In this document: positions 1 through 64,000 of the stretch, in pieces
Position numbering within the stretch: position 1 is the first letter of the stretch
Layout: the number at the start of each line of letters is the position of its first letter
Source of the DNA: Alphaproteobacteria bacterium
GTDB taxonomy: Bacteria; Pseudomonadota; Alphaproteobacteria; UBA2136; UBA6156
Reading direction: 5' to 3'
Assembly (NCBI GenBank): GCA_027485835.1
Contig: JAIXQG010000002.1
Span: 138,232 to 202,231 of the forward strand
DNA: 64,000 nucleotides
Program-made: the position numbers and the translations under genes
Notes under the pieces: generated by a model
The model's input: only the letters and a program-made list of their open reading frames with translations
Databases searched by the model: none
What the model was told of the DNA's origin: nothing

Positions 1-198
1 AAAGGCGAGCAACTGGTGCTGTTCACAACTGAGGCTAAGGCGACGAAAGAGGCCTTCCGTACCTTTGCCAAGGCCAAGGGTGCGGCCGAGCTGATGTTCC
101 CGCGTCACCTGAAAATCATCGATAAGCTACCGACGCTGGCGACGGGGAAAGTGAATTATCCCAAGCTGACGGAGATGGCAGACGAGGTTATTAAGTAA
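1..198 (+). CDS. C-terminal fragment of an AMP-dependent synthetase/ligase (acyl-CoA/acyl-ACP synthetase family); 5' end lies outside the window
   Basis: ORF runs in frame from the window edge. The C-terminal motif 'LPTLATGKVNYPKL' is typical of the AMP-binding-enzyme C-terminal domain. A hairpin + T-run terminator follows at ~214-236. Confidence 0.45.
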   Translation, partial: KGEQLVLFTTEAKATKEAFRTFAKAKGAAELMFPRHLKIIDKLPTLATGKVNYPKLTEMADEVIK

Positions 199-213
199 CC
201 TCTCTATGAAGAA

Positions 214-236
214 ACGGCCCTTTGGGGCCGTTTTTG
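214..236 (+). terminator. rho-independent terminator (aaacggccc-tttg-gggccgttt + T-run)
   Basis: GC hairpin followed by tttttgtt immediately after the stop of the upstream + strand CDS. Confidence 0.5.
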
Positions 237-237
237 T

Positions 238-531
238 TCAGGCACATGTGACGAACCATAATGCGAGGAGACACAGTGCTGCGGTGCCGAGGATGAGCCA
301 GACGATACGGTCAACATTCCTTTTCCACTGTTCACTGCGCTCTGGCGATTGCAGATTTTTCCGAAAGAGAAGGATAAAGACCAAAAGGATAGCCGAAACG
401 ACCAAGCGTATATCGGTATTCGTGGTAACTGGCCAAATAAAGGTGGTAACGACGCATCCCAGCAATACAGATACGATGCCATAACGCATCCTATTCCACC
501 CCTTGGGGCTTAAAGGACTGTTGAGATTCAT
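238..531 (-). CDS. small 3-TM membrane protein (97 aa), translationally coupled to hemB
   Basis: Its ATG (531..529) overlaps the hemB stop as TAATG. The product has three hydrophobic helices. The region is visibly AT-richer than hemB. Confidence 0.45.
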   Translation of the reverse strand: MNLNSPLSPKGWNRMRYGIVSVLLGCVVTTFIWPVTTNTDIRLVVSAILLVFILLFRKNLQSPERSEQWKRNVDRIVWLILGTAALCLLALWFVTCA

Positions 532-1508
532 TATTCAGCCAGCCAGCGCGCCACTTTGGGAGCAAAGTAGGTGATGAGGATGTCGGCACCGGCGCGGCGG
601 AGGGAAGTCATGCTTTCCATCACCACGCGCTTTTCATCGAGGGCGCCTTTTTCAAAGGCGTAGCACATCATGCTGTACTCGCCGCTCACTTGGTAGGCCG
701 CCAGCGGCATGTTGGATTGCTGGCGGATGCGGGCGAGGATGTCGAGATAGAACATGCCCGGCTTGACCATCAGGATGTCGGCGCCTTCGGCTTCGTCCAG
801 TTCCGCCTCTATCAGCGCCTCACGGGCGTTAGCAGGGTCCATTTGGTAGGTTTTACGGTCGCCCTTAAGGTCGCACCCCGCGGCGGCACGGAACGGCCCG
901 TAAAGGCCACTGGCAAACTTGCTGGCGTAGGCCATGATGGGGGTATGCTCGAAGCCTTCGGCGTCGAGGCGTTCGCGAATGGCGGCAATCTGGCCGTCCA
1001 TCATGGCGGAGGGCGCGACAATATCGGCCCCCGCGCGGGCGCAGATGTAGGCCTGCTGGGCGAGATTTTCCAAGGTATGGTCGTTATGCACGTGGCCGTC
1101 AGCGGTTAATACGCCGCAGTGGCCGTGGCTGGTGTACTCGCAGAAGCAGTTGTCGGAGATCACATTCATATCCGGACAGGCATCCTTGGCGCGGCGGATC
1201 ATCCGCGCCAGCAGGCCGTCGTCTTTGAGGCTATCCGACCCCGTTTCGTCTTTATGGTGGCTGACGCCGAACAGCAGAATGCTGCGGATACCGGCGGCGT
1301 AGGCCTCCTTCACGGCCTTATCCATGGTTTTTTCCGGATGGCGGAAAATGCCCGGCATGGAGGAAATCGGTGTGTTTTCCGAGATGCCTTCTTCAATGAA
1401 CATCGGGTAGACCAGCTGGCTGGCGTTCAGCTGGGTTTCGCGCACCATGGCGCGCAGGGTTTCGGTGCGGCGCATGCGGCGCGGGCGGTAGGGCAGGTCG
1501 AAGGTCAT
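531..1508 (-). CDS. hemB: porphobilinogen synthase (delta-aminolevulinic acid dehydratase)
   Basis: 325 aa with N-terminus '[20 protein letters not shown]...[10 protein letters not shown]', the classic HemB signature. Its start ATG overlaps the hemA stop (ATGA). Confidence 0.93.
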
Positions 1509-2728
1509 GAGGCGAGCTTTCGGTTGAGGTTGGATAACTGGATACTGAGCGCTTGCGTCAGCTGCGCGATGTGCGCGGGGGTATGTAGCGGGCCGGGCGT
1601 GAGGCGCAGGCGCTCTTCGCCACGCGGCACGGTGGGGTAATTGATGGGCTGGACGTAGATATCATGCGCGGACAACAGAGCATCCGATAACTGTTTACAC
1701 AGCGCGGCCTGCCCCACGTGCAGCGGCACGATATGGCTGGGCGTTTGCACCACGGGTAAACCGGCATCCGACAGGCTTTTTTTGAGGCGTGTGGCGTTGT
1801 CGTGCAGTTGGGTGCGCAGGTCTTCGTGGGCGCGCACATAACGGATGCTGGCCAATGCCCCCGCCGCGATGCTGGGCGGAATGGCAGTGGTGAAGATGAA
1901 GCCGCCACCAACGCTGCGGATGAAATCGATACACGCCGCGCTGGCGGCAATGTAGCCGCCAATCACGCCAAAGCCCTTAGCTAATGTGCCTTGGATGATA
2001 TCGATACGCTGCGCGAGGCCAAGCTTGGCCGCCACCCCTGCCCCTTGCGGGCCGTAGAGGCCGACGGCATGGACTTCGTCGAGATACGTGAGGGCGCCGT
2101 ATTCTTGGGCGAGGTCGCAGATGGCCTCGATAGGCGCGATATCGCCGTCCATAGAATAAACCGATTCGAAGGCGATGATCTTGGCTTGCTCCTTCGGGTA
2201 CAGCCTCAGCTTGGCTTCCAAATCGGCAAGGCCGTTATGCTGAAACACCTGCTTTTGGGCGCGGCTTTGACGGATGCCTTCAATCATCGAGGCGTGGTTT
2301 TTGGTATCGGAGAAGATGATGCAGTCCTTCAGGTTTTGGCCCAACGCCCCCAATGTGGTGGTGTTGGCCAAGTAGCCGCAGCCGAACAACAGGGCGGCCT
2401 CTTTGCTGTGGAGGTCGGCTAGCTCGGCCTCCAGCTCCACATGAAGAGGTGTGGTGCCGGAGATATTGCGCGTGCCCCCTGCCCCCGCGCCAAAGGCGTG
2501 CAAGGCCTGCTGCATAGCTTGCAGCACCACGGGGTGGCGGCCCATGCCAAGGTAATCGTTGCTGCACCACACGGTGACGTGGGCGGGCGCGGTTTGAGAG
2601 GCTTCTGGCAGGCCATGGAACGCCATGGGCGGCAGAGCCATATCGCGCTGCATGGGGTGGAAATAGCGGTAGCGGCCTTCGTTCTGGATCTGCTCCAGTT
2701 TATCGGCAAAAAACGTCTCGTAATTCAT
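1505..2728 (-). CDS. hemA: 5-aminolevulinate synthase (ALAS, PLP-dependent alpha-oxoamine synthase)
   Basis: Start chosen at [23 protein letters not shown] (ALAS N-terminal signature). PLP-transferase family motifs run throughout. ALAS-type hemA is characteristic of Alphaproteobacteria. Confidence 0.88.
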
Positions 2729-2871
2729 CGTCGGCTTGTTATTTTTCACATCTCTTGGCAACGGCCCCAGCGTAGGAGTCTTTACGGGTGCCCACAATGC
2801 GAAAAACCTTTGCCCGCTTAAGGTGTAATCAGAATAGGGAATTATTCAGAATTCCGCTTGATCTTCATCAC

Positions 2872-2895
2872 ACAAAAACGGCCCCGAAGGGCCGC
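2872..2895 (-). terminator. rho-independent terminator downstream of rplQ
   Basis: Minus-strand reading gcggccc-ttcg-gggccgt followed by ttttgtg directly after the rplQ stop. Confidence 0.55.
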
Positions 2896-2914
2896 TTTTG
2901 GAGAATTCGTCGGA

Positions 2915-3277
2915 CTATTCCGGCAAGCGGGTCAGTTGGATGACGGCCATATCGGCAGCGTCGCCCTGACGGAAGCCAGCCTTCATCACGCGGGTGTAAC
3001 CACCGTTAACGCCAACAAAACGCGGAGCCACTTCTTCGAACAGCTTCTTCAGCAGAACCGGGTTGGTGATGTCCTTAGCTACATCGCGGCGGTTGGCGAC
3101 AGTGTCGACACGGGCCTTGGTGATGAGGGGTTCGATCACGCGACGGAGATCCTTCGCCTTGGGCAAGGTGGTCTTGATGGTGCCGTGCTCGATGATGTTC
3201 ATGGCCAAGCCGCGCAGCAAGGCTTTGCGGGCCGTGGTGTCGCGGCCGAAGTGACGGTGGGATACGCCGTGAGTCAT
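2915..3277 (-). CDS. rplQ: 50S ribosomal protein L17
   Basis: 120 aa with 'HRHFGRDTTARKALLRGLA...KTTLPKAKDLRRV', a bL17 match. An SD (caggagt) precedes the ATG. Confidence 0.95.
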   Translation of the reverse strand: MTHGVSHRHFGRDTTARKALLRGLAMNIIEHGTIKTTLPKAKDLRRVIEPLITKARVDTVANRRDVAKDITNPVLLKKLFEEVAPRFVGVNGGYTRVMKAGFRQGDAADMAVIQLTRLPE

Positions 3278-3367
3278 GGGTATTACTCCTGAATTCTCTA
3301 ATTACTTGGGGCTATATGGGGGGATTTGGCGGGAGTGTCAAGGATTTTTGGTATTAAAATATAAAGC

Positions 3368-3395
3368 TTGACTTAAGGTATACAATAAATATTAT
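3368..3395 (+). promoter_or_regulatory. sigma-70-like promoter (TTGACT-N16-TATTAT) for the inserted membrane-protein gene
   Basis: Read directly from sequence: ttgact at 3368-3373 and tattat at 3390-3395. An SD (acggaga) precedes the ATG at 3432. Confidence 0.4.
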
Positions 3396-3431
3396 CCCAA
3401 CACACATTGACGTGCAAAACGGAGAAACATC

Positions 3432-3827
3432 ATGCAGGTTATTGTTATTCTTCTGATCGGTTGCCTTATATTCAACCTTTTTTGGGGTAGAATTCTGTTA
3501 GCCTTGATGGAATCGCTATCTGATTCTCCGATTCCATACTACCGCACCATCGCACTATCCTCAGTTATTTACATTGGTGCTGTCTTCTATATCCTCGGTA
3601 TCGAAGACTATCACTATTATTACAAGGAAAAAATAATGCCTGTTTTCTTTGTCTTAACGATCTTCGGGCTTTTAGTTTTCACATTCAGAAGACTGATCGC
3701 CCGCTATGCAAGATTAAGTAACGAACACGCTATCATAAACTCACGGTCGGCGATTTATGTCTCGGCAATATGGATCAGTCTTTCTATCTATGTTTTTTGG
3801 TATGAGAACTTGAAAGACTTCATATAA
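3432..3827 (+). CDS. hypothetical 4-TM membrane protein (131 aa), low-GC inserted gene
   Basis: Complete ORF with its own promoter, SD and a downstream bidirectional terminator. Composition is strongly AT-skewed relative to its neighbours. It sits between rpoA and rplQ, which are normally adjacent. Confidence 0.6.
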   Translation: MQVIVILLIGCLIFNLFWGRILLALMESLSDSPIPYYRTIALSSVIYIGAVFYILGIEDYHYYYKEKIMPVFFVLTIFGLLVFTFRRLIARYARLSNEHAIINSRSAIYVSAIWISLSIYVFWYENLKDFI

Positions 3828-3845
3828 AAAACCACGCACAAAAAA

Positions 3846-3870
3846 GGAGCTTTCGCAGCTCCTTTTTTAT
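3846..3870. terminator. bidirectional rho-independent terminator (aaaaaaggagc-tttcgc-agctcctttttt)
   Basis: Perfect hairpin flanked by an A-run on one side and a T-run on the other. It terminates both the + strand insert gene and the - strand rpoA. Confidence 0.65.
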
Positions 3871-3880
3871 TTAACTTTAC

Positions 3881-4897
3881 TTAGAAAGTCTTGTCGAGAC
3901 GACGTGCGAGGTCTTCGATGTTTTCCGGCGGCCAGCTTTCGAGACGCATACCGAGGCCCAGACCCATTTGACCGAGAACGTCTTTGATCTCGTTGAGGGA
4001 CTTACGGCCGAAGTTCGGGGTCTTCAGCATTTCACTTTCGGACTTCTGCACCAGGTCGCCAATGTAAACGATGTTTTCGTTCTTCAGGCAGTTGGCGGAA
4101 CGGACGGACAGTTCCAGCTCGTCCACCTTCATCAGCAGGTGCGGGTTGATGTCGATCACGTCATCGCGGCGGCCAGCGTCGTCGGCGATGTCTTCGAAGT
4201 TAATGAAGACGCCGAGTTGGTCTTGCAGAATGCGGGCGGAGAAGGCCAAAGCGTCTTCCGGAGCCACTACACCGTTGGATTCGATTTCCATGACCAGCTT
4301 GTCGTAGTCGGTGATCTGACCCACGCGGGCGTCGGAGACCTTGAAGCTGACGCGACGGATCGGGCTGTAGATGGCGTCGATCAGGATGGAACCCGGTTGG
4401 CGCTCTTCGCTCTTGCGGTCGGCAGCCGGAGAGTAACCCTTGCCGGTACCTACGGTCAGCTCGATGCGCAGTTCGCCCTTTTCAGCCAAAGTGGCGATCA
4501 GGTGGTTCGGATCGATGATTTCGATATCGTGGGTGGTTTCAATATCGGCAGCAGTGACCGGACCGGCACCCTTCTTGTGCAGGGTTACGGTTTTCGCCTC
4601 GGTGGCGTGGCTGCGGATAGCCATGGCCTTGAGGTTGAGAATGATTTCCGTCACGTCTTCCATCACGCCCGGCAGGGTGGTGAACTCGTGCACAGCGCCA
4701 TCGATCTTGATGGAGGTGATAGCGGAGCCTTGCAGGCTGGAGAGCAGTACACGGCGCAGAGCGTTACCGAGGGTGTGGCCGAAACCGCGCTCGAGCGGCT
4801 CGATGGTGAAGGTGGCAAATTTCTTCGGATCAGTACCAGCGCTCATACCTACCTTGGTGGGTTTGATGAGCTCTTTCCAGTTGGCTTGAATCTGCAT
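3881..4897 (-). CDS. rpoA: DNA-directed RNA polymerase subunit alpha
   Basis: 338 aa with '[16 protein letters not shown]...[43 protein letters not shown]', conserved RpoA NTD and CTD. Confidence 0.97.
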
Positions 4898-4995
4898 GGG
4901 GTATCGCCTTCCTTAGCCTTTTTATATGAATCTTTTGCACCGAAATCTACGTGGTTAGGGCCGTCGGTGCAAGCGGCCCTAACTACGGTCAACCT

Positions 4996-5406
4996 TTAAA
5001 CGCGGCGGCGCTTACGGGGTTGGCAACCGTTGTGCGGGATGGAGGTCACATCGCGGATGGTCACAATCTCAAAACCTTGAGCTTGCAGACCACGCAGTGC
5101 GCTTTCGCGGCCGGAGCCGGGACCACGCAGCAGCACGTCGAGAACGCGCACGCCGTGCTCCTTAGCGGAACGGGCGGCACCTTCAGCGGCCAGCTGAGCA
5201 GCAAACGGGGTGCCCTTGCGGGAGCCCTTGAAACCAGCCTGACCGGCAGAGGACCACGCAATGGCGTTACCCTGAGCATCGGTGATGGTCACGATGGTGT
5301 TGTTGAAGCTGCTGTAAATGTGAGCGGTTGCCGAAGAAATATTCTTACGGTCTTTACGCTTGGTGGGACGGGCGGACGAAGCGCCCTTCTTTTGCGGAGT
5401 AGCCAT
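4996..5406 (-). CDS. rpsK: 30S ribosomal protein S11
   Basis: 136 aa uS11 signature ([18 protein letters not shown]...[14 protein letters not shown]). Confidence 0.97.
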
Positions 5407-5431
5407 GATTCTGTGTCCTTACCTTCTTGGC

Positions 5432-5803
5432 TTACTTCTTCTTACCCGCAACGCCAGCTTTACGCGGGCCCTTACGAGTACGTGCGTTGTGGCGGGTGCT
5501 TTGACCACGGACCGGCAGACCCTTACGGTGACGCAGACCACGGTAGCAACCAAGGTCCATCAGACGCTTGATGTTGAGGCTTACCTGACGACGCAGGTCA
5601 CCTTCTACGATAAAGCTGGCGTCGATCACGTTACGGATACGACTGACTTCATCGTCGCTCAGGGTGTTGACGCGACGGGTCGGTTCAACTTGAGCTGCTT
5701 CTAGAATTTTATATGTGTTTGCCGGACCAACGCCATAGATATAGGTGAGAGCCACCCATACTTGCTTGTCAGTCGGAATATTAACACCCGCGATACGTGC
5801 CAC
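5432..5803 (-). CDS. rpsM: 30S ribosomal protein S13
   Basis: 123 aa with '[26 protein letters not shown]', uS13. Confidence 0.97.
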
Positions 5804-5890
5804 GAGCTACACTCCTACTTTGAAATTAACTTGAAACTGATGCGACACTGTGCCGCACGCAGCCGACCAACTCAGGCAAGCCAACAAGGC

Positions 5891-6058
5891 TTATGCCTGG
5901 GTAACGCTGTAACGACCGGTCTTACCGTTCTTACGCTTGTCGCGCATGACGATACGAATACGGCCCAGGAACTTACCGGCCTTGTTACGGGTACGACGTA
6001 CCACTTGCAGTTTACGGTCGCGCACTTTTTCAGCGCGGATGGACGAGGCGTAACGCAT
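5891..6058 (-). CDS. 55-aa very basic protein in the rpmJ (bL36) syntenic position; possible divergent Cys-less bL36-like ribosomal protein
   Basis: Not in the ORF track (<60 aa). Translated manually: MRYASSIRAEKVRDRKLQVVRRTRNKAGKFLGRIRIVMRDKRKNGKTGRYSVTQA. An SD (aaggaag) precedes the ATG. Codon usage is CGT-rich like the neighbouring r-protein genes. It shows weak pattern similarity to bL36 (MKVRxSVK...RRGR...). Confidence 0.4.
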   Translation of the reverse strand: MRYASSIRAEKVRDRKLQVVRRTRNKAGKFLGRIRIVMRDKRKNGKTGRYSVTQA

Positions 6059-6244
6059 CTTCAATTACTTCCTTACACTAGAGGGTCAGAGGGGGCATTA
6101 ACAGGTAAAAAACATCTTGGCAAGTATAAAAATCATCTTACCCGTGTGGCTTTTTGCCCCTGCTGGTACCAGCTTCCTCAAACCTCTCGGTTTAACTCTT
6201 GAATTTGCGGTGAAACGGTTGATTCACCACACGACATTGCTGCC

Positions 6245-6505
6245 TTATTTTTTGGCGGGAGGAGTAGCCGGCGCGCCGAGCGACGGTTCCTTTTTACGAT
6301 ACGTAATACGACCCTTGGTGAGGTCATACGGAGTCATTTCCACGGTTACCTTGTCGCCTTCCAGAATACGGATGTTATTCTGGCGCATTTTACCGGAAAT
6401 GTGGCACAGCACAGTCGGGCCGTTTTCCAGTTTAACGCGGAACAAAGTATTGGGCAGCGACTCGGTCACTACACCTTCGAATTCGATTACATCATCTTTA
6501 GCCAT
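6245..6505 (-). CDS. infA: translation initiation factor IF-1 with a short Pro/Ala/Lys-rich C-terminal extension
   Basis: The '[29 protein letters not shown]...[32 protein letters not shown]' S1-like IF-1 core, plus a '[15 protein letters not shown]' tail. Confidence 0.9.
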
Positions 6506-6522
6506 GGCGCGGGTTTAACGCA

Positions 6523-6558
6523 GTTTTCCGCATAAAGCAAGGGGCCTTAGGGCCCCCT
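6523..6558 (-). terminator. hairpin (aagggggcc-ctaa-ggcccctt) between adk and infA; attenuator or weak terminator
   Basis: Strong GC hairpin, but the downstream T-run is poor. Confidence 0.3.
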
Positions 6559-6573
6559 TGTTGAAGCGAAGCT

Positions 6574-7221
6574 CTATTTAGCCCCGAGAAGTTGCAGAAT
6601 ATGCTGATAGACATCCTCGATATTGGCCATGCCATCGAGTGTCACCAAGCGCTGCTGGGCCAAGTAATAGCCCAATACCGGCGCAGTCTGCTGGTTGTAG
6701 ACATCCAGACGGTGACGCACCACGTCCGGCTTGTCGTCGTCGCGCTGGATCAGCTTCTCGCCGGATTCATCGCAAATCCCAGCCACTTTCGGGGGGTTGA
6801 AGTCCTTGTGATAGACCTTCTTGCTCTTCGGCGCGTACAAGCGTCCTGCACGGCGCTCAATCAGCGCCTCGTCGTCCACTTTCAGCTCAATTACCTTGTC
6901 TAACTTCAAATGATGGTTCTGTAGCCATACATCCAGCGCCTCAGCCTGCGCCACAGTACGTGGGTAGCCATCTAGAATCACGCCGTTCTGGCAGTCCGGA
7001 TCTTCCAAACGCTCGAACACCAGTCGGTTAACCAGCTCGTCGTTGACGAGATCGCCCGCTTCCATCACCGACTTCACTTCAACACCCACCGGCGTTTCGG
7101 CGGCAATCGCAGCGCGGAACATATCGCCGGTACTTAGCGCGGGAATACCGAACTTTTCCATCAACTTGGCAGACTGGGTCCCCTTGCCGGCGCCGGGGGG
7201 GCCGAACAGAACAATAATCAT
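6574..7221 (-). CDS. adk: adenylate kinase
   Basis: N-terminal P-loop 'GPPGAGKGTQ' followed by conserved Adk motifs. Confidence 0.95.
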   Translation of the reverse strand: MIIVLFGPPGAGKGTQSAKLMEKFGIPALSTGDMFRAAIAAETPVGVEVKSVMEAGDLVNDELVNRLVFERLEDPDCQNGVILDGYPRTVAQAEALDVWLQNHHLKLDKVIELKVDDEALIERRAGRLYAPKSKKVYHKDFNPPKVAGICDESGEKLIQRDDDKPDVVRHRLDVYNQQTAPVLGYYLAQQRLVTLDGMANIEDVYQHILQLLGAK

Positions 7222-7266
7222 AATGCGTCCTTAGTCCTTAATCGCTTGTTCTTATGTTATTTTTGC

Positions 7267-8646
7267 CTAGGATTTCCTGACGGGCGTGCGGATAAGACCA
7301 CCTTTGCCGCCCTTCATGCTGGTTTTCTTCAGCAGGCTTTCGTATTTCTGGGCAATCAGGGCCGATTGGATGCGGGAGACCGTATCGATCGTCACGCTCA
7401 CCATAATCAGCAGCGAGGTACCACCGATATAGAACGGCAGCGTCGCGTCGCGGTGAAGGATATCCGGCACGGCACAGATAAACGCCAGATACAGTGCGCC
7501 AATGGCGGTCAGGCGGGTTGCCACGCCATCCAGATAGCTGGCGGTGCTGGCACCGGGGCGGATACCGGGGATGAAGGCGCCGGACTTTTTGAGGTTGTCG
7601 GCCGTTTCTTCCGAGTTAAATGCTACGGTGGCCACATAGAAGAACGCGAAGAAGATAATCATGGCCACAAACAACGCCAGATACAGCGGTTTACCAGGAG
7701 TGAGCCATGCACCAATGAACTGCGCCCATGCCGACTCCGGCGCGTACGAGGACATCGTGACAGGCACCATCAACAGCGCACTGGCAAAAATGGGCGGAAT
7801 CACACCGGCAAGGTTCAGCTTGAGCGGCAGGTGGTTATTGTCGCCTGCGGTTGCCCCAAACATACCCTGACGCTTGGGATATTGAATGGCGATACGGCGG
7901 GTGGCGGTTTCCATAAAGGTAATGAAGAAGATGGCCGCAACCGCACCGATGGCGATGACAAACACCAGCAATTCGGAAATGGAACCTGTGCGGGCGAGTT
8001 CGAAGATCTGGAACACTGAGGCGGGCATAGTGGCGACGATACCGGCGAAAATCAGCAGCGAAATGCCGTTACCGATACCGCGGACGTTGATTTGCTCGCC
8101 CAACCACATAAGGAACATGGTGCCGGTGGTGATGGTAAGTGCGGTTTGCAACTGGAAGGCCAGACCGGGGTTGGTGACGAGGTTCATCACTTCGCCATTC
8201 ACAATTGCTGTTTGGTATTGAATGCCGGAAGCCAGACCAAAACCTTGCACAAAAGCAAGCACTACGGTGAGGTATCTCGTGTACTGGTTGATCTTACGAC
8301 GACCAACTTCACCTTCCTTTTTCAGCTCACTCAGCGTGGCCGAGGTTGAGGTAAGAAGCTGGATGATAATGCTGGCAGTGATGTAAGGCATGATATTGAG
8401 CGCGAACACGGCCATGCGCGAAAACGCCCCGCCGGAGAACATGTTGAACAGACCGAACAGGCCGTTTTGCAGGTTCTGCTGATAGCTGGCCAGAACAGTG
8501 ACATCGACACCCGGCAGAGGGATGTGCGTACCGAGACGGTAAATGATGAATGCAAACAGCACAAACAGGATGCGGGTGTGCAAACCTTTGGCTTTGGTGA
8601 GAAGTTCGGCGACTTCCGATTGGGAACCGAGACCGAATTGAGCCAT
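7267..8646 (-). CDS. secY: preprotein translocase subunit SecY
   Basis: 459 aa multi-TM protein with SecY motifs (GIxPYIxASII, etc.). Confidence 0.97.
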   Translation of the reverse strand: MAQFGLGSQSEVAELLTKAKGLHTRILFVLFAFIIYRLGTHIPLPGVDVTVLASYQQNLQNGLFGLFNMFSGGAFSRMAVFALNIMPYITASIIIQLLTSTSATLSELKKEGEVGRRKINQYTRYLTVVLAFVQGFGLASGIQYQTAIVNGEVMNLVTNPGLAFQLQTALTITTGTMFLMWLGEQINVRGIGNGISLLIFAGIVATMPASVFQIFELARTGSISELLVFVIAIGAVAAIFFITFMETATRRIAIQYPKRQGMFGATAGDNNHLPLKLNLAGVIPPIFASALLMVPVTMSSYAPESAWAQFIGAWLTPGKPLYLALFVAMIIFFAFFYVATVAFNSEETADNLKKSGAFIPGIRPGASTASYLDGVATRLTAIGALYLAFICAVPDILHRDATLPFYIGGTSLLIMVSVTIDTVSRIQSALIAQKYESLLKKTSMKGGKGGLIRTPVRKS

Positions 8647-8774
8647 GAAACGATAATTCTCCTAACTAAAAATACTTTCCCCTTTTACGCGAAAGGCTTG
8701 GCTACCGCAAGGTTAGTTAGCTGTTTAAGTGGCGCGCGGGTGGTGGAAATTGCGGCACTACCGGCCATAATAGG

Positions 8775-8812
8775 TAGGATAAATAACGAAACGGCGCCAC
8801 GCGGGCGCCGTT
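8775..8812 (-). terminator. hairpin (ggcgcc-cgcgt-ggcgcc) + T-rich tail downstream of the inserted ORF189
   Basis: Minus-strand reading acggcgcccgcgtggcgccgtttcgttattt. Confidence 0.4.
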
Positions 8813-8832
8813 GTTGTTCGCTTCTTAGTTTA

Positions 8833-9402
8833 CTAATGGAGAGGGTCCAGCAAAATAGGCCCCTTCTCGCCCGAGAGGATATCCACAGCTTTTGTGCTAA
8901 ATCCAAACGGATGCCCGACCGCCAAGCTACGTATGAGGGTAAGAGCCTTCGCAAGATACGGATACTCGCGATGATAACTTACTATTAAGTCCTGAATGTC
9001 CGGCGCGACTTTTGATGGATCAGGGAACCGATACACCGCCATAATGGTTGCAAACCAATGCTCCGCTACCTCCGATGACACCGTTTCATATCTCTTCAGC
9101 AACGCGACATTGTCCCGGTAACGATAGATATGCGGCAGATTGGGATAGTCCTCCGGAACAACGTCCGGCTGCCGAAGCCGCCGCGCAAAGGCGTCGTACC
9201 CTTGCCACATAATGCTTTCTTCGCAGAATTTAAATACCGCAGGCGTATCATCCTTCATAAAAATACGGGCAGAGCCCGGTACATGCGCCTGATACCAGCC
9301 ATGGTCTGCTAGAATTCTCCGAAAGGCTTCAGGCGTTTCTTCGCGATACTTATCAAACAGGCTGAGCGCCTGCCATTTCGGAATTTCGGCACGTACAAAC
9401 AT
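8833..9402 (-). CDS. hypothetical cytoplasmic protein (189 aa, aromatic-rich) inserted between rplO and secY
   Basis: Complete ORF in operon orientation. A rho-independent terminator lies upstream and a hairpin downstream. Composition is lower-GC than the flanking r-protein genes. No family recognised. Confidence 0.55.
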   Translation of the reverse strand: MFVRAEIPKWQALSLFDKYREETPEAFRRILADHGWYQAHVPGSARIFMKDDTPAVFKFCEESIMWQGYDAFARRLRQPDVVPEDYPNLPHIYRYRDNVALLKRYETVSSEVAEHWFATIMAVYRFPDPSKVAPDIQDLIVSYHREYPYLAKALTLIRSLAVGHPFGFSTKAVDILSGEKGPILLDPLH

Positions 9403-9454
9403 GCGCTACCCTTTTGAAAACGTTCCTCGTAGACCTTGCTTATCCTTCATTTGA

Positions 9455-9490
9455 AACAAAAAAACAAGCCCCGGTGTACCGGGGCTTGTT
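9455..9490 (-). terminator. rho-independent terminator right after rplO (caagccccgg-taca-ccggggcttg + T7)
   Basis: Perfect 10-bp stem followed by ttttttt on the minus strand. Unexpected inside the spc operon. Confidence 0.6.
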
Positions 9491-9506
9491 GAAAGCAAAG
9501 GGCTAA

Positions 9507-10049
9507 TTACTTAGCGGCTTTGGCCTTTTGGCTGGTTTCAGCGGTGCGTTCTGCCTTGGGCAGGTAGCGGCCGATGTTTTCCTTCTTCTCGATCAGGGTC
9601 AGAGAGCCACCGGCTTTCTTCACCTTTTCGGCAGCGCTGGCAGAGCAGGCTGCAGCAGTAATGGTCAGCTTGGTCTTCAGTTCGCCGTTACCGAGGATCT
9701 TCAGACCGTCGTAACCCTTCTTGGTCAGACCGGAGGCGATGATGCTCTCAACGGTTACCGGCTTGGAGGCATCCAGACGACCGTCTTCGACCATCTTCTG
9801 CAGCGTACCGAGGTTTACGGTCGCGTAAGTGGTGGTGAAGTTGGTGTTGTTGAAACCACGCATCGGCAGACGACGGTAGAGCGGGTTTTGACCGCCTTCG
9901 AACCCTGCACGCACGTTACCGGATTTACGGGCCTTTTGACCCTTTACACCACGGCCGGAGGTTTTGCCCTTGCCGCTACCGATACCACGACCAACACGGG
10001 TCTTGGACTTGTTCGCGCCTTGGTTATCGCGGATTTGGTTTAATTTCAT
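9507..10049 (-). CDS. rplO: 50S ribosomal protein L15
   Basis: 180 aa with 'MKLNQIRDNQGANKSKTRVGRGIGSGKGKTSGRG', uL15. Confidence 0.95.
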   Translation of the reverse strand: MKLNQIRDNQGANKSKTRVGRGIGSGKGKTSGRGVKGQKARKSGNVRAGFEGGQNPLYRRLPMRGFNNTNFTTTYATVNLGTLQKMVEDGRLDASKPVTVESIIASGLTKKGYDGLKILGNGELKTKLTITAAACSASAAEKVKKAGGSLTLIEKKENIGRYLPKAERTAETSQKAKAAK

Positions 10050-10126
10050 GACTCGGTTTCCCTATATTTGCCATTAATAATTTATTTAAGAGAGAGGTAG
10101 GGCGGCGTTCACCGCCCCTGCCCTCA

Positions 10127-10927
10127 CTACTCTTGGGTGCCTTCAGCAGCCGGAGTTTCGGTGGCTGCCTTCATGCTTTGGGCCTTGGTAACGGTAACGA
10201 CCTTCGGCGCGTCGGTGCGGCGGCCAGCGCCAGCTTCACGACGGGGCTTGGAGTCGCCATCCTTGCGGGGACCACGGCCACCATCGCGACCGCCACGGGC
10301 CGGAGCAGCCTTCTTGGCCTTTTGGGCCTTGGCGGCGTTTTCCAGCATTTCCTTCTGGTCGCCCACGCCCTTCACAGCTTCTACAGCGTGCAGGGTCAGG
10401 TCGGTTACCTTGAGACCACGCTTAGCAGCGATGCTGCGCGGGGTTTCAATGGCAGCAAAGGCGGCAAAGGTGGCGCGGATCAGGTTGAACGGGTTGGTAG
10501 AACCCATAGCCTTAGCCACAACGTCCTTGATGCCCATGGCTTCAAAGATAGCGCGCATTGGGCCGCCGGCAATGATACCGGTACCCGGCACGGCCGGCTT
10601 GATGATCACGCGGGTAGCGCCGAAACGGCCTTGCACGTCGTGGTGAATGGTGCGGCCTTGGCGCAGCGGTACACGTACCATGGTGCGCTTGGCTTCGTCG
10701 GTGGCCTTACGTACGGCGTCCGGAACTTCCTTAGCCTTACCTTGACCAAAGCCTACGCGGCCGGCTTCGTCGCCAACAACAACCAATGCACCGAAGGACA
10801 TGCGACGGCCACCCTTAACGGTTTTGGCTACGCGGCGTACGCCAACGAGCTTGTCGACGAATTCGCTGCGTTCACGCTCTTCGCGGTTGTTCTCGCGGCG
10901 GCCTTCAAATTGACGGGGTTCGCTCAT
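10127..10927 (-). CDS. rpsE: 30S ribosomal protein S5 with ~80-aa Lys/Arg/Gly/Ala-rich C-terminal extension
   Basis: Alphaproteobacterial-type N-terminal extension plus the uS5 core ([24 protein letters not shown]...). Extra C-terminal tail '[24 protein letters not shown]...'. Confidence 0.93.
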
Positions 10928-10942
10928 AATCTCTATCCCTTC

Positions 10943-11308
10943 TTAGAATTTCAGGCCAGCGGCACGGGCGGCATCGGCCAGTACGCGGAGGCGACCGGTG
11001 AAGCGGTAGCTACCACGGTCGAAGTACACTTCCGAAATACCGGCTTTGGTAGCACGTTCGGCTACGGTCTTACCGATCACTTCAGCGGCTTCCATACCAC
11101 GGCCGTTCTTGAGGCTGCCACGCAGCTTCTTTTCCATGGTGGTTGCAGAAACCAGGGTTACACCCTTGGTGTCGTCGATGATTTGAACGGCGAGGTTCAT
11201 GTTGCTGCGGTAAACCGACATACGCAGTTTGCCCGGTGCGGCCTGGCGCAGCTTGTGACGCACGCGACGCGCGCGGCGTTCGGTGCTGGTCTCACGAAGA
11301 ATCGTCAT
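10943..11308 (-). CDS. rplR: 50S ribosomal protein L18
   Basis: 121 aa uL18 signature (RLRVxxSxxHIYAQVIDD-like 'RMSVYRSNMNLAVQIIDD'). Confidence 0.95.
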   Translation of the reverse strand: MTILRETSTERRARRVRHKLRQAAPGKLRMSVYRSNMNLAVQIIDDTKGVTLVSATTMEKKLRGSLKNGRGMEAAEVIGKTVAERATKAGISEVYFDRGSYRFTGRLRVLADAARAAGLKF

Positions 11309-11561
11309 ACTATGACTGCTCCTATTCTGGTTAACCCCCCTGCCCTATGCGTGGGGGAAGTTGCCACGGTTCTGCGCCTGCATGGGCACCGACCCGTGGA
11401 AAGAGCAAGGCCAACCCAAAGGTGGCAATGCTTAGCCGGTATATGGCGGTAAATGAAGAGTTTGGCAAGGGTTGTTGTAGGAAATTATGATAAAAACACC
11501 CCAAAACAAAAACCCCGCTTGCGCGGGATTTTTGCATCGCTTGGCAGCGAGTTCCGAAGAA

Positions 11562-12107
11562 TTACTTCTTCTTGCCTTCCTTCATGGAAATGAACTCGTT
11601 GGTGTAGCGTACGCCCTTACCCTTGAACGGTTCAGGTGCGCGGCGGCTACGTACGTTGGCTGCAAATTCGCCAACCTTCTGCTTGTCCATGCCGGAGACG
11701 GTCACTTCGGTCTGGTCCTTCACCTCAACGGACAAACCGGCGGGGATCTTGATTTCGATCGGGTGGCTGTAACCCAGGGTCATGTTCAGCTGTTGGCCTT
11801 GCACGGCAGCACGGTAACCCACACCGATGAGCTTCAGGCTGATGCTGAAACCGGTGGTGGTACCGAGAACCATGTTGTTAACCAAAGCACGGGCGGTACC
11901 CCAAGCGGCGCTGAGCGTGCGGGGGTTACCCTTGGGCTCGAACGTCAGCTCGGTGGTGCCTTCGTTCACTGCGCTGGTGACAGTGATGTCGGCCGGCAGT
12001 TCAGTGGTCAGGCTGCCTTTGGCACCCTTGATGGTGATGCTGCGGCCATTGATGGTAGCTTCGACACCCTTGGGCAGCGGAAGCGGTTTTTTACCTACGC
12101 GGGACAT
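11562..12107 (-). CDS. rplF: 50S ribosomal protein L6
   Basis: Start chosen at MSRVGKKPLPLPKGV (uL6 N-terminus), 25 nt after the rpsH stop. Confidence 0.92.
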   Translation of the reverse strand: MSRVGKKPLPLPKGVEATINGRSITIKGAKGSLTTELPADITVTSAVNEGTTELTFEPKGNPRTLSAAWGTARALVNNMVLGTTTGFSISLKLIGVGYRAAVQGQQLNMTLGYSHPIEIKIPAGLSVEVKDQTEVTVSGMDKQKVGEFAANVRSRRAPEPFKGKGVRYTNEFISMKEGKKK

Positions 12108-12132
12108 AGTGAATTCTCCTCTTCTGTTCCGC

Positions 12133-12528
12133 TTACATAACCTGGCAAAGAACTTCACCACCCACGTTCAGTTCACGGGCCTTGGTGTCGGTAATGACGC
12201 CGCGGCTGGTGCTGACGATGGAGGTGCCGAGGCCGTTAGAGACCATCGGGATTTCTTGTGCTTGGCTGTAAACACGGCGGCCGGGGCTCGACACACGCTT
12301 GAGCGAGGTAATAACCGGTTGGCCTTGGTGATACTTCAGGGTCACGACGAGCGTACCTTGTACGGTGTCGTTTTCCAGCTTGTAGCTCGTGATGTAACCT
12401 TCGGCTGCGAGCACTTCCAGAATGGAGGCCTTCAGCTTGCTGGCCGGCATACGCACGGTTTCGTGCTTTTGTGCCTGAGCGTTGCGGATGCGTACGAGCA
12501 GATCGGCGATCGGATCGGTAACGGGCAT
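12133..12528 (-). CDS. rpsH: 30S ribosomal protein S8
   Basis: 131 aa with 'MPVTDPIADLLVRIRNAQ', uS8. Confidence 0.97.
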   Translation of the reverse strand: MPVTDPIADLLVRIRNAQAQKHETVRMPASKLKASILEVLAAEGYITSYKLENDTVQGTLVVTLKYHQGQPVITSLKRVSSPGRRVYSQAQEIPMVSNGLGTSIVSTSRGVITDTKARELNVGGEVLCQVM

Positions 12529-12543
12529 ATCTGTATCCTTTCC

Positions 12544-12846
12544 TTACCAGCTGGCCTTGCGTACGCCCGGCAGAAGGCCGAGGCTCGCAAGTTCGCGCAG
12601 CTTGTTACGGGAGAGACCAAAGCGGCCGTTGTAACCACGGGGACGACCCGTAAGGCTGCAGCGGTTGCGTTGGCGGGACTTGGAGCCGTTGCGGGCCAGG
12701 TCGGCCAGCTTTTGCGAGAGGGTCATCTTCTCTTCGAGACCTTCGGCGGCCACGATGGCCTTTTTCAGCTCGGCGCGCTTTTCAGCGTCGCGCTTGCCCA
12801 GTTTGGCGCGAGTGTTCTCGCGGTTGATCATTCCAACTTTAGCCAT
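12544..12846 (-). CDS. rpsN: 30S ribosomal protein S14
   Basis: 100 aa with 'MAKVGMINRENTRAKL...RNRCSLTGRPRGY', uS14. Confidence 0.95.
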   Translation of the reverse strand: MAKVGMINRENTRAKLGKRDAEKRAELKKAIVAAEGLEEKMTLSQKLADLARNGSKSRQRNRCSLTGRPRGYNGRFGLSRNKLRELASLGLLPGVRKASW

Positions 12847-12848
12847 GA

Positions 12849-13508
12849 TTATGCACCCTTCACTTCTTGGGTTTGACGGCTGCGACGGAACGGCATGCCA
12901 AAGGCGGCAAGCAGAGCGCGGGCGTCGTCGTCGTTTTGAGCACTGGTGCAGATGATGACATCCATACCACGCACGCGGTCGGTCTTATCAAAGTCGATTT
13001 CTTGGAAGATAATCTGTTCCTTGATACCCAGAGCGTAGTTACCGCGGCCATCGAATGCCTTGGAGCTTACACCTTCAAAGTCGCGCACGCGGGGCAGAGC
13101 GACAGTGATCAGACGATCGAGGAATTCGTACATACGTTCGCCGCGCAGGGTCACCTTGCAGCCAATCGCCATGCCTTCACGCAGCTTAAAGTTGCTGATG
13201 GACTTACGGGCCTTGGTGGCAACAGGTTGCTGACCGGCGATGAGACGCATGTCAGCCATCGCGCCTTCCAGCAGCTTCTTGTCTTCGGCAGCCTTACCTA
13301 CGCCCATGTTCAGGACGATTTTGGTAACGCGGGGCAGTTTCATGGGGTTGGTATAGCCCAGCTCTTTCGCCAGTTGCGGGCGAATTTGCTTGGCGTACAT
13401 CTCGGCAAAGCGCGGGGTGTAGCCTTCCATTTTCGCGTCTACGCCAGAAGCGTTTTCTGCTTTTTTGGAAGCCTTGGCCGGTGCCTTAGCGGGTTGCTTA
13501 GTAGCCAT
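12849..13508 (-). CDS. rplE: 50S ribosomal protein L5 with Ala/Lys-rich N-terminal extension
   Basis: uL5 core (RLKEKY...NPMxxPRVxKIVxNMGVG). The start at 13508 keeps operon spacing tight. An alternative internal start at ~13430 (MEGYTPRF) is possible. Confidence 0.9.
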
Positions 13509-13523
13509 GACTAGTATCCTTTC

Positions 13524-13931
13524 TTACTTGGACTTGGTCTTGGTGGCAGAGGCCTTAGCCTTGCCAGCAGATTGATCTTTAGAACCCTTCTTGATGGTAT
13601 CAAGAACGGTGTTGCTCGCCTTAGCGATACGAACCTTGGAGCCATCGGCCTCAACACGGTAGCCAACGCGGGTCGGCTTGCCGGTCTTGGGGTCCTTCAG
13701 CATGACGTTGGTCACGTTGATGGAGGCTTCGGCCTGGATTTGGCCCGGTTCGCGCTGCATCATCATGGCCTTGCGGGCGCTGAGGAATTTGTTCACGAGG
13801 TTTACGCCTTCGACGTAAACACGGCCAGTAGCAGTGATCACCTTGGTGATTTTGCCGCTTTGGCCCTTGGACTTACCAGAGATAACGATAACCTCGTCAC
13901 CCTTTTTCAGTTTGGACTGCAGTTGAGCCAT
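13524..13931 (-). CDS. rplX: 50S ribosomal protein L24 with Lys/Ala-rich C-terminal tail
   Basis: 'MAQLQSKLKKGDEVIVISGKSKGQSGKI', uL24 KOW domain. Tail '...KDQSAGKAKASATKTKSK'. Confidence 0.95.
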   Translation of the reverse strand: MAQLQSKLKKGDEVIVISGKSKGQSGKITKVITATGRVYVEGVNLVNKFLSARKAMMMQREPGQIQAEASINVTNVMLKDPKTGKPTRVGYRVEADGSKVRIAKASNTVLDTIKKGSKDQSAGKAKASATKTKSK

Positions 13932-13933
13932 AA

Positions 13934-14302
13934 TTAGAGTACCTCCGGTGCGAGAGAAATGATTTTCATGAACGACTTACCGCGCAGTTCACGAGCCACC
14001 GGGCCGAAGATACGGGTGCCGATCGGCTCGTTCTTCTTGTCGATGAGAACAGCGGCGTTCTTGTCGAAGCGGATGGCGGTGCCATCGGCGCGCAGCGTTT
14101 CCTTGGCGGTACGCACGACTACGGCACGGGCAACATCACCCTTCTTTACCTTAGCGCGCGGAATAGCGTCCTTGATGCTGACGATGATGATATCACCAAC
14201 GCGAGCATAACGACGACGGGTGCCGCCGAGTACGCGGATGCACATTACCTCACGCGCGCCGGAGTTATCGGCGACGTCGAGGCGGGTTTCCTGTTGAATC
14301 AC
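13934..14302 (-). CDS. rplN: 50S ribosomal protein L14
   Basis: 122 aa with '[27 protein letters not shown]', uL14. Confidence 0.97.
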
Positions 14303-14324
14303 GGGACCTGCTCCTCTTACTTAA

Positions 14325-14606
14325 TTACGCTTGCACGTCGGAAGCGCTGTCGGAGATGATGTCTCCGGCGGCTACTACGACGCTCTTGAGTTCAAAGCGC
14401 TTCAGCTTGCTGACAGGCGCGCACTCAATGATTTCAACCACGTCACCCATCTTGCCGGTTTCGGCTTCATCATGGGCGTGGAATTTCTTGCTGGTACGTT
14501 GAATTTTACCATAGATCGGGTGCTTGGTGGTGCGCTCGACATTAACCACAATCGTCTTGTGGCCCTTGGTGGAAACAACGGTACCCTGAAGGACGCGACG
14601 GGGCAT
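14325..14606 (-). CDS. rpsQ: 30S ribosomal protein S17
   Basis: '[23 protein letters not shown]', uS17, with a short acidic tail. Confidence 0.95.
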
Positions 14607-14806
14607 TACTTGGACTCCTTCTTGGATTGCTGGACCATTGCGGTCTTTACACGGGCAATGCTCGTGCGCACTTCGCGCCAGCGGTTTACATTGGCAAGCT
14701 GACCGGCGCTCTTTTGGAAGCGCAGGTTCATTTGTTCACGGCGCAGCTGGAGGAGGACTTCCTTCAGCTGAGCGGCAGACTTGCTAACAATTTCAGACAT
14801 TTGCAT
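14606..14806 (-). CDS. rpmC: 50S ribosomal protein L29
   Basis: 66 aa with '[40 protein letters not shown]', uL29. Its stop overlaps the rpsQ start. Confidence 0.93.
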
Positions 14807-14821
14807 AGCAGTATCCTTTCT

Positions 14822-15238
14822 TTACGCGCCGTGGTGACGGGACACGAATTTGGTCTTTACCGGCAGCTTCATGGCGGCCAGACGGAAGGCTTCGCGTGCG
14901 ATCTCTTCGGATACACCCGCAAGTTCGTACATTACGCGGCCGGGCTTAACGCGGCATACCCAGTATTCCGGGGCACCCTTACCGGAACCCATACGGACTT
15001 CGGCAGGCTTGCGGGATACGGGAACATCCGGGAAGACACGAACCCATACACGGCCACCACGGGCAATGTAACGGGTCATGGCACGACGGGCCGACTCGAT
15101 TTGACGAGCGGTTACGCGTTCGGGTTCCATAGCCTTAAGACCGAATTCGCCGAAGCTCACGTCGGTACCGCCCTTGGCGGCACCGTGGATCCGGCCCTTG
15201 AAGGCCTTACGGTATTTAGTTCTCTTTGGTTGCAGCAT
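14822..15238 (-). CDS. rplP: 50S ribosomal protein L16
   Basis: 138 aa with '[24 protein letters not shown]', uL16. Confidence 0.97.
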
Positions 15239-15268
15239 GGCTGTATTCCTTAATATCAGTTGGCGGCT

Positions 15269-15919
<651 letters not shown>

Positions 15920-15920
15920 A

Positions 15921-16412
15921 TTAAGCCTCCGTCTTTTCAGTAGCGGTTTCAGTTTCGGTAGCCGGAGCAGCCTTAGGAGCAGCTACCTTTTTGGCAGCAG
16001 CCTTAGGGGCTTCAGCCTTCTTGGCAACCGGCTTGGCTTCAGGGGCCTTTTCAGCAACCACGATGGTCAGGTGGCAGCGGTGCTTCAGAATCGGGGCGGC
16101 ACGGCCTTTGGCACGTTGCATCCAACGCTTCTGGTAGGCACCCTTGTCGGCGTAAGCGCGAGCTACGACGAGGTTGTCCACGTTAAGTTGGTGGTTGTTT
16201 TCAGCGTTAGCGATCGCCGAAAGCAGCAGCTTCTTGGTGATCGGGGCCAGCTTTTTGCGGCAGAACGTAAGGTCGTTCAGCGCGCGTTCTACACTCTTGC
16301 CACGAATCAATTCGAGGACAAGGGCGGCCTTCATGGTGCTGCTCTTGACATCGCGCAGGGAGGCGATGGCTTCGTTGTCAGCAACCAGGCGTGGGGCGGA
16401 AGATTTACTCAT
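15921..16412 (-). CDS. rplV: 50S ribosomal protein L22 with Ala/Lys/Pro-rich C-terminal tail
   Basis: uL22 core plus tail '[43 protein letters not shown]'. Confidence 0.95.
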
Positions 16413-16423
16413 ATCGTTCTACC

Positions 16424-16711
16424 TTACTTCTTCTTACCCTGAGCCGCAGCCTTCTTGTCCGGGTGGCCATTGAAGGTACGGGTTGGGGCGAATTCGCCGA
16501 GCTTGTGGCCGATCATGTTGTCGGTGATCAGCACGGGCACGAACTTGTTACCATTGTGAACAGCGAACGCCACGCCGACGAAGTCGGGCATGATGGTGCT
16601 GCGGCGGGACCAGGTCTTGATGACCTCTTTACGACCGGAGGTGAGAACCTTTGCGACCTTCTTGGTCACGCTGGCGTCTACAAACGGGCCTTTTTTAATG
16701 GAGCGAGCCAT
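16424..16711 (-). CDS. rpsS: 30S ribosomal protein S19
   Basis: 95 aa with '[19 protein letters not shown]...[16 protein letters not shown]', uS19. Confidence 0.97.
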
Positions 16712-16731
16712 AGTGTATTACCTCTCCTCTT

Positions 16732-17565
16732 CTATCGTTTATCGTTACGGCGACGGATAATCATCTTGCCGCTCGGTTTGCGCATATTGCGGGTCTTCTT
16801 ACCCTTGGTCGGTTTACCCCAAGGCGTCACTGGGTGACGACCACCGGAGGTCTTACCTTCACCACCACCGTGCGGGTGGTCAACCGGGTTCATTACAACA
16901 CCACGTACAACCGGGCGCTTACCCATCCAACGAGCACGACCAGCCTTACCCAGTTGGGTGTTCATGTGGTCGGGGTTAGATACGGAACCGATGGTTGCGA
17001 TGCAGCTTTCGTGCACGCGGCGGAGTTCGCCAGACGGCATGCGGAGCTGAACGTAGGCACCGTCCTTACCAGCAATCTGGATGCTGGAACCAGCGGAACG
17101 GGCCATTTTGCCACCAGCGCCGGGCTTGAGCTCGACGTTGTGCACAACGGTACCAACCGGGATGTTCTTCAGCGGCAGGGCGTTACCGGGTACGATTTCC
17201 GCTTGCGGGCCGGACATGACCATATCGCCAACCTTCATCTTCTGGGGGGCCAGGATGTAGGACTTTTCGCCGTCCTTATAAGTAATAAGGGCAATGAAGG
17301 CGGAACGGTTGGGATCGTATTCCAGACGCTCAACTTGGGCGGGTACGCCAAACTTGATGCGCTTGAAGTCTACCAGACGGTAGCGACGCTTGTGACCGCC
17401 GCTCTTGTTCCAGTTGGTGGTACGACCGGTGTTGCTACGACCGCCGGTCTTGGACAGCGGAGCCGTCAAAGACTTTTCCGGTGCACCCTTGTGCAGATCG
17501 GAACGGTCGACCGTGATCAGCTGGCGACGGCCAGGAGAAGTCGGGTTGTAGGTTTTTAAAGCCAT
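16732..17565 (-). CDS. rplB: 50S ribosomal protein L2
   Basis: 277 aa uL2 with the conserved [12 protein letters not shown]... C-terminal region. Confidence 0.97.
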
Positions 17566-17584
17566 AACAGGTATCCTTCCCTAC

Positions 17585-17887
17585 TTACTTCACGCCTGCG
17601 CTCAGGTCGACACTTTGGCCGTCCTTCAATTGCACAAACGCTTTTTTCATATCGGAACGCGCGCTCAGTGCACGGGTACGCTTCTTGCCCTTTTGGATCA
17701 GGGTGTTGACCTTCAGAACGTCAACGCCGTACAGACGCTCCATCGCTTCCTTGATTTCCGGCTTAGTGGCGTCCAGCAGCACTTCGAAAGTGAGCCAGTT
17801 ACCGCTTTCGGCAACCTTGGTGGTCTTCTCGGTGACGAGAGGACGCACGACGAGTTGGTACATACGCTCGGTGGGAGTCTTGCTCAT
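17585..17887 (-). CDS. rplW: 50S ribosomal protein L23
   Basis: 100 aa uL23. Confidence 0.93.
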   Translation of the reverse strand: MSKTPTERMYQLVVRPLVTEKTTKVAESGNWLTFEVLLDATKPEIKEAMERLYGVDVLKVNTLIQKGKKRTRALSARSDMKKAFVQLKDGQSVDLSAGVK

Positions 17888-17900
17888 AATTTAGCTCTCC

Positions 17901-18656
17901 TTACTCTGCAGATTTCTTGGCGGCCTTAGGGGCAGCCTTCTTAGCCGGCTTTTCAGCAGCTTCGGTTTTGGCAGCCTTGGAGGCAGCGGCCTTTTTGGCC
18001 GCCGTCTTTTCAGACTTAGCTTCGGTCTCAGACTCTTCACCGCTGAAGCGGGCAACCAGCAGGCTTACAGCCTTTTCGGTCAGCACCAGCTTGTCGCGTT
18101 GCAGAATGTCGTAAACGTTGGCACCCGCGGTCGGGATAACCTTGACGTGCGGCAGGTTGCGGCTGGCCAGGTCGAAGTTACCATCGAAGCTGTCGACTAT
18201 GAACGTGGCGTTCAGCGCGCTCAGCTTGGTCAGCTTGGCAGCCAGATCCTTGGTCTTCGGAGCGGCCAGAGCAGCTTCGCTAACAATGATCAGGTTACCG
18301 GCAGCAGCCTTGCTGGACAGAGCGGTTTTAACGGCCAGCGCACGTACTTGCTTGGGCAAGCTGTGGCTGGTGGTGCGGTTACGGGGACCATGGGATGCGC
18401 CACCACCAACAAAGATGTTGGACGAACGGGCACCGTGACGGGCGTTACCGGATTTCTTTTGCGGGCCGTGCTTTTTCTTGGAACGGTCAACTTCGCCGCG
18501 GGTTTTGGTGTGGGCAAGCCACTCGCGGTTGTTGGCCAATTGCCAGTTTACGGCACGGGCGAGAAGGTCAGCGCGGATATCCAGACCAAAAATATTGGTC
18601 GGGAGGTCTACGGAGCCGGTCTTCTTACCGTCGAGGGAGATGATATCGAAATTCAT
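17901..18656 (-). CDS. rplD: 50S ribosomal protein L4 with ~50-aa Ala/Lys-rich C-terminal tail
   Basis: uL4 core (KKTGSVDLPTNIFGLDIRADLLARAV...). Tail 'EAKSEKTAAKKAAASKAAKTEAAEKPAKKAAPKAAKKSAE'. Confidence 0.95.
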   Translation of the reverse strand: MNFDIISLDGKKTGSVDLPTNIFGLDIRADLLARAVNWQLANNREWLAHTKTRGEVDRSKKKHGPQKKSGNARHGARSSNIFVGGGASHGPRNRTTSHSLPKQVRALAVKTALSSKAAAGNLIIVSEAALAAPKTKDLAAKLTKLSALNATFIVDSFDGNFDLASRNLPHVKVIPTAGANVYDILQRDKLVLTEKAVSLLVARFSGEESETEAKSEKTAAKKAAASKAAKTEAAEKPAKKAAPKAAKKSAE

Positions 18657-18666
18657 GTCGCGTCCC

Positions 18667-19332
18667 TTACTTCATAACTTTGGCGGTTTTGGTCTTGGCC
18701 GCATCGCGTACCATTACGAAGCCACCCTTGGCGCCCGGAACGGACCCCTTGAGCAGAATCAGACCCTTGTCGGCATCTACGCGCACAACTTCAAGGTTGT
18801 GGGTCGTAACGTTTTCAGCACCGTAGTGACCGGCCATCTTCTTGTTCTTGAAGACGCGACCCGGATCTTGGCGCTGACCGGTAGAACCGTGGGAACGGTG
18901 GCTGACGGAGTTACCGTGCGAGGCACGACCACCACCGAAGTTCCAGCGCACCATAACACCGGTGAAACCGCGACCCTTGGTGGTACCACGCACGTCGACC
19001 AGTTGACCGGCGGCGAATTGGTCTACCTTGAGCTCGGTGCCCGGGGCTACCAGGTTTTCCGGAGTTACGCGGAATTCCACCAGCTTCTGCTTCGGCTCTA
19101 CGCCGGCTTTGCGGAAGTGGCCGAGTTCCGGCTGGGTAACGCGTTGAGCCTTCTTGGTGAAGGTACCGATTTGAACAGCGGTGTAGCCGTCCTTCTCAAC
19201 GGTACGGTTGGCAACCACTTGGGCGCCTTCCACTTGCAGAACAGTGACAGGAACGTGTTGGCCCAGATCGTTAAAGATGCGGGTCATACCGACTTTTTTG
19301 GCAACGAGGCCGTGACGGATTTGGCTAGGCAT
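18667..19332 (-). CDS. rplC: 50S ribosomal protein L3
   Basis: 221 aa with '[13 protein letters not shown]...', uL3. Confidence 0.96.
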
Positions 19333-19348
19333 ATCTATCCCCTCCCCG

Positions 19349-19669
19349 TTACAGCTTGATCTGCACGTCTACGCCGGAAGCGAGGTCCAGCTTCATCAGC
19401 GCGTCGATGGTTTGCGGGGTCGGCTCGACGATTTCCAGCACACGCTTGTGGGTGCGCATTTCGAAGTGCTCGCGGCTCTTCTTGTCGATGTGCGGGCTGC
19501 GCAGGACGCAGAAGCGTTCGATTTTGGTCGGCAGCGGAATCGGACCTTGAACCTTGGCGCCGGTACGACGGGCGGTTTCAACGATCTCGAGGGTGGATTT
19601 ATCCAGCACGCGGTGGTCGTAAGACTTTAGGCGAATACGGATGTTTTGTGCGGCTTCGGCGTTGGCCAT
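19349..19669 (-). CDS. rpsJ: 30S ribosomal protein S10
   Basis: Start set at [23 protein letters not shown], preceded by an aaggagg SD 8 nt upstream. The uS10 core ([18 protein letters not shown]...HFEMRTHKR) is present. The longer upstream ORF extension is rejected. Confidence 0.94.
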
Positions 19670-19919
19670 GAAGCGTTTCCTCCTTGTGTGCTTACGCTTT
19701 TGCCAGCGCATTGGCACGGTTACGACAAATGCCAAACCCCCTGTTTTGCCAAGGGTTTGGCTTAGACCTGATATTGGCAAACATCTCCAGGTCGCTATCT
19801 TTTTCCTGCCACAGGCATGCATACGCACACGAGGGCTTGGGGGCGATATAGGCGCTGGGGGCCTAGGTGTCAAGCGGAAAACATAGAAAAATGAATGGGG
19901 GTAAGGGATTTTCTTGCGG

Positions 19920-19960
19920 TGGTGGTTTGGGACAAAAAAGAACCTCCCCGTTTGGACCGG
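19920..19960 (-). terminator. rho-independent terminator (cctctccgg-tccaaac-ggggagg + T-run) after the 146-aa hypothetical gene
   Basis: Hairpin followed by ttctttttt on the minus strand, directly after the stop at 19982. Confidence 0.5.
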
Positions 19961-19981
19961 AGAGGTAGTGCGATATTGAGT

Positions 19982-20422
19982 TTAGGCGGTCTGATTGTAA
20001 TGAATGTACAGCAGGGACGACAAATTGTCGCACCACCAACTTCCGATTGCAGAACTCACTTCGACCCTTCTGTTACCCGTAAACATATAGGGATACGGGA
20101 CACTGTCATCCTCCTCCTGAAAGAAGAATGATACCTTCGAAGTCTTGTTGACCGACGCGAGGTAGCTCAGCACGAAGGCATTCAGAGACTCACGTGGAGT
20201 TGGAAGATCGTCAGTCGCATTTTCAGACCCAGCAAGTTCGAGTTCGACGCCGTCGACGAAGATGATTGTATAATCATCCCCACGATATTTCTGTCTCTTG
20301 TCGATAACTTCTATTTTTTTTGCAGCATCCAGAGCTGCAATAAGTTTGTTGCGGTCTGATTCGTTGATCTGAAGGATGGTGCGGATATTGAGAAGGTCGT
20401 CAGCAAACATATCTTTCTCCAT
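19982..20422 (-). CDS. hypothetical acidic protein (146 aa), lower-GC
   Basis: Complete ORF with its own terminator. No recognisable family. AT-richer than surrounding core genes. Confidence 0.45.
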   Translation of the reverse strand: MEKDMFADDLLNIRTILQINESDRNKLIAALDAAKKIEVIDKRQKYRGDDYTIIFVDGVELELAGSENATDDLPTPRESLNAFVLSYLASVNKTSKVSFFFQEEDDSVPYPYMFTGNRRVEVSSAIGSWWCDNLSSLLYIHYNQTA

Positions 20423-20574
20423 TTGTTTTGCTGGTTATTCTGGATACCATCGGCATACCTCACGCGTAATAACAGCCCTTCGGGCCGTACAAACGGTTCA
20501 GATATGTCGATGGCAGAGCCAGTCTACATTCTTATAGCTGCTGGCACATTTTACTTAGCTGACATAAAGAAAAA

Positions 20575-20600
20575 GCCGCCCGAAGGCGACTTTCTCCTCC
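20575..20600 (-). terminator. rho-independent terminator (gtcgcc-ttcg-ggcggc + TTTTT) after the 116-aa hypothetical gene
   Basis: Read directly from sequence on the minus strand. Confidence 0.5.
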
Positions 20601-20615
20601 CCGAAGGGACGTTCG

Positions 20616-20966
20616 TTAAGCTGAGATACCGAGCTTTGCCTTGAAAAAGTTCAAGGCATCGATAGCTTCCTGCAGCGCCCGCTCTGGGCTGAGGCCGAGA
20701 GCGCGGATGTGAACGTCGGTGGAGTGCGCCGCCAGTTCAGCGGCGGCAGCGAGGAAGTCACCACGCGACGCTTGTTCCTGAGCCGCGTACATCGCGGCTT
20801 CAGGGCCGCAATTTGCGGAATCCCAATCCGTCGGTTCGACAGGAGCTGGAATGGCTTTTGTCTTCTTCACCTCATACAGGAAGCGAGCGCGAGCGCCCCC
20901 GCGTACCGGGTAAGAGGTGGCGAAGAACGAAGCGGCAGCGGCAAGATTAACAGCAGTGTTCGACAT
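20616..20966 (-). CDS. hypothetical Ala-rich protein (116 aa)
   Basis: Complete ORF bracketed by a terminator downstream and palindromes upstream. No family recognised. Confidence 0.45.
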   Translation of the reverse strand: MSNTAVNLAAAASFFATSYPVRGGARARFLYEVKKTKAIPAPVEPTDWDSANCGPEAAMYAAQEQASRGDFLAAAAELAAHSTDVHIRALGLSPERALQEAIDALNFFKAKLGISA

Positions 20967-21221
20967 GATTTTGCTCCTATGGCGTTGGTGTCGACAAAAT
21001 GATCAGTCCCTACGGGACAGAAAAACGGCTCAGTACGAGCCAGTTTCCTGTCCCGTACCTAATGGTACTGTAATTCTTTATATACAGCCTCTCCAGCCGG
21101 TTTTGAAGGCGAACTGACAGGCTTTTTTATTCGTTTTATTTCGAGTCTAATTTATTTAAAAACATACAATTAAACCTTATTAAGTATCTACTACATTAGC
21201 TTTACAGCCCTCCTTTCATGG

Positions 21222-21256
21222 TCAAAAAAGGCCCGCCGTTGCTGGCGGGCCTTGTG
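21222..21256 (-). terminator. rho-independent terminator after gcrA (aggcccgcc-agcaa-cggcgggcct + T6)
   Basis: Perfect stem followed by a T-run on the minus strand. Confidence 0.6.
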
Positions 21257-21276
21257 TCGTGATTGTGATTGGTGGT

Positions 21277-21855
21277 TTAGACCATGGGTCGGTAGCGGCT
21301 GAGGCCGCGGTCATGAAGATCCGTGAAGTGACCAATCTTGACCTTGCCATTAGAGGCTTTCAAACGCTCCAAGTGACCGACGCAGATACTTCCACCCTCT
21401 TTAGCGGCTGGGTTGCCGCAGTAGAGAGCCTGTCCGCCCAAGTCAAAGCGGTCATCGCCGGGCATAAGGTACGTTTTGCACTGACCGTCGGCCAGTTCAA
21501 GCAACGTAACCCCCCGACAGGTAAAGCTTGGCTTCGCCTCGTCTTTCTTTGGCTTTCGTGGCGTTTGGCTGCGGGGCACTACCGGTTGCAGCAGGGCGGA
21601 GTATTTGCCTCCCTTCGGACGTTTGGGTTTGGCCGCAGAGTGTGACGACTTGCCTTTTGCCGCAGGCTTTTTGGCAGAACCTGCCGCCCGCTGCTGGGTT
21701 TTGCGTGCCGGAAGCTTGAGACGATACGCCTTACCCACGACGCAATTGACGGATGGCGCCCCTAACTTTTTGGCGATTTCGCTTTTGGAAAGCCCCTCAT
21801 CCCAATACTTTTTCAGATCTTCGACCGCTTCGGCGGTCCATGAGAACTCGGACAT
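21277..21855 (-). CDS. gcrA: GcrA family cell-cycle transcriptional regulator
   Basis: 'MSEFSWTAEAVEDLKKYWDEGLSKSEIAKKLGAPSVNCVVGKAYRLKLPAR' N-terminal domain, a basic linker, and a conserved Cys-containing C-terminal domain. Confidence 0.82.
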   Translation of the reverse strand: MSEFSWTAEAVEDLKKYWDEGLSKSEIAKKLGAPSVNCVVGKAYRLKLPARKTQQRAAGSAKKPAAKGKSSHSAAKPKRPKGGKYSALLQPVVPRSQTPRKPKKDEAKPSFTCRGVTLLELADGQCKTYLMPGDDRFDLGGQALYCGNPAAKEGGSICVGHLERLKASNGKVKIGHFTDLHDRGLSRYRPMV

Positions 21856-21934
21856 GTCTTACTCCTCGTAAAGAGTCATTTAATAGGAGAAACTGGCTGC
21901 GTAGTGAGTGTTTGTAAGATGTATTTGCATAAGG

Positions 21935-21965
21935 TGCAAAAGAAAAGGGGGCTAAAGCCCCCCCT
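21935..21965 (-). terminator. rho-independent terminator (gggggggc-ttta-gccccc + T-run) after the 129-aa membrane-protein gene
   Basis: Read directly from sequence. Confidence 0.5.
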
Positions 21966-21973
21966 TCCCTCAA

Positions 21974-22363
21974 TTAAAATAGAAAACCGCTCACAAATTC
22001 CCAAACGGGCGTAAAAGGCGCCCAAAGAATTTTGATTGTCGCCCATGCGATAAGCAAGGCGCTAAAATGCATAGCTAGTAACATAAAGACACTGCAAATA
22101 TGCACCATTTCAGCCATCACTGCATAAAGCCTGAATGATTCTTCCCTAAAAAGCATCATCAGAGCCAAGAGTATCAGAAGTACTATTAAACAGGCTGAGG
22201 ACTCAATTAACATTGTCCCTCTCTGCCATGCATTTTTCTCAAGAAGTCGGTTCACATTCAGGCATTTGCCTGAGAGCTTATGCTTGCGTTTAAACCCTTT
22301 AGCCACGTTTTTTGCCTTAGAGTTCAGTTGGTTTCTTAGCTCATTTAAGAGTCCTTTTTTCAT
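21974..22363 (-). CDS. hypothetical small membrane protein (129 aa), low-GC
   Basis: Basic N-terminus plus two or three hydrophobic helices. AT-rich. Own terminator. Confidence 0.45.
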   Translation of the reverse strand: MKKGLLNELRNQLNSKAKNVAKGFKRKHKLSGKCLNVNRLLEKNAWQRGTMLIESSACLIVLLILLALMMLFREESFRLYAVMAEMVHICSVFMLLAMHFSALLIAWATIKILWAPFTPVWEFVSGFLF

Positions 22364-22539
22364 GTTGTTTTTTCCTTATGATAGACCCCACGCGCGGCTG
22401 GGGTGTGCGCCGAGAACCGTTCCTCGTATAGATTTCCTTCCGTTTTAGAGGGTTAAAATGATTATAGATTCACGCATTCTAGTTATTAGTATACACAATG
22501 AATACACCAATTCAAGTATACAAATCAGTTTGGTTCCTA

Positions 22540-22572
22540 AAAAAAGGGCCCCGTGGGGCCCCTTCTCGTTGC
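22540..22572 (-). terminator. rho-independent terminator after rpoC (ggggcccc-acg-gggcccttttttt)
   Basis: Hairpin followed by T7 immediately after the rpoC stop. Confidence 0.65.
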
Positions 22573-22578
22573 GGTCTG

Positions 22579-26703
<4,125 letters not shown>

Positions 26704-26718
26704 AGTGCCAGCCTTTCT

Positions 26719-31134
<4,416 letters not shown>

Positions 31135-31386
31135 TCTTCAACACTTGTCTACGTCTAAACAGGTGTTAGCGATTCCTGCCCCTGAAGGAGCCGGAGGGGT
31201 GCTGTGTATTCGTGTACTAGTACAACAGCACGACACCGCGCTAAAATCCGCGGAGATAGACGGTTATTAGGCCTATTGCAACGCCCTGTCAAGCGGCGGT
31301 TTGTGGGATTTTTTTGGTGTATTTTCATCACGCCTTGTGGCAACGTCAAAGTCTTGTAACACCGACCCCCTTGAAAGGAGGTGACC

Positions 31387-31572
31387 ATGCTTTTTCTGCT
31401 AAACTTATTTTCGCCCAATCACTGGGAATGGAAGCCGGAGTTCACGCCTGACACTCCCCTTCATCCGCTCCTAAAGTGGATTGCATGCGCGTTGCTTACC
31501 TATCTCGCCGTCTATCTGGTGTTCCTGATGCAAGCCCCCATCCGTGGCGTTATGAATCTGATTTTCTCCTAA
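31387..31572 (+). CDS. hypothetical small single-TM protein (61 aa)
   Basis: Strong SD (aaggaggtgacc ATG) with a hydrophobic core. Located antisense to the rpoB 5' region. Confidence 0.35.
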   Translation: MLFLLNLFSPNHWEWKPEFTPDTPLHPLLKWIACALLTYLAVYLVFLMQAPIRGVMNLIFS

Positions 31573-31589
31573 CACACGAGGATCATAAC

Positions 31590-31757
31590 ATGTCCCACGA
31601 TATTCCTCCCGACGTGCCGGATAGATATACTATCCGCCTGCCCTTCCTTGGCTGTTTTCGGTCACCGCTACCGGCCAATGTATGGATCTTAGCCGCCATT
31701 TGCGGCGCCACCGTGCTGTATGGCTATAGCGCCATGATGCGCGGCGATTTTTTCTAA
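31590..31757 (+). CDS. hypothetical small single-TM protein (55 aa)
   Basis: SD (gagga) 7 nt upstream of the ATG. Hydrophobic helix. A rho-independent terminator follows. Confidence 0.35.
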   Translation: MSHDIPPDVPDRYTIRLPFLGCFRSPLPANVWILAAICGATVLYGYSAMMRGDFF

Positions 31758-31767
31758 AGTAGCGCGT

Positions 31768-31795
31768 ACGGCCCGAAAGGGCCGCTTTTTTTGGC
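31768..31795 (+). terminator. rho-independent terminator (cggccc-gaaa-gggccg + T7)
   Basis: Read directly from sequence. Confidence 0.55.
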
Positions 31796-31797
31796 CG

Positions 31798-32106
31798 TTA
31801 AACCGCCGCGTTTGGCTTGGCCCCGCGCTTGATGATGGAGAGATACCCGCCATTACCGCGACTGAGAAAGCGCGCGACGCGGGTGACGGTGGCAAGGGCG
31901 ATTCCGGTACGCGAAGCTACGTCCCGCTGGCTAAGACCCTGATGCAGCAAGCGTGCGGCATGCCAGCGGTCGGCAAAGGCGGCAATTTCGGTCGGCGTGC
32001 AGAGGTCGGCCAAAAAGGCTTTTACCTCTTCCGGAGTTTCTAACATCAGAAATGCGGCATAGAGGTCGGATTCCGACGGCTGATGGTGGGCGAGGTCTTT
32101 TTTCAT
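31798..32106 (-). CDS. YerC/YecD-family TrpR-like DNA-binding protein
   Basis: 102 aa with 'LCTPTEIAAFADRWHAARLL.QGLSQRDVASRTGIALATVTRVARFL', a trp-repressor-like HTH. It sits between rplL and rpoB. Confidence 0.7.
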   Translation of the reverse strand: MKKDLAHHQPSESDLYAAFLMLETPEEVKAFLADLCTPTEIAAFADRWHAARLLHQGLSQRDVASRTGIALATVTRVARFLSRGNGGYLSIIKRGAKPNAAV

Positions 32107-32149
32107 TTCTTATATAGTAGCAGATTGACGAAGATGGGATAGTGTATTA

Positions 32150-32171
32150 ATGTAATATTACGTTATTACAT
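32150..32171. promoter_or_regulatory. perfect 8-bp inverted repeat ATGTAATA-N6-TATTACAT in the divergent yerC / small-ORF intergenic region (candidate operator)
   Basis: Read directly from sequence. A TTGACG -35-like hexamer lies at 32129. Confidence 0.4.
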
Positions 32172-32187
32172 GCGGAGATCTGTAAAA

Positions 32188-32358
32188 ATGCATCTATTCT
32201 TTTCCACCCCCCTCAAACCTATTACCTCTAAAGAAGAAGCCGTGCGTCGCGTCAAAGCCATCATGAAGCGCAAGGAGGCGGCCGAGATTTGCGACGTTCC
32301 GGTCACCGACGAGCCTTTGCGCGAGCTTCCCAGTCACCTTCGTGACCGCGGCCTTTAA
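32188..32358 (+). CDS. hypothetical small protein (56 aa)
   Basis: SD ggaga 9 nt upstream. A terminator lies at 32376-32412. Divergent from yerC. Confidence 0.3.
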   Translation: MHLFFSTPLKPITSKEEAVRRVKAIMKRKEAAEICDVPVTDEPLRELPSHLRDRGL

Positions 32359-32375
32359 GCGCCCCTCCCCTTATT

Positions 32376-32412
32376 ACCCCGCAAGAGCTTTCAGCTTCTG
32401 CGGGGTTTTTCT
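32376..32412 (+). terminator. rho-independent terminator (ccccgcaagagctttcagcttctgcgggg + ttttt)
   Basis: Read directly from sequence. Confidence 0.45.
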
Positions 32413-32434
32413 ATCTAAGCCAATCTAACCCTAT

Positions 32435-32462
32435 AAAAAAACGGGCCAGAGGCCCGTTTTCC
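32435..32462 (-). terminator. rho-independent terminator after rplL (aacgggcc-tct-ggcccgtt + T7)
   Basis: Perfect stem plus T-run on the minus strand directly after the rplL stop. Confidence 0.65.
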
Positions 32463-32477
32463 CGAAACCGGTTAGAA

Positions 32478-32843
32478 CTACTTGAGTTCAACCTTGGCGC
32501 CAGCTGCTTCCAGCTTGGCCTTGATTTCTTCAGCGTCCTTCTTGGCAACGCCTTCCTTAACGACTTGCGGAGCGCCTTCAACGAGGTCCTTGGCTTCCTT
32601 GAGGCCCAGACCGGTCAGCTCACGAACAGCCTTGATCACGTCGATCTTCTTGTCGCCAGCGGCGGCCAGGGTCACGGTGAACTCGGTTTGCTCTTCAGCA
32701 GCCGGGCCAGCAGCAGCCATAACAGCTACCGGAGCAGCGGCGGATACGCCCCACTTTTCTTCCAGCATTTTGCTCAGTTCAGCAGCTTCCATAACGGTCA
32801 GGGTGCTGAGGGTTTCTACGATTTGTTGCAGGTTTGCAGACAT
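32478..32843 (-). CDS. rplL: 50S ribosomal protein L7/L12
   Basis: 121 aa with the conserved bL12 CTD '[38 protein letters not shown]'. Confidence 0.97.
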
Positions 32844-32866
32844 TTTAGTTTCCTTTAATTAAGAGA

Positions 32867-33361
32867 TTAGGCCGCAGCGGCTTCCGAGGTCTTCTCGGAG
32901 TACGCCTTGGTAACACGGGCCAGCTGGCCACCCGGCGCTTGCAGCACACCAATAATCTTGGCGCGAGCTTCGTCGAGGGTCGGAAGTTGGCTGATGGTCT
33001 TCACTTCGGCGGCGCTGAGCACCTTACCGTTCATGGAGCCGCCAACGATGACCAGCTTGTTGTTGGTGTCAGCGAACTTCTGGCTGATACGGGACGGTGC
33101 GATTTCGTCCGCGCTGAATGCGAGGACGGTCGGGCCGACCATAATGCTGGAGAGTTCTTCAAAGGCGGTGCCCTTAAATGCCAGCTTTGCCAGACGGTTT
33201 TTAGCCACCTGTACTTCGCCACCGGCTTCGCGCATCTGGCGACGCAGTTGGCTCATTTCCTTCACGGTCAGACCACGGTAGTGGGCCACCACGAGGGACT
33301 TGGCCGATGCGATACGCTCGGACAGGCTGCCGATAAAGGCTTGTTTCTGGGTACGATCCAT
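32867..33361 (-). CDS. rplJ: 50S ribosomal protein L10
   Basis: 164 aa uL10. Confidence 0.95.
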   Translation of the reverse strand: MDRTQKQAFIGSLSERIASAKSLVVAHYRGLTVKEMSQLRRQMREAGGEVQVAKNRLAKLAFKGTAFEELSSIMVGPTVLAFSADEIAPSRISQKFADTNNKLVIVGGSMNGKVLSAAEVKTISQLPTLDEARAKIIGVLQAPGGQLARVTKAYSEKTSEAAAA

Positions 33362-33590
33362 AGAGGATTCCCTTCCACTTGGTTACTTTGCCTACGCACC
33401 CCATGTGCGCATGCACACCAGTCTGAATTTCTGTGGAAACATCGCAGCCCCCTAAACAGGAGTGCGGATATTGCCCCTCGGTTGGAAATTAAGCCCCGCA
33501 ATTCGTTCAACAAATTACGTACCATGGGCGCCAACGGTCTTCAGGTGTTGGTGGCTCTATACGGGCCCACACCTGATATGTAAAGCAAAA
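33362..33590 (-). promoter_or_regulatory. rplJ 5' leader (probable L10(L12)4 autoregulatory leader and promoter)
   Basis: 228-nt untranslated region between a terminator and rplJ. Assigned by position only. Confidence 0.3.
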
Positions 33591-33596
33591 AAAGCA

Positions 33597-33626
33597 CCCG
33601 CATACGCTGCGGGTGCCCTTCTCTAC
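33597..33626 (-). terminator. rho-independent terminator after the PCP-like gene (gcacccgcatacgctgcgggtgc + T7)
   Basis: Read directly from sequence on the minus strand. Confidence 0.5.
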
Positions 33627-33637
33627 TTATATATAGC

Positions 33638-35242
33638 TTAATCCAGCTTGGCTTTTAAAGTCGCCTTGCGCAGCATGCGGGCCAGCGGAGGCACAACTTT
33701 GGCCAAACGGTCTGCCAACTGGCCCAGCAACTGGCGGCGGCTCAGCACAAACTGCATGTTCAGCACCACACCCAGCAGTGGGGCACCTACCAGCAGCAAG
33801 CTATCGGTGGCGCGCTTAAGCTCGGACTGTGTGGTGACACCCGCTTGCGCCAGCAGCAGCGTGCGAGCACTTGCAGAAGCGACAGCAACAGCATCCACAT
33901 TCCCGCGGTTCACGGCGGCCAGCGGGCTACCATCCACAATCACGATATCGGCCATGTCGGTCAGCATATCGAACAGTACCGGCAAACCACCCGCCTCGCC
34001 CAGCTTGCTCAGGGTTTCCGGATGGCGCGGTGCGGCCAGAAGCTTCATATTCTCGTTACCGGGCATGGGTTGCAAAGCATCCCAGCCGCCTTTTTTGGGT
34101 TTGGCGCCCTTCGGCAATTCCCAGTTACCATCGCCCAAGCCCAGCCATTGGCTCAGCATACGGTCACGCAGGTTCATATCGACCAGAATCACGGTTTTAC
34201 CTTGCTCAGATGTCCGTTCCGCCAACAGCAGGGCCAGCGTGCTGCTGCCTTCCGAGCCCTTCGGCCCCAAAACCACTAACGGCCCACGCAGGTTGCGCAC
34301 CAGAGAGCGGTGCAGGCGGCCGAGCTCACTGAACTCCGACGGGCGCAGCTTTTTGCCACCGGCCATCACATGCAGACCGCGCGGGGTAATATTCAGTTTG
34401 CCCAGCCACGGCAGGGTACCCACAACTTGCATATCACTGGCCTTAGTTGCGTCATCTTCACCTTCAATCACCGCACGGTTGGCAAAGGGCAGCTTTTGCA
34501 GCAAGCCGAACAGCAGGCCACCGAGCAGACCCGCCAGAATCATGTTCGCTACAACACGGGCAGTACCTTGCAGCGGCTCACTCATCGTCGCGGTTTCGGC
34601 AAACCATACCAGCGCTTGGCTCCCGTGGCGGCCAAAGGCTAAATTCACACGGCGCAGGTCGCTTTGCAGCTGCACGGTGTCGCCCTGCAATTTTTCGCTA
34701 CGGGCGTTCAATTCCAAGCGGGTCGCTTCGTCGGCACCATCGGAGGTGGCCAAACGACCGACGATTTCTTTCAGCTCCTGCTGGTTTTGCAGAATCATCT
34801 GCTCCAAGCGCATGCGCTCCGGTGCCAGCAAGGCCTGAATAAAGTTATAGGCCAGTGCATCCGTCATCTGCTCCAAACCTTCCGGCTTGGTGCTGCGGTA
34901 GCTGATGGTCATCAAATTGTTGTTAATGACGCGCAGCGAGACCTTATCGGCCTCAATCTTACGGTGTGCATCAGCACCTGTATCTGCTAGCAATTGCGGG
35001 TTGACCAAAATCTGGCGTAAAGCTTCACCCTGACCAGGCGCGCTAATACTCTGTAACAGTGGCGATTTCGCTTGATCCGACTGCACTTGCAACAAGGCGG
35101 TAGCCTCAAATGTGGGCGGCACCTGCACGCTGTAAATTGCCGCCAGCAGAGTGAACACCACTACAGGCACACCTATTTTGACGCGCACGCGCCACATTTC
35201 TGCCAATGTATTCAAGATGATATTCATAGAGCGCGCTTTCAT
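33638..35242 (-). CDS. polysaccharide co-polymerase (Wzz/GumC/ExoP-like) protein with degenerate C-terminal BY-kinase-like ATPase domain
   Basis: 534 aa with N-terminal TM + periplasmic coiled-coil + second TM topology. C-terminal P-loop-like 'VVLGPKGSEGSSTLA' lacks the Walker-A Lys (GKS->GSS). 'VILVDMNLRD' is a degenerate Walker A'. 'DIVIVDGSP' is Walker-B-like. Confidence 0.65.
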   Translation of the reverse strand: MKARSMNIILNTLAEMWRVRVKIGVPVVVFTLLAAIYSVQVPPTFEATALLQVQSDQAKSPLLQSISAPGQGEALRQILVNPQLLADTGADAHRKIEADKVSLRVINNNLMTISYRSTKPEGLEQMTDALAYNFIQALLAPERMRLEQMILQNQQELKEIVGRLATSDGADEATRLELNARSEKLQGDTVQLQSDLRRVNLAFGRHGSQALVWFAETATMSEPLQGTARVVANMILAGLLGGLLFGLLQKLPFANRAVIEGEDDATKASDMQVVGTLPWLGKLNITPRGLHVMAGGKKLRPSEFSELGRLHRSLVRNLRGPLVVLGPKGSEGSSTLALLLAERTSEQGKTVILVDMNLRDRMLSQWLGLGDGNWELPKGAKPKKGGWDALQPMPGNENMKLLAAPRHPETLSKLGEAGGLPVLFDMLTDMADIVIVDGSPLAAVNRGNVDAVAVASASARTLLLAQAGVTTQSELKRATDSLLLVGAPLLGVVLNMQFVLSRRQLLGQLADRLAKVVPPLARMLRKATLKAKLD

Positions 35243-35488
35243 TGCGTTGTGCCTCGTGGGGCTTCTTTTTTACCGAGGGCCAAAGCCCACCTTTGTTGGT
35301 TGGATATTATAGAGAGGTGCACAAGTCTGGCAATGGTGCTGCCAGACATATCGGCAACCACGATGCACAACACCTTCATACGCTTGACACTTCCGCAACA
35401 TCAGCCTATATCGCCCTCACTACACCCGCGCGTTTAGGCGTTTAGCGGTCTGTGTAGGAGTTATATCAACGAACGGAGAGTATTAGCC

Positions 35489-35920
35489 ATGGCTAAGAAA
35501 ATCGCCGGCTTCGTCAAGCTGCAAGTGCCAGCTGGCGCCGCCAACCCGGCCCCGCCCGTAGGTCCCGCTCTGGGCCAAAAGGGTTTGAACATTATGGAAT
35601 TCTGCAAGGCCTTCAACGCTGCCACCCAGCCGCCGAAGTTTGCCGCAGGCACCCCGATTCCCGTCATCATCACCGCATACGCCGACCGTACCTTCACCTT
35701 CGAGCTGAAGACCCCGCCGGCCAGCTGGTACCTGATGCAAGCCGCCAGCATTAAAAAGGGCGCCAAAACCCCGAACGTGCCGATCGGCCAAGTTAAGCGC
35801 GCTGAAGTGAAGAAAATTGCTGAAGCCAAGATGGTCGACCTCAACGCCAACTCTGTTGAGCAAGCCATGAAGATTATTGAAGGCAGCGCCCGCTCTATGG
35901 GCCTGACCGTAGTAGACTAA
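35489..35920 (+). CDS. rplK: 50S ribosomal protein L11
   Basis: 143 aa with '[43 protein letters not shown]', uL11. Confidence 0.97.
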
Positions 35921-35934
35921 GGAAGGACACGACC

Positions 35935-36642
35935 ATGGCTACTAAGAAGTCCACTAAACTCACCTCCGCCAAGCCGAAAAAGGTTTTCCCGGAGTTTGAC
36001 CGCCTGAAGGCCTACAGCCTTGATGAAGCGCTGAAGCTGCTGGCTACCATGCCGGCTGCCAAGTTCGACGAATCCGTCGACGTTGCGCTGAACCTGGGCG
36101 TAGACCCCAAGTATAACGACCAAATGGTACGTGGCGTTGTGTCGCTGCCCCACGGCAACGGTAAAACCGTCCGCGTGGCCGTGTTCGCCAAGGGCGCCGC
36201 TGCCGATGAAGCCCGTGCCGCCGGTGCCGACGTTGTGGGCCTGGAAGATCTGATTGCTCAGGTTGAAAAGGGCGACATCAACTTCGACCGTGTAATCGCG
36301 ACCCCCGACTGCATGCCGCAGCTTGGTAAAATCGCCCGTATCCTCGGCCCGAAAGGCATGATGCCGAACCCAAAGCTGGGCACCGTAACCCCCAACGTGG
36401 CCAAGGCCGTGAAGGACGTTAAGGGCGGGATGATCGAGTTCAAGGTTGAAAAAGCCGGTATCATCCACGCCGGTGTCGGCAAGCGCAGCTTCTCCTCCGA
36501 CAAGCTGGCTGCCAACATCAAGGCCTTGGTAGACGCTGTGAAGGCCGCCAAGCCCTCCGGCGCCAAGAGCAACTACCTGCTGAAGCTGGCGATTACCGCC
36601 ACTCAAGCCCCTGCCATCAAGGTAGACTTGAGCAGCCTGTAA
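35935..36642 (+). CDS. rplA: 50S ribosomal protein L1
   Basis: 235 aa uL1. Confidence 0.97.
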   Translation: MATKKSTKLTSAKPKKVFPEFDRLKAYSLDEALKLLATMPAAKFDESVDVALNLGVDPKYNDQMVRGVVSLPHGNGKTVRVAVFAKGAAADEARAAGADVVGLEDLIAQVEKGDINFDRVIATPDCMPQLGKIARILGPKGMMPNPKLGTVTPNVAKAVKDVKGGMIEFKVEKAGIIHAGVGKRSFSSDKLAANIKALVDAVKAAKPSGAKSNYLLKLAITATQAPAIKVDLSSL

Positions 36643-36652
36643 GGTTCGCTTA

Positions 36653-36690
36653 CTCAAAACCCCGCTTAGGCGGGGTTTTTTGTTAAGTAA
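36653..36690 (+). terminator. rho-independent terminator after rplA (aaaccccgc-ttag-gcggggtttttt)
   Basis: Read directly from sequence. Confidence 0.65.
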
Positions 36691-36738
36691 TCATTCATTA
36701 AAGCCGCCTAAGTTGGCGGCTTTATAAAGCAATTTGAA

Positions 36739-37080
36739 TTAACCGCCCGCCTTTTCCGAAAACATCTCACGCTTGTCTTCGGCGTCGAGGTCAGCCATTT
36801 CGGCAGCCTCAGGCAGCGGGCCCTTGCTTTCGGAAATATTGGGCCAAATGGCGCTATAGCGCTGGTTGAGATTGGCCCAGTGTAGCTCGTTCGGGCCAAG
36901 CTCTTCATCCGACTTAATCGCTTCAATCGGGCATTCCGGCTCGCATACTCCGCAGTCAATGCATTCGTCCGGGTTAATTACCAGCATATTCTCGCCTTCA
37001 TAAAAGCAACTGACCGGGCAAACTTCCACGCAATCGGTATAGCGGCATTTAATGCATTTTCCGGTAACGACGAACGGCAT
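36739..37080 (-). CDS. fdxA: 7Fe ferredoxin (Azotobacter FdxA-type, [3Fe-4S][4Fe-4S])
   Basis: Start at [51 protein letters not shown], preceded by an aaggagag SD. Two Cys clusters. Confidence 0.88.
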
Positions 37081-37211
37081 GATTCTCTCCTTGAATTTCG
37101 GCACATGGTTACCCTCATTCATGCCGCTTGGCAACAGGGGGCACGCTTGCTTGCAGCCTCATATGTGTGAACGCGGGACTTGCCTGCCATTTCGGGGTAA
37201 CTTACCACAAA

Positions 37212-38288
37212 ATGAAACAAAAGCGCCTGACCAGGTCTGTTTTGGCTATGCCGCACATGTTAGCGGCTTTAGCGGTGCTTTTGTGCGTGCCTGCCGCGCC
37301 AGTCTCGGCTTCCAGCGAGCTCTTTGCACCCACCGACGTCACGGTACGCTATAATCCGATTGGGTATGTGAAGAATTTTCTATTCCCCCCAAAGGCAACC
37401 GAGCAGGCCGAAGCCGCGTTACAGACCTATGCCACGATCGAACCGGCCTCCGGCGGTGCAGAACCCAAAGCCGAAGGACATGGCGAAGCCAAAGCGGAGG
37501 GTCATGGTACGTCCAAAGGTGAAGGTGGCGGCCATGGCGAACCCAAAGCTACCGGTAAAAGCGAAGGCAAGAAGAGCTTTAGTGGTAAAACCATTGGCGC
37601 TATACCCGAGCTGCCGACCGTGACTATCGGTGGCAAGTCAGTCATCAGCAAAGCCGAGCAAACTGCGAACGAACTCAATGATACCACTCCGGAAGGGATT
37701 CGCGAACCCATGATGTTACAGCATCTGGACCGGCGCTTTTCCGTGACACCCTATGCCCACAGCCCTAAGCGGGGCGCCAATGGCGCACAAATTACGGCGA
37801 TTGTCTTTACCGACTTTTCCTGTGGTCAGTGCATGCCGGAACTGACCAAGATTGATGCCGCCTTGGCAGGAGTTTCTAATACCGTGCAAACCATTCACAT
37901 CCATGCACCGATGGTGCGGTTTCAGGACACGAACATGCCGGCCTTTTACGGCAAGGTGGCGGCGCGGGGTGGCGTGTTTTGGAAATACCGTGACATGCTG
38001 CTGGCTAAGCCCACAGTTGAGGCCAACGTGTTGTTTGATAACCTGATTGCCAGCGGCATGGATGTGGCCCAAGCCCGCAGCCTGATGCTGACCGACGCAC
38101 GACGCTTTTACCGCGAGTTGGATGCCGACAGCCTGCTCGCGCGCAGCTTTGGCATCACCAACCCGCCAGTTGTGTTTGTAAATGGCATCCGTGTTGGATT
38201 TGGGGGCATCCCGTTAGAAAAATTGAAAGATGTTCTGGATTACCTGCACAAGCGTATTGAACGCGGCATGAATGAACCGCCGAAGTAA
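37212..38288 (+). CDS. secreted DsbA-like thiol:disulfide oxidoreductase with N-terminal (A/E)-K-A-E-G-H-G repeat region
   Basis: Signal peptide (MKQKRLTRSVLAMPHMLAALAVLLCVPAAPVSA). His/Gly repeats 'EPKAEGHGEAKAEGHGTSKGEGGGHGEPKATGKSEG'. C-terminal thioredoxin fold with CxxC 'FSCGQCM'. Confidence 0.68.
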   Translation: MKQKRLTRSVLAMPHMLAALAVLLCVPAAPVSASSELFAPTDVTVRYNPIGYVKNFLFPPKATEQAEAALQTYATIEPASGGAEPKAEGHGEAKAEGHGTSKGEGGGHGEPKATGKSEGKKSFSGKTIGAIPELPTVTIGGKSVISKAEQTANELNDTTPEGIREPMMLQHLDRRFSVTPYAHSPKRGANGAQITAIVFTDFSCGQCMPELTKIDAALAGVSNTVQTIHIHAPMVRFQDTNMPAFYGKVAARGGVFWKYRDMLLAKPTVEANVLFDNLIASGMDVAQARSLMLTDARRFYRELDADSLLARSFGITNPPVVFVNGIRVGFGGIPLEKLKDVLDYLHKRIERGMNEPPK

Positions 38289-38303
38289 CGCGAGGACAGA
38301 CCC

Positions 38304-40322
38304 ATGAGCACCTCCCTTCGCCACGCCATCAACAGTTTTAGCGAGCAATTGCAGCACCGCCAGCAAGAACGGCGCACCCAACGCATTGCCGCCACGCGTG
38401 CGGAGCAAGAAGACTCCACGACCATGGCGTCGATTCCGCTAAGCCCGGATGTAAGGGCCTTCTTCACCCATATCGCCCAAAGCGTTCAACGAGACCGCCA
38501 GCGTTACCATTTAGCTATCGCTATGGGGGTTGAGAATAGCGAACAGAACGCTGCCGCCAACGCTGTGCCAGGAGCGTTGCCAGATGAATCTCCGTTCAGC
38601 ATTGTCGAAGCTCCTGAGAATCAGGATGCCGCCGCGGTTGCACTGGCCCATGTTTCTCCCGGGCCACATGTGCTGTTGCTCTGGGATGAGTGGATGCGCA
38701 ACGAGCGCCTGATACCAAGTGTGGAAGACAGCCAAAGCATGGGCCGCAGCCCCTGCGGAGCCCTGCTGGTGGCAGAACTGAACAAACTGACGCAAGATAC
38801 TACCGCCAAACCTGCCATGGCGATGAGCCTGATTGGCAAAACCAAGCAATCGGTACAAGCGTTTCTGGATGGTCGCACCAATGACGCCGTAACCTTGCTG
38901 AAAAACGCCCTGCAGAGCGACCCCCATAACCACAGCATTCTGATGTCGCTCTCGCAAATCTCCTACTGGCTGGCGACCAAGGGTGTGCAAAACGTATTGC
39001 CGGAAGCCCGTGATTTTGCCCAACGCAGTACCATTTACAGCGAGAAACAAACTCCCTCGCAAATGGCGTTTTATCAATATACGGCGATTGTGACCGAAAG
39101 CGCCTTCGGTCCCGAGCGTACACTCGAATGGCTGCGTGACAGCGGCATGCTGAACACCGATAATTTCTCGGATAACGGAGACTCCCTGCTTGCCGAACGC
39201 GGTCTTTACCTGCGCGCTTGGTACCTGCTTTCCCAAGTACCTGTTGAGCTCTGGCATGAAGCGGAATTCCGGGCCTTGCTCAACCTCGTTACCAAAGTGG
39301 TTGGTGGGGCCACAGTGTATCTTGCATGGTTCCGTACCCCCCTGCTTACCGCAGCCAGCCTAGGGAAAGATATCCCGATTCTGGAAGAAATCGAGAGACT
39401 GGTACATAGCGCATACCGCCTGCATAGCAACCACTATACAGCCTTTCAACAACTTAGTCCGCAAAGTGGCGATAAACCGTGGTTGCTACGGGTACGCTTC
39501 TTAAGTGCTGTCAAGGCGATCATGACAGTGCCGGCTTTCGATCAGGCCGCCCTGCATTTTTCTCTCGACGGCCAGAGCTGGGAGGAGAATATGACTCCCG
39601 ACCCGGAACTGCGCGCCACCACCGGCTTGCGTGAGTTAACCTATTGGCGCCTGTGGGCACTGGTGCTTACGCCGTATAAGGATATCCGGCAACCCTACCT
39701 GATGCCGGCCGAGGAAACCGCCAGTGACCTCAGCCTACTTGCCAGTTGCGAAGAGCTTTTAACAACCCTTGCCACCACCGAACGCAACCTGATTAAAGCC
39801 CACCTGTGGGATGATTTAAAACCTTGGCTGGTGCGCTGGCAGTTAGAGCACCTGTTAGCCGCCAGCACCGGCAGTAACAAGCCCCGCAGCCGTTTTGCGC
39901 CCAGCCTGCCGCCCTACACCCATTTGTACCGTGCTTGGCAAGACCCGCCCATTTCCTCACTTTTGCCGAGCGAAATTATTGCCGAGAATGCCCGACGCGG
40001 TGCGTTTGCCAGTTTCTTTGAAATTACCGCGGCACTGGAAGGCGCCAACCGCCTGATTAACGACCCTGTGCACGGGCTGGTTGCCAGCCAGAAACGCGCT
40101 TTAGCCGCCGCCAACCGTTATAACCCGAAAAAATTCAAAACCGTCGCGCAGGAATTTGGCAGTAGCGGCGGCAGCGGGCTCCTCATGCTGCTGATGCCCG
40201 TGGGCTTGCTGGGGCTGATGGCGGCGGTGTTCACCTTCAGTGCCAACTGGGGCCAAGCACTGGGGCTTATGCTCGCGCTGGGGGGAGTGGCGGGTGTTGT
40301 GGCACTCAATCTCAAGAAATAA
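38304..40322 (+). CDS. hypothetical 672-aa protein, TPR-like alpha-helical, with C-terminal double-TM anchor
   Basis: The start codon lies 15 nt after the dsbA-like stop, so an operon is likely. No recognised catalytic motifs. The C-terminus 'LLMLLMPVGLLGLMAAVFTFSANWGQALGLMLALGGVAGVVAL' is hydrophobic. Confidence 0.55.
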   Translation: MSTSLRHAINSFSEQLQHRQQERRTQRIAATRAEQEDSTTMASIPLSPDVRAFFTHIAQSVQRDRQRYHLAIAMGVENSEQNAAANAVPGALPDESPFSIVEAPENQDAAAVALAHVSPGPHVLLLWDEWMRNERLIPSVEDSQSMGRSPCGALLVAELNKLTQDTTAKPAMAMSLIGKTKQSVQAFLDGRTNDAVTLLKNALQSDPHNHSILMSLSQISYWLATKGVQNVLPEARDFAQRSTIYSEKQTPSQMAFYQYTAIVTESAFGPERTLEWLRDSGMLNTDNFSDNGDSLLAERGLYLRAWYLLSQVPVELWHEAEFRALLNLVTKVVGGATVYLAWFRTPLLTAASLGKDIPILEEIERLVHSAYRLHSNHYTAFQQLSPQSGDKPWLLRVRFLSAVKAIMTVPAFDQAALHFSLDGQSWEENMTPDPELRATTGLRELTYWRLWALVLTPYKDIRQPYLMPAEETASDLSLLASCEELLTTLATTERNLIKAHLWDDLKPWLVRWQLEHLLAASTGSNKPRSRFAPSLPPYTHLYRAWQDPPISSLLPSEIIAENARRGAFASFFEITAALEGANRLINDPVHGLVASQKRALAAANRYNPKKFKTVAQEFGSSGGSGLLMLLMPVGLLGLMAAVFTFSANWGQALGLMLALGGVAGVVALNLKK

Positions 40323-40486
40323 CCCTGTTTTGGGCTGCCTAGCCATGCCAAGGGGTTGACAGCGCGTGGCGGAATGGGCTAAAGGCAGGCAATCGGTGTG
40401 AATTTCGGTTCCACACCCACAGGTATGAACGGCCCCAAGCACCCTGCTTGACGGCCACACAACAGGCTAACAGACAGGATACACAC

Positions 40487-40684
40487 ATGGCAAAGCGCGG
40501 TGGTAACAGCATTTTCATCAAGATGGTCAGCACAGCCCTGAAGGCTGATGGCAAGAAGACCGGTTACTTTTACGTAACCCGTAAGAACCCGAAGAGCGTG
40601 AACACCACCGAAAAGCTGGAAATGCGCAAGTACGACCCGGTTGTTCGCCAGCACGTCATCTTCAAAGAAGAAAAGATGAAGTAG
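40487..40684 (+). CDS. rpmG: 50S ribosomal protein L33
   Basis: 'MAKRGG...[40 protein letters not shown]' matches bL33. Confidence 0.9.
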
Positions 40685-40712
40685 TCGTTCTTACTTGATT
40701 GCAGGGGCCAAC

Positions 40713-40740
40713 ATGGCCCCTTTTTTGTTGCGCAGCAATT
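40713..40740 (+). terminator. rho-independent terminator after rpmG (ggggcc-aacat-ggcccc + T6)
   Basis: Read directly from sequence. Confidence 0.6.
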
Positions 40741-40783
40741 TTATGAGGTATACAAACAGGTTCTCGCCTTTCAGGAGGAACAC

Positions 40784-41074
40784 ATGATCTCGTCTACTGA
40801 AAACTTTGTTATTTCGTGCAATGACGTACCCGTCATCCTGTTTCTCTCCGATGTGGGAGGAATTCAGGGCCATGTGGTCACCGAATTGAACAAAACGGCC
40901 AACAGGAAGTATCCGCAACTCACGCCGCTGATCAAGGCCCATTACTTAGGGGATCAGGTTGTCGGCGATTTGCCCGTTGTTAAGTTGGCAACGCCTCAAG
41001 ATAAGGATGCCGCCATTACTTCCGCTGAGGAATGGCTGGAGAATCACTTCAGCTTGACAGCCTCCCTTCTCTGA
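40784..41074 (+). CDS. hypothetical protein (96 aa)
   Basis: Near-perfect SD (caggaggaacac ATG). A terminator hairpin lies at 41088-41115. No family recognised. Confidence 0.45.
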   Translation: MISSTENFVISCNDVPVILFLSDVGGIQGHVVTELNKTANRKYPQLTPLIKAHYLGDQVVGDLPVVKLATPQDKDAAITSAEEWLENHFSLTASLL

Positions 41075-41125
41075 TACAATCCCACACGATATGCGAAGGC
41101 GCCCCTTACGGGCGCCTTTACGCGT

Positions 41126-41923
41126 TTAGAGTGTCAATTCCAGTACCACCGGAATATGGTCGGACGGTTGTGTTTTGGTGCGTTCGTCCTGGTCGTGCCA
41201 GACATGTGTAACATGCGGCGTGAGTGTGGGGCTGGTAAAGAGGTAGTCAATCCGTGCACCGTTCTTCGGGTTACGGCCGTAGGTGCGGTAGTCGTACCAT
41301 GAGTAGATGCCTGCTTCGGCATTCACTTCACGAAAGCTGTCAGAGAGGCCATTGTTAACCATCAGCTCGGCCAGCCACTGGCGCTCTTCCGGCGTGAACA
41401 GCACGTGTTTTGCGGCTTTTTCGGGGTTCTCAATGTCGCGCTCGTCGGCCGAGATATTAAAATCGCCGCAGATGATGTAACGCGCGTGCTCGGCAAGCCC
41501 ACGCTGCACATAGGCTTGCAGGTGCTGGTAAAATTCGCGCTTGAAGGCGAATTTTTCACTGGTCGGGCTTTCGCCATTCGGCACATAGGCGCTCACCACG
41601 CGGATGCCGCAGGTGGTGGCGGCTATCAGGCGGCTTTGGCTGCCAAATATTTCCGGCAGGCCTTCGGCACCAAAACCCGTTGCGATATGTTCCAGTGGCT
41701 GGCGGCTGGCGATGGCGACGCCGTTGTACGACTTCTGGCCGTGCATAGCTACGTGGTAACCTAGGCTGGTAAAGGCTTCGGTGGGGAACAGGCTATCTTC
41801 AACTTTGGTTTCCTGCAGGCAGAGAATATCCGGCCGATGGGCCTCTAACCACGCGGTAACATGGGGCAGGCGTGTACGAAGGCTGTTGACGTTCCAGGTG
41901 GCGACTTTTATGACTGATGACAT
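41126..41923 (-). CDS. xthA: exodeoxyribonuclease III (AP endonuclease, EEP family)
   Basis: Start at MSSVIKVATWNVNSLRTRLPHVTAWLEAHRPDILCLQETK. The longer upstream ORF extension is rejected. Confidence 0.9.
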   Translation of the reverse strand: MSSVIKVATWNVNSLRTRLPHVTAWLEAHRPDILCLQETKVEDSLFPTEAFTSLGYHVAMHGQKSYNGVAIASRQPLEHIATGFGAEGLPEIFGSQSRLIAATTCGIRVVSAYVPNGESPTSEKFAFKREFYQHLQAYVQRGLAEHARYIICGDFNISADERDIENPEKAAKHVLFTPEERQWLAELMVNNGLSDSFREVNAEAGIYSWYDYRTYGRNPKNGARIDYLFTSPTLTPHVTHVWHDQDERTKTQPSDHIPVVLELTL

Positions 41924-42236
41924 GACCCACTTTAGCAAACCTGCGCCGCTGACGCGAGAGGCCCTGCAAGCCTTATTGGCACCCGCCCTGCCCGGCGCGC
42001 GTTTTGATATGCGCGACGACACCCATAAGCACCTTGAGCACAACATTGAGGTCGACCACCATGGCGCTCACTTCTTTGTGAAAATCGTGTGGGATGGTTT
42101 TAAAACCTTACCGCGCCTCGCCCGGCACAGGCTGGTTTTCAACTTGTTAACCCAACAGTGGAATGCCAAACAAATCCATTCGTTAAGCCTGCGTTTAATG
42201 ACTGAAGAAGAGGCGACAAAGACATTGCGCGAGTAG
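41910..42236 (+). CDS. bolA: BolA family protein
   Basis: 'FDMRDDTHKHLEHNIEVDHHGAHFFVKIVWDGFKTLPRLARHRLVFNLL...IHSLSLRLMTEEE' matches the BolA fold motifs. Its start overlaps the xthA start divergently. Confidence 0.72.
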   Translation: MTDDMTHFSKPAPLTREALQALLAPALPGARFDMRDDTHKHLEHNIEVDHHGAHFFVKIVWDGFKTLPRLARHRLVFNLLTQQWNAKQIHSLSLRLMTEEEATKTLRE

Positions 42237-42269
42237 ATTTGGTGAGCCCTCTGCGGCTACACTTGGTTT

Positions 42270-44336
42270 ATGGCATTTGTGCTTCCATCGGGTTTGACTG
42301 ACCGCATCGCGGGTATTTCTACCGTGCGCTGGCTTATGCTTTTGGCCATATGGGGCATCGCGGTATTCTTATGGGGCACTTTTGGCGCGTGGACCGAGAA
42401 ACGCGGACAAGATGCCGAGCTTCGTTTAGTAACCCCCTATGCCGAACGTGTGGGAGCGTGGCTCACCCAGCAAACCGATATTCTGGACAGCCTGCAAACC
42501 GATACGCGTCTGGCCGAAGGTGCCAGCTTGCCTGCGGGCGTGGAAAGCTTGCCGGTGCAGCGTGTGCTATATGAATTCGCGTACCTCAACCGCATACCGG
42601 ACGTTTATATTCTCGACCTGTTGCAAGGTAAAAACGGCCGCACGGCAGGCGCTGTTGCGCTACCAGAAACCACCTTGAAGCGCTTTGACAGCCTGCCGGA
42701 TCGCGCCGATACGCTGATGCTCGGGCTGGGGTTAGACCGTGCGCAATTGCTGATGCTGCGGCGTGTGAACGCCCCCCTGCCCCAGAAGCTTTATGCGGCT
42801 GTGCCTGTACGGTTCAGCACCCTTGCCAATGCCGTGCCGACTCTGCCGGAGACCTTTCAGGAGCGGACTTCAAGCCTGATTTTCCCCCATACCGAGGGGT
42901 GGGCCCGCTGGAATATGAAAGGGCCGCAGTTAAACTTGATTGAGGAAGAGACCGAAGGTTTAGGCTCTGACGAGGTTGTGCACATCACCACCGGTTCGCG
43001 CCAAACCACCTATGTGCCACTCGGGGGATTACCGGCTGTTGTTCTGGCGGTGGAAGGCCCGCGTGCGCTTACCTCCACTGCCCTATTACCGCGGCTGATG
43101 GTGTTTATCTGGGCCGTCACCATGAGCTTGATGGTATTATGGCAAGAGCCCGGTTTTCAAAAACTACTGGCACAAAGCACCGCCCCCGTTAAGCCCCTTC
43201 TCGGCAAACTTGCACCGTTGGGGGCCCGCATGAAAGGGCTTGGCCGGCTTTTGCCCGTTGACCAGATTGCCCGCGCCTGGCGCGATGCGCGCGGTACGGC
43301 CCCCTTGGTAGAAGGACCCGGCGAGCTTGATGCCAGCGCCTTCCGTTCCTCACCACGGCGTGCATCATCGGGTAAATCTCCGCGAAAGCCTATGTTAAGT
43401 GCACCCGCGCCGGCCGAGTTGGCAACGGCCGGCCCCGGCGCGTTACCTAAACTGGAGCGCCGCAACCGCCGCCGCGGCAGTGCCTTGGCGGCAACTCCTT
43501 CTCGTCCCCACAGCCAAAACGCCAAACCGGCGTGGGTTTCTCCGGAAAAGAAAGCTCCCAAACCTATCTCCTCTCAATCGAGCGACTCTCAGCCCGCGAT
43601 TGATGAGGAAGACTTGCTGGAAGTGGTGAAGGACTGCCTGCGCCAAAAACGGGTTAAGTTGCTGTACCAGCCTGTATATCGCGCCGCCGACAACATGCCG
43701 ATGATCCACGAAGTGTTCGCGCGCCTGGTACGACGCGATGGCAGCCTGATCTCGCCAGGCGACTTTTTGCCAATTGTGTTGAAAAACAAGCTTTCGCTCG
43801 AGCTGGACCTGATGGTGCTGCGCAAAGTGGTGCAGGAGCATTTTGGCCAAGGCCGCGAGCCGCTAACTCCCCTTGCCGTCAATATTTCCAGCAACAGCCT
43901 TGATGGTATTGCCTACCTGCAGGAAATGACCAGCCAAGGCCCACGCGTGCTGCGCCGGATGGGTTTTGAAGTAAGTAGCCAAGAGATGATACGTGACCCC
44001 AAAGCTCTGAAACTTCTCAAAGATTTGCAAAAGCATGGTGGCAATCTGGCGGTCGATTACTTTGGCGGTGGAGAAGCCATGCTGGATGCCAGCAAATCGC
44101 TCGGTTTCAACTACGTGAAGCTCGATTCCGCCAAGTTCATCGAAACGGATGAGGGCAAGAAGAACCTCATCAAGCTGTGCCACTATGCCAATTCCATCGG
44201 GCTACCGATTATTCTCGAAAAAATCGGGCATCGGGATACGGAGGAGTTCGGGCGTCGTGCGGGGGCGCAATTCCTGCAGGGTTATGCCCTGAAAAGCCCG
44301 GATGAAATGCTAACGCTGACGCAATTGGCATCGTAA
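42270..44336 (+). CDS. membrane-anchored sensor protein with C-terminal degenerate EAL domain
   Basis: N-terminal TM + periplasmic region + second TM. The EAL-like C-terminus carries 'EVFAR', 'DYFGGG' instead of DDFGTG, 'EKIG' instead of EGVE, and 'KLD'. Confidence 0.78.
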   Translation: MAFVLPSGLTDRIAGISTVRWLMLLAIWGIAVFLWGTFGAWTEKRGQDAELRLVTPYAERVGAWLTQQTDILDSLQTDTRLAEGASLPAGVESLPVQRVLYEFAYLNRIPDVYILDLLQGKNGRTAGAVALPETTLKRFDSLPDRADTLMLGLGLDRAQLLMLRRVNAPLPQKLYAAVPVRFSTLANAVPTLPETFQERTSSLIFPHTEGWARWNMKGPQLNLIEEETEGLGSDEVVHITTGSRQTTYVPLGGLPAVVLAVEGPRALTSTALLPRLMVFIWAVTMSLMVLWQEPGFQKLLAQSTAPVKPLLGKLAPLGARMKGLGRLLPVDQIARAWRDARGTAPLVEGPGELDASAFRSSPRRASSGKSPRKPMLSAPAPAELATAGPGALPKLERRNRRRGSALAATPSRPHSQNAKPAWVSPEKKAPKPISSQSSDSQPAIDEEDLLEVVKDCLRQKRVKLLYQPVYRAADNMPMIHEVFARLVRRDGSLISPGDFLPIVLKNKLSLELDLMVLRKVVQEHFGQGREPLTPLAVNISSNSLDGIAYLQEMTSQGPRVLRRMGFEVSSQEMIRDPKALKLLKDLQKHGGNLAVDYFGGGEAMLDASKSLGFNYVKLDSAKFIETDEGKKNLIKLCHYANSIGLPIILEKIGHRDTEEFGRRAGAQFLQGYALKSPDEMLTLTQLAS

Positions 44337-44405
44337 CCACCGGCTACCGGAGCGAAGCGTTATTTTGGCAATGACAAAGCCCCTTCCTAAGTATACGATT
44401 AACCC

Positions 44406-45281
44406 ATGACTGACTTGCAGAAGGTTGACCCCGTCGCCGAATTTACCCGCCAGACGCCGCTGGATTTGCGGCTGGTGATGGCGTTGGCTGGCGAGCGCGA
44501 CCTGAATGCGCGCGAGCAGCAGATTGTCGATAAGCTTCAGCAAGAGCGTGGCGAAGGCTTGTTCTCCGACATGCTATATGCCCTCACCCGCAAGAGCTTC
44601 CCCAGCCGCCAAGCTAAGCTGCTGTGGGCGGAAATTGGCGACCATAGAAAGAAGCTGGAAGGCATTTTAAGCCGCGACCCCGGTGTGGCGCTGGCGGCGC
44701 ACGATTATCTGGTGAACGTGAGTGGCCTCCTCAAAACTGCCGGACTGATTGAAGAGCAGAAGTTTCAGGCGCTGGCCACCGTGGCCAGCCGCGACGGTCT
44801 GACCGGCCTTTATGACAAAACCACCTTTGCCCGCCTGCTGGAAGAAGAGCTGGCGCGCCAAGCCCGCTTTGGCCGACCCGTGACGCTGGTGATGATCGAC
44901 ATCGACCACTTTAAGCAACTGAACGACACCCACGGCCACGCCGATGGCGACGTGGTGCTGGCACAGGTAGCCGAGCTGATTAAGCTGCAAGCCCGTAGCA
45001 CCGATAGTTGCGGCCGCTTTGGCGGCGAAGAGTTTGCCGTGGTGCTGCCGGAAGTGGACACCCACGCCGGTACGCTGCTGGCAGAACGTATCCGTATGGG
45101 AGTGGAAAAGGCTTTTATCGGTACACCTTACAGCGTGACCGTGAGCATCGGGATTGCCACGGGCAATAGCGGTGTGAAGGCTGATGATCTTGTGCGTGCC
45201 GCCGACGCCGCGCTGTATGAAGCCAAGCGTGGTGGACGCAATTGCGTGCGGGTGGCGAAGGAAATTGTGACGACTGTCTAA
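44406..45281 (+). CDS. GGDEF-domain diguanylate cyclase
   Basis: Active-site 'GGEEF' with an I-site 'RSTD' five residues upstream. N-terminal ~120-aa domain of unknown function. Confidence 0.88.
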   Translation: MTDLQKVDPVAEFTRQTPLDLRLVMALAGERDLNAREQQIVDKLQQERGEGLFSDMLYALTRKSFPSRQAKLLWAEIGDHRKKLEGILSRDPGVALAAHDYLVNVSGLLKTAGLIEEQKFQALATVASRDGLTGLYDKTTFARLLEEELARQARFGRPVTLVMIDIDHFKQLNDTHGHADGDVVLAQVAELIKLQARSTDSCGRFGGEEFAVVLPEVDTHAGTLLAERIRMGVEKAFIGTPYSVTVSIGIATGNSGVKADDLVRAADAALYEAKRGGRNCVRVAKEIVTTV

Positions 45282-45808
45282 ACGATTTTCAGTGGAAACT
45301 GTTTAAGAGCCTGATAGCGCCCCACGCCTGTACCGTGGGGTTTGTTCGATTTATAGAGTGTCATTGTGTCAGCCGTAAAGTTGGGAATGGTTATATTCTC
45401 AAACATGGAAATATCTACCGATTGAGGTGGATAGCTGGCGAGAGTGATGTGCGGCATGAACTCGGGAAAGACATACGGCGCGATGCCTTGGGCTGTAGCC
45501 GCTGCCTCTTGCAGCTTGTGCAGGTCATAAAGAGGCTCGGTTCGTTCGGTCATCACTACCAGAAAATGAAGGTCGGGAAGCTCGAATATATGCAATTTAA
45601 GAGGACGTATTTCGAGGGCTGACCACTCCCCTGCCGCCAATAATTTGAGGACATGTTCCAACACCTCTGGCGAAGGCTCGCCAAAATATTTCAGGGTCAG
45701 ATGATAATCGTCCGGATGCGTCCAGTTGGCATCCTTGAGATTTGGGCGGATGGTTTGTAGAATCTGCGTAACTTCCGATGGCACAGGCAGTGCGGTGAAG
45801 TAAGCCAT
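45278..45808 (-). CDS. thpR: 2H phosphoesterase family protein (RNA 2',3'-cyclic phosphodiesterase ThpR/LigT-like)
   Basis: Two H-x-T-x motifs (HLTL, HITL). 176 aa. Its stop overlaps the stop of the convergent GGDEF gene. Confidence 0.75.
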   Translation of the reverse strand: MAYFTALPVPSEVTQILQTIRPNLKDANWTHPDDYHLTLKYFGEPSPEVLEHVLKLLAAGEWSALEIRPLKLHIFELPDLHFLVVMTERTEPLYDLHKLQEAAATAQGIAPYVFPEFMPHITLASYPPQSVDISMFENITIPNFTADTMTLYKSNKPHGTGVGRYQALKQFPLKIV

Positions 45809-45810
45809 GG

Positions 45811-47640
45811 CTAATACCCCTCGTGGGCATCCTTAACGTGAATGTCCATCAGCGCTTTACCGTTGAAAGTGCGGGGTTTGGCGGTGATGGCGAGTGTGAG
45901 GGCGCGGCCGTTGCTGTTGGCCAGCAGCGGGCCGAGCGGGCTGTTCATAGCGCCAAAGCACACGGCGTCCAAATTGGTTTGGCCGGTAGCGTCGGACAGG
46001 CGGAGCTTAAGGTGCTCTTGTGTGGCGCCCACGGTTTTGGCGAAGGTGATGCGTGCGCCTTGCAGGGCCAGCACAGGCTCTGGGTTGCCCGGGCCAAAGG
46101 GCGCCAGTTGCTGCATGGCTTGGCACAACGGTTGGGTGAGGCCTGCGGGATTGGTGGTGGCATCTACCTTGAGGCGCGGCGCCAAGCGGTGGCTGAGTGG
46201 CAGGTGGGCGTCTTCGGTGCGGGCGGCCAGCTGTTGGTGCAGGGCTTCGTTCAGTTTGAGACGGAAAGCGGCGAGATTTTGGGCTTCGAGCGTCACACCC
46301 GCGGCCATGGCGTGGCCGCCGCCGGAAAGCAGCGTATCGGCCGCCGCATGCACCGCTGCACCCAAGTTGAGGCCGTGGATACTGCGGCCAGAGCCCTTGA
46401 GGTGGCCGTTGCTGTCGGTGCCCAATACAAACGTGGGCCGGTTGAATTGCTCCTTCACCCGTGCGGCGACGATACCGACGATGCCGGGGTGCCAGTCGTT
46501 ATGGTGCAGCACCAGCGCGAGGGTGTCTTCGGTAAAGGCGTCCTCGGCCTGCTGGCGGGCTTGGGCGAGGATGGTTTTCTCCATCGTCTGGCGTTGTTGG
46601 TTGAGGGTGTTCAGCGTTTCGGCAAACGGGTAAGCCGTGCCGTCATCTTCCGCGAGCAGCAAGTTCAGCGCGGCTTGGGCACTGTCGATACGCCCTGCGG
46701 CATTGAGGCGCGGGGCAAGGCTGAAGCCGAGCGAGGTTGCGGAGATATCGTCCTTCACGCCCGCTACACTGGCCAGCGCGGCCAAGCCACGGTGCTGCCA
46801 TGTGGCCAACTGTTGCAGACCCTTGGCCACCAGCACGCGGTTGGTGCCGGTGAGTTGCATCACATCGGCCACCGTGGCGAGGGCGACGAGGTCAAGCAGG
46901 TGAATCAGGTTCGGTTCGCGCGTACTTGCAAAAAAGCCGTTTTCCCGCAGGTGGCGGTTAAGGGCCATGAGCAGGTAGAAGGCGATGCCACTGCCGCAGA
47001 GGCCTTGCAGCTCGGAGGTATCATCGTAGCGGTGGGGGTTGAGAATGGCGATGGCGGGAGGGAGCGAACCGTCCGGTTGGTGGTGGTCGGTGACAATCAC
47101 ATCTAAGCCCAGCTCCGCCGCGCGGTTGAGGGCGGCGTGGGCGGTGGTGCCGGTATCCACCGTCACCAGCAGTTGGGTGCCCATCTGCTTAAGTTTGTCC
47201 ATAGCGCCGGGGGTTGGGCCGTAGCCTTCGGTCAGGCGGTCCGGGATATACAGCAGCGGCTGCACGCCAAGCTGGCGCAGGTAGCGGGTGAGAATGGCGG
47301 TGGCGCAGGTGCCGTCCACATCGTAGTCGCCAAAAATCGCGATAATTTCTTTGTTGCGAATGGCGGCAATGAGACGCTCCACAGCCTGCGGCATGGATTT
47401 GAGCGTTGCGGGGTCCGGCAGGGTTTTCAAATTGGGACTCAGGAAGGCCGTGGCGGCTGCGCCTTCTGAATAGCCACGGGCTGCCAGAATAGCCGCGGTG
47501 GGGGCGGGTAAACCCGTGGCTTGCGCCAGTGCCGCGCCAAGGCGGTAGGCGTCCGACGACGTGTCCGGCATCAGCCAATACTGGCCAAGCACGGAGAGTT
47601 GTGAGCTGGCGGAGAACGGCTGGCGTGACGAAGTTAACAT
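45811..47640 (-). CDS. recJ: single-stranded-DNA-specific exonuclease RecJ
   Basis: DHH and DHHA1 motifs (DHHQPDG..., GGGH). Confidence 0.9.
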   Translation of the reverse strand: MLTSSRQPFSASSQLSVLGQYWLMPDTSSDAYRLGAALAQATGLPAPTAAILAARGYSEGAAATAFLSPNLKTLPDPATLKSMPQAVERLIAAIRNKEIIAIFGDYDVDGTCATAILTRYLRQLGVQPLLYIPDRLTEGYGPTPGAMDKLKQMGTQLLVTVDTGTTAHAALNRAAELGLDVIVTDHHQPDGSLPPAIAILNPHRYDDTSELQGLCGSGIAFYLLMALNRHLRENGFFASTREPNLIHLLDLVALATVADVMQLTGTNRVLVAKGLQQLATWQHRGLAALASVAGVKDDISATSLGFSLAPRLNAAGRIDSAQAALNLLLAEDDGTAYPFAETLNTLNQQRQTMEKTILAQARQQAEDAFTEDTLALVLHHNDWHPGIVGIVAARVKEQFNRPTFVLGTDSNGHLKGSGRSIHGLNLGAAVHAAADTLLSGGGHAMAAGVTLEAQNLAAFRLKLNEALHQQLAARTEDAHLPLSHRLAPRLKVDATTNPAGLTQPLCQAMQQLAPFGPGNPEPVLALQGARITFAKTVGATQEHLKLRLSDATGQTNLDAVCFGAMNSPLGPLLANSNGRALTLAITAKPRTFNGKALMDIHVKDAHEGY

Positions 47641-47658
47641 GGCATCATCGTACCATAA

Positions 47659-47685
47659 AAAAGCCGCCCGTGGGCGGCTTTGCCT
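47659..47685. terminator. bidirectional rho-independent terminator (gccgccc-gtg-ggcggc flanked by A6 / T-run)
   Basis: Read directly from sequence. On the minus strand it follows the phasin stop. Confidence 0.55.
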
Positions 47686-47703
47686 TTTGGCCAGTCAATC
47701 CGA

Positions 47704-48165
47704 TTACTTGCTGGATGTGCTGGTAGCGGACTTGGTCGCAGCGGTGGCCGTGCTCTTGAAGGTTTCGAGAGTTTGGCTGGTTTGCTGGGAGATGATGTCG
47801 GTGCACTTGGCTTGGGTCTTCTGCCACTGGGTGGAGATTTCCTGAGCGATGCTTTGGGCTTTCTCGGCGCTGCGCTTGGAGATTTCGGTCTGCTTGCTCA
47901 TGTAGTCTTCGATACCTTTGGCGGTAGAAAGCTCACGCAGGGCTTCCACGCAGTCTTCCATGGTGCTTTGGGCGTACTTGAACTGCTTTTCGGTGCAGGT
48001 GGCGATGGTGTCGGTCACGATGGTGCCAACTTGCTTCATGGCTTCCAGATTTTGCTTGCTGGAGGTGGCAGCGCTCGACCAGTCGAAGAACTTCTGCATG
48101 TTCTGCTGCATGGTTTGAGTGTACTGGGAGGGATCGAACATCTTGGAGAAGTCATTCGTGAACAT
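47704..48165 (-). CDS. phasin family protein (PHA granule-associated)
   Basis: Start at MFTNDFSKMFDPSQYTQTMQ. Phasin_2-like helical protein with an Ala/Thr/Ser-rich C-terminus. Confidence 0.65.
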   Translation of the reverse strand: MFTNDFSKMFDPSQYTQTMQQNMQKFFDWSSAATSSKQNLEAMKQVGTIVTDTIATCTEKQFKYAQSTMEDCVEALRELSTAKGIEDYMSKQTEISKRSAEKAQSIAQEISTQWQKTQAKCTDIISQQTSQTLETFKSTATAATKSATSTSSK

Positions 48166-48305
48166 GTGACGCGAACCTTTATTGCGGGTTATTGTTGATG
48201 GTGGGAGTTTGCGAGGTCGCTCTTCTTCTGTCAACACCTTTTGTGCAACGCACAATGTCTGACAAAGGCTTTACCAAAGCGGTGTTTCTTCCGGCATTGG
48301 TCAGC

Positions 48306-49643
48306 TTATTTGAGGGATGCCGTGGTCACCTTGCGGCGTTCCTTGACCTTCACCTTCATTTCGCGTCTGCCCGCATTTTCAACAACGACTTTTTCCACCT
48401 GATTTACCGTGCTGGCATACTGTGGCTTTGGGGTCTCTACCATATTCACGTTTTCCATGTACTCCGGCTTCGGCATCATCATGGAATTATCAATTTCCGG
48501 CGTGGGCTCCTGCCAGTTCAAGCACCCCGGCTGCCGCACAACTTGCCACAAGCCATTGGCAAACCGATTTGGTGCCAATAATTGCACGTTTACCGGTGAA
48601 TCTCCGTGTTCAATATACTCGGCCAGCACATCGGCGGCACCCGCGGCATAGGCGGTGGCACGCCCGCCCCAGCCACTACCAACCAATACCCCCGGCAGGC
48701 CCGGCCACGGGCCAAGGGCGGGGACAAAGTCCGGCGTTAGCCACTCTTGCGAGACCTTGCACGCCACCAAGCCCGCCTGCTGCAGCGTGGGTATTAAATA
48801 CCCCACATGCTGCTGCAAAGCCCTCACCAACTGGCTATTTGCGTTGGTATTGAAGGTGGCTTGGGCAGGGTCGTTCATACCATCGTAATGCACGTTCATG
48901 TGCAGGGGGTCGACCGGCACCATGTAGAGCAGCCCCCGTTGCAAGCGTTGCAGCATAAGTGGCAAGCCATGAGGTTCGGTATTGCGTAACACCAATACGT
49001 GGCTGCGCGCCGGGCGCAATGGCAAGGCCAGCCCCAACGGCGGCAACAGGCGGCGCAAAGCGCGTGCGCTCGTGAAAATAATATGACGTGCCTGAAAGCG
49101 GCTGCCGTCTTCCAAGGTCAGTTGCGGGTGGTCGAGCTCGACAATCGAGAGCGCGGCGGGGTTCATATGCCGTTGCGGAATACCGGCTGCTACGATGGCG
49201 CGCTGCAGTTTCTGTTGCAGGTCCAGCGGTAACAAGGGTGCCCCTTCCCAACACTTGTAGCCTAACGTACCCCGTACGAAGTCCGGCACCCCTTCCTCGT
49301 AGGTCACATGTTCTCCGCCGAGGGCGTCGATCATGGCTTCGTCTTGCAGTTTTTTAGCACGGCCGATACTGGTGGCAAAGTCGTAGGCGTCCACGCTCGT
49401 TAACGGAATATCGACACCAAATCGTTGCAAAGCATCGCGCCAGCATTGCAGCGAGTGCTGATAGAGAGGTGCGAGAGATTCATCTCCGCCGACCAGCATC
49501 AGCTCGCGGTTCAAAGGTGCATGGGTGGGTGGGGCCTCACCGGCCAGAGTTACCTCGATGCCGCGTTTTTTCAGTGCCAGCGCGGTGAGCAAGGCCAAAG
49601 GGCCGCCACCTACCACCAATACCTGCGTTTGGACATCATTCAT
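48306..49643 (-). CDS. FAD-dependent oxidoreductase (DAO/glycine-oxidase-like)
   Basis: Start at MNDVQTQVLVVGGGPLALLTALALKKRGIEVTL (Rossmann GxGxxG). The upstream ORF extension is rejected. Confidence 0.7.
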   Translation of the reverse strand: MNDVQTQVLVVGGGPLALLTALALKKRGIEVTLAGEAPPTHAPLNRELMLVGGDESLAPLYQHSLQCWRDALQRFGVDIPLTSVDAYDFATSIGRAKKLQDEAMIDALGGEHVTYEEGVPDFVRGTLGYKCWEGAPLLPLDLQQKLQRAIVAAGIPQRHMNPAALSIVELDHPQLTLEDGSRFQARHIIFTSARALRRLLPPLGLALPLRPARSHVLVLRNTEPHGLPLMLQRLQRGLLYMVPVDPLHMNVHYDGMNDPAQATFNTNANSQLVRALQQHVGYLIPTLQQAGLVACKVSQEWLTPDFVPALGPWPGLPGVLVGSGWGGRATAYAAGAADVLAEYIEHGDSPVNVQLLAPNRFANGLWQVVRQPGCLNWQEPTPEIDNSMMMPKPEYMENVNMVETPKPQYASTVNQVEKVVVENAGRREMKVKVKERRKVTTASLK

Positions 49644-49693
49644 AGGTCTCAGCGTGGCTTGACATCTGCGGTGCGTCAAGCAAGGGTGCGCCA

Positions 49694-50605
49694 ATGACCT
49701 TAAGCACTGTGACAAGTCGGATTGAAACAACACGCCTTTTGGGCGGTTTGCCGCTGCGTGACCACCTGCTTCAGCAGGCCCGTACCGCCGTTGCCGCTCT
49801 TGGGGCACCGGTACGTTTGTGTATTGTGCAAGTGGGTAACCATGCGCCAAGCGCCGTTTACATCCGTAACAAACAAAAAGCCTGCGCCGCGGTAGGGATT
49901 GCTACCGAAGTAGTTCATTTACACGAGGGGCAAGGCGAACACGCGTTACACGCCACCTTAAAAGCCCTTGCGATAGAGCCGGATGTCACCGCCGTGCTGG
50001 TACAAACCCCCCTGCCCCGTGGTTGGGATGTTCAGGCCGCGCTCGACCTTGTACCTGCCTTTAAGGATGTAGACGGACTTAGCCGTGCCAGTGCCGCAAT
50101 GCGTTTTACGCAGCCGGAACAGGCTTTGTTGCCCGCAACGCCTCTCGGGGTAATGCGTTTGCTTGAAGCGGCAGGGATTGATGTTGCCGGAGCCGCGATT
50201 GCGGTTATCGGCAAAGGTATGGTGGTCGGCGCGCCGCTGCGCGAGATGTTGCATAATGCCGGTGCCCATGTGGTGGAGATTGATAAAGATACCCCACACC
50301 CTGCGAGCCTGACCCGCGATTGCGACGTGATTGTTGCCGCCGCAGGTGTACCGGGATTAGTCACTGCCGAGTGGGTGAAGCCCGGTGCGGTGGTGATTGA
50401 TGTGGGGCTCACCCGCCATGACGGACTCCTGTTAGGAGACGTGAGCCGGATGGAGGTGGAAGGTGTTGCCGGCACCCTCACCCCCGTGCCCGGTGGCGTG
50501 GGCCCCATGACGGTTGCCAGCCTGATTACGAACATTTGCGACGCCGCCTGCCTGCAACTTGGGCGGCCGCGTACCCCTTGGAAGGTTGACGCGGGCGCCG
50601 AGTAA
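49694..50605 (+). CDS. folD: bifunctional methylenetetrahydrofolate dehydrogenase / methenyl-THF cyclohydrolase
   Basis: FolD motifs (PxPxGxDV, TPVPGGVGPMTVA). Confidence 0.92.
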   Translation: MTLSTVTSRIETTRLLGGLPLRDHLLQQARTAVAALGAPVRLCIVQVGNHAPSAVYIRNKQKACAAVGIATEVVHLHEGQGEHALHATLKALAIEPDVTAVLVQTPLPRGWDVQAALDLVPAFKDVDGLSRASAAMRFTQPEQALLPATPLGVMRLLEAAGIDVAGAAIAVIGKGMVVGAPLREMLHNAGAHVVEIDKDTPHPASLTRDCDVIVAAAGVPGLVTAEWVKPGAVVIDVGLTRHDGLLLGDVSRMEVEGVAGTLTPVPGGVGPMTVASLITNICDAACLQLGRPRTPWKVDAGAE

Positions 50606-50640
50606 GCGCAGTCTGGCGGCACTTTAGGAGTGCAAAAACA

Positions 50641-51270
50641 ATGACTAAACGTTTGATTTCCCCCTTCCTTTTGCTCGGGTGCCTATTAGCAGCCCCAGCC
50701 ATTGCGCAAGAGATTTCTGCCACCCGCACAATCGTGAGCGCTACCGCCAGCGCGTTTCAGGTGATTGACGATACCCGCGCTGAAAACCGCGATGAAGACT
50801 TGATGTATATTCAAGCTGCCGTGGCCCGTAATGAAGCCGCGATTGAAGCTGCCAAGGCGATTTTGAAAACCAGTTTTGATGCCGATGTGCGCATGTTGGC
50901 GGGTGACAGCCTGAAGACCCATGACACCGAACTGCGTACCCTCAAGGCATGGCTGCAATTACATGGCCCCAAGGCCGTGGCGGCACCCGCCCAGCCTGCG
51001 CCCGTGACACCGCCTAAAGTTGTTGCCACAGCTACCGAACCTGCGGAGACTGTACCCGTCATGGCCATGCCCGTGAGCCCCAGCTTGCCTGACGCTCCGG
51101 TTAAGCCCCTGCCCGCCGCAACTGAAGTGACGATTACCACACCGCGTGCCGTAAGTGACACCGACCCCTTGCCGGGTGCGCACCTCAGCATGAACCCCGT
51201 GGAAGAACCCACCATGCAGCTGCTGGATGTTCCGCCGGTGCCGGTTTCGTTAACTCCCCTCACCCAATAA
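50641..51270 (+). CDS. secreted DUF305-like protein lacking the HH motif, with Pro-rich C-terminus
   Basis: Signal peptide, helical DUF305-like core (DLMYIQAAVARNEAAIEAAK) and a Pro/Ala/Val-rich tail. Confidence 0.55.
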   Translation: MTKRLISPFLLLGCLLAAPAIAQEISATRTIVSATASAFQVIDDTRAENRDEDLMYIQAAVARNEAAIEAAKAILKTSFDADVRMLAGDSLKTHDTELRTLKAWLQLHGPKAVAAPAQPAPVTPPKVVATATEPAETVPVMAMPVSPSLPDAPVKPLPAATEVTITTPRAVSDTDPLPGAHLSMNPVEEPTMQLLDVPPVPVSLTPLTQ

Positions 51271-51291
51271 CCAACTTAAAGCAATAACGTT

Positions 51292-51756
51292 ATGAAATAC
51301 TCCGCCCTTCTTCTTGCAGCTCTTGCCTCGCTATCTCTTCCCTTACTGGCAGCCGATAAAGGGAGTCATCATGGCCACACGAACCATGTCGCCCATGACG
51401 CTGCCGCCGCTGGCGCGCCCAGCACGCTGGAGCTGCAACAGGCCAACTCCGTGATGCACAAAGACATGGATATTACCTATACCGGCGATGCCGATATTGA
51501 TTTTCTGCGCGGCATGATTGCCCACCACCAAGGGGCTGTGGAAATGGCCCGCGTACAGCTACGCTATGGTCGCGATGCCAAGGTAACCCGCTTGGCGGAA
51601 GAGATTATCCGTGCCCAAAATCTCGAAATCGCGTGGATGCAAAAGTGGCTGACCCAACTGGAGGCGCAACCGCGTAAGCCGATTGTGACCGAACCGCGCC
51701 GCGGGATGTGGAATGACTCCAACTGGAGCGGCAAAACCTGGTTGGGTGAACGCTAA
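51292..51756 (+). CDS. secreted DUF305 family protein (HH-motif metal-binding four-helix bundle)
   Basis: Signal peptide, then 'DIDFLRGMIAHHQGAVEMARVQLRYGRDAKVTRLAEEIIRAQNLEIAWMQKWL'. Confidence 0.72.
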   Translation: MKYSALLLAALASLSLPLLAADKGSHHGHTNHVAHDAAAAGAPSTLELQQANSVMHKDMDITYTGDADIDFLRGMIAHHQGAVEMARVQLRYGRDAKVTRLAEEIIRAQNLEIAWMQKWLTQLEAQPRKPIVTEPRRGMWNDSNWSGKTWLGER

Positions 51757-51759
51757 ACC

Positions 51760-52011
51760 ATGGCCAAACTCCCTTCGCGCTACTACGCGTTTGCCGTGCC
51801 GCTGTTGTTAAGCTTTGTCATGTCCTTTGTGGTTTCCGGCATTTCTACGCTGCGCGGTGTTGGGCTAGCGCCCGATTTTCTGAATATCTGGATGCATGCG
51901 TGGATGGCCTCGTGGATGGTGGCCTTCCCTGTGGTACTGTTTGTGTTACCTGCCGTGCGGAACATTGTCGGCCTGTTTGTGGAAGAGCCGACGCGTCCGG
52001 CGAAAGGCTAA
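51760..52011 (+). CDS. small 2-TM membrane protein (DUF2798-like)
   Basis: 83 aa with two hydrophobic helices. The start lies 4 nt after the previous stop. Confidence 0.5.
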   Translation: MAKLPSRYYAFAVPLLLSFVMSFVVSGISTLRGVGLAPDFLNIWMHAWMASWMVAFPVVLFVLPAVRNIVGLFVEEPTRPAKG

Positions 52012-52017
52012 TTTAGC

Positions 52018-52626
52018 ATGGCGTCTTACTGCATCTTCGATACCGAATACACGACATGGGAAGGCGCACAGGCCACCCGCTGGAACGGGCGCGGGCAGCA
52101 TCGCGAGGTGTTTCAGATAGGTGCGGTACGGGTGGAAGAGGGTAAAGCTTGGGAGGAACTGGAAACGCTCAGCTTGCTGATACGCCCCCAGCTTAACCCC
52201 GTATTAAGCGCTTACGCGACCCAGCTTACGGGCATAACTCAAGACATGTTGGAACGTGATGGGCTGGAGACGCCTGAGGCTTTGGCGCGGTTTGCCGCGT
52301 TTAGCGGTAACTTGCCCGTATTTTCCAACGGCATGGACCTGCATATTGTGGCGGAAACCTGCGGGTTGCAAAAAGTGATCATGCCGTTAGATCCGCGCCA
52401 GTATTTCTCGCTTCACTATCCCCTCTATGCGGCTTTGGATGCGCATTTTGCGTTTGATCACCGCGAGTATGTCTCTGGCCGCCTGCATGAGCTTGCGCGC
52501 CTTGAGCCCCCTAGCAAGATGGGTGGCGTGCATAATGCGCTGCACGATGTGTGGTCGCTTTTTGCGACCTGCGCATGGCTGAAACAGCAGGGTACCGATG
52601 TTATCGGCGACCTTTTGAAGGCTTAA
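52018..52626 (+). CDS. DEDDh 3'-5' exonuclease, ERI-1/KapD-like (paralog 1)
   Basis: Exo I 'IFDTEYTTWEG', 'IRPQLNPVLSAYATQLTGITQDML' (ERI-1-like segment), Exo III 'HNALHDV'. Confidence 0.78.
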   Translation: MASYCIFDTEYTTWEGAQATRWNGRGQHREVFQIGAVRVEEGKAWEELETLSLLIRPQLNPVLSAYATQLTGITQDMLERDGLETPEALARFAAFSGNLPVFSNGMDLHIVAETCGLQKVIMPLDPRQYFSLHYPLYAALDAHFAFDHREYVSGRLHELARLEPPSKMGGVHNALHDVWSLFATCAWLKQQGTDVIGDLLKA

Positions 52627-53037
52627 CTACTTTTTGTCGCAGTTGGCGGTGCACACCGTTTCTTCCGTTACCGTACCGCCGCAGCGCACGTGGGCGGCGC
52701 GGGCCGAGGCCAAGCAGTTTTCCTCGCACTTGCGCGGGCTGCAATCGCGTTCGTCCAGCATGGAACGCTCGTAGCCCCAGCCTGCGCCACGGTAGCCACC
52801 GCTGCCTAAACCGATACTGGTATGGAACCCGCCCGGGTTGTAGCAGCTACGGGCCATTTGGCGGCAGTTTTCGACACAGGTGTTGGACATGATAATGACG
52901 TTGGAACTGCATAAACGGCCACTTTCGGTTGCGGGCTCGTTCAGAGTGTAGTTGGTGCGGTACACGGGGCCGCAGGCGGCTAATACAGATACGAAGGCTA
53001 TAGTACAGATCAAACCTGTGAGACGATGGATGTTCAT
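52627..53037 (-). CDS. Cys-rich lipoprotein (136 aa)
   Basis: Signal peptide with lipobox 'VLAACG' and 12 Cys in the mature part. Convergent with exonuclease paralog 1 with no spacer. Confidence 0.5.
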   Translation of the reverse strand: MNIHRLTGLICTIAFVSVLAACGPVYRTNYTLNEPATESGRLCSSNVIIMSNTCVENCRQMARSCYNPGGFHTSIGLGSGGYRGAGWGYERSMLDERDCSPRKCEENCLASARAAHVRCGGTVTEETVCTANCDKK

Positions 53038-53092
53038 ATCTTCATATTACCATGATTCAGAATTCGTTACGCCCATTTTACCGTAAGAAATT

Positions 53093-53127
53093 TGACATTT
53101 CCTATAGACATATGTATACACGAATCA
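53093..53127 (+). promoter_or_regulatory. candidate promoter TTGACA-N17-TATACA upstream of exonuclease paralog 2
   Basis: Read directly from sequence in the AT-rich divergent intergenic region. Confidence 0.3.
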
Positions 53128-53154
53128 CACGAGGCCTACAGAGGGAATACCACT

Positions 53155-53835
53155 ATGCCTGATGCATCCCATGTTATTTTTGACACTGAATATGCCACTG
53201 ATGAAGGCGCTCGCGATAGCGACTGGGGTTGCCTCGGTCACCACCGCGAAATCATTCGCATCGGTGCAGCGCGCATCGTTCCGGGCCAACCTTGGGAGAG
53301 CTTTGAAACGCTCGACTTGCTGGTTAATCCGGTATTTGCAGCGCATACCGCCTATACCGAACAGATCACCGGCATCACCCAGGAAATGTTGGATGTAGAT
53401 GGTTGTGATGCTGAACGTGCTTTCCGGCAACTTTATATGTTTATTGATGGTTTGCCCGCGCTTTCGAACGGCAATGACATCAACAAGATTGCCGAAACTG
53501 CCGGACTACAGGGATTCGTCATGCCTTTTGACCCCCTCGAATTCGGTAGTGTACTGAAGCCGATGTATCGGGAACTGGCCAAACACGTTGCCCCTGAATT
53601 GCCTGAGCGGCCATGGGTGAACCACTCCTCCGGCACACTCCACAGACTGGTGGGCATTGACCTGCCGGAAGGATTGGGGGAAGTGCACAACCCGTTGCGC
53701 AACGTCTGGTCGATCCACGTCACACTGGAAGCCCTGCACGAAAGGTACAATGCCGACGTCGTTTCGGAAGTTCTGGATGGAATGGCCAAACGAAAGAGTG
53801 CGTTTAATTACCATTATATGCGAATGGACGATTAA
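53155..53835 (+). CDS. DEDDh 3'-5' exonuclease, ERI-1/KapD-like (paralog 2)
   Basis: Start at MPDASHVIFDTEYATDEG. Same motif set as paralog 1 ('EQITGITQEML', 'HNPLRNV'). Confidence 0.78.
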   Translation: MPDASHVIFDTEYATDEGARDSDWGCLGHHREIIRIGAARIVPGQPWESFETLDLLVNPVFAAHTAYTEQITGITQEMLDVDGCDAERAFRQLYMFIDGLPALSNGNDINKIAETAGLQGFVMPFDPLEFGSVLKPMYRELAKHVAPELPERPWVNHSSGTLHRLVGIDLPEGLGEVHNPLRNVWSIHVTLEALHERYNADVVSEVLDGMAKRKSAFNYHYMRMDD

Positions 53836-53837
53836 TG

Positions 53838-53912
53838 ACATGCCCGCCCAGAGACATCTGGGCGGGCATGTCGTTTTGGCGATAACTAAAAAAAGCCCCA
53901 AATCGGGGCTTT
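53838..53912. terminator. two consecutive hairpin terminators (catgcccgccc...gggcgggcatg; aaaaaaagcccc-aaat-cggggcttttttt)
   Basis: The second is bidirectional (A7/T7) and also follows the minus-strand rpoD stop. Confidence 0.6.
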
Positions 53913-53926
53913 TTTTGGTTTTGATT

Positions 53927-55966
53927 CTAGTTCTCGGCGTAGCTCTTGATACCACGGGCGCGGGACGGGTGGCGCAGCTTCTTGAGGGCTTTCGCCTCAA
54001 TCTGGCGGATACGCTCACGGGTCACGTTGAACTGCTGGCCGACTTCTTCCAGCGTGTGGTCGGTGCTCATACCGATACCGAAGCGCATACGCAGCACACG
54101 CTCTTCACGCGGGGTCAGGCTGGCCAGAATCTTGGTTACGCCGTCGCGCAGGTTGGTTTGCACGGCAGCATCCAACGGCATTACGGCGTTGGTGTCTTCA
54201 ATGAAGTCGCCGAGCGTACTGTCTTCTTCGTCGCCCACCGGGGTTTCGAGGGAGATCGGCTCCTTGGCAATCTTCTGCACCTTGCGGACCTTATCGACCG
54301 GCATGTTCAGCTTCTTGGCCAGCTCTTCCGGAGTAGGCTCGCGGCCCAGCTCGTTCATCATCTGGCGTTGGGTGCGGTTCATTTTGTTGATCGTCTCGAT
54401 CATGTGCACCGGAATACGGATGGTACGGGCTTGGTCGGCAATGCTGCGGGTGATGGCCTGACGGATCCACCACGTGGCATAGGTACTGAACTTGTAGCCG
54501 CGACGGTATTCGAACTTATCGACCGCCTTCATCAGGCCGATGTTGCCTTCCTGAATGAGATCGAGGAACTGCAAGCCGCGGTTGACGTACTTCTTGGCGA
54601 TGGAGATCACCAGACGCAGGTTGGCTTCGACCATTTCCTTCTTCGCGACAGAGGCTTCGCGCTCGCCCTTACGGGTGGTGCCGACAACCTGTTTGAACTC
54701 GGAGACAGTCAGACCGTACGGCTTGGTGAAGTCGTTCAGGGCGTTCTGTTGCTTCTTGAATTCCTTTTCGATGCCTTCCAGCTTGGCTACCAGCTCCTTA
54801 ACGCCCTTTTTGGCCTTCTTCGCCATCTTCTCGAGAAGATCATCGTCGTTTTCGTGACCCAGCCAGGTGTCGAGGTAGTCCATACGGTTCACGCCGGCTT
54901 TGTCGACGACCAAGCGCATCAGTTCGCCTTCGGCCTTGGTGAGGTTGCGGGAGACTTCAAACAGCGTCTGCATCAACTCATCGACACGGTTGTTGGTGAG
55001 CGGAATCTCGCGCATGATCGGCTTCATCTTTTCCAGCAGGTCGGCGTGCTTCTTGGTCTGCTTGGGGTCTACCTTGTTACCGGCCAGACGCTTGACGTCG
55101 ATTTTGGCAAGTTCAATCGCCATCGGCTCCAGCTCAGCAAACAGCTCTACCAGTTTCGGCATCAGCTGCGCTTCCATGGCGGCCAGCGACATGATTTCGT
55201 TATCCTCATCAGCTTCTTCGGCGTTCTCTTCTTCCGAATCGGCTTTCTCTTCCTTGTCGTCCTTGTCGGCAGAGCCATCGGCGCTGATGGCAGACGGCTT
55301 GGAATCGACGACATCGTCATCCTTGGCGTTCAAAGCGGCTTCGGCTTCGTCTAGTTCTTCCTGAGACGGACCCAAGGCGGCCGCGAGGTCGACGACATCA
55401 CGCAGGAAGCGCTTGCCGTCTTGCACTTGTTGGAACCACTCCAGCACCTGACCGTAGCACCACACGCTGCTGAAGAGACCGTCGTTCAGTTTGATCTTAC
55501 CGGCTTCAATGCGCTTGGCCAATTCCACTTCGCCTTCGCGGGTCAGCAGCTCGACGCTGCCCATCTCACGCAGGTACATGCGCACGGGGTCGTCGGTACG
55601 GCCGTAGTCATCGGCCACCGCGTTGGCGGGCTGGGCAATAAGGGCGCCCTTGCTGTTGCCAAAGAAGGCCGGGTGCGCGGCCATCATATCGCCTTCGGAA
55701 TCGTCGGCACGCTTGCTGGTCACCGGCGCGCCAACGGCGACGACAACCTGCATTTGGTCATCATCGTCTTCGTCAGTCAGCACGACTTCGTCGGCCGCTT
55801 CCTGTACGGGAGCGTCGTCGATGTCGACAACAAGGATGTCCTCGTCTACGAGGTCTTCCGAGCTGCTGCGGGTGCCAGTGGGTTGCGTCATCGTGCGGGT
55901 CCTTTCCATCGGGCTCTCAATCTCAAGCGGAACATCGTTCAAAACCGCTGCCAGCGCGGCTTTCAT
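53927..55966 (-). CDS. rpoD: RNA polymerase primary sigma factor (sigma-70)
   Basis: Regions 1.2-4.2 conserved ([66 protein letters not shown]). An acidic spacer is present. The true start may be an internal Met (MERTRT or MTQPTG). Confidence 0.96.
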
Positions 55967-56074
55967 CGTCAGTTCAACTCGTTTGTGTAACCTGTCGTTA
56001 CCATGAGCTATTTTTGGTCTGCTTTTGGCATTCCTAACACAGCTTTTAACGGTGTGACAGAGCTTCTGTTCCTG

Positions 56075-57865
56075 CTAGATGGGGCGCCGCGGCGATGGTG
56101 TCAAGTCTGTGGATGAAGTTTCTTTCAATTCCTTGAACTTATTCCAGTTCTCGGGAGAAAACCAATCGGCATTTTTGACAATTTCTGTATACTTAGAACG
56201 ACTTACCGATTGAGCCTGCCAGAGCTGGTGTTGCTCATGGAAAAGCACCAGTGCGTCGGTGTCGTCCGGCAGGGTCATCACCCCCGTGCTGGTGAGCAGG
56301 TCGGCTACCGTGGTGCTATGCGGGCCGAGCTGGAGGTCTTGCGCCAAGTCTTCCGCCGGCAACTTCAGCACCACGTAGGCGCGCACTACGGCTTGCGCCA
56401 GCTCGGCTAGCGGGCCCGCGGCAAAGGTAATACCTCCGAGAACTTCGTCGACTTGCGGCAAAATCTGCGGCCAGCGGCATACCAGCGCTAACAAGGTGCG
56501 CGTAGCGGCATCACCCTGAATGGCCGGTTTGTAGTCGCGCGGTGCTTGCATCACGCTGGCGGTTTTGGGCGTTTTGCTGCCGTTTGCACCGCCACGGGTG
56601 CCGCGCACGGCTTCCCACAGCTTATCCTTCAGGGTTTGGCCGTAGGCGCGGCGGATGGTGGTGTTCTTAATTTCCGCCAGCAGTTGCGCCATTTCGGCTT
56701 CTACTGTGGCGCGACCGTCTGCGGTGGTAACATCCGCAGCACCAGCGAGCTGTTGCCAGAGCAGATTTTCCAGCGACGTGGTTTGCGTGAGGAGGTTGCG
56801 GAAGGTCGCGATACCATCTTTTTGCACCAAGCTGTCGGGGTCTTCTCCCTGGGGTAGGAAGACAAAGCTAAGGGTGCGGCCGGGCTCGAGCACCCCCAAC
56901 GCGCGGTTGGCCATACGCAGGGCGGCGGTGCGGCCTGCGGCGTCGCCATCGAGGCAGACAATCGGGTGCGGGTGTTGCTGCCAGAGAAGCGTGATTTGCT
57001 CGGCGGTGACGGCGGTACCAAGGGGTGCCACCGCGGTTTTGAAGCCGGCTTGGTAGAGCGCGATGACATCCATATAGCCTTCCACCAGCACAATCTGGCC
57101 CGTGGTTTTGATGTGCGGCTTGGCGCGGTGCAGGTTGTAGAGCAGGTAGGATTTATTAAAAAACGGCGTTTCCGGCGAGTTTAAATATTTCGGCTCACCT
57201 TTGCCCATAACCCGCCCACCAAAGCCGACGACGCGGCCTTGATTATCGTGAATCGGGAACATCAAACGGTCACGGAAGCGGTCGTAATCGCGTCCTTTTT
57301 CGGCCGATTTTTCCGACATGGTGGTGAGACCGGTGGATTTTAATAGATCTGGTGAAAAGCCCTCGTTTAACAGTGCGTTTTTGGTGGCATCCCAACTGTC
57401 TGGGGCGTAACCGAGCTGGAACTCCTGCACCGTGCTATCGGTCAGGCTGCGTTTTTCGATGTACGCACGCGAGGCTTCGTTCAGGCTGCGTTGGTAGAAG
57501 ACGGCAGCGCGCTCTAGCGCTTTGTAGCCATCCTGCCGTTTTTGCGCGGCGGCGGGGTCGGCAGGCTCGTTTTCCGGCAATTTAATGCCGATCTGGCGGG
57601 CGAGACGGCCGACCACTTCGCTAAAGGTACCGCCTTGGGTTTCTTGTACAAAGGTAATCACGTCACCGCCCGCGCCGCAGCCAAAGCAGTAGTAGCTGTT
57701 TTGGTCTTCCCGCACGTGGAAGCTGCCGGATTTCTCGTTATGGAACGGGCAGCAGCCCCACCAGGCGCGACCCTTTTTCTTCATGTTGGGCACGACTTTG
57801 CGCACCTCATCGACTATATTGAGGCGGGATTTGATCTGGTCTATGACGTGCGGCGGATACTTCAT
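56075..57865 (-). CDS. dnaG: DNA primase
   Basis: Zn-ribbon CCPFHNEKSGSFHV...YCFGCGAGG, plus a TOPRIM domain. Confidence 0.93.
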   Translation of the reverse strand: MKYPPHVIDQIKSRLNIVDEVRKVVPNMKKKGRAWWGCCPFHNEKSGSFHVREDQNSYYCFGCGAGGDVITFVQETQGGTFSEVVGRLARQIGIKLPENEPADPAAAQKRQDGYKALERAAVFYQRSLNEASRAYIEKRSLTDSTVQEFQLGYAPDSWDATKNALLNEGFSPDLLKSTGLTTMSEKSAEKGRDYDRFRDRLMFPIHDNQGRVVGFGGRVMGKGEPKYLNSPETPFFNKSYLLYNLHRAKPHIKTTGQIVLVEGYMDVIALYQAGFKTAVAPLGTAVTAEQITLLWQQHPHPIVCLDGDAAGRTAALRMANRALGVLEPGRTLSFVFLPQGEDPDSLVQKDGIATFRNLLTQTTSLENLLWQQLAGAADVTTADGRATVEAEMAQLLAEIKNTTIRRAYGQTLKDKLWEAVRGTRGGANGSKTPKTASVMQAPRDYKPAIQGDAATRTLLALVCRWPQILPQVDEVLGGITFAAGPLAELAQAVVRAYVVLKLPAEDLAQDLQLGPHSTTVADLLTSTGVMTLPDDTDALVLFHEQHQLWQAQSVSRSKYTEIVKNADWFSPENWNKFKELKETSSTDLTPSPRRPI

Positions 57866-58007
57866 CCGATAACCTACTTTTAACTCCCCTTACCTTTTAC
57901 CATAGAGGGCTTGCGGCGTGGGGGCAAGTGTGGTTTATTCCGGTAGCGGCTGTTTTAACGGCTGTTTTTATTTGTGGGACTACAAGACAGAGAAGAAAGG
58001 GAACGCC

Positions 58008-58490
58008 ATGGAGCGCGTACCAATGACGGTTTACGGCTATGACCGACTGACTGCCGAACTGAAAGATTTGATTAGCAACCAGCGCCCGGCTGTAATTGCC
58101 GCGATTGAAGAGGCCCGTGGCCACGGCGACCTGAAGGAAAACGCCGAATACCACGCCGCGAAGGAAAAACAGGGCTTTATTGAAGGCCGTATTGCCGAGC
58201 TAGACAGCAAGCTGAGCCGTGCCGAAGTGATTGACCCTCTGAAAATCAACGGTAGTAAAATTGTGCTGGGCGCCACCATTACCTTGGTGGATGTGGACAC
58301 CGACAAGACCGTGACCTACGCCCTTGTGGGGCCGGATGAAGCCGATTTGGAAGCAGGCCGGATTTCCACCACCAGCCCGGTAGGCCGTGCGCTGCTGGGC
58401 AAGACCACCGGCGACGAAGTGACCGTGCAAGCCCCCAGCGGCAAGCGTGTGTATGAGGTGGAGAAGGTTGAGTATAAGCCGATTGCTTAG
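58008..58490 (+). CDS. greA: transcription elongation factor GreA
   Basis: Start at MERVPMTVYGYDRLTAELKDL. 160 aa. Confidence 0.93.
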   Translation: MERVPMTVYGYDRLTAELKDLISNQRPAVIAAIEEARGHGDLKENAEYHAAKEKQGFIEGRIAELDSKLSRAEVIDPLKINGSKIVLGATITLVDVDTDKTVTYALVGPDEADLEAGRISTTSPVGRALLGKTTGDEVTVQAPSGKRVYEVEKVEYKPIA

Positions 58491-58512
58491 GATTAGCTGA
58501 CTTCAAATACGA

Positions 58513-58537
58513 CAGGCCCCGAGGGGCCTGTTTTCTG
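58513..58537 (+). terminator. rho-independent terminator after greA (caggcccc-gag-gggcctg + ttttct)
   Basis: Read directly from sequence. Confidence 0.55.
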
Positions 58538-58549
58538 TCGATCGCGATC

Positions 58550-59116
58550 TTAAAGAATGTCTACTCGGCCGTGAATTTCCTGAAAGCGCTCACGTGTCAT
58601 TTCCCAATACTCCGCTTGCGTTTCACCATTATGAAAAGGCGGCAGTTGCACCCGTAAACCCAAGGGTAAAAAGCCCTGTTTTTCTTTAATGCGTGCAGAA
58701 GCACGGTTGGAAGGCGCATTGCCGGTTACAACGCGGGTCGCTTCGGTGTGGCTAAACAGCCAATGAAGTACACTCATCGAAGCCTCTTCCATATAACGGT
58801 TCCCACGGAACTCGCTGGCCATCCAGAATCCGCGCCGCCATTCGCCGGTTGAGGCATCCTTTTGCTCCACCATCACGGCACCGATTGGTGCGTCATCTTC
58901 CTTGCGATGAATCATGAATTCCATGGCACGTTTGCCCTCCATCGCGGGGAGGATAATCTGGCTGAGATAAAATTTCGCCCCATCGGCGGGGTAAGGGTTC
59001 GGAACCTCCGGAGGCAGGTACTCCAAAACATCCGGCTGACCAAAATGCTGTTGGATAAACGGTGCATCCGCAATATTTACAGGACGCAGATAGAGGCGTT
59101 CGGTCTCAATTTTCAT
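58550..59116 (-). CDS. GNAT family N-acetyltransferase (RimJ/RimL-like)
   Basis: 188 aa with acetyltransferase fold motifs. Confidence 0.75.
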   Translation of the reverse strand: MKIETERLYLRPVNIADAPFIQQHFGQPDVLEYLPPEVPNPYPADGAKFYLSQIILPAMEGKRAMEFMIHRKEDDAPIGAVMVEQKDASTGEWRRGFWMASEFRGNRYMEEASMSVLHWLFSHTEATRVVTGNAPSNRASARIKEKQGFLPLGLRVQLPPFHNGETQAEYWEMTRERFQEIHGRVDIL

Positions 59117-59126
59117 AACTCATCCT

Positions 59127-59681
59127 TTATCTTAACCAGCGTTTTTCCAGCAAGTGAAAAATACGCGACGGCGTGCCGGAGAGTGGTTGAGGGAGAGTAA
59201 GTGCCGGAATGCCGATGGGTACTTCTTCGGCGCGGGTGGCGGGGGGTTGGCCGCTCAAGTTCAGGCTGGTGCTCACAATCGGCTGGCCTGCCGCTTCAAG
59301 ATATTCCTGCATGTAGGCTGGCTGTGGCAGGCGTACAGCGATAGTACCCTTGCCGCCGGTGAGCAGCTCCGGCAGGCTGGCCAGCGCGGGCAGGATGAGC
59401 GTGGTGGGCGGCTGGCCGGCTTGCCAGTAAGTGGCTATAGCCTCGTGGCATTCGTGCGGAAAAGTTGGACAGAGCTGTGTCAGTTGCGCGGTATGGGCCA
59501 CCAGCACGATGCAACCTTTGGTGGGAACGCGGTTTTTAACCTGTAAGACGTTTTCCAGTGCGGCGGTGTTGAAGGGGTCGGCCACGTAGCCGTACACCCC
59601 CTCGGCGGGGGCGGCACAGACCTGTCCGGCGAGCAGCGCGGCGGCCCAAGTTTGCAGTTCGGGTTGGTTCCATGTCGTCAT
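59127..59681 (-). CDS. tsaC: L-threonylcarbamoyladenylate synthase (YrdC/TsaC family)
   Basis: 'EGVYGYVADPFN...KNRVPTKGCIVL...VSTSLNLSGQPP', YrdC domain. Confidence 0.72.
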   Translation of the reverse strand: MTTWNQPELQTWAAALLAGQVCAAPAEGVYGYVADPFNTAALENVLQVKNRVPTKGCIVLVAHTAQLTQLCPTFPHECHEAIATYWQAGQPPTTLILPALASLPELLTGGKGTIAVRLPQPAYMQEYLEAAGQPIVSTSLNLSGQPPATRAEEVPIGIPALTLPQPLSGTPSRIFHLLEKRWLR

Positions 59682-59778
59682 GCTTGCGGTTTAGCAGATT
59701 TTGACGTATTGGCAAGGTACGAGTACATTATTCGTATACAAACAACATTTACCAACGGCAAACCACGCGGAGGTTCCT

Positions 59779-60135
59779 GTGCCGAAACATATAAACGTCC
59801 AGCATCTTGATGAGGAGCATATTTACGGTATCCGTGTCATGCTCCTTGGAAAAGAGGTGATGATTCATCTCCATTTCAGGGAGATACCTATCGATCATTC
59901 TGACCAGAAGTGGGAGATGGCGTCTTGCGTCAGCGAACGCCTTTGCGTGATTTTTGAGAGTGTGGTTCAGAAGCCAATCGAAATTCACACCTCCAACCTG
60001 GTGACAGTGGTTGTGCGGGATTTCTTCCGAGAAACTCCTGATCTGGCAATGTGGACATTCGAGCGCATTTCCCTCGGCGGCGCTAAGCTCGATTCGGAAT
60101 CCCTAATCAAGTTGCGCAGGTCACTTGTAGCCTGA
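59779..60135 (+). CDS. hypothetical protein (~119 aa from GTG; 144 aa if started at the upstream ATG at 59701)
   Basis: ggagg SD 6 nt upstream of GTG 59779. A terminator follows at 60150-60178. No family recognised. Confidence 0.35.
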   Translation: MPKHINVQHLDEEHIYGIRVMLLGKEVMIHLHFREIPIDHSDQKWEMASCVSERLCVIFESVVQKPIEIHTSNLVTVVVRDFFRETPDLAMWTFERISLGGAKLDSESLIKLRRSLVA

Positions 60136-60149
60136 ACGATCAGACTTTC

Positions 60150-60178
60150 CACGATAGCTCCGGTTTTTCCGGAGCTAT
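60150..60178 (+). terminator. rho-independent terminator (agctccgg-ttttt-ccggagct + atttttg)
   Basis: Read directly from sequence. Confidence 0.5.
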
Positions 60179-60186
60179 TTTTGCAT

Positions 60187-60645
60187 TTAACGCAGGGTTT
60201 TGAAGAAATCTTGCAGCAGCGTGCGGCAGCTGTCTTCTTCGATACCGCCGAGGATGTCCGGTTTAAAGTGCATATGTTGAGGCACGCGGGCGCCGTTGAC
60301 GGTGCCGCCGGATTTGGGGTCGTACGCACCGAAAATGACTGTACCGACACGGGCATGGCATAGGGCGGCCATACACATGGCGCAGGGTTCTAAGGTCACG
60401 GCAAGCGTGCAGTCTTCGAAATACCGGCGGTATTGGAGAGCTTGTTGCAGCACCTGCATTTCGGCGTGGGCGATAGGGTTTTGCGCGGTTTCTACCTGAT
60501 TATGGGCTTCGGCTAGCACATTTCCGTCCGCATCTACCAGCACGGCGGCGATGGGAATCTCTCCACAGCTTACGCCCGCCTTAGCAAGTGCTATGGCGCG
60601 GTGCAGGATTGCGCTGACATTGGGCGCTGGCCGCTTGAGGTTCAT
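60187..60645 (-). CDS. tadA: tRNA-specific adenosine deaminase
   Basis: CDA motifs 'HAEM' and 'EPCAMC'. Start chosen at MNLKRPAPN. Confidence 0.85.
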   Translation of the reverse strand: MNLKRPAPNVSAILHRAIALAKAGVSCGEIPIAAVLVDADGNVLAEAHNQVETAQNPIAHAEMQVLQQALQYRRYFEDCTLAVTLEPCAMCMAALCHARVGTVIFGAYDPKSGGTVNGARVPQHMHFKPDILGGIEEDSCRTLLQDFFKTLR

Positions 60646-60668
60646 AGCCGTTGGTATAGGATGATTGG

Positions 60669-61580
60669 ATGAATACGACAAGTACACAACGCACGGTTGG
60701 GATCGCCTTTCCCTCTTACTACATGCCCGCTGATGAAATTGAACAGGCCCACAAGACGCTGAGCGAACTTGGTTTTTCCGTGCGTTTTGCGTCTAACTCC
60801 GCAATGAAGTACGGGCACTTTGCAGGTACCGAGCTTGTGCGTGTGGATGGACTGGCCGAGCTTATGGCCATGCCAGATGTGGATTACATCCTGATGGCAC
60901 GAGGGGGAAACGGTAATTTGCGGATGCTTGCCGAGCTTGACTGGAATGCCTTTACCCAAAACACCCCTTGGATTGGTTTCAGCGATTCCACGGTTTTACT
61001 CAATGCGCGTGCAGCCCGCACCCAACATAGCGGTTGGCACGCCCCGATGTTTCGACAGTTCCGTGGAGGATTGGAGACCGAAGACTTGCGTCTTGTTATT
61101 GATATTTTGAATGGGAACCCACCCAGTGGCTATGGCTCCAAGCATCTTTCACAGGTTAAAGTCCTCAAGCAAGGCGCAACGACGGGGACCCTGTGGGGAG
61201 GGAATGTAGCTAGTATGCGGAGCCTTTGCGGAACACCGAATATGCCCAAGCCACAGCCGGGTGATATCGTGTTTTTTGAAGATTTGTTTACCAATGACTG
61301 GCATGTTGACCGTGATTTAGAGCAACTGGCACAGGCAGGCTTTTTTGAAAATCTCGGTGGCATGATCTTCGGAAACTTTAGCGAAATATTTGAGTACACC
61401 GCCGTCCCCTTCGAATTTACCATGCGCGAGGTATTTGAACGGCATTCCGCACGGATTAACGGGCCGGTGATTATGGATTTCCCCGCCGGACACGAGGGTT
61501 TAAACCTGCCGTTGCCGATTGGCAAAACCGTGACGCTCACTGCCAGAGCCGACGGCACGACGTTAAGCTGGGAGAACTAA
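60669..61580 (+). CDS. ldcA: LD-carboxypeptidase (peptidase S66, muramoyltetrapeptide carboxypeptidase)
   Basis: 'WIGFSDSTVLL' nucleophile-Ser motif and overall S66 architecture. Confidence 0.75.
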   Translation: MNTTSTQRTVGIAFPSYYMPADEIEQAHKTLSELGFSVRFASNSAMKYGHFAGTELVRVDGLAELMAMPDVDYILMARGGNGNLRMLAELDWNAFTQNTPWIGFSDSTVLLNARAARTQHSGWHAPMFRQFRGGLETEDLRLVIDILNGNPPSGYGSKHLSQVKVLKQGATTGTLWGGNVASMRSLCGTPNMPKPQPGDIVFFEDLFTNDWHVDRDLEQLAQAGFFENLGGMIFGNFSEIFEYTAVPFEFTMREVFERHSARINGPVIMDFPAGHEGLNLPLPIGKTVTLTARADGTTLSWEN

Positions 61581-61581
61581 G

Positions 61582-62286
61582 ATGAGTGCGACACGCCCCG
61601 TGATTGGTGTTTGGATGGACTGGACCGCGAAGAGCACGTTCAGCCCGCGGCCGCATTATGCCATTCGTGAAGGGTACTTTCAGGCGGTGTGGGATGCCGG
61701 AGGCATGCCGGTAGGTATTCCGCTGTTGGAAACCGGCCGCGACGATTACCTGCGCCATGTGGCTGGCGTGGTGGTGCCCGGTGGCGACTACCCCAGCCCT
61801 AGCCGCTGGTATGGCGATGGCCATGGCATACGCGACGAACACCCGCGCACGGTGGTGAATGAGCAGTTGATGCGCGACATGCTGGCTATGGACAAACCGT
61901 TTTTGGCGATTTGCGCCGGGCACCAAGAACTGGCTGCCGCAACGGGTGGGCTACTATATTGGCGGGTTAAGGAAAACCTGCCGGGGGCGAAAAACCACCG
62001 TATTGATGCGCTGGAAGAGACGTCTCACGACATAGAGGTAGTGCCTGGCACCCTGTTGCATAAACTGGTGGGCACCGAGCGTTTTGCGGTGAATAGCCAC
62101 CACCACGAGGCCGTGCGCAGCTTGGGCGAAAGCGTGATTGTGAGCGGACGAGCGCCAGACGGTGTGATTGAGGCGATTGAAGTGCCCGGCAAGCGGTTTG
62201 CGCTGGGCGTGCAATGGCACCCGGAGTTCGGGCTGAGTGAGGCGGACCATGCGCTGTTCGTCGGTTTAGTGAATGCTGCACGCTAG
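61582..62286 (+). CDS. class-I glutamine amidotransferase-like / peptidase C26 (gamma-glutamyl hydrolase PuuD-like)
   Basis: 'LAICAGHQEL' (Cys nucleophile) and 'HHE' triad. Its start lies 1 nt after the ldcA stop. Confidence 0.7.
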   Translation: MSATRPVIGVWMDWTAKSTFSPRPHYAIREGYFQAVWDAGGMPVGIPLLETGRDDYLRHVAGVVVPGGDYPSPSRWYGDGHGIRDEHPRTVVNEQLMRDMLAMDKPFLAICAGHQELAAATGGLLYWRVKENLPGAKNHRIDALEETSHDIEVVPGTLLHKLVGTERFAVNSHHHEAVRSLGESVIVSGRAPDGVIEAIEVPGKRFALGVQWHPEFGLSEADHALFVGLVNAAR

Positions 62287-62324
62287 GCTTGCAATTTGAG
62301 GGGTTTGGCCCCACAAGGTGAACT

Positions 62325-63068
62325 ATGCGATTGAATGTGTATCTCCAACGGGCCGGTATTGGCAGTCGCCGCGAGGCCGAGCGGCTGGTGGAATCTGGCG
62401 TTGTCACCGTAAACGGCCAGCAAGCTACTGTGACCACGGCGGTGGAGGACGGCGATGTGGTGGCGGTGGATGGCAAAACCGTAGGCGTGGAAACCGCTCC
62501 CCTGCCCCGCATTTACAAGTACCACAAGCCGGTGGGCGTCATTATTACCGCCCGCGACCACGAAGGCCGCAAGACGCTTTATGAAGCTCTGGCCGAGCTA
62601 CCCGAAGCCAAGGGTATGCCGCGCGTGATGCCGGTGGGCCGCCTTGACCTGAACAGTGAAGGCCTGCTGCTTTTGACCACCGATGGAGGACTGGCGCAGA
62701 CGTTGATGTCGCCCAAAACCGAATTGCGGCGCGAGTACCACGTGCGCGTGTTTGGCGGGCTTTCCGAGAAACAGCTGGAGCAATTCCGCAAGGGTGTGAC
62801 GGTGGACGGCGTGTGGTACCGCGGTGCCGAAGTGGAGCTGTTGAAGACGGGTGATACCGGCAAGAACCGTTGGTACAAGGTTGTGCTGCGTGAAGGTAAG
62901 AACCGTGAGATCCGCCGTATTTTCAACTATTTTGGCTGCGAGGTGAACCGCCTACTGCGCGTGCAATATGGCCCGTTTACGTTGGGTGACATGCCCAAAC
63001 ATGCGCTGGTGGAAGTACCCGCGCGTGAGGTGGAAGCATTAATAGAGGAGTTGAAGGCCCGTGGCTAA
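62325..63068 (+). CDS. S4-domain rRNA pseudouridine synthase (RsuA/RluB family)
   Basis: N-terminal S4 (RLNVYLQRAGIGSRREAERLVESGVVTVNG) and the catalytic 'PVGRLDLNSEGLLLLTTDG'. Confidence 0.85.
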   Translation: MRLNVYLQRAGIGSRREAERLVESGVVTVNGQQATVTTAVEDGDVVAVDGKTVGVETAPLPRIYKYHKPVGVIITARDHEGRKTLYEALAELPEAKGMPRVMPVGRLDLNSEGLLLLTTDGGLAQTLMSPKTELRREYHVRVFGGLSEKQLEQFRKGVTVDGVWYRGAEVELLKTGDTGKNRWYKVVLREGKNREIRRIFNYFGCEVNRLLRVQYGPFTLGDMPKHALVEVPAREVEALIEELKARG

Positions 63069-63606
63069 CGATCTGTTTTACGACCGGATTATTGCGGGAA
63101 CCTTGAAAGGCCGCAAACTGCTGCTGCCGAAGAGTGAGGGCGTGCGGCCGAGCAAAAACCGTGTGCGGCAGGCGGTGTTCAACCTGCTGGGTGCACGTTT
63201 GAATTTGGATGGCCTGAATGTGGCCGACCTGTTTTGCGGCAGCGGGGCTTGGGGTTTGGAAGCCCTGAGCCGCGGTGCTGCCAAGGTGGTTCTGGTAGAC
63301 ATAGACGACCGCACGGCGGCGACCAATGTGAAGGACCTTGCTGCGGCCAACGTTGCTGTTTTTGCAGCCGACGTGCGCCAGTGGAAGCCTATTACGTTGC
63401 TGGATGTGGTGCTGCTGGACCCGCCCTACGGCAAAGGCTTGGCGCAGGGTGTAATTGACCGTGCCGCGTTGATAGGTAAGCCAGATAGCTGGTGGTGCGT
63501 GGAAACCGGCCGTGACGAACCCCTGAACTGGGACGGTTTTGCAGATGTGGAGTACCGGGATTATGGCGGGAGCCGCGTGTGGGTGGCACGCTATTTAGTT
63601 AACTAA
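63061..63606 (+). CDS. rsmD: 16S rRNA (guanine966-N2)-methyltransferase
   Basis: GTG start overlapping the upstream gene. 'DLFCGSGAWGLEALSRGA' and 'DPPY' motifs. Confidence 0.85.
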   Translation: MANDLFYDRIIAGTLKGRKLLLPKSEGVRPSKNRVRQAVFNLLGARLNLDGLNVADLFCGSGAWGLEALSRGAAKVVLVDIDDRTAATNVKDLAAANVAVFAADVRQWKPITLLDVVLLDPPYGKGLAQGVIDRAALIGKPDSWWCVETGRDEPLNWDGFADVEYRDYGGSRVWVARYLVN

Positions 63607-63615
63607 AAACGAAAA

Positions 63616-63645
63616 CGCCGCCCAACGAAGGGCGGCGTTCTTTAT
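63616..63645 (+). terminator. rho-independent terminator after rsmD (acgccgccc-aacgaa-gggcggcgt + tctttat)
   Basis: Read directly from sequence. Confidence 0.55.
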
Positions 63646-63656
63646 CCGATTGCGGT

Positions 63657-63857
63657 TCAGTTATAGCCGGCAGGCAACTGGCCATTCCAGCCAATGGCGC
63701 CTCCGTAACCGTCGCGCGCAAAGTCGCACAGTTCATCATAAGTAATCGCGCCAAAGATCACGGATTCTGATGGCGTTTTACCCAAGGCTTCGTCACGCTC
63801 GGCCTGTTGCCGGGAACGTGAGGTAATAGAGATAATGTTATTGTTTTCCTTACTCAT
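63657..63857 (-). CDS. hypothetical small protein (66 aa from MSKENNN)
   Basis: Internal ATG chosen. The longer ORF to 63947 lacks support. No family recognised. Confidence 0.25.
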   Translation of the reverse strand: MSKENNNIISITSRSRQQAERDEALGKTPSESVIFGAITYDELCDFARDGYGGAIGWNGQLPAGYN

Positions 63858-64000
63858 GCAATTCCCCGTTGCTGCACATGAAAGCGAACGCCGCACTACA
63901 GCGGCGTTCGAGCTCAGCATCTTTTCGAAATGGGTCAGACGCTGCAACAGCCGTCGTCGGCCATCGTGGCGTGCTGATCGGCCGAGGCCGACTTTTCAGT

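Follow-up and report, generated by a model that had tools for sequence, protein, structure and literature searches.

A HisR-like repressor gene of the TrpR fold lies between rplL and rpoB in the window (the whole 64-kb stretch of DNA analyzed here), and predicted HisR-type operators are found both upstream of this gene and within the leader of rpoB. Our best reading of the sequence, held with somewhat better than even confidence, is that an autoregulated HisR-like repressor also acts on rpoBC. Few bacterial gene arrangements are as conserved as the rplKAJL-rpoBC block (for example, PMC8046335). In the literature, we found neither a report linking HisR/YerC to rpoB nor direct transcription factor control of rpoBC of such a kind. 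To our knowledge, rpoBC control consists of read-through or attenuation plus autogenous feedback, and not of a metabolite-sensing repressor.

A HisR-like regulator gene between rplL and rpoB

The gene order on the minus strand is rplL, a strong terminator, a gene for a 102-amino-acid (aa) YerC/TrpR-like protein, and rpoB. Between the rplL stop (32478) and rpoB lie 1.34 to 1.37 kb, as counted to the start of the rpoB open reading frame (31134) or to its true ATG (31107), which agrees with the long spacer (1.34 kb) claimed by an earlier note on this DNA. On one side, rplL (ribosomal protein L7/L12, 121 aa, 32478..32843) matched Pfam Ribosomal_L12 (1.3e-30) and Ribosomal_L12_N (4.7e-20). On the other, rpoB (RNA polymerase beta, 26719..31107, minus strand) was taken from the ORF list, and its ATG is preceded by AGAGGG; RNA_pol_Rpb2 domains (Pfam) were found on the orthologous rpoB genes, and the rpoB N terminus could be aligned in all lineages. 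The strong terminator noted earlier after rplL was confirmed on the minus strand at 32431..32463, where a 13-bp GC-rich stem (32463-32435) with a 3-nt loop is followed by a U-run. Its folding energy is −24 kcal/mol (z −4.0), and 0 of 200 shuffles folded equally well. GC-rich hairpins with a U-run that are stabler than their shuffles were thus recognized as intrinsic terminators at two places, after rplL and after orf56, and analogous terminators occur 3′ of rplL in lineages L175 and L176. A terminator of this strength probably uncouples rplJL from the downstream genes.

The regulator gene occupies the position between rplL and rpoB in all of the distinct related lineages found (12/12). The rplL-hisR-rpoB order holds among regulators as little as 59% identical, and the hisR-rpoB adjacency persists although its surroundings have been reshuffled among lineages. 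The synteny comparison suggested by the earlier note, which took a lack of the island in relatives as the outcome that would speak against it, revealed the island core in these relatives. The island is best read as a conserved regulatory unit that is surrounded by variable accessory genes.

The product of the regulator gene (31798..32106, minus strand) matched Pfam PF01371 (Trp_repressor; E 6.6e-20, 71.4 bits, cutoff 27) and surpassed the family cutoff of the NCBIfam model TIGR02531 (YerC/YecD; 58 bits, cutoff 42.2), bearing out the claim of a same-strand YerC/TrpR-like helix-turn-helix gene. It scored 26.9 bits on the TrpR equivalog TIGR01321, below the cutoff of 67.25. The closest PDB matches were 3G1C, 3FRW, and 3KOR (E about 2e-12), the first of which is the HisR protein of E. 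eligens (PMC9413887). Judged from these matches, the regulator is a member of the HisR family (YerC/YecD, TrpR fold), and it has evolved with a dN/dS of 0.04 to 0.06. In the tree, the rpoB-linked regulators form a monophyletic group that is sister to the hisG-linked HisR proteins. Both groups share the recognition helix TVTRVARFL. The rpoB-linked branch is changed at otherwise conserved positions (SQR for SYR and AL for ST), so that its ligand, which would be histidine by family inference, may be another molecule. Homologues elsewhere nearly always head hisR-hisG-hisD operons, with hisG directly downstream at 94 of 139 informative loci. Here, the regulator is flanked by rplL and rpoB, and no his genes were found within the 64-kb window.

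Tandem predicted HisR boxes upstream of hisR

A PWM trained only on boxes from other organisms and clades placed its top three matches in the 64-kb window within the island (starting at 32151, 32143, and 31205), with P values of 4e-8 to 2e-7 per position; the next, unrelated match reached 8.5 bits. All three (32151-32170, 32143-32162, and 31205-31224) have the sequence features of a proteobacterial HisR-type 20-bp operator. The best two, with 21.3 and 20.5 bits, make up a tandem predicted operator (32143..32170) located 37 to 64 nt 5′ of the hisR ATG, in which box A (32151-32170) has 0 mismatches and box B (32143-32162), offset by 8 bp, 1 mismatch to TGTAnTAnnnnnnTAnTACA. Boxes 5′ of hisR are conserved in L001, L081, L161, L164, L169, L171, L172, and L174. 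A scan of further hisR loci uncovered an upstream box of at least 18 bits at 147 of them, in agreement with the published proteobacterial HisR consensus TGTAnTArnnnnyTnTTACA (PMC9413887). Two mismatches or fewer to the box consensus were counted at 122 of 156 hisR loci, and a second box, present at 62 of the 147, was solely at the +8 or −8 offset. This register accounts for the palindrome singled out previously as an operator candidate (TAATATTA, extended to GTAATATTAC at 32152-32161): it is real and a plausible operator component, but it corresponds to the overlap of two 20-bp boxes and not to a stand-alone 8-bp element. With two boxes 5′ of its gene, the regulator most likely represses itself, and autoregulation is common in the HisR family (PMC9413887). 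Inspection by eye disclosed no convincing −35/−10 elements for hisR, orf56, or orf61-orf55, and a consensus scan yielded promoter-like sites no more often than in shuffled sequences.

A predicted promoter and a third HisR box precede rpoB

A predicted promoter for rpoBC (31264..31292, minus strand) consists of TTGACA (31292-31287), a 17-nt spacer, and TAATAA (31269-31264). The motifs CTTGACA and CCTA(A/T)TA(A/C)CC do not vary across nine lineages, and the sequence immediately upstream is unalignable. Compared with L001, the window shows 88% identity over the non-coding leader as a whole and almost no differences between the promoter and the start codon, with a pS of 0.31 in rpoB and 0.57 in hisR. 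The leader RNA is predicted to fold into conserved hairpins. Hairpin 1 (31236..31253, minus strand; CCGCG-GATTTTAG-CGCGG, about +5 to +22) includes a pair that is G-C in five lineages, A-U in three, and G-U in one, whereas hairpin 3 (31174..31195, minus strand; loop UUCA) shows compensatory changes at three pairs across nine lineages. Rfam returned no match to known RNA families, either in an E-value search of 30000-34500 or when the entire window was searched at the gathering thresholds.

The third predicted HisR-type box lies in this leader, at 31205..31224 (about +34 to +53), next to a second, weaker match shifted by 8 bp (31213-31232). It has 1 mismatch to the consensus and scores 18.2 bits, the third-best value in 64 kb (P 2.2e-7 per position). 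Orthologous boxes score 27.2 bits in L001 and L161, 26.4 in L164, 25.9 in L171, 18.2 in L169, and 17.3 in L172, with P values of about 1e-9 per position in sister lineages. Across seven lineages, the box sequence varies while its TGTA...TACA frame is invariant. The box was not detected in the deepest rpoB-linked lineages (L175, L176, and L178; 59 to 62% identity), in which the regulator gene is present.

This pattern has to be weighed against an ordinary his-operon repressor that landed between rplL and rpoB, regulates itself and his genes elsewhere, and leaves rpoBC essentially unaffected, with the leader box serving as an auxiliary operator for hisR autoregulation or for the divergent micro-ORF promoter. 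We consider this explanation unlikely, albeit one that deserves serious weight. It is in keeping with the family membership of the regulator, the hisG linkage of its relatives, and the frequent autoregulation in the family (PMC9413887). The box also sits downstream of the predicted rpoB start and not over the −35/−10 elements, a weaker position for repression, and in three lineages the region that contains it is shared with the divergent orf61-orf55 unit. However, the box is kept in L164 and L169, both of which are devoid of the micro-ORFs, so that there it can only face rpoB, and the hisR-rpoB adjacency has endured to 59% HisR identity amid reshuffled surroundings. Use as an auxiliary operator would moreover call for contacts across 470 to 950 bp, and we know of no DNA looping over such distances by TrpR-family dimers.

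The leader palindrome might instead be an RNA element, the apical part of a hairpin with a role in RNA processing, RNA stability, or attenuation, as known from the E. coli rplL-rpoB spacer; its likeness to a HisR box would then be a by-product, and the DNA would be bound by no protein. The palindromic operator does double as a potential RNA hairpin, and this counts against an action of the repressor on rpoBC. The leader is clearly structured, with the compensatory changes in hairpins 1 and 3; a plain 7-bp hairpin occupies the same place in the deeper lineages L175 and L176; the flanks GTGCTGT/ACAGCAC in the window are able to close a stem around the box; and the T-G that replaces T-A in L169, L171, and L172 fits G-U pairing. 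Nonetheless, scores of 26 to 27 bits (P about 1e-9) on a PWM derived from unrelated loci go far beyond what complementarity alone would yield, and the TGTA/TACA ends are invariant instead of covarying. Nor is the basal stem maintained (ACATCAC in L001, L161, and L164; no closure in L169), and the box falls outside the RNAalifold consensus structure. The leader box also closely resembles the operator 5′ of hisR (CGTAATATTACATTAATACA in the window versus TGTAATATTACATTGTTACA in L172). An RNA hairpin alone is thus judged the less likely reading of the palindrome, and an improbable one.

Accessory small genes in the island

Two small genes on the plus strand are convergent with hisR: orf61 (31387..31572; Shine-Dalgarno [SD] sequence GGAGG), with one transmembrane (TM) segment here and two in the 72- to 74-aa versions of L001 and L161, and orf55 (31590..31757; SD GAGGA), with a single hydrophobic window. 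A terminator scan placed a hairpin with a U-run at the end of this unit (31769..31793, plus strand), its folding energy being unexceptional (z −0.3 versus shuffles). The U-run exists on the plus strand only. The hisR strand has the hairpin without it, so that read-through from hisR is possible and would be antisense to orf61 and orf55. Both frames are open in L001 and L161, with 46 to 65% aa identity and a pN of 0.21 to 0.40 versus a pS of 0.71 to 0.82 for orf55, and a pN of 0.19 to 0.40 versus a pS of 0.62 to 0.74 for orf61. They are restricted to the clade: large-database matches were confined to the genome of the window and one sister lineage, and L164, L169, L175, L176, and L178 lack them. 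No Pfam or NCBIfam family matched orf61, orf55, or orf56, and although L171 and L172 have 76-aa antisense ORFs as positional analogues, a profile comparison gave no significant match between these and the orf61 family (probability 3.7%). By their coding constraint, orf61 and orf55 are real clade-restricted small membrane protein genes with an accessory role.

The third micro-ORF, orf56 (32188..32358, plus strand), is divergent from hisR and lies in a hypervariable region bounded by the rplL terminator and the HisR boxes. It has an SD sequence, an alternative start at 32170 that would give 62 aa, and a terminator-like hairpin with a U-run on its 3′ side (32376-32406, or up to 32412; plus strand; −21.1 kcal/mol, z −4.05). 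Searches with the 56- and 62-aa versions retrieved only the protein itself among 1.84 billion representatives. The ORF is absent from sister lineages, whose homology with the window begins exactly at 32170, and no remnants of the 160- and 155-aa cargo genes of relatives were found in its region. Sequence comparison thus marks orf56 as an orphan ORF at a hot spot for insertions.

These results modify what had been put forward for the micro-ORFs. The two convergent, SD-bearing single-TM ORFs and their terminator exist, but they converge with the regulator gene and are not antisense to the 5′ region of rpoB, since both are located 5′ of the rpoB promoter, are read in the direction leading away from rpoB, and do not overlap it. 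Likewise, the divergent 56-aa ORF is present with its SD and its own terminator, yet it encodes a hydrophilic protein without homologues, and conservation of the micro-ORFs extends to orf61 and orf55 within the clade but not to orf56. A type I toxin-like or antisense system controlling rpoB, as the earlier note had it, is highly improbable: the small hydrophobic proteins under coding constraint and their convergence with hisR would suit it, but the ORFs do not reach rpoB or its predicted leader, are arranged in tandem with normal SDs, are missing from five lineages and known from one clade only, and have no toxin match, and no Rfam family matched in the window.

A proposed model for repressor action on rpoBC

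The proposal that rpoBC may be controlled from within the island is plausible on these grounds, although through a HisR-type box in the rpoB leader and not by the route originally envisaged. We infer regulator binding, its ligand, the transcription start sites, and the direction and size of the effect on rpoBC along the following lines. Transcription of rplJL would end at the strong terminator. The HisR-family repressor would bind the two overlapping 20-bp boxes in the 8-bp register, most likely repressing its own gene. The rpoBC genes would be transcribed from their own sigma-70-type promoter (TTGACA-17-TAATAA), giving a leader RNA with two covariation-supported hairpins and the third HisR box between them. 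Most likely, ligand-bound repressor dimers on this box and its weaker neighbor would then hinder RNA polymerase just after initiation, making the synthesis of beta and beta′ responsive to the ligand, histidine by family inference. In L164 and L169, where no terminator follows the regulator gene, read-through from the autoregulated hisR promoter could also feed rpoBC. The orf61 and orf55 genes would be accessories that were inserted in the interval from the regulator gene to the rpoB promoter. Repressing RNA polymerase genes when an amino acid is abundant is physiologically counterintuitive, and this counts against the model, as do the placement of the leader box past the predicted start, its one mismatch in the window, and the failure to detect it in L175, L176, and L178. 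The stronger proposition that a HisR/TrpR-family repressor was recruited as a dedicated regulator of rpoBC, tying core RNA polymerase to an amino acid signal (histidine or a new ligand), is put forward tentatively, as a possibility below even odds.

A repressor class devoted to amino acids is thus stably embedded in the rplKAJL-rpoBC block across an uncultured alphaproteobacterial clade, and the leader of rpoB contains a high-scoring predicted operator. Should the binding prove real, the HisR-family regulon would take in the transcription machinery in addition to histidine genes, the locus would provide a compact natural switch for RNA polymerase dosage, and a local metabolic regulator would have been repurposed through gene relocation and operator duplication. 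The locus further shows a hot spot for insertions within an operon cluster that is regarded as rigid, and it adds two small membrane proteins that are specific to the clade and evolve under purifying selection.

Comparison with known systems

The nearest known system is HisR (YerC), the his operon repressor (Ashniev et al. 2022, PMC9413887), with which the regulator shares TIGR02531 and PF01371, a length of about 100 aa, the structural relatives 3G1C, 3FRW, and 3KOR, the recognition helix TVTRVARFL, and the 20-bp proteobacterial palindromic box, also before its own gene, which implies autoregulation. Unlike HisR, its gene is fixed between rplL and rpoB instead of heading a his operon, without his genes within 64 kb, and the protein falls in a sister branch of its own, with changes at positions that hisG-linked HisR proteins conserve; an extra predicted operator is found in the rpoBC leader. 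E. coli TrpR is similar in fold, family, the 20-bp TGTA...TACA palindrome, tandem sites in the 8-bp register, and probable autoregulation, and TGTACTAGT, which forms the left half of the leader box, is identical to the consensus half-site of TrpR; the differences are the equivalog score (26.9 versus 67.25 bits) and the lack of trp/aro linkage. Type I toxin-antitoxin systems resemble the island in their short hydrophobic intergenic peptides and possible convergent antisense transcription, but its small TM ORFs are in tandem, have ordinary RBSs, do not overlap rpoB, are dispensable in sister lineages, and came with no antisense RNA gene, Rfam match, or toxin family match. Finally, the E. coli-type rplJL-rpoBC arrangement with its spacer attenuator agrees in gene order and likewise has a structured RNA leader before rpoB, whereas the island features a full terminator, an inserted regulator gene, and a dedicated, conserved predicted rpoB promoter, with a predicted transcription factor operator in the leader in place of simple partial read-through.

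A HisR-type regulator gene in the rplL-rpoB spacer

ORF coordinates place 1.34 to 1.37 kb between rplL (32843-32478, minus strand; rplJ at 33361-32867, minus strand) and rpoB (minus strand; ORF opening at 31134, real ATG at 31107), the spacer length that the earlier note had claimed. This spacer holds a 102-aa ORF on the minus strand (32106-31798) and three micro-ORFs on the plus strand: a 56-aa ORF (32188-32358; 62 aa if an ATG at 32170 is used), orf61 (31387-31572), and orf55 (31590-31757). Folding revealed a minus-strand terminator 3′ of rplL (13-bp stem plus U-run; -24 kcal/mol, z -4.0) and a separate hairpin with a U-run 3′ of the 56-aa ORF (-21 kcal/mol, z -4.05). Another hairpin, GCGGCCC/GGGCCG(C/U), lies between orf55 and the 102-aa gene; having a U-run on the plus strand only, it is a predicted terminator for orf61-orf55; to the 102-aa gene, which converges on that pair, it offers a hairpin alone.

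The 102-aa protein matched Pfam Trp_repressor (6.6e-20) and scored above the NCBIfam TIGR02531 (YerC/YecD) threshold (58 bits versus a cut-off of 42.2); identity as a TrpR equivalog was rejected (26.9 versus an NCBIfam cut-off of 67.25). Its closest solved structures are 3G1C, 3FRW, and 3KOR. We sampled the neighborhoods of 160 loci of relatives from reference genomes and metagenomes, clustering the neighbors and identifying the common ones with Pfam. Of 139 informative loci, 94 encoded HisG directly 3′ of the regulator, and HisD, HisH, and HisA usually came next. The hisG-linked relatives are HisR, a histidine-dependent repressor of the TrpR family whose operator, the HisR box, is a 20-bp palindrome with the proteobacterial consensus TGTAnTArnnnnyTnTTACA (Ashniev et al. 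2022, PMC9413887). In a neighbor-joining tree (outgroup, E. coli TrpR), the rpoB-linked proteins formed one clade, sister to all sampled hisG-linked proteobacterial HisR. They share the recognition helix TVTRVARFL unchanged with the consensus of the hisG-linked proteins. They deviate at several otherwise conserved positions (e.g., SQR for SYR and AL for ST), so histidine cannot be assumed to be their ligand. The gene in the spacer is referred to as hisR below.

Conserved gene order and variable DNA around hisR

First scans recovered this arrangement in only one reference genome (locus L001, a MAG labelled Blastochloris viridis; HisR identity, 94%) and one metagenome contig (L081). A protein search then yielded a graded series of relatives, with HisR identity falling from 90% to 59%, and synteny comparison found the order rplL-hisR-rpoB down to the latter value. 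In every case rpl(K-A-)J-L was followed by variable DNA and then hisR, with rpoB-rpoC next or, at some loci, after a small antisense ORF (loci L161, L164, L165-168, L169-173, L174, L175-177, and L178; the L174 contig ends before rpoB).

Several features of the wider locus were recorded. The wzz-rplK-rplA segment is inverted in the window's lineage (33638-36642): a Wzz-like chain-length-determinant gene (33638-35242, minus strand) lies directly 5′ of rplJ, with rplK (35489-35920) and rplA (35935-36642) running in the opposite direction to wzz. In the more distant relatives compared (L169, L171, L172, L175, and L176), rplK-rplA-rplJ-rplL are collinear, with wzz 5′ of rplK. A homologue of the GcrA cell-cycle regulator (21277-21855; Pfam, 9.3e-23) lies 3′ of rpoC, followed by ∼1.4 kb (19880-21270) with only unannotated ORFs of 116 to 146 aa and then rpsJ-rplC-rplD-rplB; the str operon (rpsL-rpsG-fusA-tuf), usual between rpoC and S10, is missing there (19349-26703). 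Residues ∼250-335 of rpoB (∼30130-30390) include a Lys/Ala/Glu-rich low-complexity insertion of ∼80 aa, present in varied form in L001. A 2,827-aa ORF antisense across rpoC and rpoB (22498-30981, plus strand) is almost certainly a stop-free frame arising from codon bias instead of a gene. Synonymous divergence from L001, L161, and L164 varied strongly along the locus (31798-32843): dS was saturated in the micro-ORFs, reached 1.1 to 1.4 in hisR and 0.4 to 0.5 in rpoB, and was ∼0.13 in rplL and 0.2 in rplJ. This pattern may reflect codon-usage constraint in highly expressed genes or flank-homogenising recombination.

Homology of the window with L161, L001, and L164 starts exactly at 32170, the outer edge of a HisR box. 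The stretch beyond, which holds the 56-aa ORF, varies from one close lineage to the next: it spans ∼290 nt in the window, L161 carries a 160-aa gene there, L001 has 160-aa and 155-aa genes, and L164 has an unrelated 54-aa antisense ORF. The rplL-hisR spot is a hot spot for insertions and deletions within the rif cluster. Most relatives carry here one or two same-strand genes without a Pfam match (L001, 4509-5699; L161, 2131-2613; L169, 7209-7673; L171, 6364-7629; L174, 5171-5737), from two weakly related families of ∼160 aa (starting MRILIVF) and ∼155 aa, lost from the window.

Open, start-aligned counterparts of orf61 and orf55 occur in L001 and L161 (42 to 68% amino acid identity), and their pN (0.19 to 0.40) is well under the saturated pS (0.62 to 0.82), which indicates real yet weakly constrained coding genes. 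The hydrophilic 56-aa product had no homologue among 1.84 billion representatives. Each of orf61 and orf55 encodes a hydrophobic segment, and the 72- to 74-aa versions have two. Large-database searches returned no occurrence of either outside the window's clade; L171 and L172 have at this position a single 76-aa two-TM ORF, for which homology to orf61 was not demonstrable. Both genes are absent from L164, L169, L175, L176, and L178, and the type-I toxin or antisense idea that the earlier note had raised for this pair is not supported.

The predicted rpoB promoter and its structured leader

An alignment of nine lineages revealed an invariant CTTGACA followed, after 17 nt, by TA(A/T)TA(A/C), the predicted rpoB promoter; conservation sets in abruptly ∼45 nt 5′ of the CTTGACA element. 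This promoter lies within ∼20 to 50 nt 3′ of the hisR stop codon in L164 and L169, without a terminator. The window and L001 share 88% identity over the whole non-coding leader, which is nearly invariant from promoter to start codon; synonymous differences between the two amount to 31% in rpoB and 57% in hisR. RNAalifold predicted two leader hairpins with compensatory changes in the nine lineages: hairpin 1 (31253-31236, minus strand), a 5′-terminal CCGCG/CGCGG stem with one pair that is G-C in five lineages, A-U in three, and G-U in one, and hairpin 3 (31195-31174, minus strand), with three covarying pairs and a UUCA loop. Neither hairpin (31174-31253) matched an Rfam family.

HisR-type boxes 5′ of hisR and in the rpoB leader

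The palindrome taken as an operator candidate in the earlier note (TAATATTA, extending to GTAATATTAC, 32152-32161) is present, not as a stand-alone element but as the overlap of two HisR-type boxes: TGTAATATTACGTTATTACA (32151-32170), without mismatch to the core pattern, and a box with one mismatch at an 8-bp offset (32143-32162). A third match (31205-31224, one mismatch) lies between orf61 and rpoB. The best box 5′ of hisR has at most two mismatches in 122 of 156 other loci. We built a symmetric PWM from 57 unique boxes of other loci, none of the window's clade (median, 25.3 bits). Its three highest scores in the 64 kb (21.3, 20.5, and 18.2 bits) fell exactly on the 32151, 32143, and 31205 sites, with per-position probabilities of 4e-8, 6e-8, and 2e-7 by exact score statistics; 18.2 bits was reached in 1% of 200 Markov-simulated 64-kb sequences. 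The fourth score (11.6 bits) lay 8 bp off the leader box, and the best unrelated match reached 8.5 bits. A weak match just 3′ of gcrA (CTTATTAAGTATCTACTACA, 21176-21195; two mismatches, PWM below 8 bits) is probably due to chance.

The leader box sits between hairpins 1 and 3, at ∼+34 to +53 relative to the predicted start, making it an operator candidate in a post-initiation position. It scored 27.2 bits in L001 and L161, 26.4 in L164, 25.9 in L171, 18.2 in L169 and the window, and 17.3 in L172. Its sequence varies among lineages while the TGTA...TA......TA..TACA frame is kept, the flanking stem is not maintained, and it closely resembles the predicted operator 5′ of hisR; these features favor recognition of the sequence itself over simple RNA pairing. 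L164 and L169 carry the box and lack the micro-ORFs, so that there it can face rpoB alone. In the deepest lineages (L175, L176, and L178; 59 to 62% identity) no leader box was detected, its position being taken by a short plain hairpin or non-matching sequence; the predicted leader operator is thus a derived feature of the clade whose HisR shares 75% identity or more with that of the window.

The conserved core is hisR with its predicted tandem operator, followed by the rpoB promoter and predicted leader operator. The favored reading is that the regulator binds the leader box; rpoBC, which the strong terminator uncouples from rplJL, would then come under ligand-dependent control. The predicted leader operator lends partial support to the proposal that rpoBC is controlled from inside this island, by a mechanism that differs from the one first suggested. 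We found no paper connecting HisR/YerC with rpoB. The regulator is probably also autoregulated, a family property with which the tandem boxes agree. A second box scoring 10 bits or more was present at 62 of 147 other hisR loci and lay at an offset of +8 or -8 only, so the tandem 8-bp register is a family trait. It is reminiscent of E. coli TrpR, for which tandem binding is known.

Follow-up and report, generated by a model that had tools for sequence, protein, structure and literature searches.

The BY pseudokinases EcpK and HfsB have been published, and the class was named in 2025 by Blöcher et al. (PMC12004946). The pairs EcpK/EpsV of Myxococcus xanthus and HfsB/HfsA of Caulobacter crescentus each consist of a stand-alone BY pseudokinase and a kinase-less PCP-2 protein, and a role as a phosphorylation-independent PCP scaffold has been proposed for EcpK and HfsB (PMC12004946). 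Fused PCP-2/BY-pseudokinase variants appear in the list of Cuthbertson et al. (2009) and are taken up by Blöcher et al. (2025); examples are S. meliloti SMc01795, M. japonicum Mlr8439, B. ceti BCETI_6000729 and V. vulnificus VV1_2305 (PMC12004946).

The gene analysed here is a 534-aa open reading frame (ORF) at 33638–35242 on the minus strand of the window, that is, the whole stretch of 64 kb under study. It was characterized from the ORF list, Pfam, NCBIfam and PDB matches, an AF2 model with Foldseek searches, an orthologue alignment and dN/dS. We consider it probable, at roughly 60%, that its product is an inner-membrane polysaccharide co-polymerase (PCP) of the PCP-2a (Wzc/ExoP) architecture in which the cytoplasmic BY-kinase domain, fused to the PCP part, is a pseudokinase. 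Comparison with the orthologues and with the L001 sequence suggests that translation probably starts at M6 (35227), which would give a protein of 529 aa.

The original prediction of a GumC/ExoP/Wzc-like protein was borne out. The layout comprises an N-terminal Wzz/PCP module, two transmembrane (TM) helices and a C-terminal domain of BY-kinase fold. The Pfam Wzz family (PF02706) matched residues 13–86 (34985–35206) with 34.2 bits, above the gathering threshold of 25.5. Profile alignments showed that the C-terminal half matches models and structures of the BY-kinases BceF, CapB, Etk, Wzc and VpsO, with an E value of 2e-9 for BceF (6z0p), whereas its scores against the curated models TIGR01007, PRK11519, PRK09841, TIGR03029 and TIGR03018 (20.8–43 bits) were far below their cut-offs (108–1248 bits); the TIGR01007 score was 43 bits against a cut-off of 108. 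Structure prediction, which had been proposed as a check, gave an AF2 model with a pLDDT of 83.7, and Foldseek matched this model to full-length Wzc (9r62/7nhr) at E 1e-20 and to kinase-domain chains with a TM-score of about 0.7.

All parts of the protein are encoded on the minus strand. TM helix 1 (residues ~20–40, 35123–35185) lies within the Wzz match and is supported by an AF2 helix at 20–40 and a hydropathy peak. It is followed by a short periplasmic domain (residues 41–225, 34568–35122) which, in the AF2 secondary structure and in the alignment to the Wzc periplasmic region, consists of an alpha/beta base and a helical hairpin (helices 123–165 and 172–202). TM helix 2 (residues 226–250, 34493–34567) was placed by the orthologue alignment, AF2 and hydropathy, and a conserved P223...R229...G241 pattern begins before it. 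In the juxtamembrane linker (34283–34492), profile alignment to CapA1–CapB chimeras and BceF matched TLPWLGK (34397–34417) to the CapA C-terminal fragment that is joined to CapB in the crystallized chimera; the linker also contains the ExxRxxR motif ELGRLHR (34307–34327), in which E306 and R309 are invariant among the orthologues and R312 is found in at least 90% of them. Two TM helices around a mostly helical periplasmic domain, a Wzz/PCP motif at the N-terminus and a cytoplasmic P-loop domain of BY-kinase fold at the C-terminus are the features of a PCP-2a protein, and the coupling of a BY pseudokinase to a PCP-2 TM/periplasmic part is provided here within one ORF. The cytoplasmic part comprises 284 residues, which sets the protein apart from PCP-1 (Wzz chain-length regulators), a class with no cytoplasmic domain.

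The catalytic motifs of the C-terminal domain were then located by HMMER and orthologue alignments. The P-loop GPKGSEGSST (34238–34267), in which G329, E331 and G332 are invariant, aligns with GPTPGIGKSF of BceF and GAGKST of CapB, indicating that the Walker-A Lys is replaced by Ser333; its absence, already noted in the original prediction, thus persisted after profile realignment. This position is occupied by S, T, A, V or G in the orthologues and by K in 0 of 36. The Walker A' region VILVDMNLRDR (34160–34192) retains the first Asp (D355), and alignment of VDMNLRDR with IDADMRR showed that the second Asp is replaced by the invariant Asn357, in agreement with the degenerate Walker A' that had been proposed. 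The Walker B motif IVIVDGSP (33890–33946 with the loop that follows) conforms to hhhhD, with D437 and P440 invariant according to profile and orthologue alignments, and is followed by the invariant loop NRGNVDA, which represents a 4-residue insertion compared to canonical BY-kinases and is specific to the orthologue family. In place of the Tyr-rich cluster, the orthologue alignment, the AF2 model and a Tyr count revealed a conserved, Tyr-free helical tail rich in Arg, Lys and Leu (RRQLLGQLADRL...KAKLD, 33641–33739).

No Tyr was found among the 284 residues of the cytoplasmic part, so neither Tyr autophosphorylation nor the canonical Wzc cycle of phosphorylation and dephosphorylation is possible. 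The cytoplasmic part is likewise Tyr-free in 12 of 25 orthologues, and no Tyr position is conserved across the family. With the Walker-A Lys, the second Walker-A' Asp and the tyrosines all lost, the built-in tyrosine-kinase domain, as judged from its residues, cannot act as a kinase; nucleotide binding by the Lys-less domain is possible. Matches to CbiA, MipZ and ParA were below cut-off (13–16 bits) and covered only ~45 residues, giving no indication of membership in the MinD/ParA/Mrp group, and the orthologue alignment showed no conserved Lys anywhere in the P-loop, in contrast to the deviant Walker A KGGxGK[ST]. The orthologues carry the automatic JGI name 'Mrp family chromosome partitioning ATPase'.

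Some 36 orthologues (43–93% identity) have an uninterrupted reading frame, and all of them have kept the substitutions at the kinase motifs. The overall dN/dS was 0.04, with 0.058 for the C-terminal domain; less saturated comparisons gave 0.04–0.15, and the comparison with the orthologue at locus L003 gave 0.34. In three of four comparisons the constraint on the C-terminal domain equalled or exceeded that on the N-terminal one. Two features that are invariant in the family, the loop NRGNxDA and the segment LGDGNWELP with its two invariant Trp, occur in no canonical BY-kinase. In some orthologues the protein is split into halves encoded side by side, a PCP half of ~315–325 aa and a pseudokinase half of ~237–251 aa. 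The orthologue family was found only in metagenome-assembled genomes (MAGs) of uncultured Alphaproteobacteria; a metagenome scan added only two loci, and tblastn against plasmids returned nothing beyond weak matches to canonical BY-kinases.

Among 181 aligned relatives, 108 combine absence of the Lys with Asn and 64 combine Lys with Asp, and a Tyr-rich tail was present in none of the 112 Lys-less proteins. Loss of the Lys co-occurs with the D-to-N change and with absence of the Tyr tail, which marks a coherent subfamily. A profile search with the Lys-less domains, directed at the named relatives HfsB and SypD, gave no named match among the matches listed.

The gene has its own transcription signals. 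A promoter-like site on the minus strand (35306–35333, TTGCCA-16-TATAAT, 11 of 12 consensus matches) was revealed by a consensus scan, and the locus alignment showed that it is conserved in the closer relatives. The rplK-rplA promoter (35384–35412, plus strand, TTGACA-17-TATATC) has a TTGAC box that is invariant across seven loci. Downstream of the gene, ahead of the rplJ promoter and leader, lies an intrinsic terminator (33583–33628, minus strand) with a 9-bp GC stem (GCACCCGCA/TGCGGGTGC) followed by T7; this hairpin was missed by a consensus terminator scanner and was confirmed by folding (-27.8 kcal/mol, z -5.3). A search of the window against Rfam gave no match at the gathering threshold and one sub-threshold match, on this hairpin. 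rplJ retains its own promoter and leader (~230 nt conserved). Co-transcription with rplJL-rpoBC is ruled out, because a strong terminator follows the stop codon and rplJ has a conserved promoter and leader. Taken together, these results demonstrate that the gene is functional, under strong purifying selection and independently transcribed.

Comparison of the loci clarified the position of the gene. Upstream lie the divergent rplK (35489–35920) and rplA (35935–36642; together 35489–36642, plus strand), the sole neighbour conserved within the clade, and this divergent arrangement was found in 13 of 13 clade loci, while both outer flanks have been repeatedly rearranged. The downstream neighbours rplL (32478–32843) and rplJ (32867–33361; together 32478–33361, minus strand) adjoin the gene only through an inversion of [rplA-rplK-gene] that is restricted to the window and its 93% relative. 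Thus the location between rplJ and an inverted rplKA, as first described, holds for the window and this relative and not as a conserved feature, the conserved element being the divergent pairing with rplK-rplA; the placement is the product of a recent three-gene inversion. No convincing inverted repeats were detected at its breakpoints. In outgroup genomes the orthologues are paired with pyk, not with rplK.

The lack of neighbouring EPS genes stated in the original prediction was also confirmed. No gene for a glycosyltransferase, OPX protein (Poly_export), Wzx/Wzy or phosphotyrosine phosphatase was recognized among the window ORFs (~33 kb to one side of the gene, 29 kb to the other), most of which were scanned with Pfam, the remainder being ribosomal and other housekeeping genes identified by inspection of their translations. 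Up to 10 kb on each side were examined at 14 orthologous loci (less where contigs ended sooner, as several did), and no polysaccharide gene was found there except at locus L004, where an epimerase and a weak Wzy_C match lie ~9.5 kb from the orthologue. The linkage to OPX (Wza), Wzx/Wzy, glycosyltransferase and phosphatase genes that is typical of PCP-2a proteins is accordingly missing from the 64-kb window and the 14 loci. A functional module with the conserved downstream genes for fdx, a DsbA-like protein and a 672-aa protein was unsupported, as these belong to a long housekeeping syntenic block (L33, xthA, EAL, GGDEF, recJ); the 552-aa neighbour at locus L010 is unrelated to the 672-aa protein.

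It was originally proposed that the protein is a 'pseudokinase scaffold'. The pseudokinase part of this proposal stands: the domain corresponds to the published BY pseudokinases (PMC12004946), its substitutions are fixed and its cytoplasmic part contains no Tyr. The scaffold part, including oligomerization, we infer by analogy. The pseudokinase domains may still assemble into a ring, since the protein has kept ExxRxxR, Walker B and the P-loop scaffold along with a segment resembling the CapA fragment. Such a ring would keep the TM and periplasmic parts oligomeric in the absence of phosphorylation, a mechanism already put forward for EcpK/EpsV and HfsB/HfsA. The protein may act in a Wzx/Wzy-dependent polysaccharide pathway, as suggested by the occurrence of a stand-alone Lys-less relative (P0173, CP038255.1) in an EPS locus, and the genes for its Wzy, Wzx and OPX partners would then lie at other sites in the genome. 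The invariant residues of the former active site (E331, N357, D437, N445, R446 and N448) might form a retained non-catalytic pocket for a ligand or partner.

Other explanations were weighed against this reading. It is conceivable, though less probable, that the PCP/pseudokinase fold has been co-opted for a task outside Wzx/Wzy export, be it scaffolding or sensing in the envelope or Wzz-like control of the length of another glycan such as O-antigen, and that it is maybe expressed with the L11-L1 operon through a shared divergent control region. Such co-option would agree with the short periplasmic domain, with the NRGNxDA loop and the two invariant Trp of LGDGNWELP, foreign as they are to canonical BY-kinases, with EPS linkage in 0 of 14 orthologous loci, stable over 27–93% identity, and with the divergence from rplK in all 13 clade loci despite repeatedly rearranged outer flanks. 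However, PCP genes of Wzz-type proteins are often unlinked, the rplK synteny may be mere inheritance, since outgroup orthologues adjoin pyk, the two divergent promoters are separate (~50 nt apart), and P0173 does occur in an EPS locus. A broader form of this idea, which we regard as unlikely, is that the orthologous group, perhaps with the entire Lys-less/Asn subfamily (more than 100 sequence clusters), represents not a degenerate kinase but a P-loop module repurposed around the conserved alternative pocket E331, N357, D437 and N445-R446-x-N448, serving in the alphaproteobacterial lineage as a Wzx/Wzy-independent, growth-coupled envelope scaffold beside the L11-L1 operon.

That the domain is an active non-canonical enzyme, in which a relocated basic residue (the invariant R446 of the NRGN loop, or K349) replaces the Walker-A Lys for ATP hydrolysis or trans-phosphorylation, appears highly improbable. 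In its favour, the P-loop glycines, Ser334, D355 and D437 show no variation, the former active site is where conservation is concentrated, and one full-length relative (P0127) has EGKT with DLNLK; yet the Lys position is variable (S/T/A/V/G) with no other P-loop Lys conserved, the second Walker A' Asp is invariantly Asn and the cytoplasmic part offers no Tyr acceptor. Canonical kinases are also basic at the position aligned with K349, implying that K349 adds nothing beyond what these kinases possess besides their Walker-A Lys. The loss of catalytic residues and the absence of EPS neighbours might point to a remnant of a vanished EPS locus that is degenerating into a pseudogene, but this reading is effectively refuted by conservation and dN/dS: the frame is open in at least 36 orthologues, dN/dS is low, the replacement residues are themselves invariant, and the gene carries a promoter-like site and a terminator of its own.

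The PCP-2a pseudokinase reading does not overturn current views, and its value lies in annotation and in a comparative model. How a co-polymerase operates without a phosphorylation cycle is a question for which this family can serve as such a model, offering a fused Wzc-like protein that naturally lacks the Walker-A Lys and cytoplasmic Tyr and retains ExxRxxR and the P-loop scaffold, and an example of a PCP unlinked to polysaccharide genes in the loci examined. The signature, in which K becomes S/T/A/V, DxD becomes DxN and an Asn-rich loop is gained, occurs in more than 100 clusters and could be used for automatic annotation of pseudokinases, and names based on it would replace the labels 'tyrosine autokinase' or 'Mrp ATPase'.

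Compared to the canonical PCP-2a BY-kinases (E. coli Wzc/Etk, Burkholderia BceF, S. meliloti ExoP), the window protein has the same architecture, fold, Wzz motif, ExxRxxR, Walker B and P-loop GxxGxEG, but it lacks the Walker-A Lys, has DxN instead of DxD, no cytoplasmic Tyr and a 4-residue NRGN insertion after Walker B; its periplasmic domain (~185 aa) is far shorter than the aligned Wzc region, and its gene has no wza or wzb neighbours. The stand-alone Lys-less relatives of ~235 aa, such as P0173, share with it EG[VTSA][ST], the Walker A' Asn, an Asn after Walker B, a basic C-terminal helix and absence of the Tyr tail. Unlike the window protein, they are separate polypeptides, ~25–30% identical to it, within a complete GT/PGT/OPX/Wzz cluster: the P0173 gene comes immediately after an OPX gene (Poly_export/SLBB) and adjoins a sigma-54 regulator gene, and its locus also contains genes for Wzz, GT4, GT2 and Bac_transf. 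This locus may resemble the Vibrio syp locus and its SypD.

EcpK/EpsV and HfsB/HfsA have a two-protein layout, and split versions occur in the window family too. None of the three Walker motifs is present in EcpK, which is also missing several secondary-structure elements; the window protein has kept Walker B, ExxRxxR, the P-loop scaffold and the first Asp of Walker A'. EcpK is encoded within eps gene clusters, and HfsA and HfsB (compared by description) are components of the holdfast Wzx/Wzy pathway, whereas no polysaccharide gene lies near the window gene. The fused variants, SMc01795 among them, combine in one polypeptide, as the window protein does, a TM/periplasmic PCP and a BY-kinase fold without catalytic residues or Tyr tail, a likeness drawn from their description; the window family differs from them in being unlinked to polysaccharide genes, paired with rplK-rplA and confined to alphaproteobacterial MAGs. 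The fused PCP/BY-pseudokinase protein has thus been known since 2009 and was taken up again in 2025, and the window protein is a further, oddly placed example of it.

The protein encoded by window 33638-35242 (minus strand) comprises 534 aa as the longest frame. Because orthologue alignment showed that orthologues start at the Met6 position and that L001, a relative of 93% identity, carries ACG in place of the window's first ATG, the start of this gene (hereafter the PCP gene) is likely at 35227 (Met6). A Pfam search detected a Wzz chain-length-determinant motif at residues 13-86 (34.2 bits, above the gathering score) and only weak CbiA/ParA matches in the C-terminal half. Residues ~320-498 were matched by the NCBIfam BY-kinase models TIGR01007, PRK09841, PRK11519, EpsG and pepcterm_TyrKin, with scores of 20.8-43 bits versus cut-offs of 108-1248. 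Among solved structures, sequence similarity was highest to the BceF kinase domain (E 2e-9) and to Wzc; with the family profile, further matches appeared to CapA/CapB chimeras, Etk and VpsO. In an AlphaFold2 model based on 25 orthologues (mean pLDDT 83.7), two membrane helices (TM1, 20-40; TM2, 226-250) enclose an alpha/beta base with a helical hairpin (123-165 and 172-202), and TM2 is followed by a Rossmann-like domain and two C-terminal helices. Foldseek showed that the model superposes on full-length Wzc (9r62, 7nhr; E about 1e-20) and also matches isolated BY-kinase domains. The original prediction had described a GumC/ExoP/Wzc-like protein and suggested structure prediction as a check; the domain matches, the model and its superposition on Wzc demonstrate that this call was right and that the product has PCP-2a architecture.

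HMMER alignments paired GPKGSEGSST with BceF GPTPGIGKSF and CapB GAGKST, placing Ser333 at the Walker-A lysine position, and VDMNLRDR with IDADMRR, in which the second Walker-A′ Asp corresponds to Asn357. Both the missing lysine (GSEGSST) and the degenerate Walker A′ (DMNLRD) that had been predicted thus held after realignment. There is no tyrosine in the 284-residue cytoplasmic part and therefore no autophosphorylation acceptor; cytoplasmic Tyr is absent from 12 of the 25 orthologues, and no Tyr position is conserved. The kinase domain is thus predicted to be dead in three independent ways (Walker-A Lys, Walker-A′ Asp and Tyr acceptor), in agreement with the earlier view of a pseudokinase rather than an autokinase. 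As it does not pass the tests that define an active BY-kinase, the protein should not be annotated as 'tyrosine autokinase'; 'Mrp family ATPase' is also unsuitable. Walker B (IVIVD437GSP), the P-loop glycines and Glu, and the ExxRxxR motif (E306-x2-R309-x2-R312) are kept, and the juxtamembrane TLPWLG lines up with the piece of the CapA C-terminus that is joined to CapB in the chimera used for crystallisation.

The orthologues form a tight family of about 36 proteins (43-93% identity), all from uncultured alphaproteobacterial MAGs and set apart from canonical BY-kinases by a wide drop in score (from 373 to 68 bits). Across the family the Walker-A Lys position is occupied by S, T, A, V or G, never K, and G329, E331, G332, D355, N357, L358, R361, D437 and P440 are invariant, as is an inserted loop, N445-R446-G-N448-x-D450-A451. 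The dN/dS ratio was 0.040 against the closest relative (0.058 for the C-terminal domain), and against three more distant relatives 0.13-0.15 for two and 0.34 for L003. The family is constrained; that the gene is decaying was rejected on the tightness of the family, the invariant motif residues and the ratio against the closest relative.

A profile search over 1.84 billion representatives recovered additional full-length orthologues and also split versions, in which the PCP half is separate from a ~237-aa pseudokinase half. Among 181 relatives aligned to the family HMM, 108 combined loss of Lys with Asn at the Walker-A′ position, 64 had the canonical Lys and Asp, and only 9 were mixed; at least three Tyr in the last 30 residues were found in 0 of 112 Lys-less versus 25 of 69 canonical relatives. 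Since Lys loss, Walker-A′ Asn and absence of a Tyr tail go together, the substitutions define, as judged from these alignments, a coherent subfamily of pseudokinases that has a signature of its own and for which there is no curated NCBIfam model. The library relative P0127 (534 aa) keeps the Walker-A Lys (EGKT), yet has an Asn-type Walker A′ (DLNLK) and an NRQN loop and lacks a Tyr tail; it may represent an intermediate step in the evolution from kinase to pseudokinase. In the marine (TARA) locus L009 (8442-10714), the gene is split directly after the LPYLG juxtamembrane motif into 315-aa PCP and 237-aa pseudokinase halves about 610 bp apart, with no convincing ORF between; many similar pairs occur among the library representatives.

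No glycosyltransferase (GT), Wza-type Poly_export (OPX), Wzx/Wzy or phosphatase domains were found in the Pfam-scanned window ORFs, and the remaining ORFs were identified by eye from translations as ribosomal or housekeeping, confirming the predicted lack of GT, Wza and Wzx/Wzy neighbours. The available flanks (up to 10 kb per side) of 14 orthologous loci held no polysaccharide genes except in L004, with an epimerase and a weak Wzy_C match about 9.5 kb away. P0173, a Lys-less relative that stands alone as a separate protein, is encoded in a 3.8-Mb genome. Its gene directly follows one for a 701-aa Poly_export/SLBB protein, and the locus also carries Wzz, GT4, GT2, Bac_transf, STAS and a sigma-54 regulator; this ties the Lys-less subfamily to polysaccharide export. 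Overall, the motif alignments, AlphaFold2/Foldseek results, family conservation and window Pfam scan show the original observation and its interpretation to be correct.

In five relatives (L002, L003, L008, L013 and L016), rpoB, rplL, rplJ, rplA and rplK lie in this order on one strand with the PCP gene diverging from rplK; on the longer contigs (L002, L003, L008), fdx on the opposite strand and then genes for a DsbA-like and a ~670-aa protein, in the direction of the PCP gene, follow. The block rplA-rplK-PCP gene is inverted in the window (33585-36740) and in L001, relative to the canonical rplKAJL-rpoBC order of related genomes. The left breakpoint lies just past the PCP gene terminator, rplJ keeps a conserved ~230-nt promoter/leader, and a search around the breakpoints gave no inverted repeats. 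The reported position between rplJ and inverted rplKA is therefore accurate, but it results from this inversion alone. The rplK-rplA pair is divergently upstream of the PCP gene in 13 of 13 clade loci, directly adjacent in 12 (one MCP gene intervenes in L004), and the pairing persists where rplA precedes nuo genes, a SpoU methylase or others and the downstream side differs, reaching the 37%-identical orthologue L011. Because orthologues at 27-34% identity, whether fused or split, diverge from a pyruvate kinase gene instead, it is a clade-level syntenic feature. We saw no evidence of a functional basis for it, and the PCP gene and rplK-rplA have separate promoters.

The PCP gene is preceded, 64 nt upstream, by a TTGCCA-16-TATAAT site, and its stop codon is followed by a 9-bp GC hairpin with T7 (-27.8 kcal/mol, z -5.3). 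Conservation of the ~230 nt ahead of rplJ with the relatives' rplA-to-rplJ spacer indicates that rplJ has its own promoter and leader there. The PCP gene is thus a predicted independent transcription unit. secE-nusG, which usually precede rplK, are absent there in 13 of 13 clade loci, the divergent PCP gene taking their place (window 35243-35488). This spacer and its equivalents in L001-L016 retain the rplK promoter TTGACA-17-TATATC together with a leader in which CCCTCACTAC...GTAGGAGTT is conserved, and Rfam L1/L11 or L10 leader models gave no match.

The ribosomal supercluster is fragmented in the window lineage. The rplL-rpoB junction, usually tight, forms a variable island (window 31135-32477; L003 41-6840; L008 4400-6925; L001 12753-15273): 1.3 kb with a TrpR-family gene (31798-32106, minus strand) in the window, eight extra ORFs of 130-211 aa in L003 (three weakly similar to one another; all three inspected N-termini signal-peptide-like), and two such ORFs plus TrpR in L008. 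Between rpoC and rpsJ (19349-22579) the window lacks the str operon (rpsL-rpsG-fusA-tuf) and has instead a GcrA cell-cycle regulator gene (21277-21855, minus strand) and three small ORFs without Pfam match. RpoB (1471 aa; 26719-31134, minus strand) carries a Lys/Ala/Glu-rich low-complexity insertion at about residues 270-330. Window 37128-40322 (plus strand) encodes a DsbA-like periplasmic protein with a CGQC motif and a EGHGEAKAEGHG-type repeat region, then a 672-aa protein with two C-terminal TM helices and only a sub-threshold TPR match in Pfam. Both have matches in the same order after fdx in L002, L003, L008, L009, L011 and L015 (partly covered); the 672-aa protein is 38% identical to its L009 counterpart over about 500 aa. 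At 42270-45281 (plus strand), 7-10 kb from the PCP gene, genes for an EAL-domain protein (688 aa) and a GGDEF diguanylate cyclase (291 aa) are neighbours, and relatives conserve them within the same syntenic block; a regulatory link from c-di-GMP to envelope polysaccharide is conceivable. Two RNase_T-family exonuclease paralogues (52018-52626 and 53092-53835, plus strand) flank a gene on the opposite strand for a small Cys-rich putative lipoprotein (52627-53037).

The protein has a Wzc-like fold and topology, has lost the phosphotransfer residues, lacks a Tyr substrate and is under strong constraint. As described in Blöcher et al. 2025 (PMC12004946), the Wzc ring forms with Tyr unphosphorylated and phosphorylation drives dissociation; the octameric Wzc structures among our Foldseek matches are K540M mutants. 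The cytoplasmic domains may still form a Wzc-type ring, and because such a ring forms with unphosphorylated Tyr and this domain is naturally Lys-less and Tyr-less, it could support the TM and periplasmic co-polymerase part as a scaffold that works independently of phosphorylation. Wzy, Wzx and OPX partners would be encoded elsewhere, the weakest link of the mechanism. Since the invariant residues cluster around the former active site, we speculate that this is a retained pocket, which might hold nucleotide without turnover or a partner peptide.

BY pseudokinases are a phenomenon known before this analysis, and the placement among ribosomal operons is largely the product of a local inversion. 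Those named in Blöcher et al. 2025 (PMC12004946) are EcpK, by experiment, and HfsB; a phosphorylation-independent scaffold role is proposed there for EcpK/EpsV and HfsB/HfsA, and the fused PCP-pseudokinases SMc01795, Mlr8439, BCETI_6000729 and VV1_2305 are attributed to Cuthbertson et al. 2009. Whereas EcpK and HfsB belong to dedicated polysaccharide pathways, the window protein is unlinked to polysaccharide genes, and compared with EcpK it retains the P-loop scaffold, Walker B and ExxRxxR. It fits the published BY pseudokinase or fused PCP-pseudokinase kind.

Follow-up and report, generated by a model that had tools for sequence, protein, structure and literature searches.

Does a short His-Gly repeat in front of a thioredoxin fold make a metal-coupled enzyme, or is it a minor feature of an ordinary oxidoreductase? 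This question is raised by a gene, referred to as X, that lies within the 64-kb stretch of DNA analysed here (the window); the gene located 3' of X is referred to as Y. The first-pass annotation described X as an open reading frame for a secreted thioredoxin-fold protein with a CGQC active site, preceded by a low-complexity segment with repeated E-G-H-G units. These units were said to be encoded by imperfect DNA repeats of about 36 nt and to constitute a typical metal-binding module, and the adjacent divergent fdxA was taken as a hint of a redox neighbourhood. Coordinates are collected in Table 1.

Our analysis leads to the conclusion that X belongs to an ordinary enzyme class, of which it is an unusual and undescribed variant, and that the repeat is a minor, lineage-specific trait. 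The most interesting aspect of the locus is not the repeat, it is the invariant fdxA-X-Y arrangement with its uncharacterised partner.

Table 1. Features of the X locus and of other parts of the window (positions are those of the window; residues are those of X)
Feature	Position	Strand	Description and basis
Antisense ORF	22498-30981	+	2827 aa, stop-free
rpoC	22579-26703	-	
rpoB	26719-31134	-	
Block of Wzz-like gene, rplK, rplA	33638-36642		
Wzz-like gene	33638-35242	-	534 aa
fdxA, 7Fe-type ferredoxin	36739-37080	-	NCBIfam FdxA_Protbact E=4e-46; Pfam DUF3470 and Fer4
Divergent intergenic region, fdxA / X	37081-37211		By-eye comparison, 20 loci
Conserved TTGGCAAC	37128-37135		Putative -35-like element of fdxA
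Conserved GGTAACTT	37196-37203		Putative -10-like element of X
X, DsbA-like gene	37212-38288	+	358 aa; ATG 37212, TAA 38286-38288
Signal peptide, residues 1-33	37212-37310	+	MKQKRLTRSVLAMPHMLAALAVLLCVPAAPVSA then SSELF; hydropathy, conserved start
Clade-specific N-terminal module, residues 34-81	37311-37454	+	Alignment A1, AF2
Variable disordered linker, residues 82-113	37455-37550	+	GAEPKAEGHGEAKAEGHGTSKGEGGGHGEPKA; TRF, shuffles, pLDDT, homologue lengths
Tandem units in linker	37461-37484, 37485-37508, 37509-37538	+	Followed by EPKA, 37539-37550
Conserved motif [TH]GKSEGxKSFxGK...P, residues 114-133	37551-37610	+	Alignment A1
Family-specific N-terminal elaboration of catalytic domain, residues 134-185	37611-37766	+	AF2
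DsbA-like catalytic domain	37767-38285	+	Thioredoxin fold, inserted helical domain
CGQC, residues 204-207 (C204 and C207)	37821-37832	+	
cis-Pro P319	38166-38168	+	
Y	38304-40322	+	672 aa, all-helical, TPR-like; start 16 nt after X stop

X encodes an exported DsbA-like protein

The reading frame of X was found at the expected place, intact from start to stop, and its product looks like a protein exported through a Sec-type signal, in keeping with the secretion proposed earlier. The putative signal comprises a basic n-region (MKQKRLTR), a hydrophobic core (residues 8-35, Kyte-Doolittle 2.13) and an AxA-type cleavage site (VSA/SS). Signal peptides are conserved across X homologues, and relatives keep both the MKQ(K/M)RLTRSV start and AxA-type sites (alignment A1). 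A lipoprotein was ruled out: Leu occupies position -1 before the Cys in LLC/V, and relatives do not keep this Cys. In the public gene model (P0001, 346 aa), translation begins 12 codons further in, at MPHM (37248 versus 37212). Two points favour the upstream ATG at 37212: P0002 and P0005 keep the MKQ(K/M)RLTRSV start, and this start gives the signal peptide its basic n-region.

The thioredoxin-domain assignment was checked by HMM searches, with a divided outcome. On its own, X reaches no curated threshold in Pfam or NCBIfam: PF01323 reaches 16.4 bits where 25.6 are required (E=0.0083, C-terminal third only), PF13462 is not matched in the Pfam search, and NCBIfam returns just a weak thioredoxin-like lipoprotein match. 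Similarly, phmmer search of PDB sequences with X alone ends at E ~0.2. The homologues, on the other hand, uphold the assignment. From 64 homologues found, 45 were aligned (alignment A1), and PF13462 (Thioredoxin_4) is matched by 26 of the 45 at E<=0.01, with 3e-10 as the best value. Used against PDB, the A1 profile retrieves BdbD (4.9e-5) and Corynebacterium DsbA (7.8e-5), BdbD/DsbA chains overall ranging from 5e-5 to 2e-4, and it aligns Pro-Pro of the X family on the Thr-Pro cis-Pro loop of BdbD.

The fold was borne out by structure prediction. The AF2 model constructed from A1 has pLDDT >90 over approximately residues 150-350 and displays the canonical order of strand-CxxC-helix, helical insert and cis-Pro-strand. 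Foldseek comparison of this model with PDB retrieves 3gyk, BdbD, ScsC, alpha-DsbA2 and MdbA (E down to 3e-8, TMt 0.79). None of 57 sequences covering both family tiers (see below) departs from C204, C207 or P319. In the model, CxxC is situated at the N-terminus of helix alpha-1 (the helix starts at residue 207), and P319, presumably in cis conformation, directly precedes strand 320-323. The dipeptide enclosed by the two cysteines is unusually variable, with 24 variants in 57 sequences, so that redox potential and direction of X cannot be guessed from it. Taken together, the family-level evidence and the predicted structure are decisive: X is a DsbA-type enzyme. It displays the structural and active-site characters of the DsbA-like superfamily, yet it stands outside every curated sequence family.

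To describe the breadth of the family, 1.84 billion representatives (clusters at 50% identity) were searched with the profile, which yielded 176 proteins at E<1e-30. The full N-terminal module occurs in approximately 18 clusters. A second tier is formed by secreted proteins of 240-300 aa which lack the ELF...IEPASG module and mostly also the linker; hairpin, DsbA core and both family motifs are kept, as are fdxA and Y in the second-tier loci examined. All named members of the X family come from uncultured Alphaproteobacteria, and no description of the family was found in the literature searched. Lower-ranked matches of the profile include many apparently unrelated proteins of 600-1200 aa with 3-6 tandem DsbA/Thioredoxin_4-like domains, each carrying CPFC (P0105-P0236; for example P0105, 1163 aa), and proteins of this multi-domain kind also contribute to the 176.

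Organization of the mature protein

Five parts of mature X were drawn from alignment A1 and the AF2 model (Table 1). The N-terminal module contains conserved ELFxxTxVTxRY, predicted short helices (residues 49-57 and 62-75) and the near-invariant IEPASG, in which P78, A79 and G81 are invariant; pLDDT is ~82 at residues 50-70 and low elsewhere in the module. The variable linker follows. Behind it, the [TH]GKSEGxKSFxGK...P segment combines conservation with predicted disorder (pLDDT 43-63). Next comes an elaboration of the catalytic domain that is present in both homologue tiers and is predicted with pLDDT of 77-94; it consists of the LPxVTIGG beta-hairpin (137-144), two helices (147-158 and 166-173) and YAHSPxRG. 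At least 90% of sequences keep H183 of the last motif. A Sco-like Cys2His site involving this near-invariant histidine was considered and rejected on the presumed topology, by which H183 would precede beta-1 in a loop at the sheet end opposite to CxxC.

The catalytic domain itself carries two family-specific motifs, both unusually conserved: QDTNMPAFYGKVA (residues 238-250; QDTN(M/L)(P/A)AFYGKxA in the family) and ARRFYRELDAD (296-306). If X follows the topology of DsbA, the loop that comes behind beta-3 would carry NxxAFYGK and the helix that leads to the cis-Pro loop would carry ARRFYRELDAD, and the two would thus flank the active site. Conserved motifs in such position would point to a surface dedicated to a particular client or partner and not to general purposes.

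The repeat and the variable linker

The low-complexity Glu/Gly/Ala/Lys/His segment does precede the catalytic domain of X, and the repeat within it is real, though its period was misjudged in the first-pass annotation. TRF detects a 24-nt unit in 2.0 copies (37461-37507). According to repeat search, the first two units share 79% identity, and a further copy of 67% is found at 37539-37562. At period 24 the best match is 19/24, compared with 17/36 at period 36, and the longer period was rejected. Translated, the array reads EPKAEGHG / EAKAEGHG / TSKGEGGGHG (degenerate) / EPKA-TGKSEGKK, with three histidines in total. The E-G-H-G units stand above shuffled controls, but the unit is smaller than originally described (8 aa). 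The DNA repeat score is reached by one of 500 codon shuffles, and seven of eight identical adjacent residues are obtained in none of 500 whole-protein and none of 2000 linker-only shuffles. Most changes between copies 1 and 2 are synonymous (four, against one non-synonymous), so the duplication must be an older one whose peptide sequence has been kept.

We compared the linker, defined as the segment between IEPASG and [TH]GKSEG, in 45 homologues. Its length varies from 2 to 63 aa, and pLDDT in the AF2 model is 36-43. In the closest relatives (72-80% identity) it measures 16, 23, 24, 29 or 32 aa, and GH(G) occurs in it twice or three times. A single copy, HGEAKSEGGGHGEPKA, is seen in P0003, which at 80% identity is the nearest relative whose linker is short. 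The conserved part is the last unit, G-H-(G)-E-P-x-A, placed directly before [TH]GK. Orthologues thus share the EG(G)HG-EPKA motif and not the tandem copies. By sequence comparison, the repeat is a lineage-specific tandem expansion of this conserved motif into three copies. Because the array is a triplicated motif in a length-variable linker, it represents local expansion of a tether and not a defined repeat domain.

Histidine makes up 6.7% of linkers against 1.9% of the rest of the proteins, a 3.6-fold enrichment, and Gly adjoins 56 of 75 linker histidines, compared with 26 +/- 3.8 when residues are shuffled inside the linkers, both figures overstating independence as the sequences are related. 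At least one His occurs in 37 of the 45 linkers; a linker holds between 0 and 5, at positions that cannot be aligned. Many relatives carry an added HGK just downstream of the linker. In X itself, 32 linker residues include three His (9%), spaced 8 and 10 residues apart, and residues 82-113 contain no HH, HxH, Met or Cys.

Conserved fdxA-X-Y arrangement

The adjacent divergent fdxA reported previously is indeed present. The order fdxA(-), X, Y is kept in every locus that reaches far enough, some 20 separate loci on public contigs and in MAGs, with X identities down to 35%. It persists in L006, L025/L026 and L027 despite entirely different wider flanks. Likewise, rpmG is a neighbour in every locus whose contig extends that far; no terminator-like site was detected between Y and rpmG, and the first convincing one is at 40703, after rpmG. 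Across 21 loci the gap between X and Y ranges from -4 to +16 nt, which indicates translational coupling.

Further, we compared the intergenic region between fdxA and X. On the minus strand, conserved TTGGCAAC reads as TTGCCA, a -35-like sequence for fdxA. A conserved -10-like G[CG]TA[AG]nnT (GGTAACTT) ends 8 nt before the ATG of X, and no Shine-Dalgarno sequence is present. Most related loci have both motifs. Generic sigma-70 scan retrieved nothing in the region. We read both motifs as putative promoter elements. Their arrangement suggests that X mRNA may be leaderless or near-leaderless, with a -10 box of alphaproteobacterial type.

Y is more conserved than X, and its orthologues are approximately 650-710 aa long. 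It reaches no Pfam or NCBIfam threshold, has no sequence relative in PDB, and family searches gave no cofactor-binding match; its model is all-helical with generic TPR proteins as the only structural matches. Y has no signal peptide and two C-terminal transmembrane helices (621-648 and 649-671), joined by a SANWGQ turn that is at least 90% conserved in an alignment of 30 sequences. The bulk of Y is therefore predicted to be cytoplasmic. Among 22 orthologues, no Cys position reaches 50% conservation and none of the His positions is invariant, which eliminates Y as a Cys-based electron relay. It should thus be incapable of acting as thiol relay of DsbB or DsbD type, and any redox relay through Y is unlikely. 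Nor was a gene of DsbB, VKOR, DsbD, ScsB or CcdA type recognised among the identified neighbours of X. What stands of the proposed redox neighbourhood is the strongly conserved adjacency of fdxA; a functional redox link would be hypothetical, and the promoter-like motifs conserved in the shared intergenic region could account for the adjacency without any such function.

Possible function of X and comparison with known systems

We consider it reasonably probable that X is a Sec-exported periplasmic thiol-disulfide oxidoreductase of the DsbA/Thioredoxin_4 class, representing a divergent unnamed subfamily in which the variable linker is a tether. Envelope proteins would be the substrates of its thiol-disulfide exchange. 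Catalysis would depend on C207 and on C204, the latter located where helix alpha-1 begins, opposite the invariant cis-Pro P319. The disordered Ala/Gly/Glu/Pro/His linker, free to vary within 2-63 aa, would join the N-terminal module to the catalytic domain. X might act as a tethered or oligomeric isomerase or as a dedicated folding catalyst rather than as general oxidant. We lean this way because N-terminal extension, flexible linker and DsbA-like domain follow each other as in ScsC, alpha-DsbA2 and LpDsbA2, which are oligomeric isomerases of this layout (PMC6450060, PMC10907172). Three observations weaken this lean, namely that second-tier homologues are devoid of the N-terminal module, that no reductant partner gene is recognised nearby and that the CxxC dipeptide is highly variable. 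The N-terminal helices of X are short and of moderate confidence in the AF2 model. Oligomerisation, if it takes place, cannot be the core function, because second-tier homologues without the N-terminal module still keep Y.

Among known proteins, the top Foldseek match of X is 3gyk (E=3e-8, TMt 0.79), a thioredoxin-like oxidoreductase of Silicibacter pomeroyi named '27 kDa outer membrane protein'. It is the alphaproteobacterial DsbA of Thioredoxin_4 type; unlike X, it consists of one domain of ~175 residues and lacks the extension, and identity is 17%. BdbD of Bacillus subtilis (3eu3/3eu4; PF13462) is also ~17% identical and has Thr-Pro where X has Pro-Pro. X exceeds it at the N-terminus by ~150 residues, which make up the module, the disordered linker, the hairpin and the helices. 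The membrane oxidase BdbC is the partner of BdbD, whereas no BdbC-type partner is seen adjoining X.

ScsC is known from structures of Caulobacter crescentus (7rgv), Proteus mirabilis (4xvw/5id4/6nen) and Salmonella (4gxz) proteins. Comparison of X with 6mhh, 6nen, 4xvw and 4gxz gives E=0.21-0.3 by phmmer and E=0.6-0.72 by profile. ScsC sits together with scsB, which encodes a DsbD-like reductant, in the scs locus; X has no scsABD or ScsB-type gene nearby and is instead coupled to Y, which is unrelated to scs genes. In addition, ScsC has one long trimerising helix, while the AF2 model of X predicts two short helices and, behind them, a disordered Gly/Glu/His linker of 40 residues. X was therefore rejected as an ScsC for want of an scs locus and of significant sequence similarity; nor is a long trimerising helix predicted. 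In Wolbachia pipientis alpha-DsbA2 (6eez), the N-terminal region consists of 50 helical residues and includes neither His/Gly linker nor IEPASG and GKSEG; its genomic context differs as well.

It might be argued that the repeat is meaningless or due to chance, the N-terminal extension without function, and X an ordinary general DsbA oxidant. The linker is indeed variable in length and predicted to be disordered, and two oxidases, BdbD and MdbA, are among the top structural matches. We nevertheless hold this improbable, as the repeat exceeds shuffles with its two copies differing mainly at synonymous sites, IEPASG and [TH]GKSEGxKSFxGK on the flanks of the linker are highly conserved, and the conserved surface motifs peculiar to the family are atypical of a general oxidant. 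Metal coupling, as suggested in the first-pass annotation, could take this form: Gly-flanked histidines of the acidic linker would capture Cu, Zn or Ni ions that are then passed to the CxxC site of X or shielded from it. X would then serve in metallochaperoning or under stress by copper or other metals, in parallel to the part of ScsC in copper tolerance. The linker is in fact acidic, its histidines are enriched and mostly Gly-flanked, at least one is retained in 37 of 45 homologues despite extreme indel turnover, HGK is frequently added just past it, and ScsC proteins are among the structural neighbours of X. Caulobacter ScsC binds Cu(I) with subpicomolar affinity according to the title of a reference cited in PMC10907172, and abstracts on CopI (PMC13308877) and PA4063 (PMC8561739) describe disordered His-rich periplasmic segments for metal capture. 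Sequence similarity of X to ScsC is nevertheless insignificant (E 0.2-0.7), and no metal transporter, copper-resistance or ScsB-like gene was seen nearby. His-rich metal-capture segments commonly contain more than 20% His. The ZnuA loop, CopI N-terminus and PA4063 loops have dense HH/HxH, in contrast to the X linker with its 9% His and no such clusters, so the term typical metal-binding module does not apply. Moreover, 8 of 45 linkers are free of His, most second-tier homologues have no linker, and relatedness of the sequences inflates the enrichment statistics. Metal coupling thus appears unlikely. Even so, a purely neutral tether would leave the enrichment of Gly-flanked His unexplained.

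A broader proposal would unite FdxA, X and Y in one module that ties thiol chemistry of the periplasm to the redox or metabolic state of the cytoplasm, with Y as membrane coupler in a new kind of DsbD/DsbB-like arrangement. It draws on the gene order surviving in ~20 loci, wholly different flanks included, at X identity down to 35%, on translational coupling of X and Y, and on conservation of the SANWGQ turn, which is predicted to be periplasmic. We give it little credence, since Y has neither conserved Cys or His in 22 orthologues nor a cofactor-binding match, its structural matches are generic TPR only, and a mostly cytoplasmic Y would expose about 6 residues to the periplasm; conserved divergent promoters could hold fdxA in place without functional link. 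In a more speculative variant, which we also regard as a long shot, the three proteins would form an undescribed envelope module in a deep alphaproteobacterial lineage without cultured members, where the conserved, disordered GHG/GKSEG segment of X either binds metal or docks at the membrane hairpin of Y, so that periplasmic thiol chemistry would be coupled to metal status or to a cytoplasmic TPR scaffold. Any contact between X and Y would be of this hypothetical kind, and coupling through such a module would be unlike that of DsbB, DsbD or ScsB.

If X is a tethered periplasmic oxidoreductase, as we prefer to think, it defines a divergent, unannotated DsbA-class subfamily whose clear single-domain relatives all belong to uncultured Alphaproteobacteria. 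Its architecture would be unusual, with a hypervariable His/Gly/Glu linker set between a conserved N-terminal module and a DsbA domain that bears elaborations. The family opens no long-standing question, but it would provide a handle on envelope protein folding in lineages known from metagenomes only and a natural experiment in evolution of linker length and His content in tethered oxidoreductases.

Other features of the window

Rfam search of the 64-kb window detected no family at gathering score, and no tRNA is present; in particular, no ribosomal-protein leader was found upstream of rplK-rplA or rplJ-rplL. A stop-free ORF of 2827 aa lies exactly antisense to rpoC and rpoB, their spacer included. 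Its length is unusual in a sequence that is not obviously GC-rich by eye, and it is probably a 'shadow' ORF arising from codon usage.

The Wzz-like protein has a single match, to N-terminal Wzz (chain-length determinant, E=2.8e-8). In most related loci its gene is located between ribosomal protein genes and fdxA. The block of Wzz-like gene, rplK and rplA is inverted here and in a sister MAG (L009) relative to 14 other loci, which have rplA and rplK on the rpoB strand and the Wzz-like gene pointing to fdxA. On the other side of the locus, synteny of rpmG, Exo_endo_phos (minus strand), EAL and GGDEF genes (40487-45281) is kept in most related loci, and in other related loci BolA is situated between the phosphatase and EAL genes.

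Follow-up and report, generated by a model that had tools for sequence, protein, structure and literature searches.

What a gene for a large membrane-anchored helical protein is doing directly behind one for a secreted disulfide enzyme is the question raised by this locus. In the window, by which we mean the whole 64,000-nt stretch of DNA that was analysed, the gene for a protein that we call X starts 15 nt past the stop codon of a secreted DsbA-family gene (37212-38288), and the task is to establish what X is, on which side of the membrane it lies and whether the two products are likely to serve a common process.

A large all-alpha protein of restricted distribution

The X reading frame is real: it opens with ATG, and GAGGA serves as its ribosome-binding site. 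The following elements can be placed along it upstream of its membrane anchor.

38304..40322, + strand: gene X, encoding a 672-aa tail-anchored all-alpha protein (ORF; 31 close homologues; 57 representative clusters; AF2 model)
38292..38296, + strand: Shine-Dalgarno-like GAGGA, 7 nt before the ATG and within the 15-nt spacer (sequence)
38310..38411, + strand: N-terminal Arg/Gln/Glu-rich helix, aa 3-36 (AF2 secondary structure; alignment)
38553..38657, + strand: Pro/Ala/Glu-rich linker, aa 84-118, predicted disordered (pLDDT <50 for residues 81-114)
38823..39149, + strand: TPR-like repeats, aa 174-282, including a DPHNH turn and an invariant LPEAR motif
39888..39947, + strand: RFAPSLPPYTxLYRxW segment, aa 529-548, a candidate partner-binding motif (conservation; the binding role is putative)

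The AF2 model of X consists entirely of helices and is of moderate quality, the alignment behind it being shallow (pLDDT 74.9, pTM 0.65). The N-terminal helix is kept in the close clade (mean conservation 3.1 bits) but poorly kept in the wider family (1.28 bits), and the linker, whose length varies among relatives, is the least conserved region. Within the repeats, aa 187-219 give a weak, sub-threshold match to TPR_19 (E=0.0037; 18 bits, the cut-off being 25) that recurs in 9 of 37 family members. DPxN is the canonical TPR turn, and the alignment reveals one in X; the model also superposes on solved TPR domains, with matches to generic TPR only. Two segments, aa 419-469 and 529-548, are conserved but poorly modelled (for the second, 3.78 bits in the close clade, yet pLDDT <50 for 529-545), which makes them candidate client or partner sites.

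Neither the family alignment nor family database scans revealed a catalytic signature. Invariance across the family is confined to nine residues, most of them Trp, Gly, Pro or Ala. The window protein has just two cysteines and no CxxC pair; among the 37 members cysteine positions are not conserved, and their number is odd in 20, with no bias towards even counts. A metal-binding or catalytic reading of DPHNH and of C151/C482 was rejected, since the wider family does not keep them and DPxN belongs to the TPR turn.

Scans of the window protein against Pfam, NCBIfam and PADLOC, and of the 37 members against Pfam and NCBIfam, returned no family and only sub-threshold TPR matches, and a sequence-profile search of the PDB gave no match. 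An exhaustive profile search of 1.84 billion representative proteins recovered only 57 relatives, all of similar length (640-750 aa), and no remote homologue outside the family; the three weakest matches (P0085-P0087) are fragments of family members and not independent domains. A genome scan with the single X sequence found two loci. Every named relative comes from a metagenome-assembled genome of uncultured Alphaproteobacteria, and the SecY of the host lineage, which has no cultured member, is only 56% identical to that of the nearest named genus. Judged by these searches, X represents a new family that matches no described one and is specific to an uncultured alphaproteobacterial clade. The original prediction of a 672-aa frame 15 nt behind a DsbA-like gene, encoding a large alpha-helical protein of unknown family with a C-terminal double-TM anchor and no recognisable catalytic motif, is borne out on each point: by the ORF and its spacer, by the AF2 model and hydropathy, by the small and non-catalytic set of invariant residues, and by profile, PDB, Pfam, NCBIfam and structure searches that yielded nothing beyond a generic TPR likeness.

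The membrane anchor and the orientation of X

The only hydrophobic segments of X, aa 625-645 and 652-670, lie at the extreme C-terminus.

40176..40238, + strand: TM helix 1, aa 625-645, with a near-invariant Pro632 (hydropathy; alignment)
40239..40256, + strand: periplasmic turn SANWGQ, six residues, aa 646-651 (conservation)
40257..40313, + strand: TM helix 2, aa 652-670, Gly/Ala-rich and followed by a C-terminal KK (hydropathy; alignment)

The hairpin with its turn is the best-conserved region of X in the close clade, the turn reaching 3.96 bits, the highest of all regions, so that in this clade the anchor must do more than tether the protein passively. Across the family none of the 37 members has a signal peptide or other hydrophobic anchor at the N-terminus (19-residue hydropathy peaks at no more than 1.46 over the first ~118 residues), and all hydrophobic segments fall within the last ~60 residues, with K/R on both flanks. 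Three relatives (P0052, P0053 and P0080) have a single terminal TM helix, lack the SANWGQ turn and expose virtually nothing to the periplasm; the two-helix hairpin of the window protein and most relatives occupies the last ~50 residues and shares their N-in orientation. A strict definition of tail-anchored proteins, with a single TM within the last ~30 residues, would leave this hairpin outside its wording.

Because an N-terminal signal is lacking, K/R surround the anchor, the cysteines are not conserved and the single-TM relatives have no periplasmic exposure, the bulk domain (~620 residues) is predicted to be cytoplasmic, with the membrane separating it from the exported DsbA-like protein. 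The topology analysis of the 37 members (hydropathy and K/R flanks) thereby settles on the cytoplasm and not the periplasm as the side of the bulk domain, and it undercuts the earlier suggestion that X serves the disulfide enzyme as a substrate or chaperone platform. For the helical domain to be periplasmic and play such a part, some 620 charged residues would have to cross the membrane with no signal, for which we know of no precedent; with positive charge on both sides of the hairpin, and two cysteines in the window protein that the wider family does not keep, we give this arrangement very little credence, and X is very unlikely to be a substrate of the DsbA-like enzyme. A DsbB-like role was likewise rejected, there being no cysteines in the hairpin or the turn.

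The DsbA-like partner and the gene neighbourhood

The neighbouring product and the remaining elements of the locus were assigned as follows.

37212..38288, + strand: partner gene, DsbA-family thiol:disulfide oxidoreductase, 358 aa (Pfam, AF2, Foldseek, PDB profile), with a signal peptide at aa 1-33, a His/Gly/Glu-rich disordered stretch at nt 37458-37574, a CGQC motif at nt 37821-37832 and Pro-Pro at the cis-Pro position at about nt 38163
36739..37080, - strand: fdxA, 7Fe-type ferredoxin with a DUF3470 tail, divergent (Pfam; synteny)
37127..37135, no strand assigned: CTTGGCAAC, the window copy of the near-palindrome GTTGGCAAC, in the fdxA/dsbA-like intergenic region (MAFFT alignment of 10 intergenic regions)
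40487..40684, + strand: rpmG (ribosomal protein L33), 164 nt downstream of X (ORF, translation)
40703..40721, + strand: intrinsic-terminator-like hairpin with a T-run after rpmG, 8 pairs, 6 of them G-C (pattern match)

Pfam matches of the partner to DSBA/Thioredoxin_4 are weak in the window protein and above threshold in orthologues, for which PF13462 was recorded. Its thioredoxin fold with an inserted helical domain is well modelled (pLDDT >90 for aa 125-340), and Foldseek gives a probability of 1.00 to 3gyk (TMt 0.79), to Wolbachia alpha-DsbA2 and B. subtilis BdbD (TMt 0.72-0.76 for these two) and to ScsC, with a PDB profile match to BdbD (E=5.7e-5). In an alignment of 39 sequences, C192 and C195 of the catalytic CxxC are invariant, as is P307 of the cis-proline loop, while P306 is nearly so (numbering of P0088, the window partner called from Met-13 with 346 aa); the CxxC is kept in all orthologues. 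The window protein and 19 orthologues begin with a hydrophobic stretch and an AxA cleavage motif, followed by a conserved mature ELF... end, so that the enzyme should be exported to the periplasm and, by this signature, be soluble there once the signal peptide is cleaved. No DsbB/VKOR gene is present in any fetched locus. The search for the partner family gave 64 matches before a drop to E=9e-17, a distribution as narrow as that of X with its 57 clusters, and the partner constitutes a distinct DsbA subfamily, as restricted as X, rather than a generic DsbA.

In each of the 13 independent loci whose upstream sequence is available, a Thioredoxin_4-type gene lies directly upstream of X, abutting or overlapping it, in keeping with the original view of the two genes as co-operonic. 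The pairing holds down to 17% X identity and over 28 to 64% GC. In most loci the two genes overlap by 4 nt or 1 nt or lie 1 nt apart, with a gap of 10-15 nt in the closest relatives; the single-TM relatives retain the pairing as well. A literature search on the module returned nothing relevant. DsbA-like gene plus X is a new pairing.

How much this adjacency says about function has to be judged against its surroundings. Relatives with as little as 28% X identity retain the whole block of rplKA, Wzz-like, fdxA, the pair, rpmG, xthA, bolA, EAL, GGDEF and recJ in synteny, which makes adjacency alone weaker evidence than it looks. X could on that view scaffold an unrelated process (polarity, division, envelope synthesis or c-di-GMP signalling) and merely sit in an old, stable operon with a housekeeping DsbA, an account to which the conservation of the whole 12-gene neighbourhood, the separation of the products into different compartments and the lack of periplasmic exposure in single-TM relatives lend some weight. 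Yet the genes overlap or abut in 13/13 loci and are never split, despite insertions elsewhere in the block in L012, L013 and L014; the pair persists in L008 (X 17% identity, 28% GC) although both flanks have changed; and the partner belongs to its own equally restricted subfamily. We regard a purely historical synteny as somewhat unlikely, while taking it seriously. In one metagenomic contig the X gene is truncated beside an IS21 element, which suggests that X may be dispensable.

The divergent fdxA adjoins the pair in every locus that extends far enough upstream. The near-palindrome GTTGGCAAC is conserved between fdxA and the dsbA-like gene in relatives (10 regions) and shows no enrichment in the window; the two genes may use it as a common promoter or operator element. 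A sigma-54 promoter reading of the conserved TTGGCAAC was discarded, since relatives do not keep its -12 element and the window shows no enrichment of the motif. Downstream, rpmG follows X in most loci and may close the transcription unit. The hairpin after it is the only strong + strand candidate downstream of the DsbA-like start, in a window whose total of terminator-like structures does not exceed the shuffle expectation. No Rfam RNA elements were found in the window.

The ribosomal genes nearby (rpmG downstream, rplKA upstream), together with a tail-anchored architecture and a basic N-terminal helix, recall proteins such as YqjD/ElaB/YgaM, in which case X would tether ribosomes through its Arg-rich helix, as has precedent (bioRxiv 10.1101/2024.08.16.608256; PMC6389858). 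X is 6-7 times larger than the YqjD type, no member matches DUF883/YqjD in Pfam at E<=0.1, the helix falls to 1.28 bits in the wider family and L008 has lost the rpmG adjacency; this role is therefore hard to credit.

Translational coupling, which would co-dose both proteins, and the conserved, poorly modelled segments of X might instead befit a dedicated cytoplasmic receptor or chaperone that passes the DsbA-like precursor, or cysteine-rich secretory clients, to the export machinery, extended peptides being common ligands of TPR domains. Such a role is improbable, as the signal peptide of the DsbA-like protein is an ordinary Sec-type one, X has no homology to the SecB, SRP, Get or T3SS-chaperone families, and a highly conserved protein of ~670 aa is large for a single-client chaperone.

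A proposed role and its relation to known systems

The reading that we favour, tentatively and with a probability of about 0.4, is that X is a non-enzymatic scaffold or adaptor, tail-anchored on the cytoplasmic face, that takes part in the same envelope process as the periplasmic DsbA-like enzyme. An all-alpha, partly TPR-like solenoid of ~620 residues would lie in the cytoplasm, following a basic helix at the N-terminus and a disordered linker, and the C-terminal hairpin, or single terminal helix in some relatives, would hold the protein in the inner membrane. X would be translated directly after, and probably coupled to, the secreted oxidoreductase, the two genes forming with the divergent fdxA a lineage-specific cassette of this uncultured clade. 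X would act on the cytoplasmic face in a process that the DsbA-like enzyme serves from the periplasm, following the logic of LapB/YciM, an adaptor whose activity is set by a partner with a periplasmic domain. Direct contact between the two proteins has no obvious route, because the enzyme is predicted to be soluble in the periplasm and X exposes at most six residues there. The analysis establishes the reading frame and its conservation, the fold class, the topology signals, the coupling of the genes and the narrow distribution; the scaffold role, a link to the DsbA-like protein, be it functional or physical, and any clients are inferred.

A bolder version, which we consider unlikely, is that the pair forms a two-compartment envelope module in which X would be the cytoplasmic arm of a periplasmic thiol-oxidation system, sensing or setting oxidative protein folding from across the membrane. 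X might then recruit, for example, a protease, a synthase or export machinery, with the relay provided by the hairpin, itself conserved, or by a third membrane protein.

In bacteria, tail-anchored proteins of large size are rare and have received little study, and LapB-type membrane-tethered cytoplasmic TPR adaptors are key regulators of envelope biogenesis. The X family offers a closed, well-defined set (57 clusters in 1.84 billion representative proteins) with a tail-anchored cytoplasmic TPR-like architecture. If its coupling to the DsbA-like gene is functional, it would point to coordination of periplasmic oxidative folding with cytoplasmic events and would give a first physiological handle on this alphaproteobacterial lineage, which lacks cultured members; should the coupling be a matter of history alone, X is one more lineage-specific protein of unknown function.

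Among known systems, CcmI/CycH with CcmH/CcmG and NrfG with NrfF, both in cytochrome c maturation, are genetic pairs of a membrane-anchored TPR protein and a periplasmic CxxC protein of thioredoxin fold. This likeness raises the prospect that X serves a thiol-redox protein in cytochrome c maturation as a TPR partner of the CcmI/CycH or NrfG type, for which we see next to no chance: the topology is opposite, with periplasmic TPR after N-terminal TM helices in CcmI and NrfG and a cytoplasmic TPR-like domain before C-terminal helices in X, none of the 37 members matches CcmI or NrfG in NCBIfam or Pfam, and ccm genes, like nrf neighbours, are absent from all loci. CnoX/YbbN combines thioredoxin and TPR domains in a single soluble cytoplasmic polypeptide, whereas here two proteins lie in different compartments. 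Fis1 is a eukaryotic tail-anchored TPR-like adaptor with cytosol-facing helices, a C-terminal anchor and a recruitment role, and X resembles it by analogy only, in its cytosol-facing TPR-like helices on a C-terminal membrane anchor.

The partner resembles Wolbachia alpha-DsbA2, B. subtilis BdbD, ScsC and BcfH in its thioredoxin fold with helical insertion, CxxC, cis-Pro and signal peptide. It differs from known Thioredoxin_4-type DsbAs in an unusual and variable CxxC dipeptide (GQ, GL, NQ, EE, DE, QT), the Pro-Pro in the cis-Pro loop, a long N-terminal His/Gly/Glu-rich disordered extension and the strict coupling of its gene to X.

The bacterial tail-anchored proteins DjlC, Flk, YqjD/ElaB/YgaM and TssL carry an extreme C-terminal hydrophobic segment and a cytoplasmic domain (PMC6794478, PMC6389858), and X is like them in having no N-terminal signal, a hydrophobic C-terminus and a predicted cytoplasmic domain. 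They are small or of known families, whereas X is 640-750 aa long, usually has a two-helix hairpin and matches no family.

A parallel to the proposed role is LapB (YciM) of E. coli and Salmonella, a cytoplasmic TPR adaptor with a membrane anchor that is under the control of YejM/PbgA (PMC11046580, PMC7157816). There is no sequence or global structural match between the two, and the curated LapB model of NCBIfam matches none of the 37 X members at E<=0.1. LapB has an N-terminal anchor helix and a terminal rubredoxin-type zinc finger, X a C-terminal anchor and two cysteines only; the LapB partner is a polytopic membrane sensor, that of X a soluble DsbA-like enzyme. What X would share with LapB is the architecture of an inner-membrane-anchored, cytoplasm-facing TPR-like adaptor with no enzymatic activity, and LapB, by working with a partner that bears a periplasmic domain (YejM/PbgA/LapC), links envelope status to cytoplasmic events (PMC11046580, PMC7157816).

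The gene pair and its products

The analysis concerns two neighbouring genes:

37212-38288, forward strand: secreted DsbA-like (Thioredoxin_4) protein, the partner
38304-40322, forward strand: 672-aa protein with a C-terminal membrane anchor, here called X

The open frame of X is present as originally predicted, with an ATG start and 672 codons, a length that has a chance probability of ~1e-9 at the window's stop-triplet frequency of 0.03. Its GC3 (0.64) is in line with that of neighbouring genes, and its start is well placed because the N-terminus (MS..LRHA...) is kept among aligned relatives. The partner's TAA stop lies at 38286-38288, and the 15-nt spacer claimed for the pair can be read directly between 38288 and 38304, with GAGGA 7 bases ahead of the X ATG. 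The partner most likely starts at the ATG at 37212 (MKQKRL...) rather than at the maximal ORF start at 37128; from this ATG it carries a hydrophobic signal peptide that ends between VSA and SSELF.

In the window (38286-38306) and in the closest related locus, L001 (9983-10003), partner and X share a frame, with only TAA and five codons between them. In the remaining loci the genes overlap by 4 or 1 nt or lie 1-10 nt apart with differing frames, so the in-frame layout looks incidental.

The AlphaFold2 model of the partner (P0088, the window protein from Met-13, 346 aa) has pLDDT >90 over residues 125-340 and matches DsbA-type structures with a Foldseek probability of 1.00, including 3gyk from Silicibacter (TMt 0.79), Wolbachia alpha-DsbA2, BdbD, ScsC, MdbA and BcfH; ScsC proteins are copper-related. 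A sequence profile also leads to BdbD (E=5.7e-5). The CxxC cysteines are invariant (39 of 39 sequences) around a varying inner dipeptide (GQ, GL, NQ, EE, DE or QT), and the cis-proline position is Pro-Pro. An AxA-type signal peptide was seen in all orthologues examined, and the mature end, (A/S)ELFPxTEVTxRY, is conserved in the close clade. Residues 67-109 form a disordered, His/Gly/Glu/Lys-rich stretch (window 37458-37574, forward strand; AEPKAEGHGEAKAEGHG...GGGHGEPK), which is variable in form in close orthologues and missing from distant ones, and which might bind metal.

X has just two hydrophobic segments by Kyte-Doolittle analysis (residues 625-645 and 652-670), separated by the six-residue turn SANWGQ and followed by a C-terminal KK, in agreement with the predicted double-TM anchor. 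Its AlphaFold2 model, made with 31 homologues as input, consists entirely of helices, as had been anticipated (mean pLDDT 74.9, pTM 0.65).

Features of X in the AlphaFold2 model
Residues 3-36: long Arg/Gln/Glu-rich helix
Residues 48-83: second helix
Residues 81-114: variable Pro/Ala/Glu-rich linker, low confidence
Residues ~120-610: helical-repeat body
C-terminus: two membrane helices

Topology, conservation and family

In all 37 aligned family members the first ~118 residues are free of hydrophobic segments (maximum 19-residue hydropathy 1.46), essentially all hydrophobic segments fall within the last ~60 residues, and both the flanks of these segments and the C-terminal tails are K/R-rich. 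The lack of an N-terminal hydrophobic segment and the K/R flanks point to a hairpin of N-in, C-in orientation and predict that the bulk domain, whose side of the membrane the original prediction had left to be established, is cytoplasmic. We hold this architecture and topology with considerable confidence, and much more firmly than any functional coupling to the partner.

The suggestion that X might be a substrate or periplasmic chaperone platform is unsupported, given this topology; the cysteines, which are odd in number in 20 of 37 members and unconserved in position, whereas a protein that a disulfide oxidase helps to fold should show the reverse; and two members with a single terminal helix, P0052 and P0080, in which the DsbA-like gene still abuts upstream. 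A periplasmic substrate of the DsbA-like enzyme is thus very unlikely.

Three members (P0052, P0053 and P0080; L015 5001-6908, L008 6001-7929) have one terminal hydrophobic helix in place of the hairpin and are predicted to be classical tail-anchored proteins. The second helix and periplasmic turn are therefore clade-specific additions, and the turn cannot serve all members as a docking site. Within the close clade no part of X is better conserved than the hairpin, above all its turn (3.96 bits), which suggests that the anchor there is more than a passive tether. Residues 419-469 and 529-548 reach 3.5-3.8 bits in this clade, yet are unplaced by AlphaFold2.

Searching 5.8 billion clusters by word index returned 31 full-length homologues (46-100% identity), all annotated as hypothetical, the few named ones coming from Alphaproteobacteria MAGs. 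A profile built from these 31 and run against the full set of 1.84 billion representatives at 50% identity found only 57 proteins at E<=1e-3, nearly all of 590-750 aa, the shorter ones being fragments. The family is undescribed. Its architecture (N-terminal helix, variable linker, solenoid and hydrophobic C-terminus) is retained down to 17% identity in the 37-member alignment, throughout which only A235, R236, W317, G335, P410, W448, W451, E493 and F568 are invariant. C151, C482 and the DPHNH motif keep their invariance within the close clade and lose it across the wider family, and were therefore dropped as catalytic or metal-binding hallmarks.

The window is core chromosome, with secY, adk, GcrA, rpoD, dnaG, recJ and ribosomal protein genes. 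Its SecY has 70-91% identity matches only in unnamed Alphaproteobacteria or 'Proteobacteria' MAGs, and is 56% identical to that of the nearest named genus, Thalassospira; the names Blastochloris viridis and Pseudomonas fluorescens on two genome records are therefore automatic labels. GC content of loci with the family ranges from 28% to 64%.

Conservation of the gene pair

Co-conservation of the two genes, a point that the original prediction had proposed to check, is borne out: a Thioredoxin_4/DsbA-like gene lies immediately upstream of X on the same strand in 13 of 13 independent loci whose sequence extends 5' of X (the window, L001, L002, L003, L005, L006, the P0063 contig, L008, L009 and L012-L015), and about a dozen further pairs could be matched through the length of their contigs. 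Junctions are a 4-nt (ATGA) or 1-nt overlap or a 1-nt gap, or 10-15 nt in the closest relatives. Of three look-ups begun from the partner side, two led to X homologues of full length, with 44% and 37% identity; in the third (L014 6165-7708) the X gene breaks off at ~residue 218 before an IS21-family IstB gene, either through a natural disruption or through a join made during assembly.

The main rival explanation is that the pairing reflects inherited operon structure with no shared function. Every locus extending far enough has, ahead of the pair, a divergently oriented fdxA, whose product is a 7Fe ferredoxin with a DUF3470 tail. The order rplKA / Wzz-like / fdxA / pair / rpmG / xthA / bolA / EAL / GGDEF / recJ holds even at 28% X identity, so adjacency alone is weaker evidence than it appears. 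The evidence for coupling is stronger than adjacency: partner and X are never split despite insertions elsewhere in the block (L012, L013, L014); the fdxA-pair unit is intact in L008, where both flanks have changed; and the partner, whose 64 matches all come from the same kind of MAGs before a drop to E=9e-17, is a restricted subfamily in its own right. We regard mere inheritance as rather unlikely.

Between X and rpmG, a pattern search of the window found no terminator-like site; behind rpmG it found a good one (40703-40721), so the transcription unit may, on this pattern match, be dsbA-like-X-rpmG. The fdxA/dsbA-like intergenic region holds a near-palindrome, (G/C)TTGGCAAC (window 37127-37135), conserved in L001, L002, L003, L006, L013 and L014; the window is not enriched in it (31 matches where 21.7 +/- 4.9 would be expected, one mismatch allowed).

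Other features of the window
33638-36642: rplA-rplK-(Wzz/P-loop-like gene) block, inverted in the window and L001 (5344-8344) relative to seven other related loci (L002, L003, L006, L012-L015), which parts rplKA from rplJL
33638-35242, reverse strand: 534-aa protein that begins with a Wzz (chain-length determinant) domain and has a P-loop region weakly of MinD/ParA type; adjoins rplK in every related locus, even at 33% identity, and is an unusual gene to find conserved beside a ribosomal protein operon
40722-41125: ~400-nt gap from the rpmG terminator to xthA with short ORFs only (96 aa forward, 83 aa reverse; no family match); a 68-aa gene is called at the matching place in L006
42270-45281, forward strand: 688-aa protein with a C-terminal EAL domain and a long N-terminal region without family matches, then a GGDEF protein; in the majority of related loci the two are conserved together behind bolA
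52018-52626 and 53092-53835, forward strand: neighbouring genes with RNase_T-type exonuclease domains and similar N-termini (FDTEYTTWEGA / FDTEYATDEGA), probably paralogues

Rfam gave no family at gathering score, tRNA included, over window positions 1-64000.

Likely role and relation to known systems

No catalytic signature was found in X, as first proposed, and folds of this type are typically used for protein binding. Together with the conserved segments that AlphaFold2 left unplaced and the membrane tether, this suggests that X would be a non-enzymatic adaptor or scaffold at the cytoplasmic face of the inner membrane, and the tight translational arrangement suggests that X and the secreted DsbA-type enzyme may contribute to a single envelope-related process, each from its own side of the membrane. 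Taken as one combined statement, a LapB-like adaptor or scaffold sharing an envelope process with its partner, this reading is tentative, with a probability of roughly 0.4; a trans-membrane module tying periplasmic oxidative folding to a cytoplasmic adaptor is doubtful. Other roles for a membrane-anchored X seem less probable still: a dedicated export or targeting receptor is improbable, a ribosome tether like YqjD/ElaB, against which stands the absence of any DUF883 match in the family, is highly improbable, and a CcmI/NrfG-like role is the least probable.

In terms of function, the adaptor reading comes closest to LapB/YciM (PMC11046580, PMC7157816), a cytoplasmic TPR adaptor that is anchored in the membrane and whose activity is controlled by a partner carrying a periplasmic domain. 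X differs from LapB on every point compared: it is anchored by the opposite end, lacks the zinc finger and gives no model match. A literature search on the pairing gave nothing, in keeping with the original view that this is not a described module. Of the building blocks, TPR scaffolds are already known, and so are tail-anchored proteins (PMC6794478). Undescribed, like the family itself, is a tail-anchored solenoid that faces the cytoplasm and is paired with a secreted DsbA-like enzyme.
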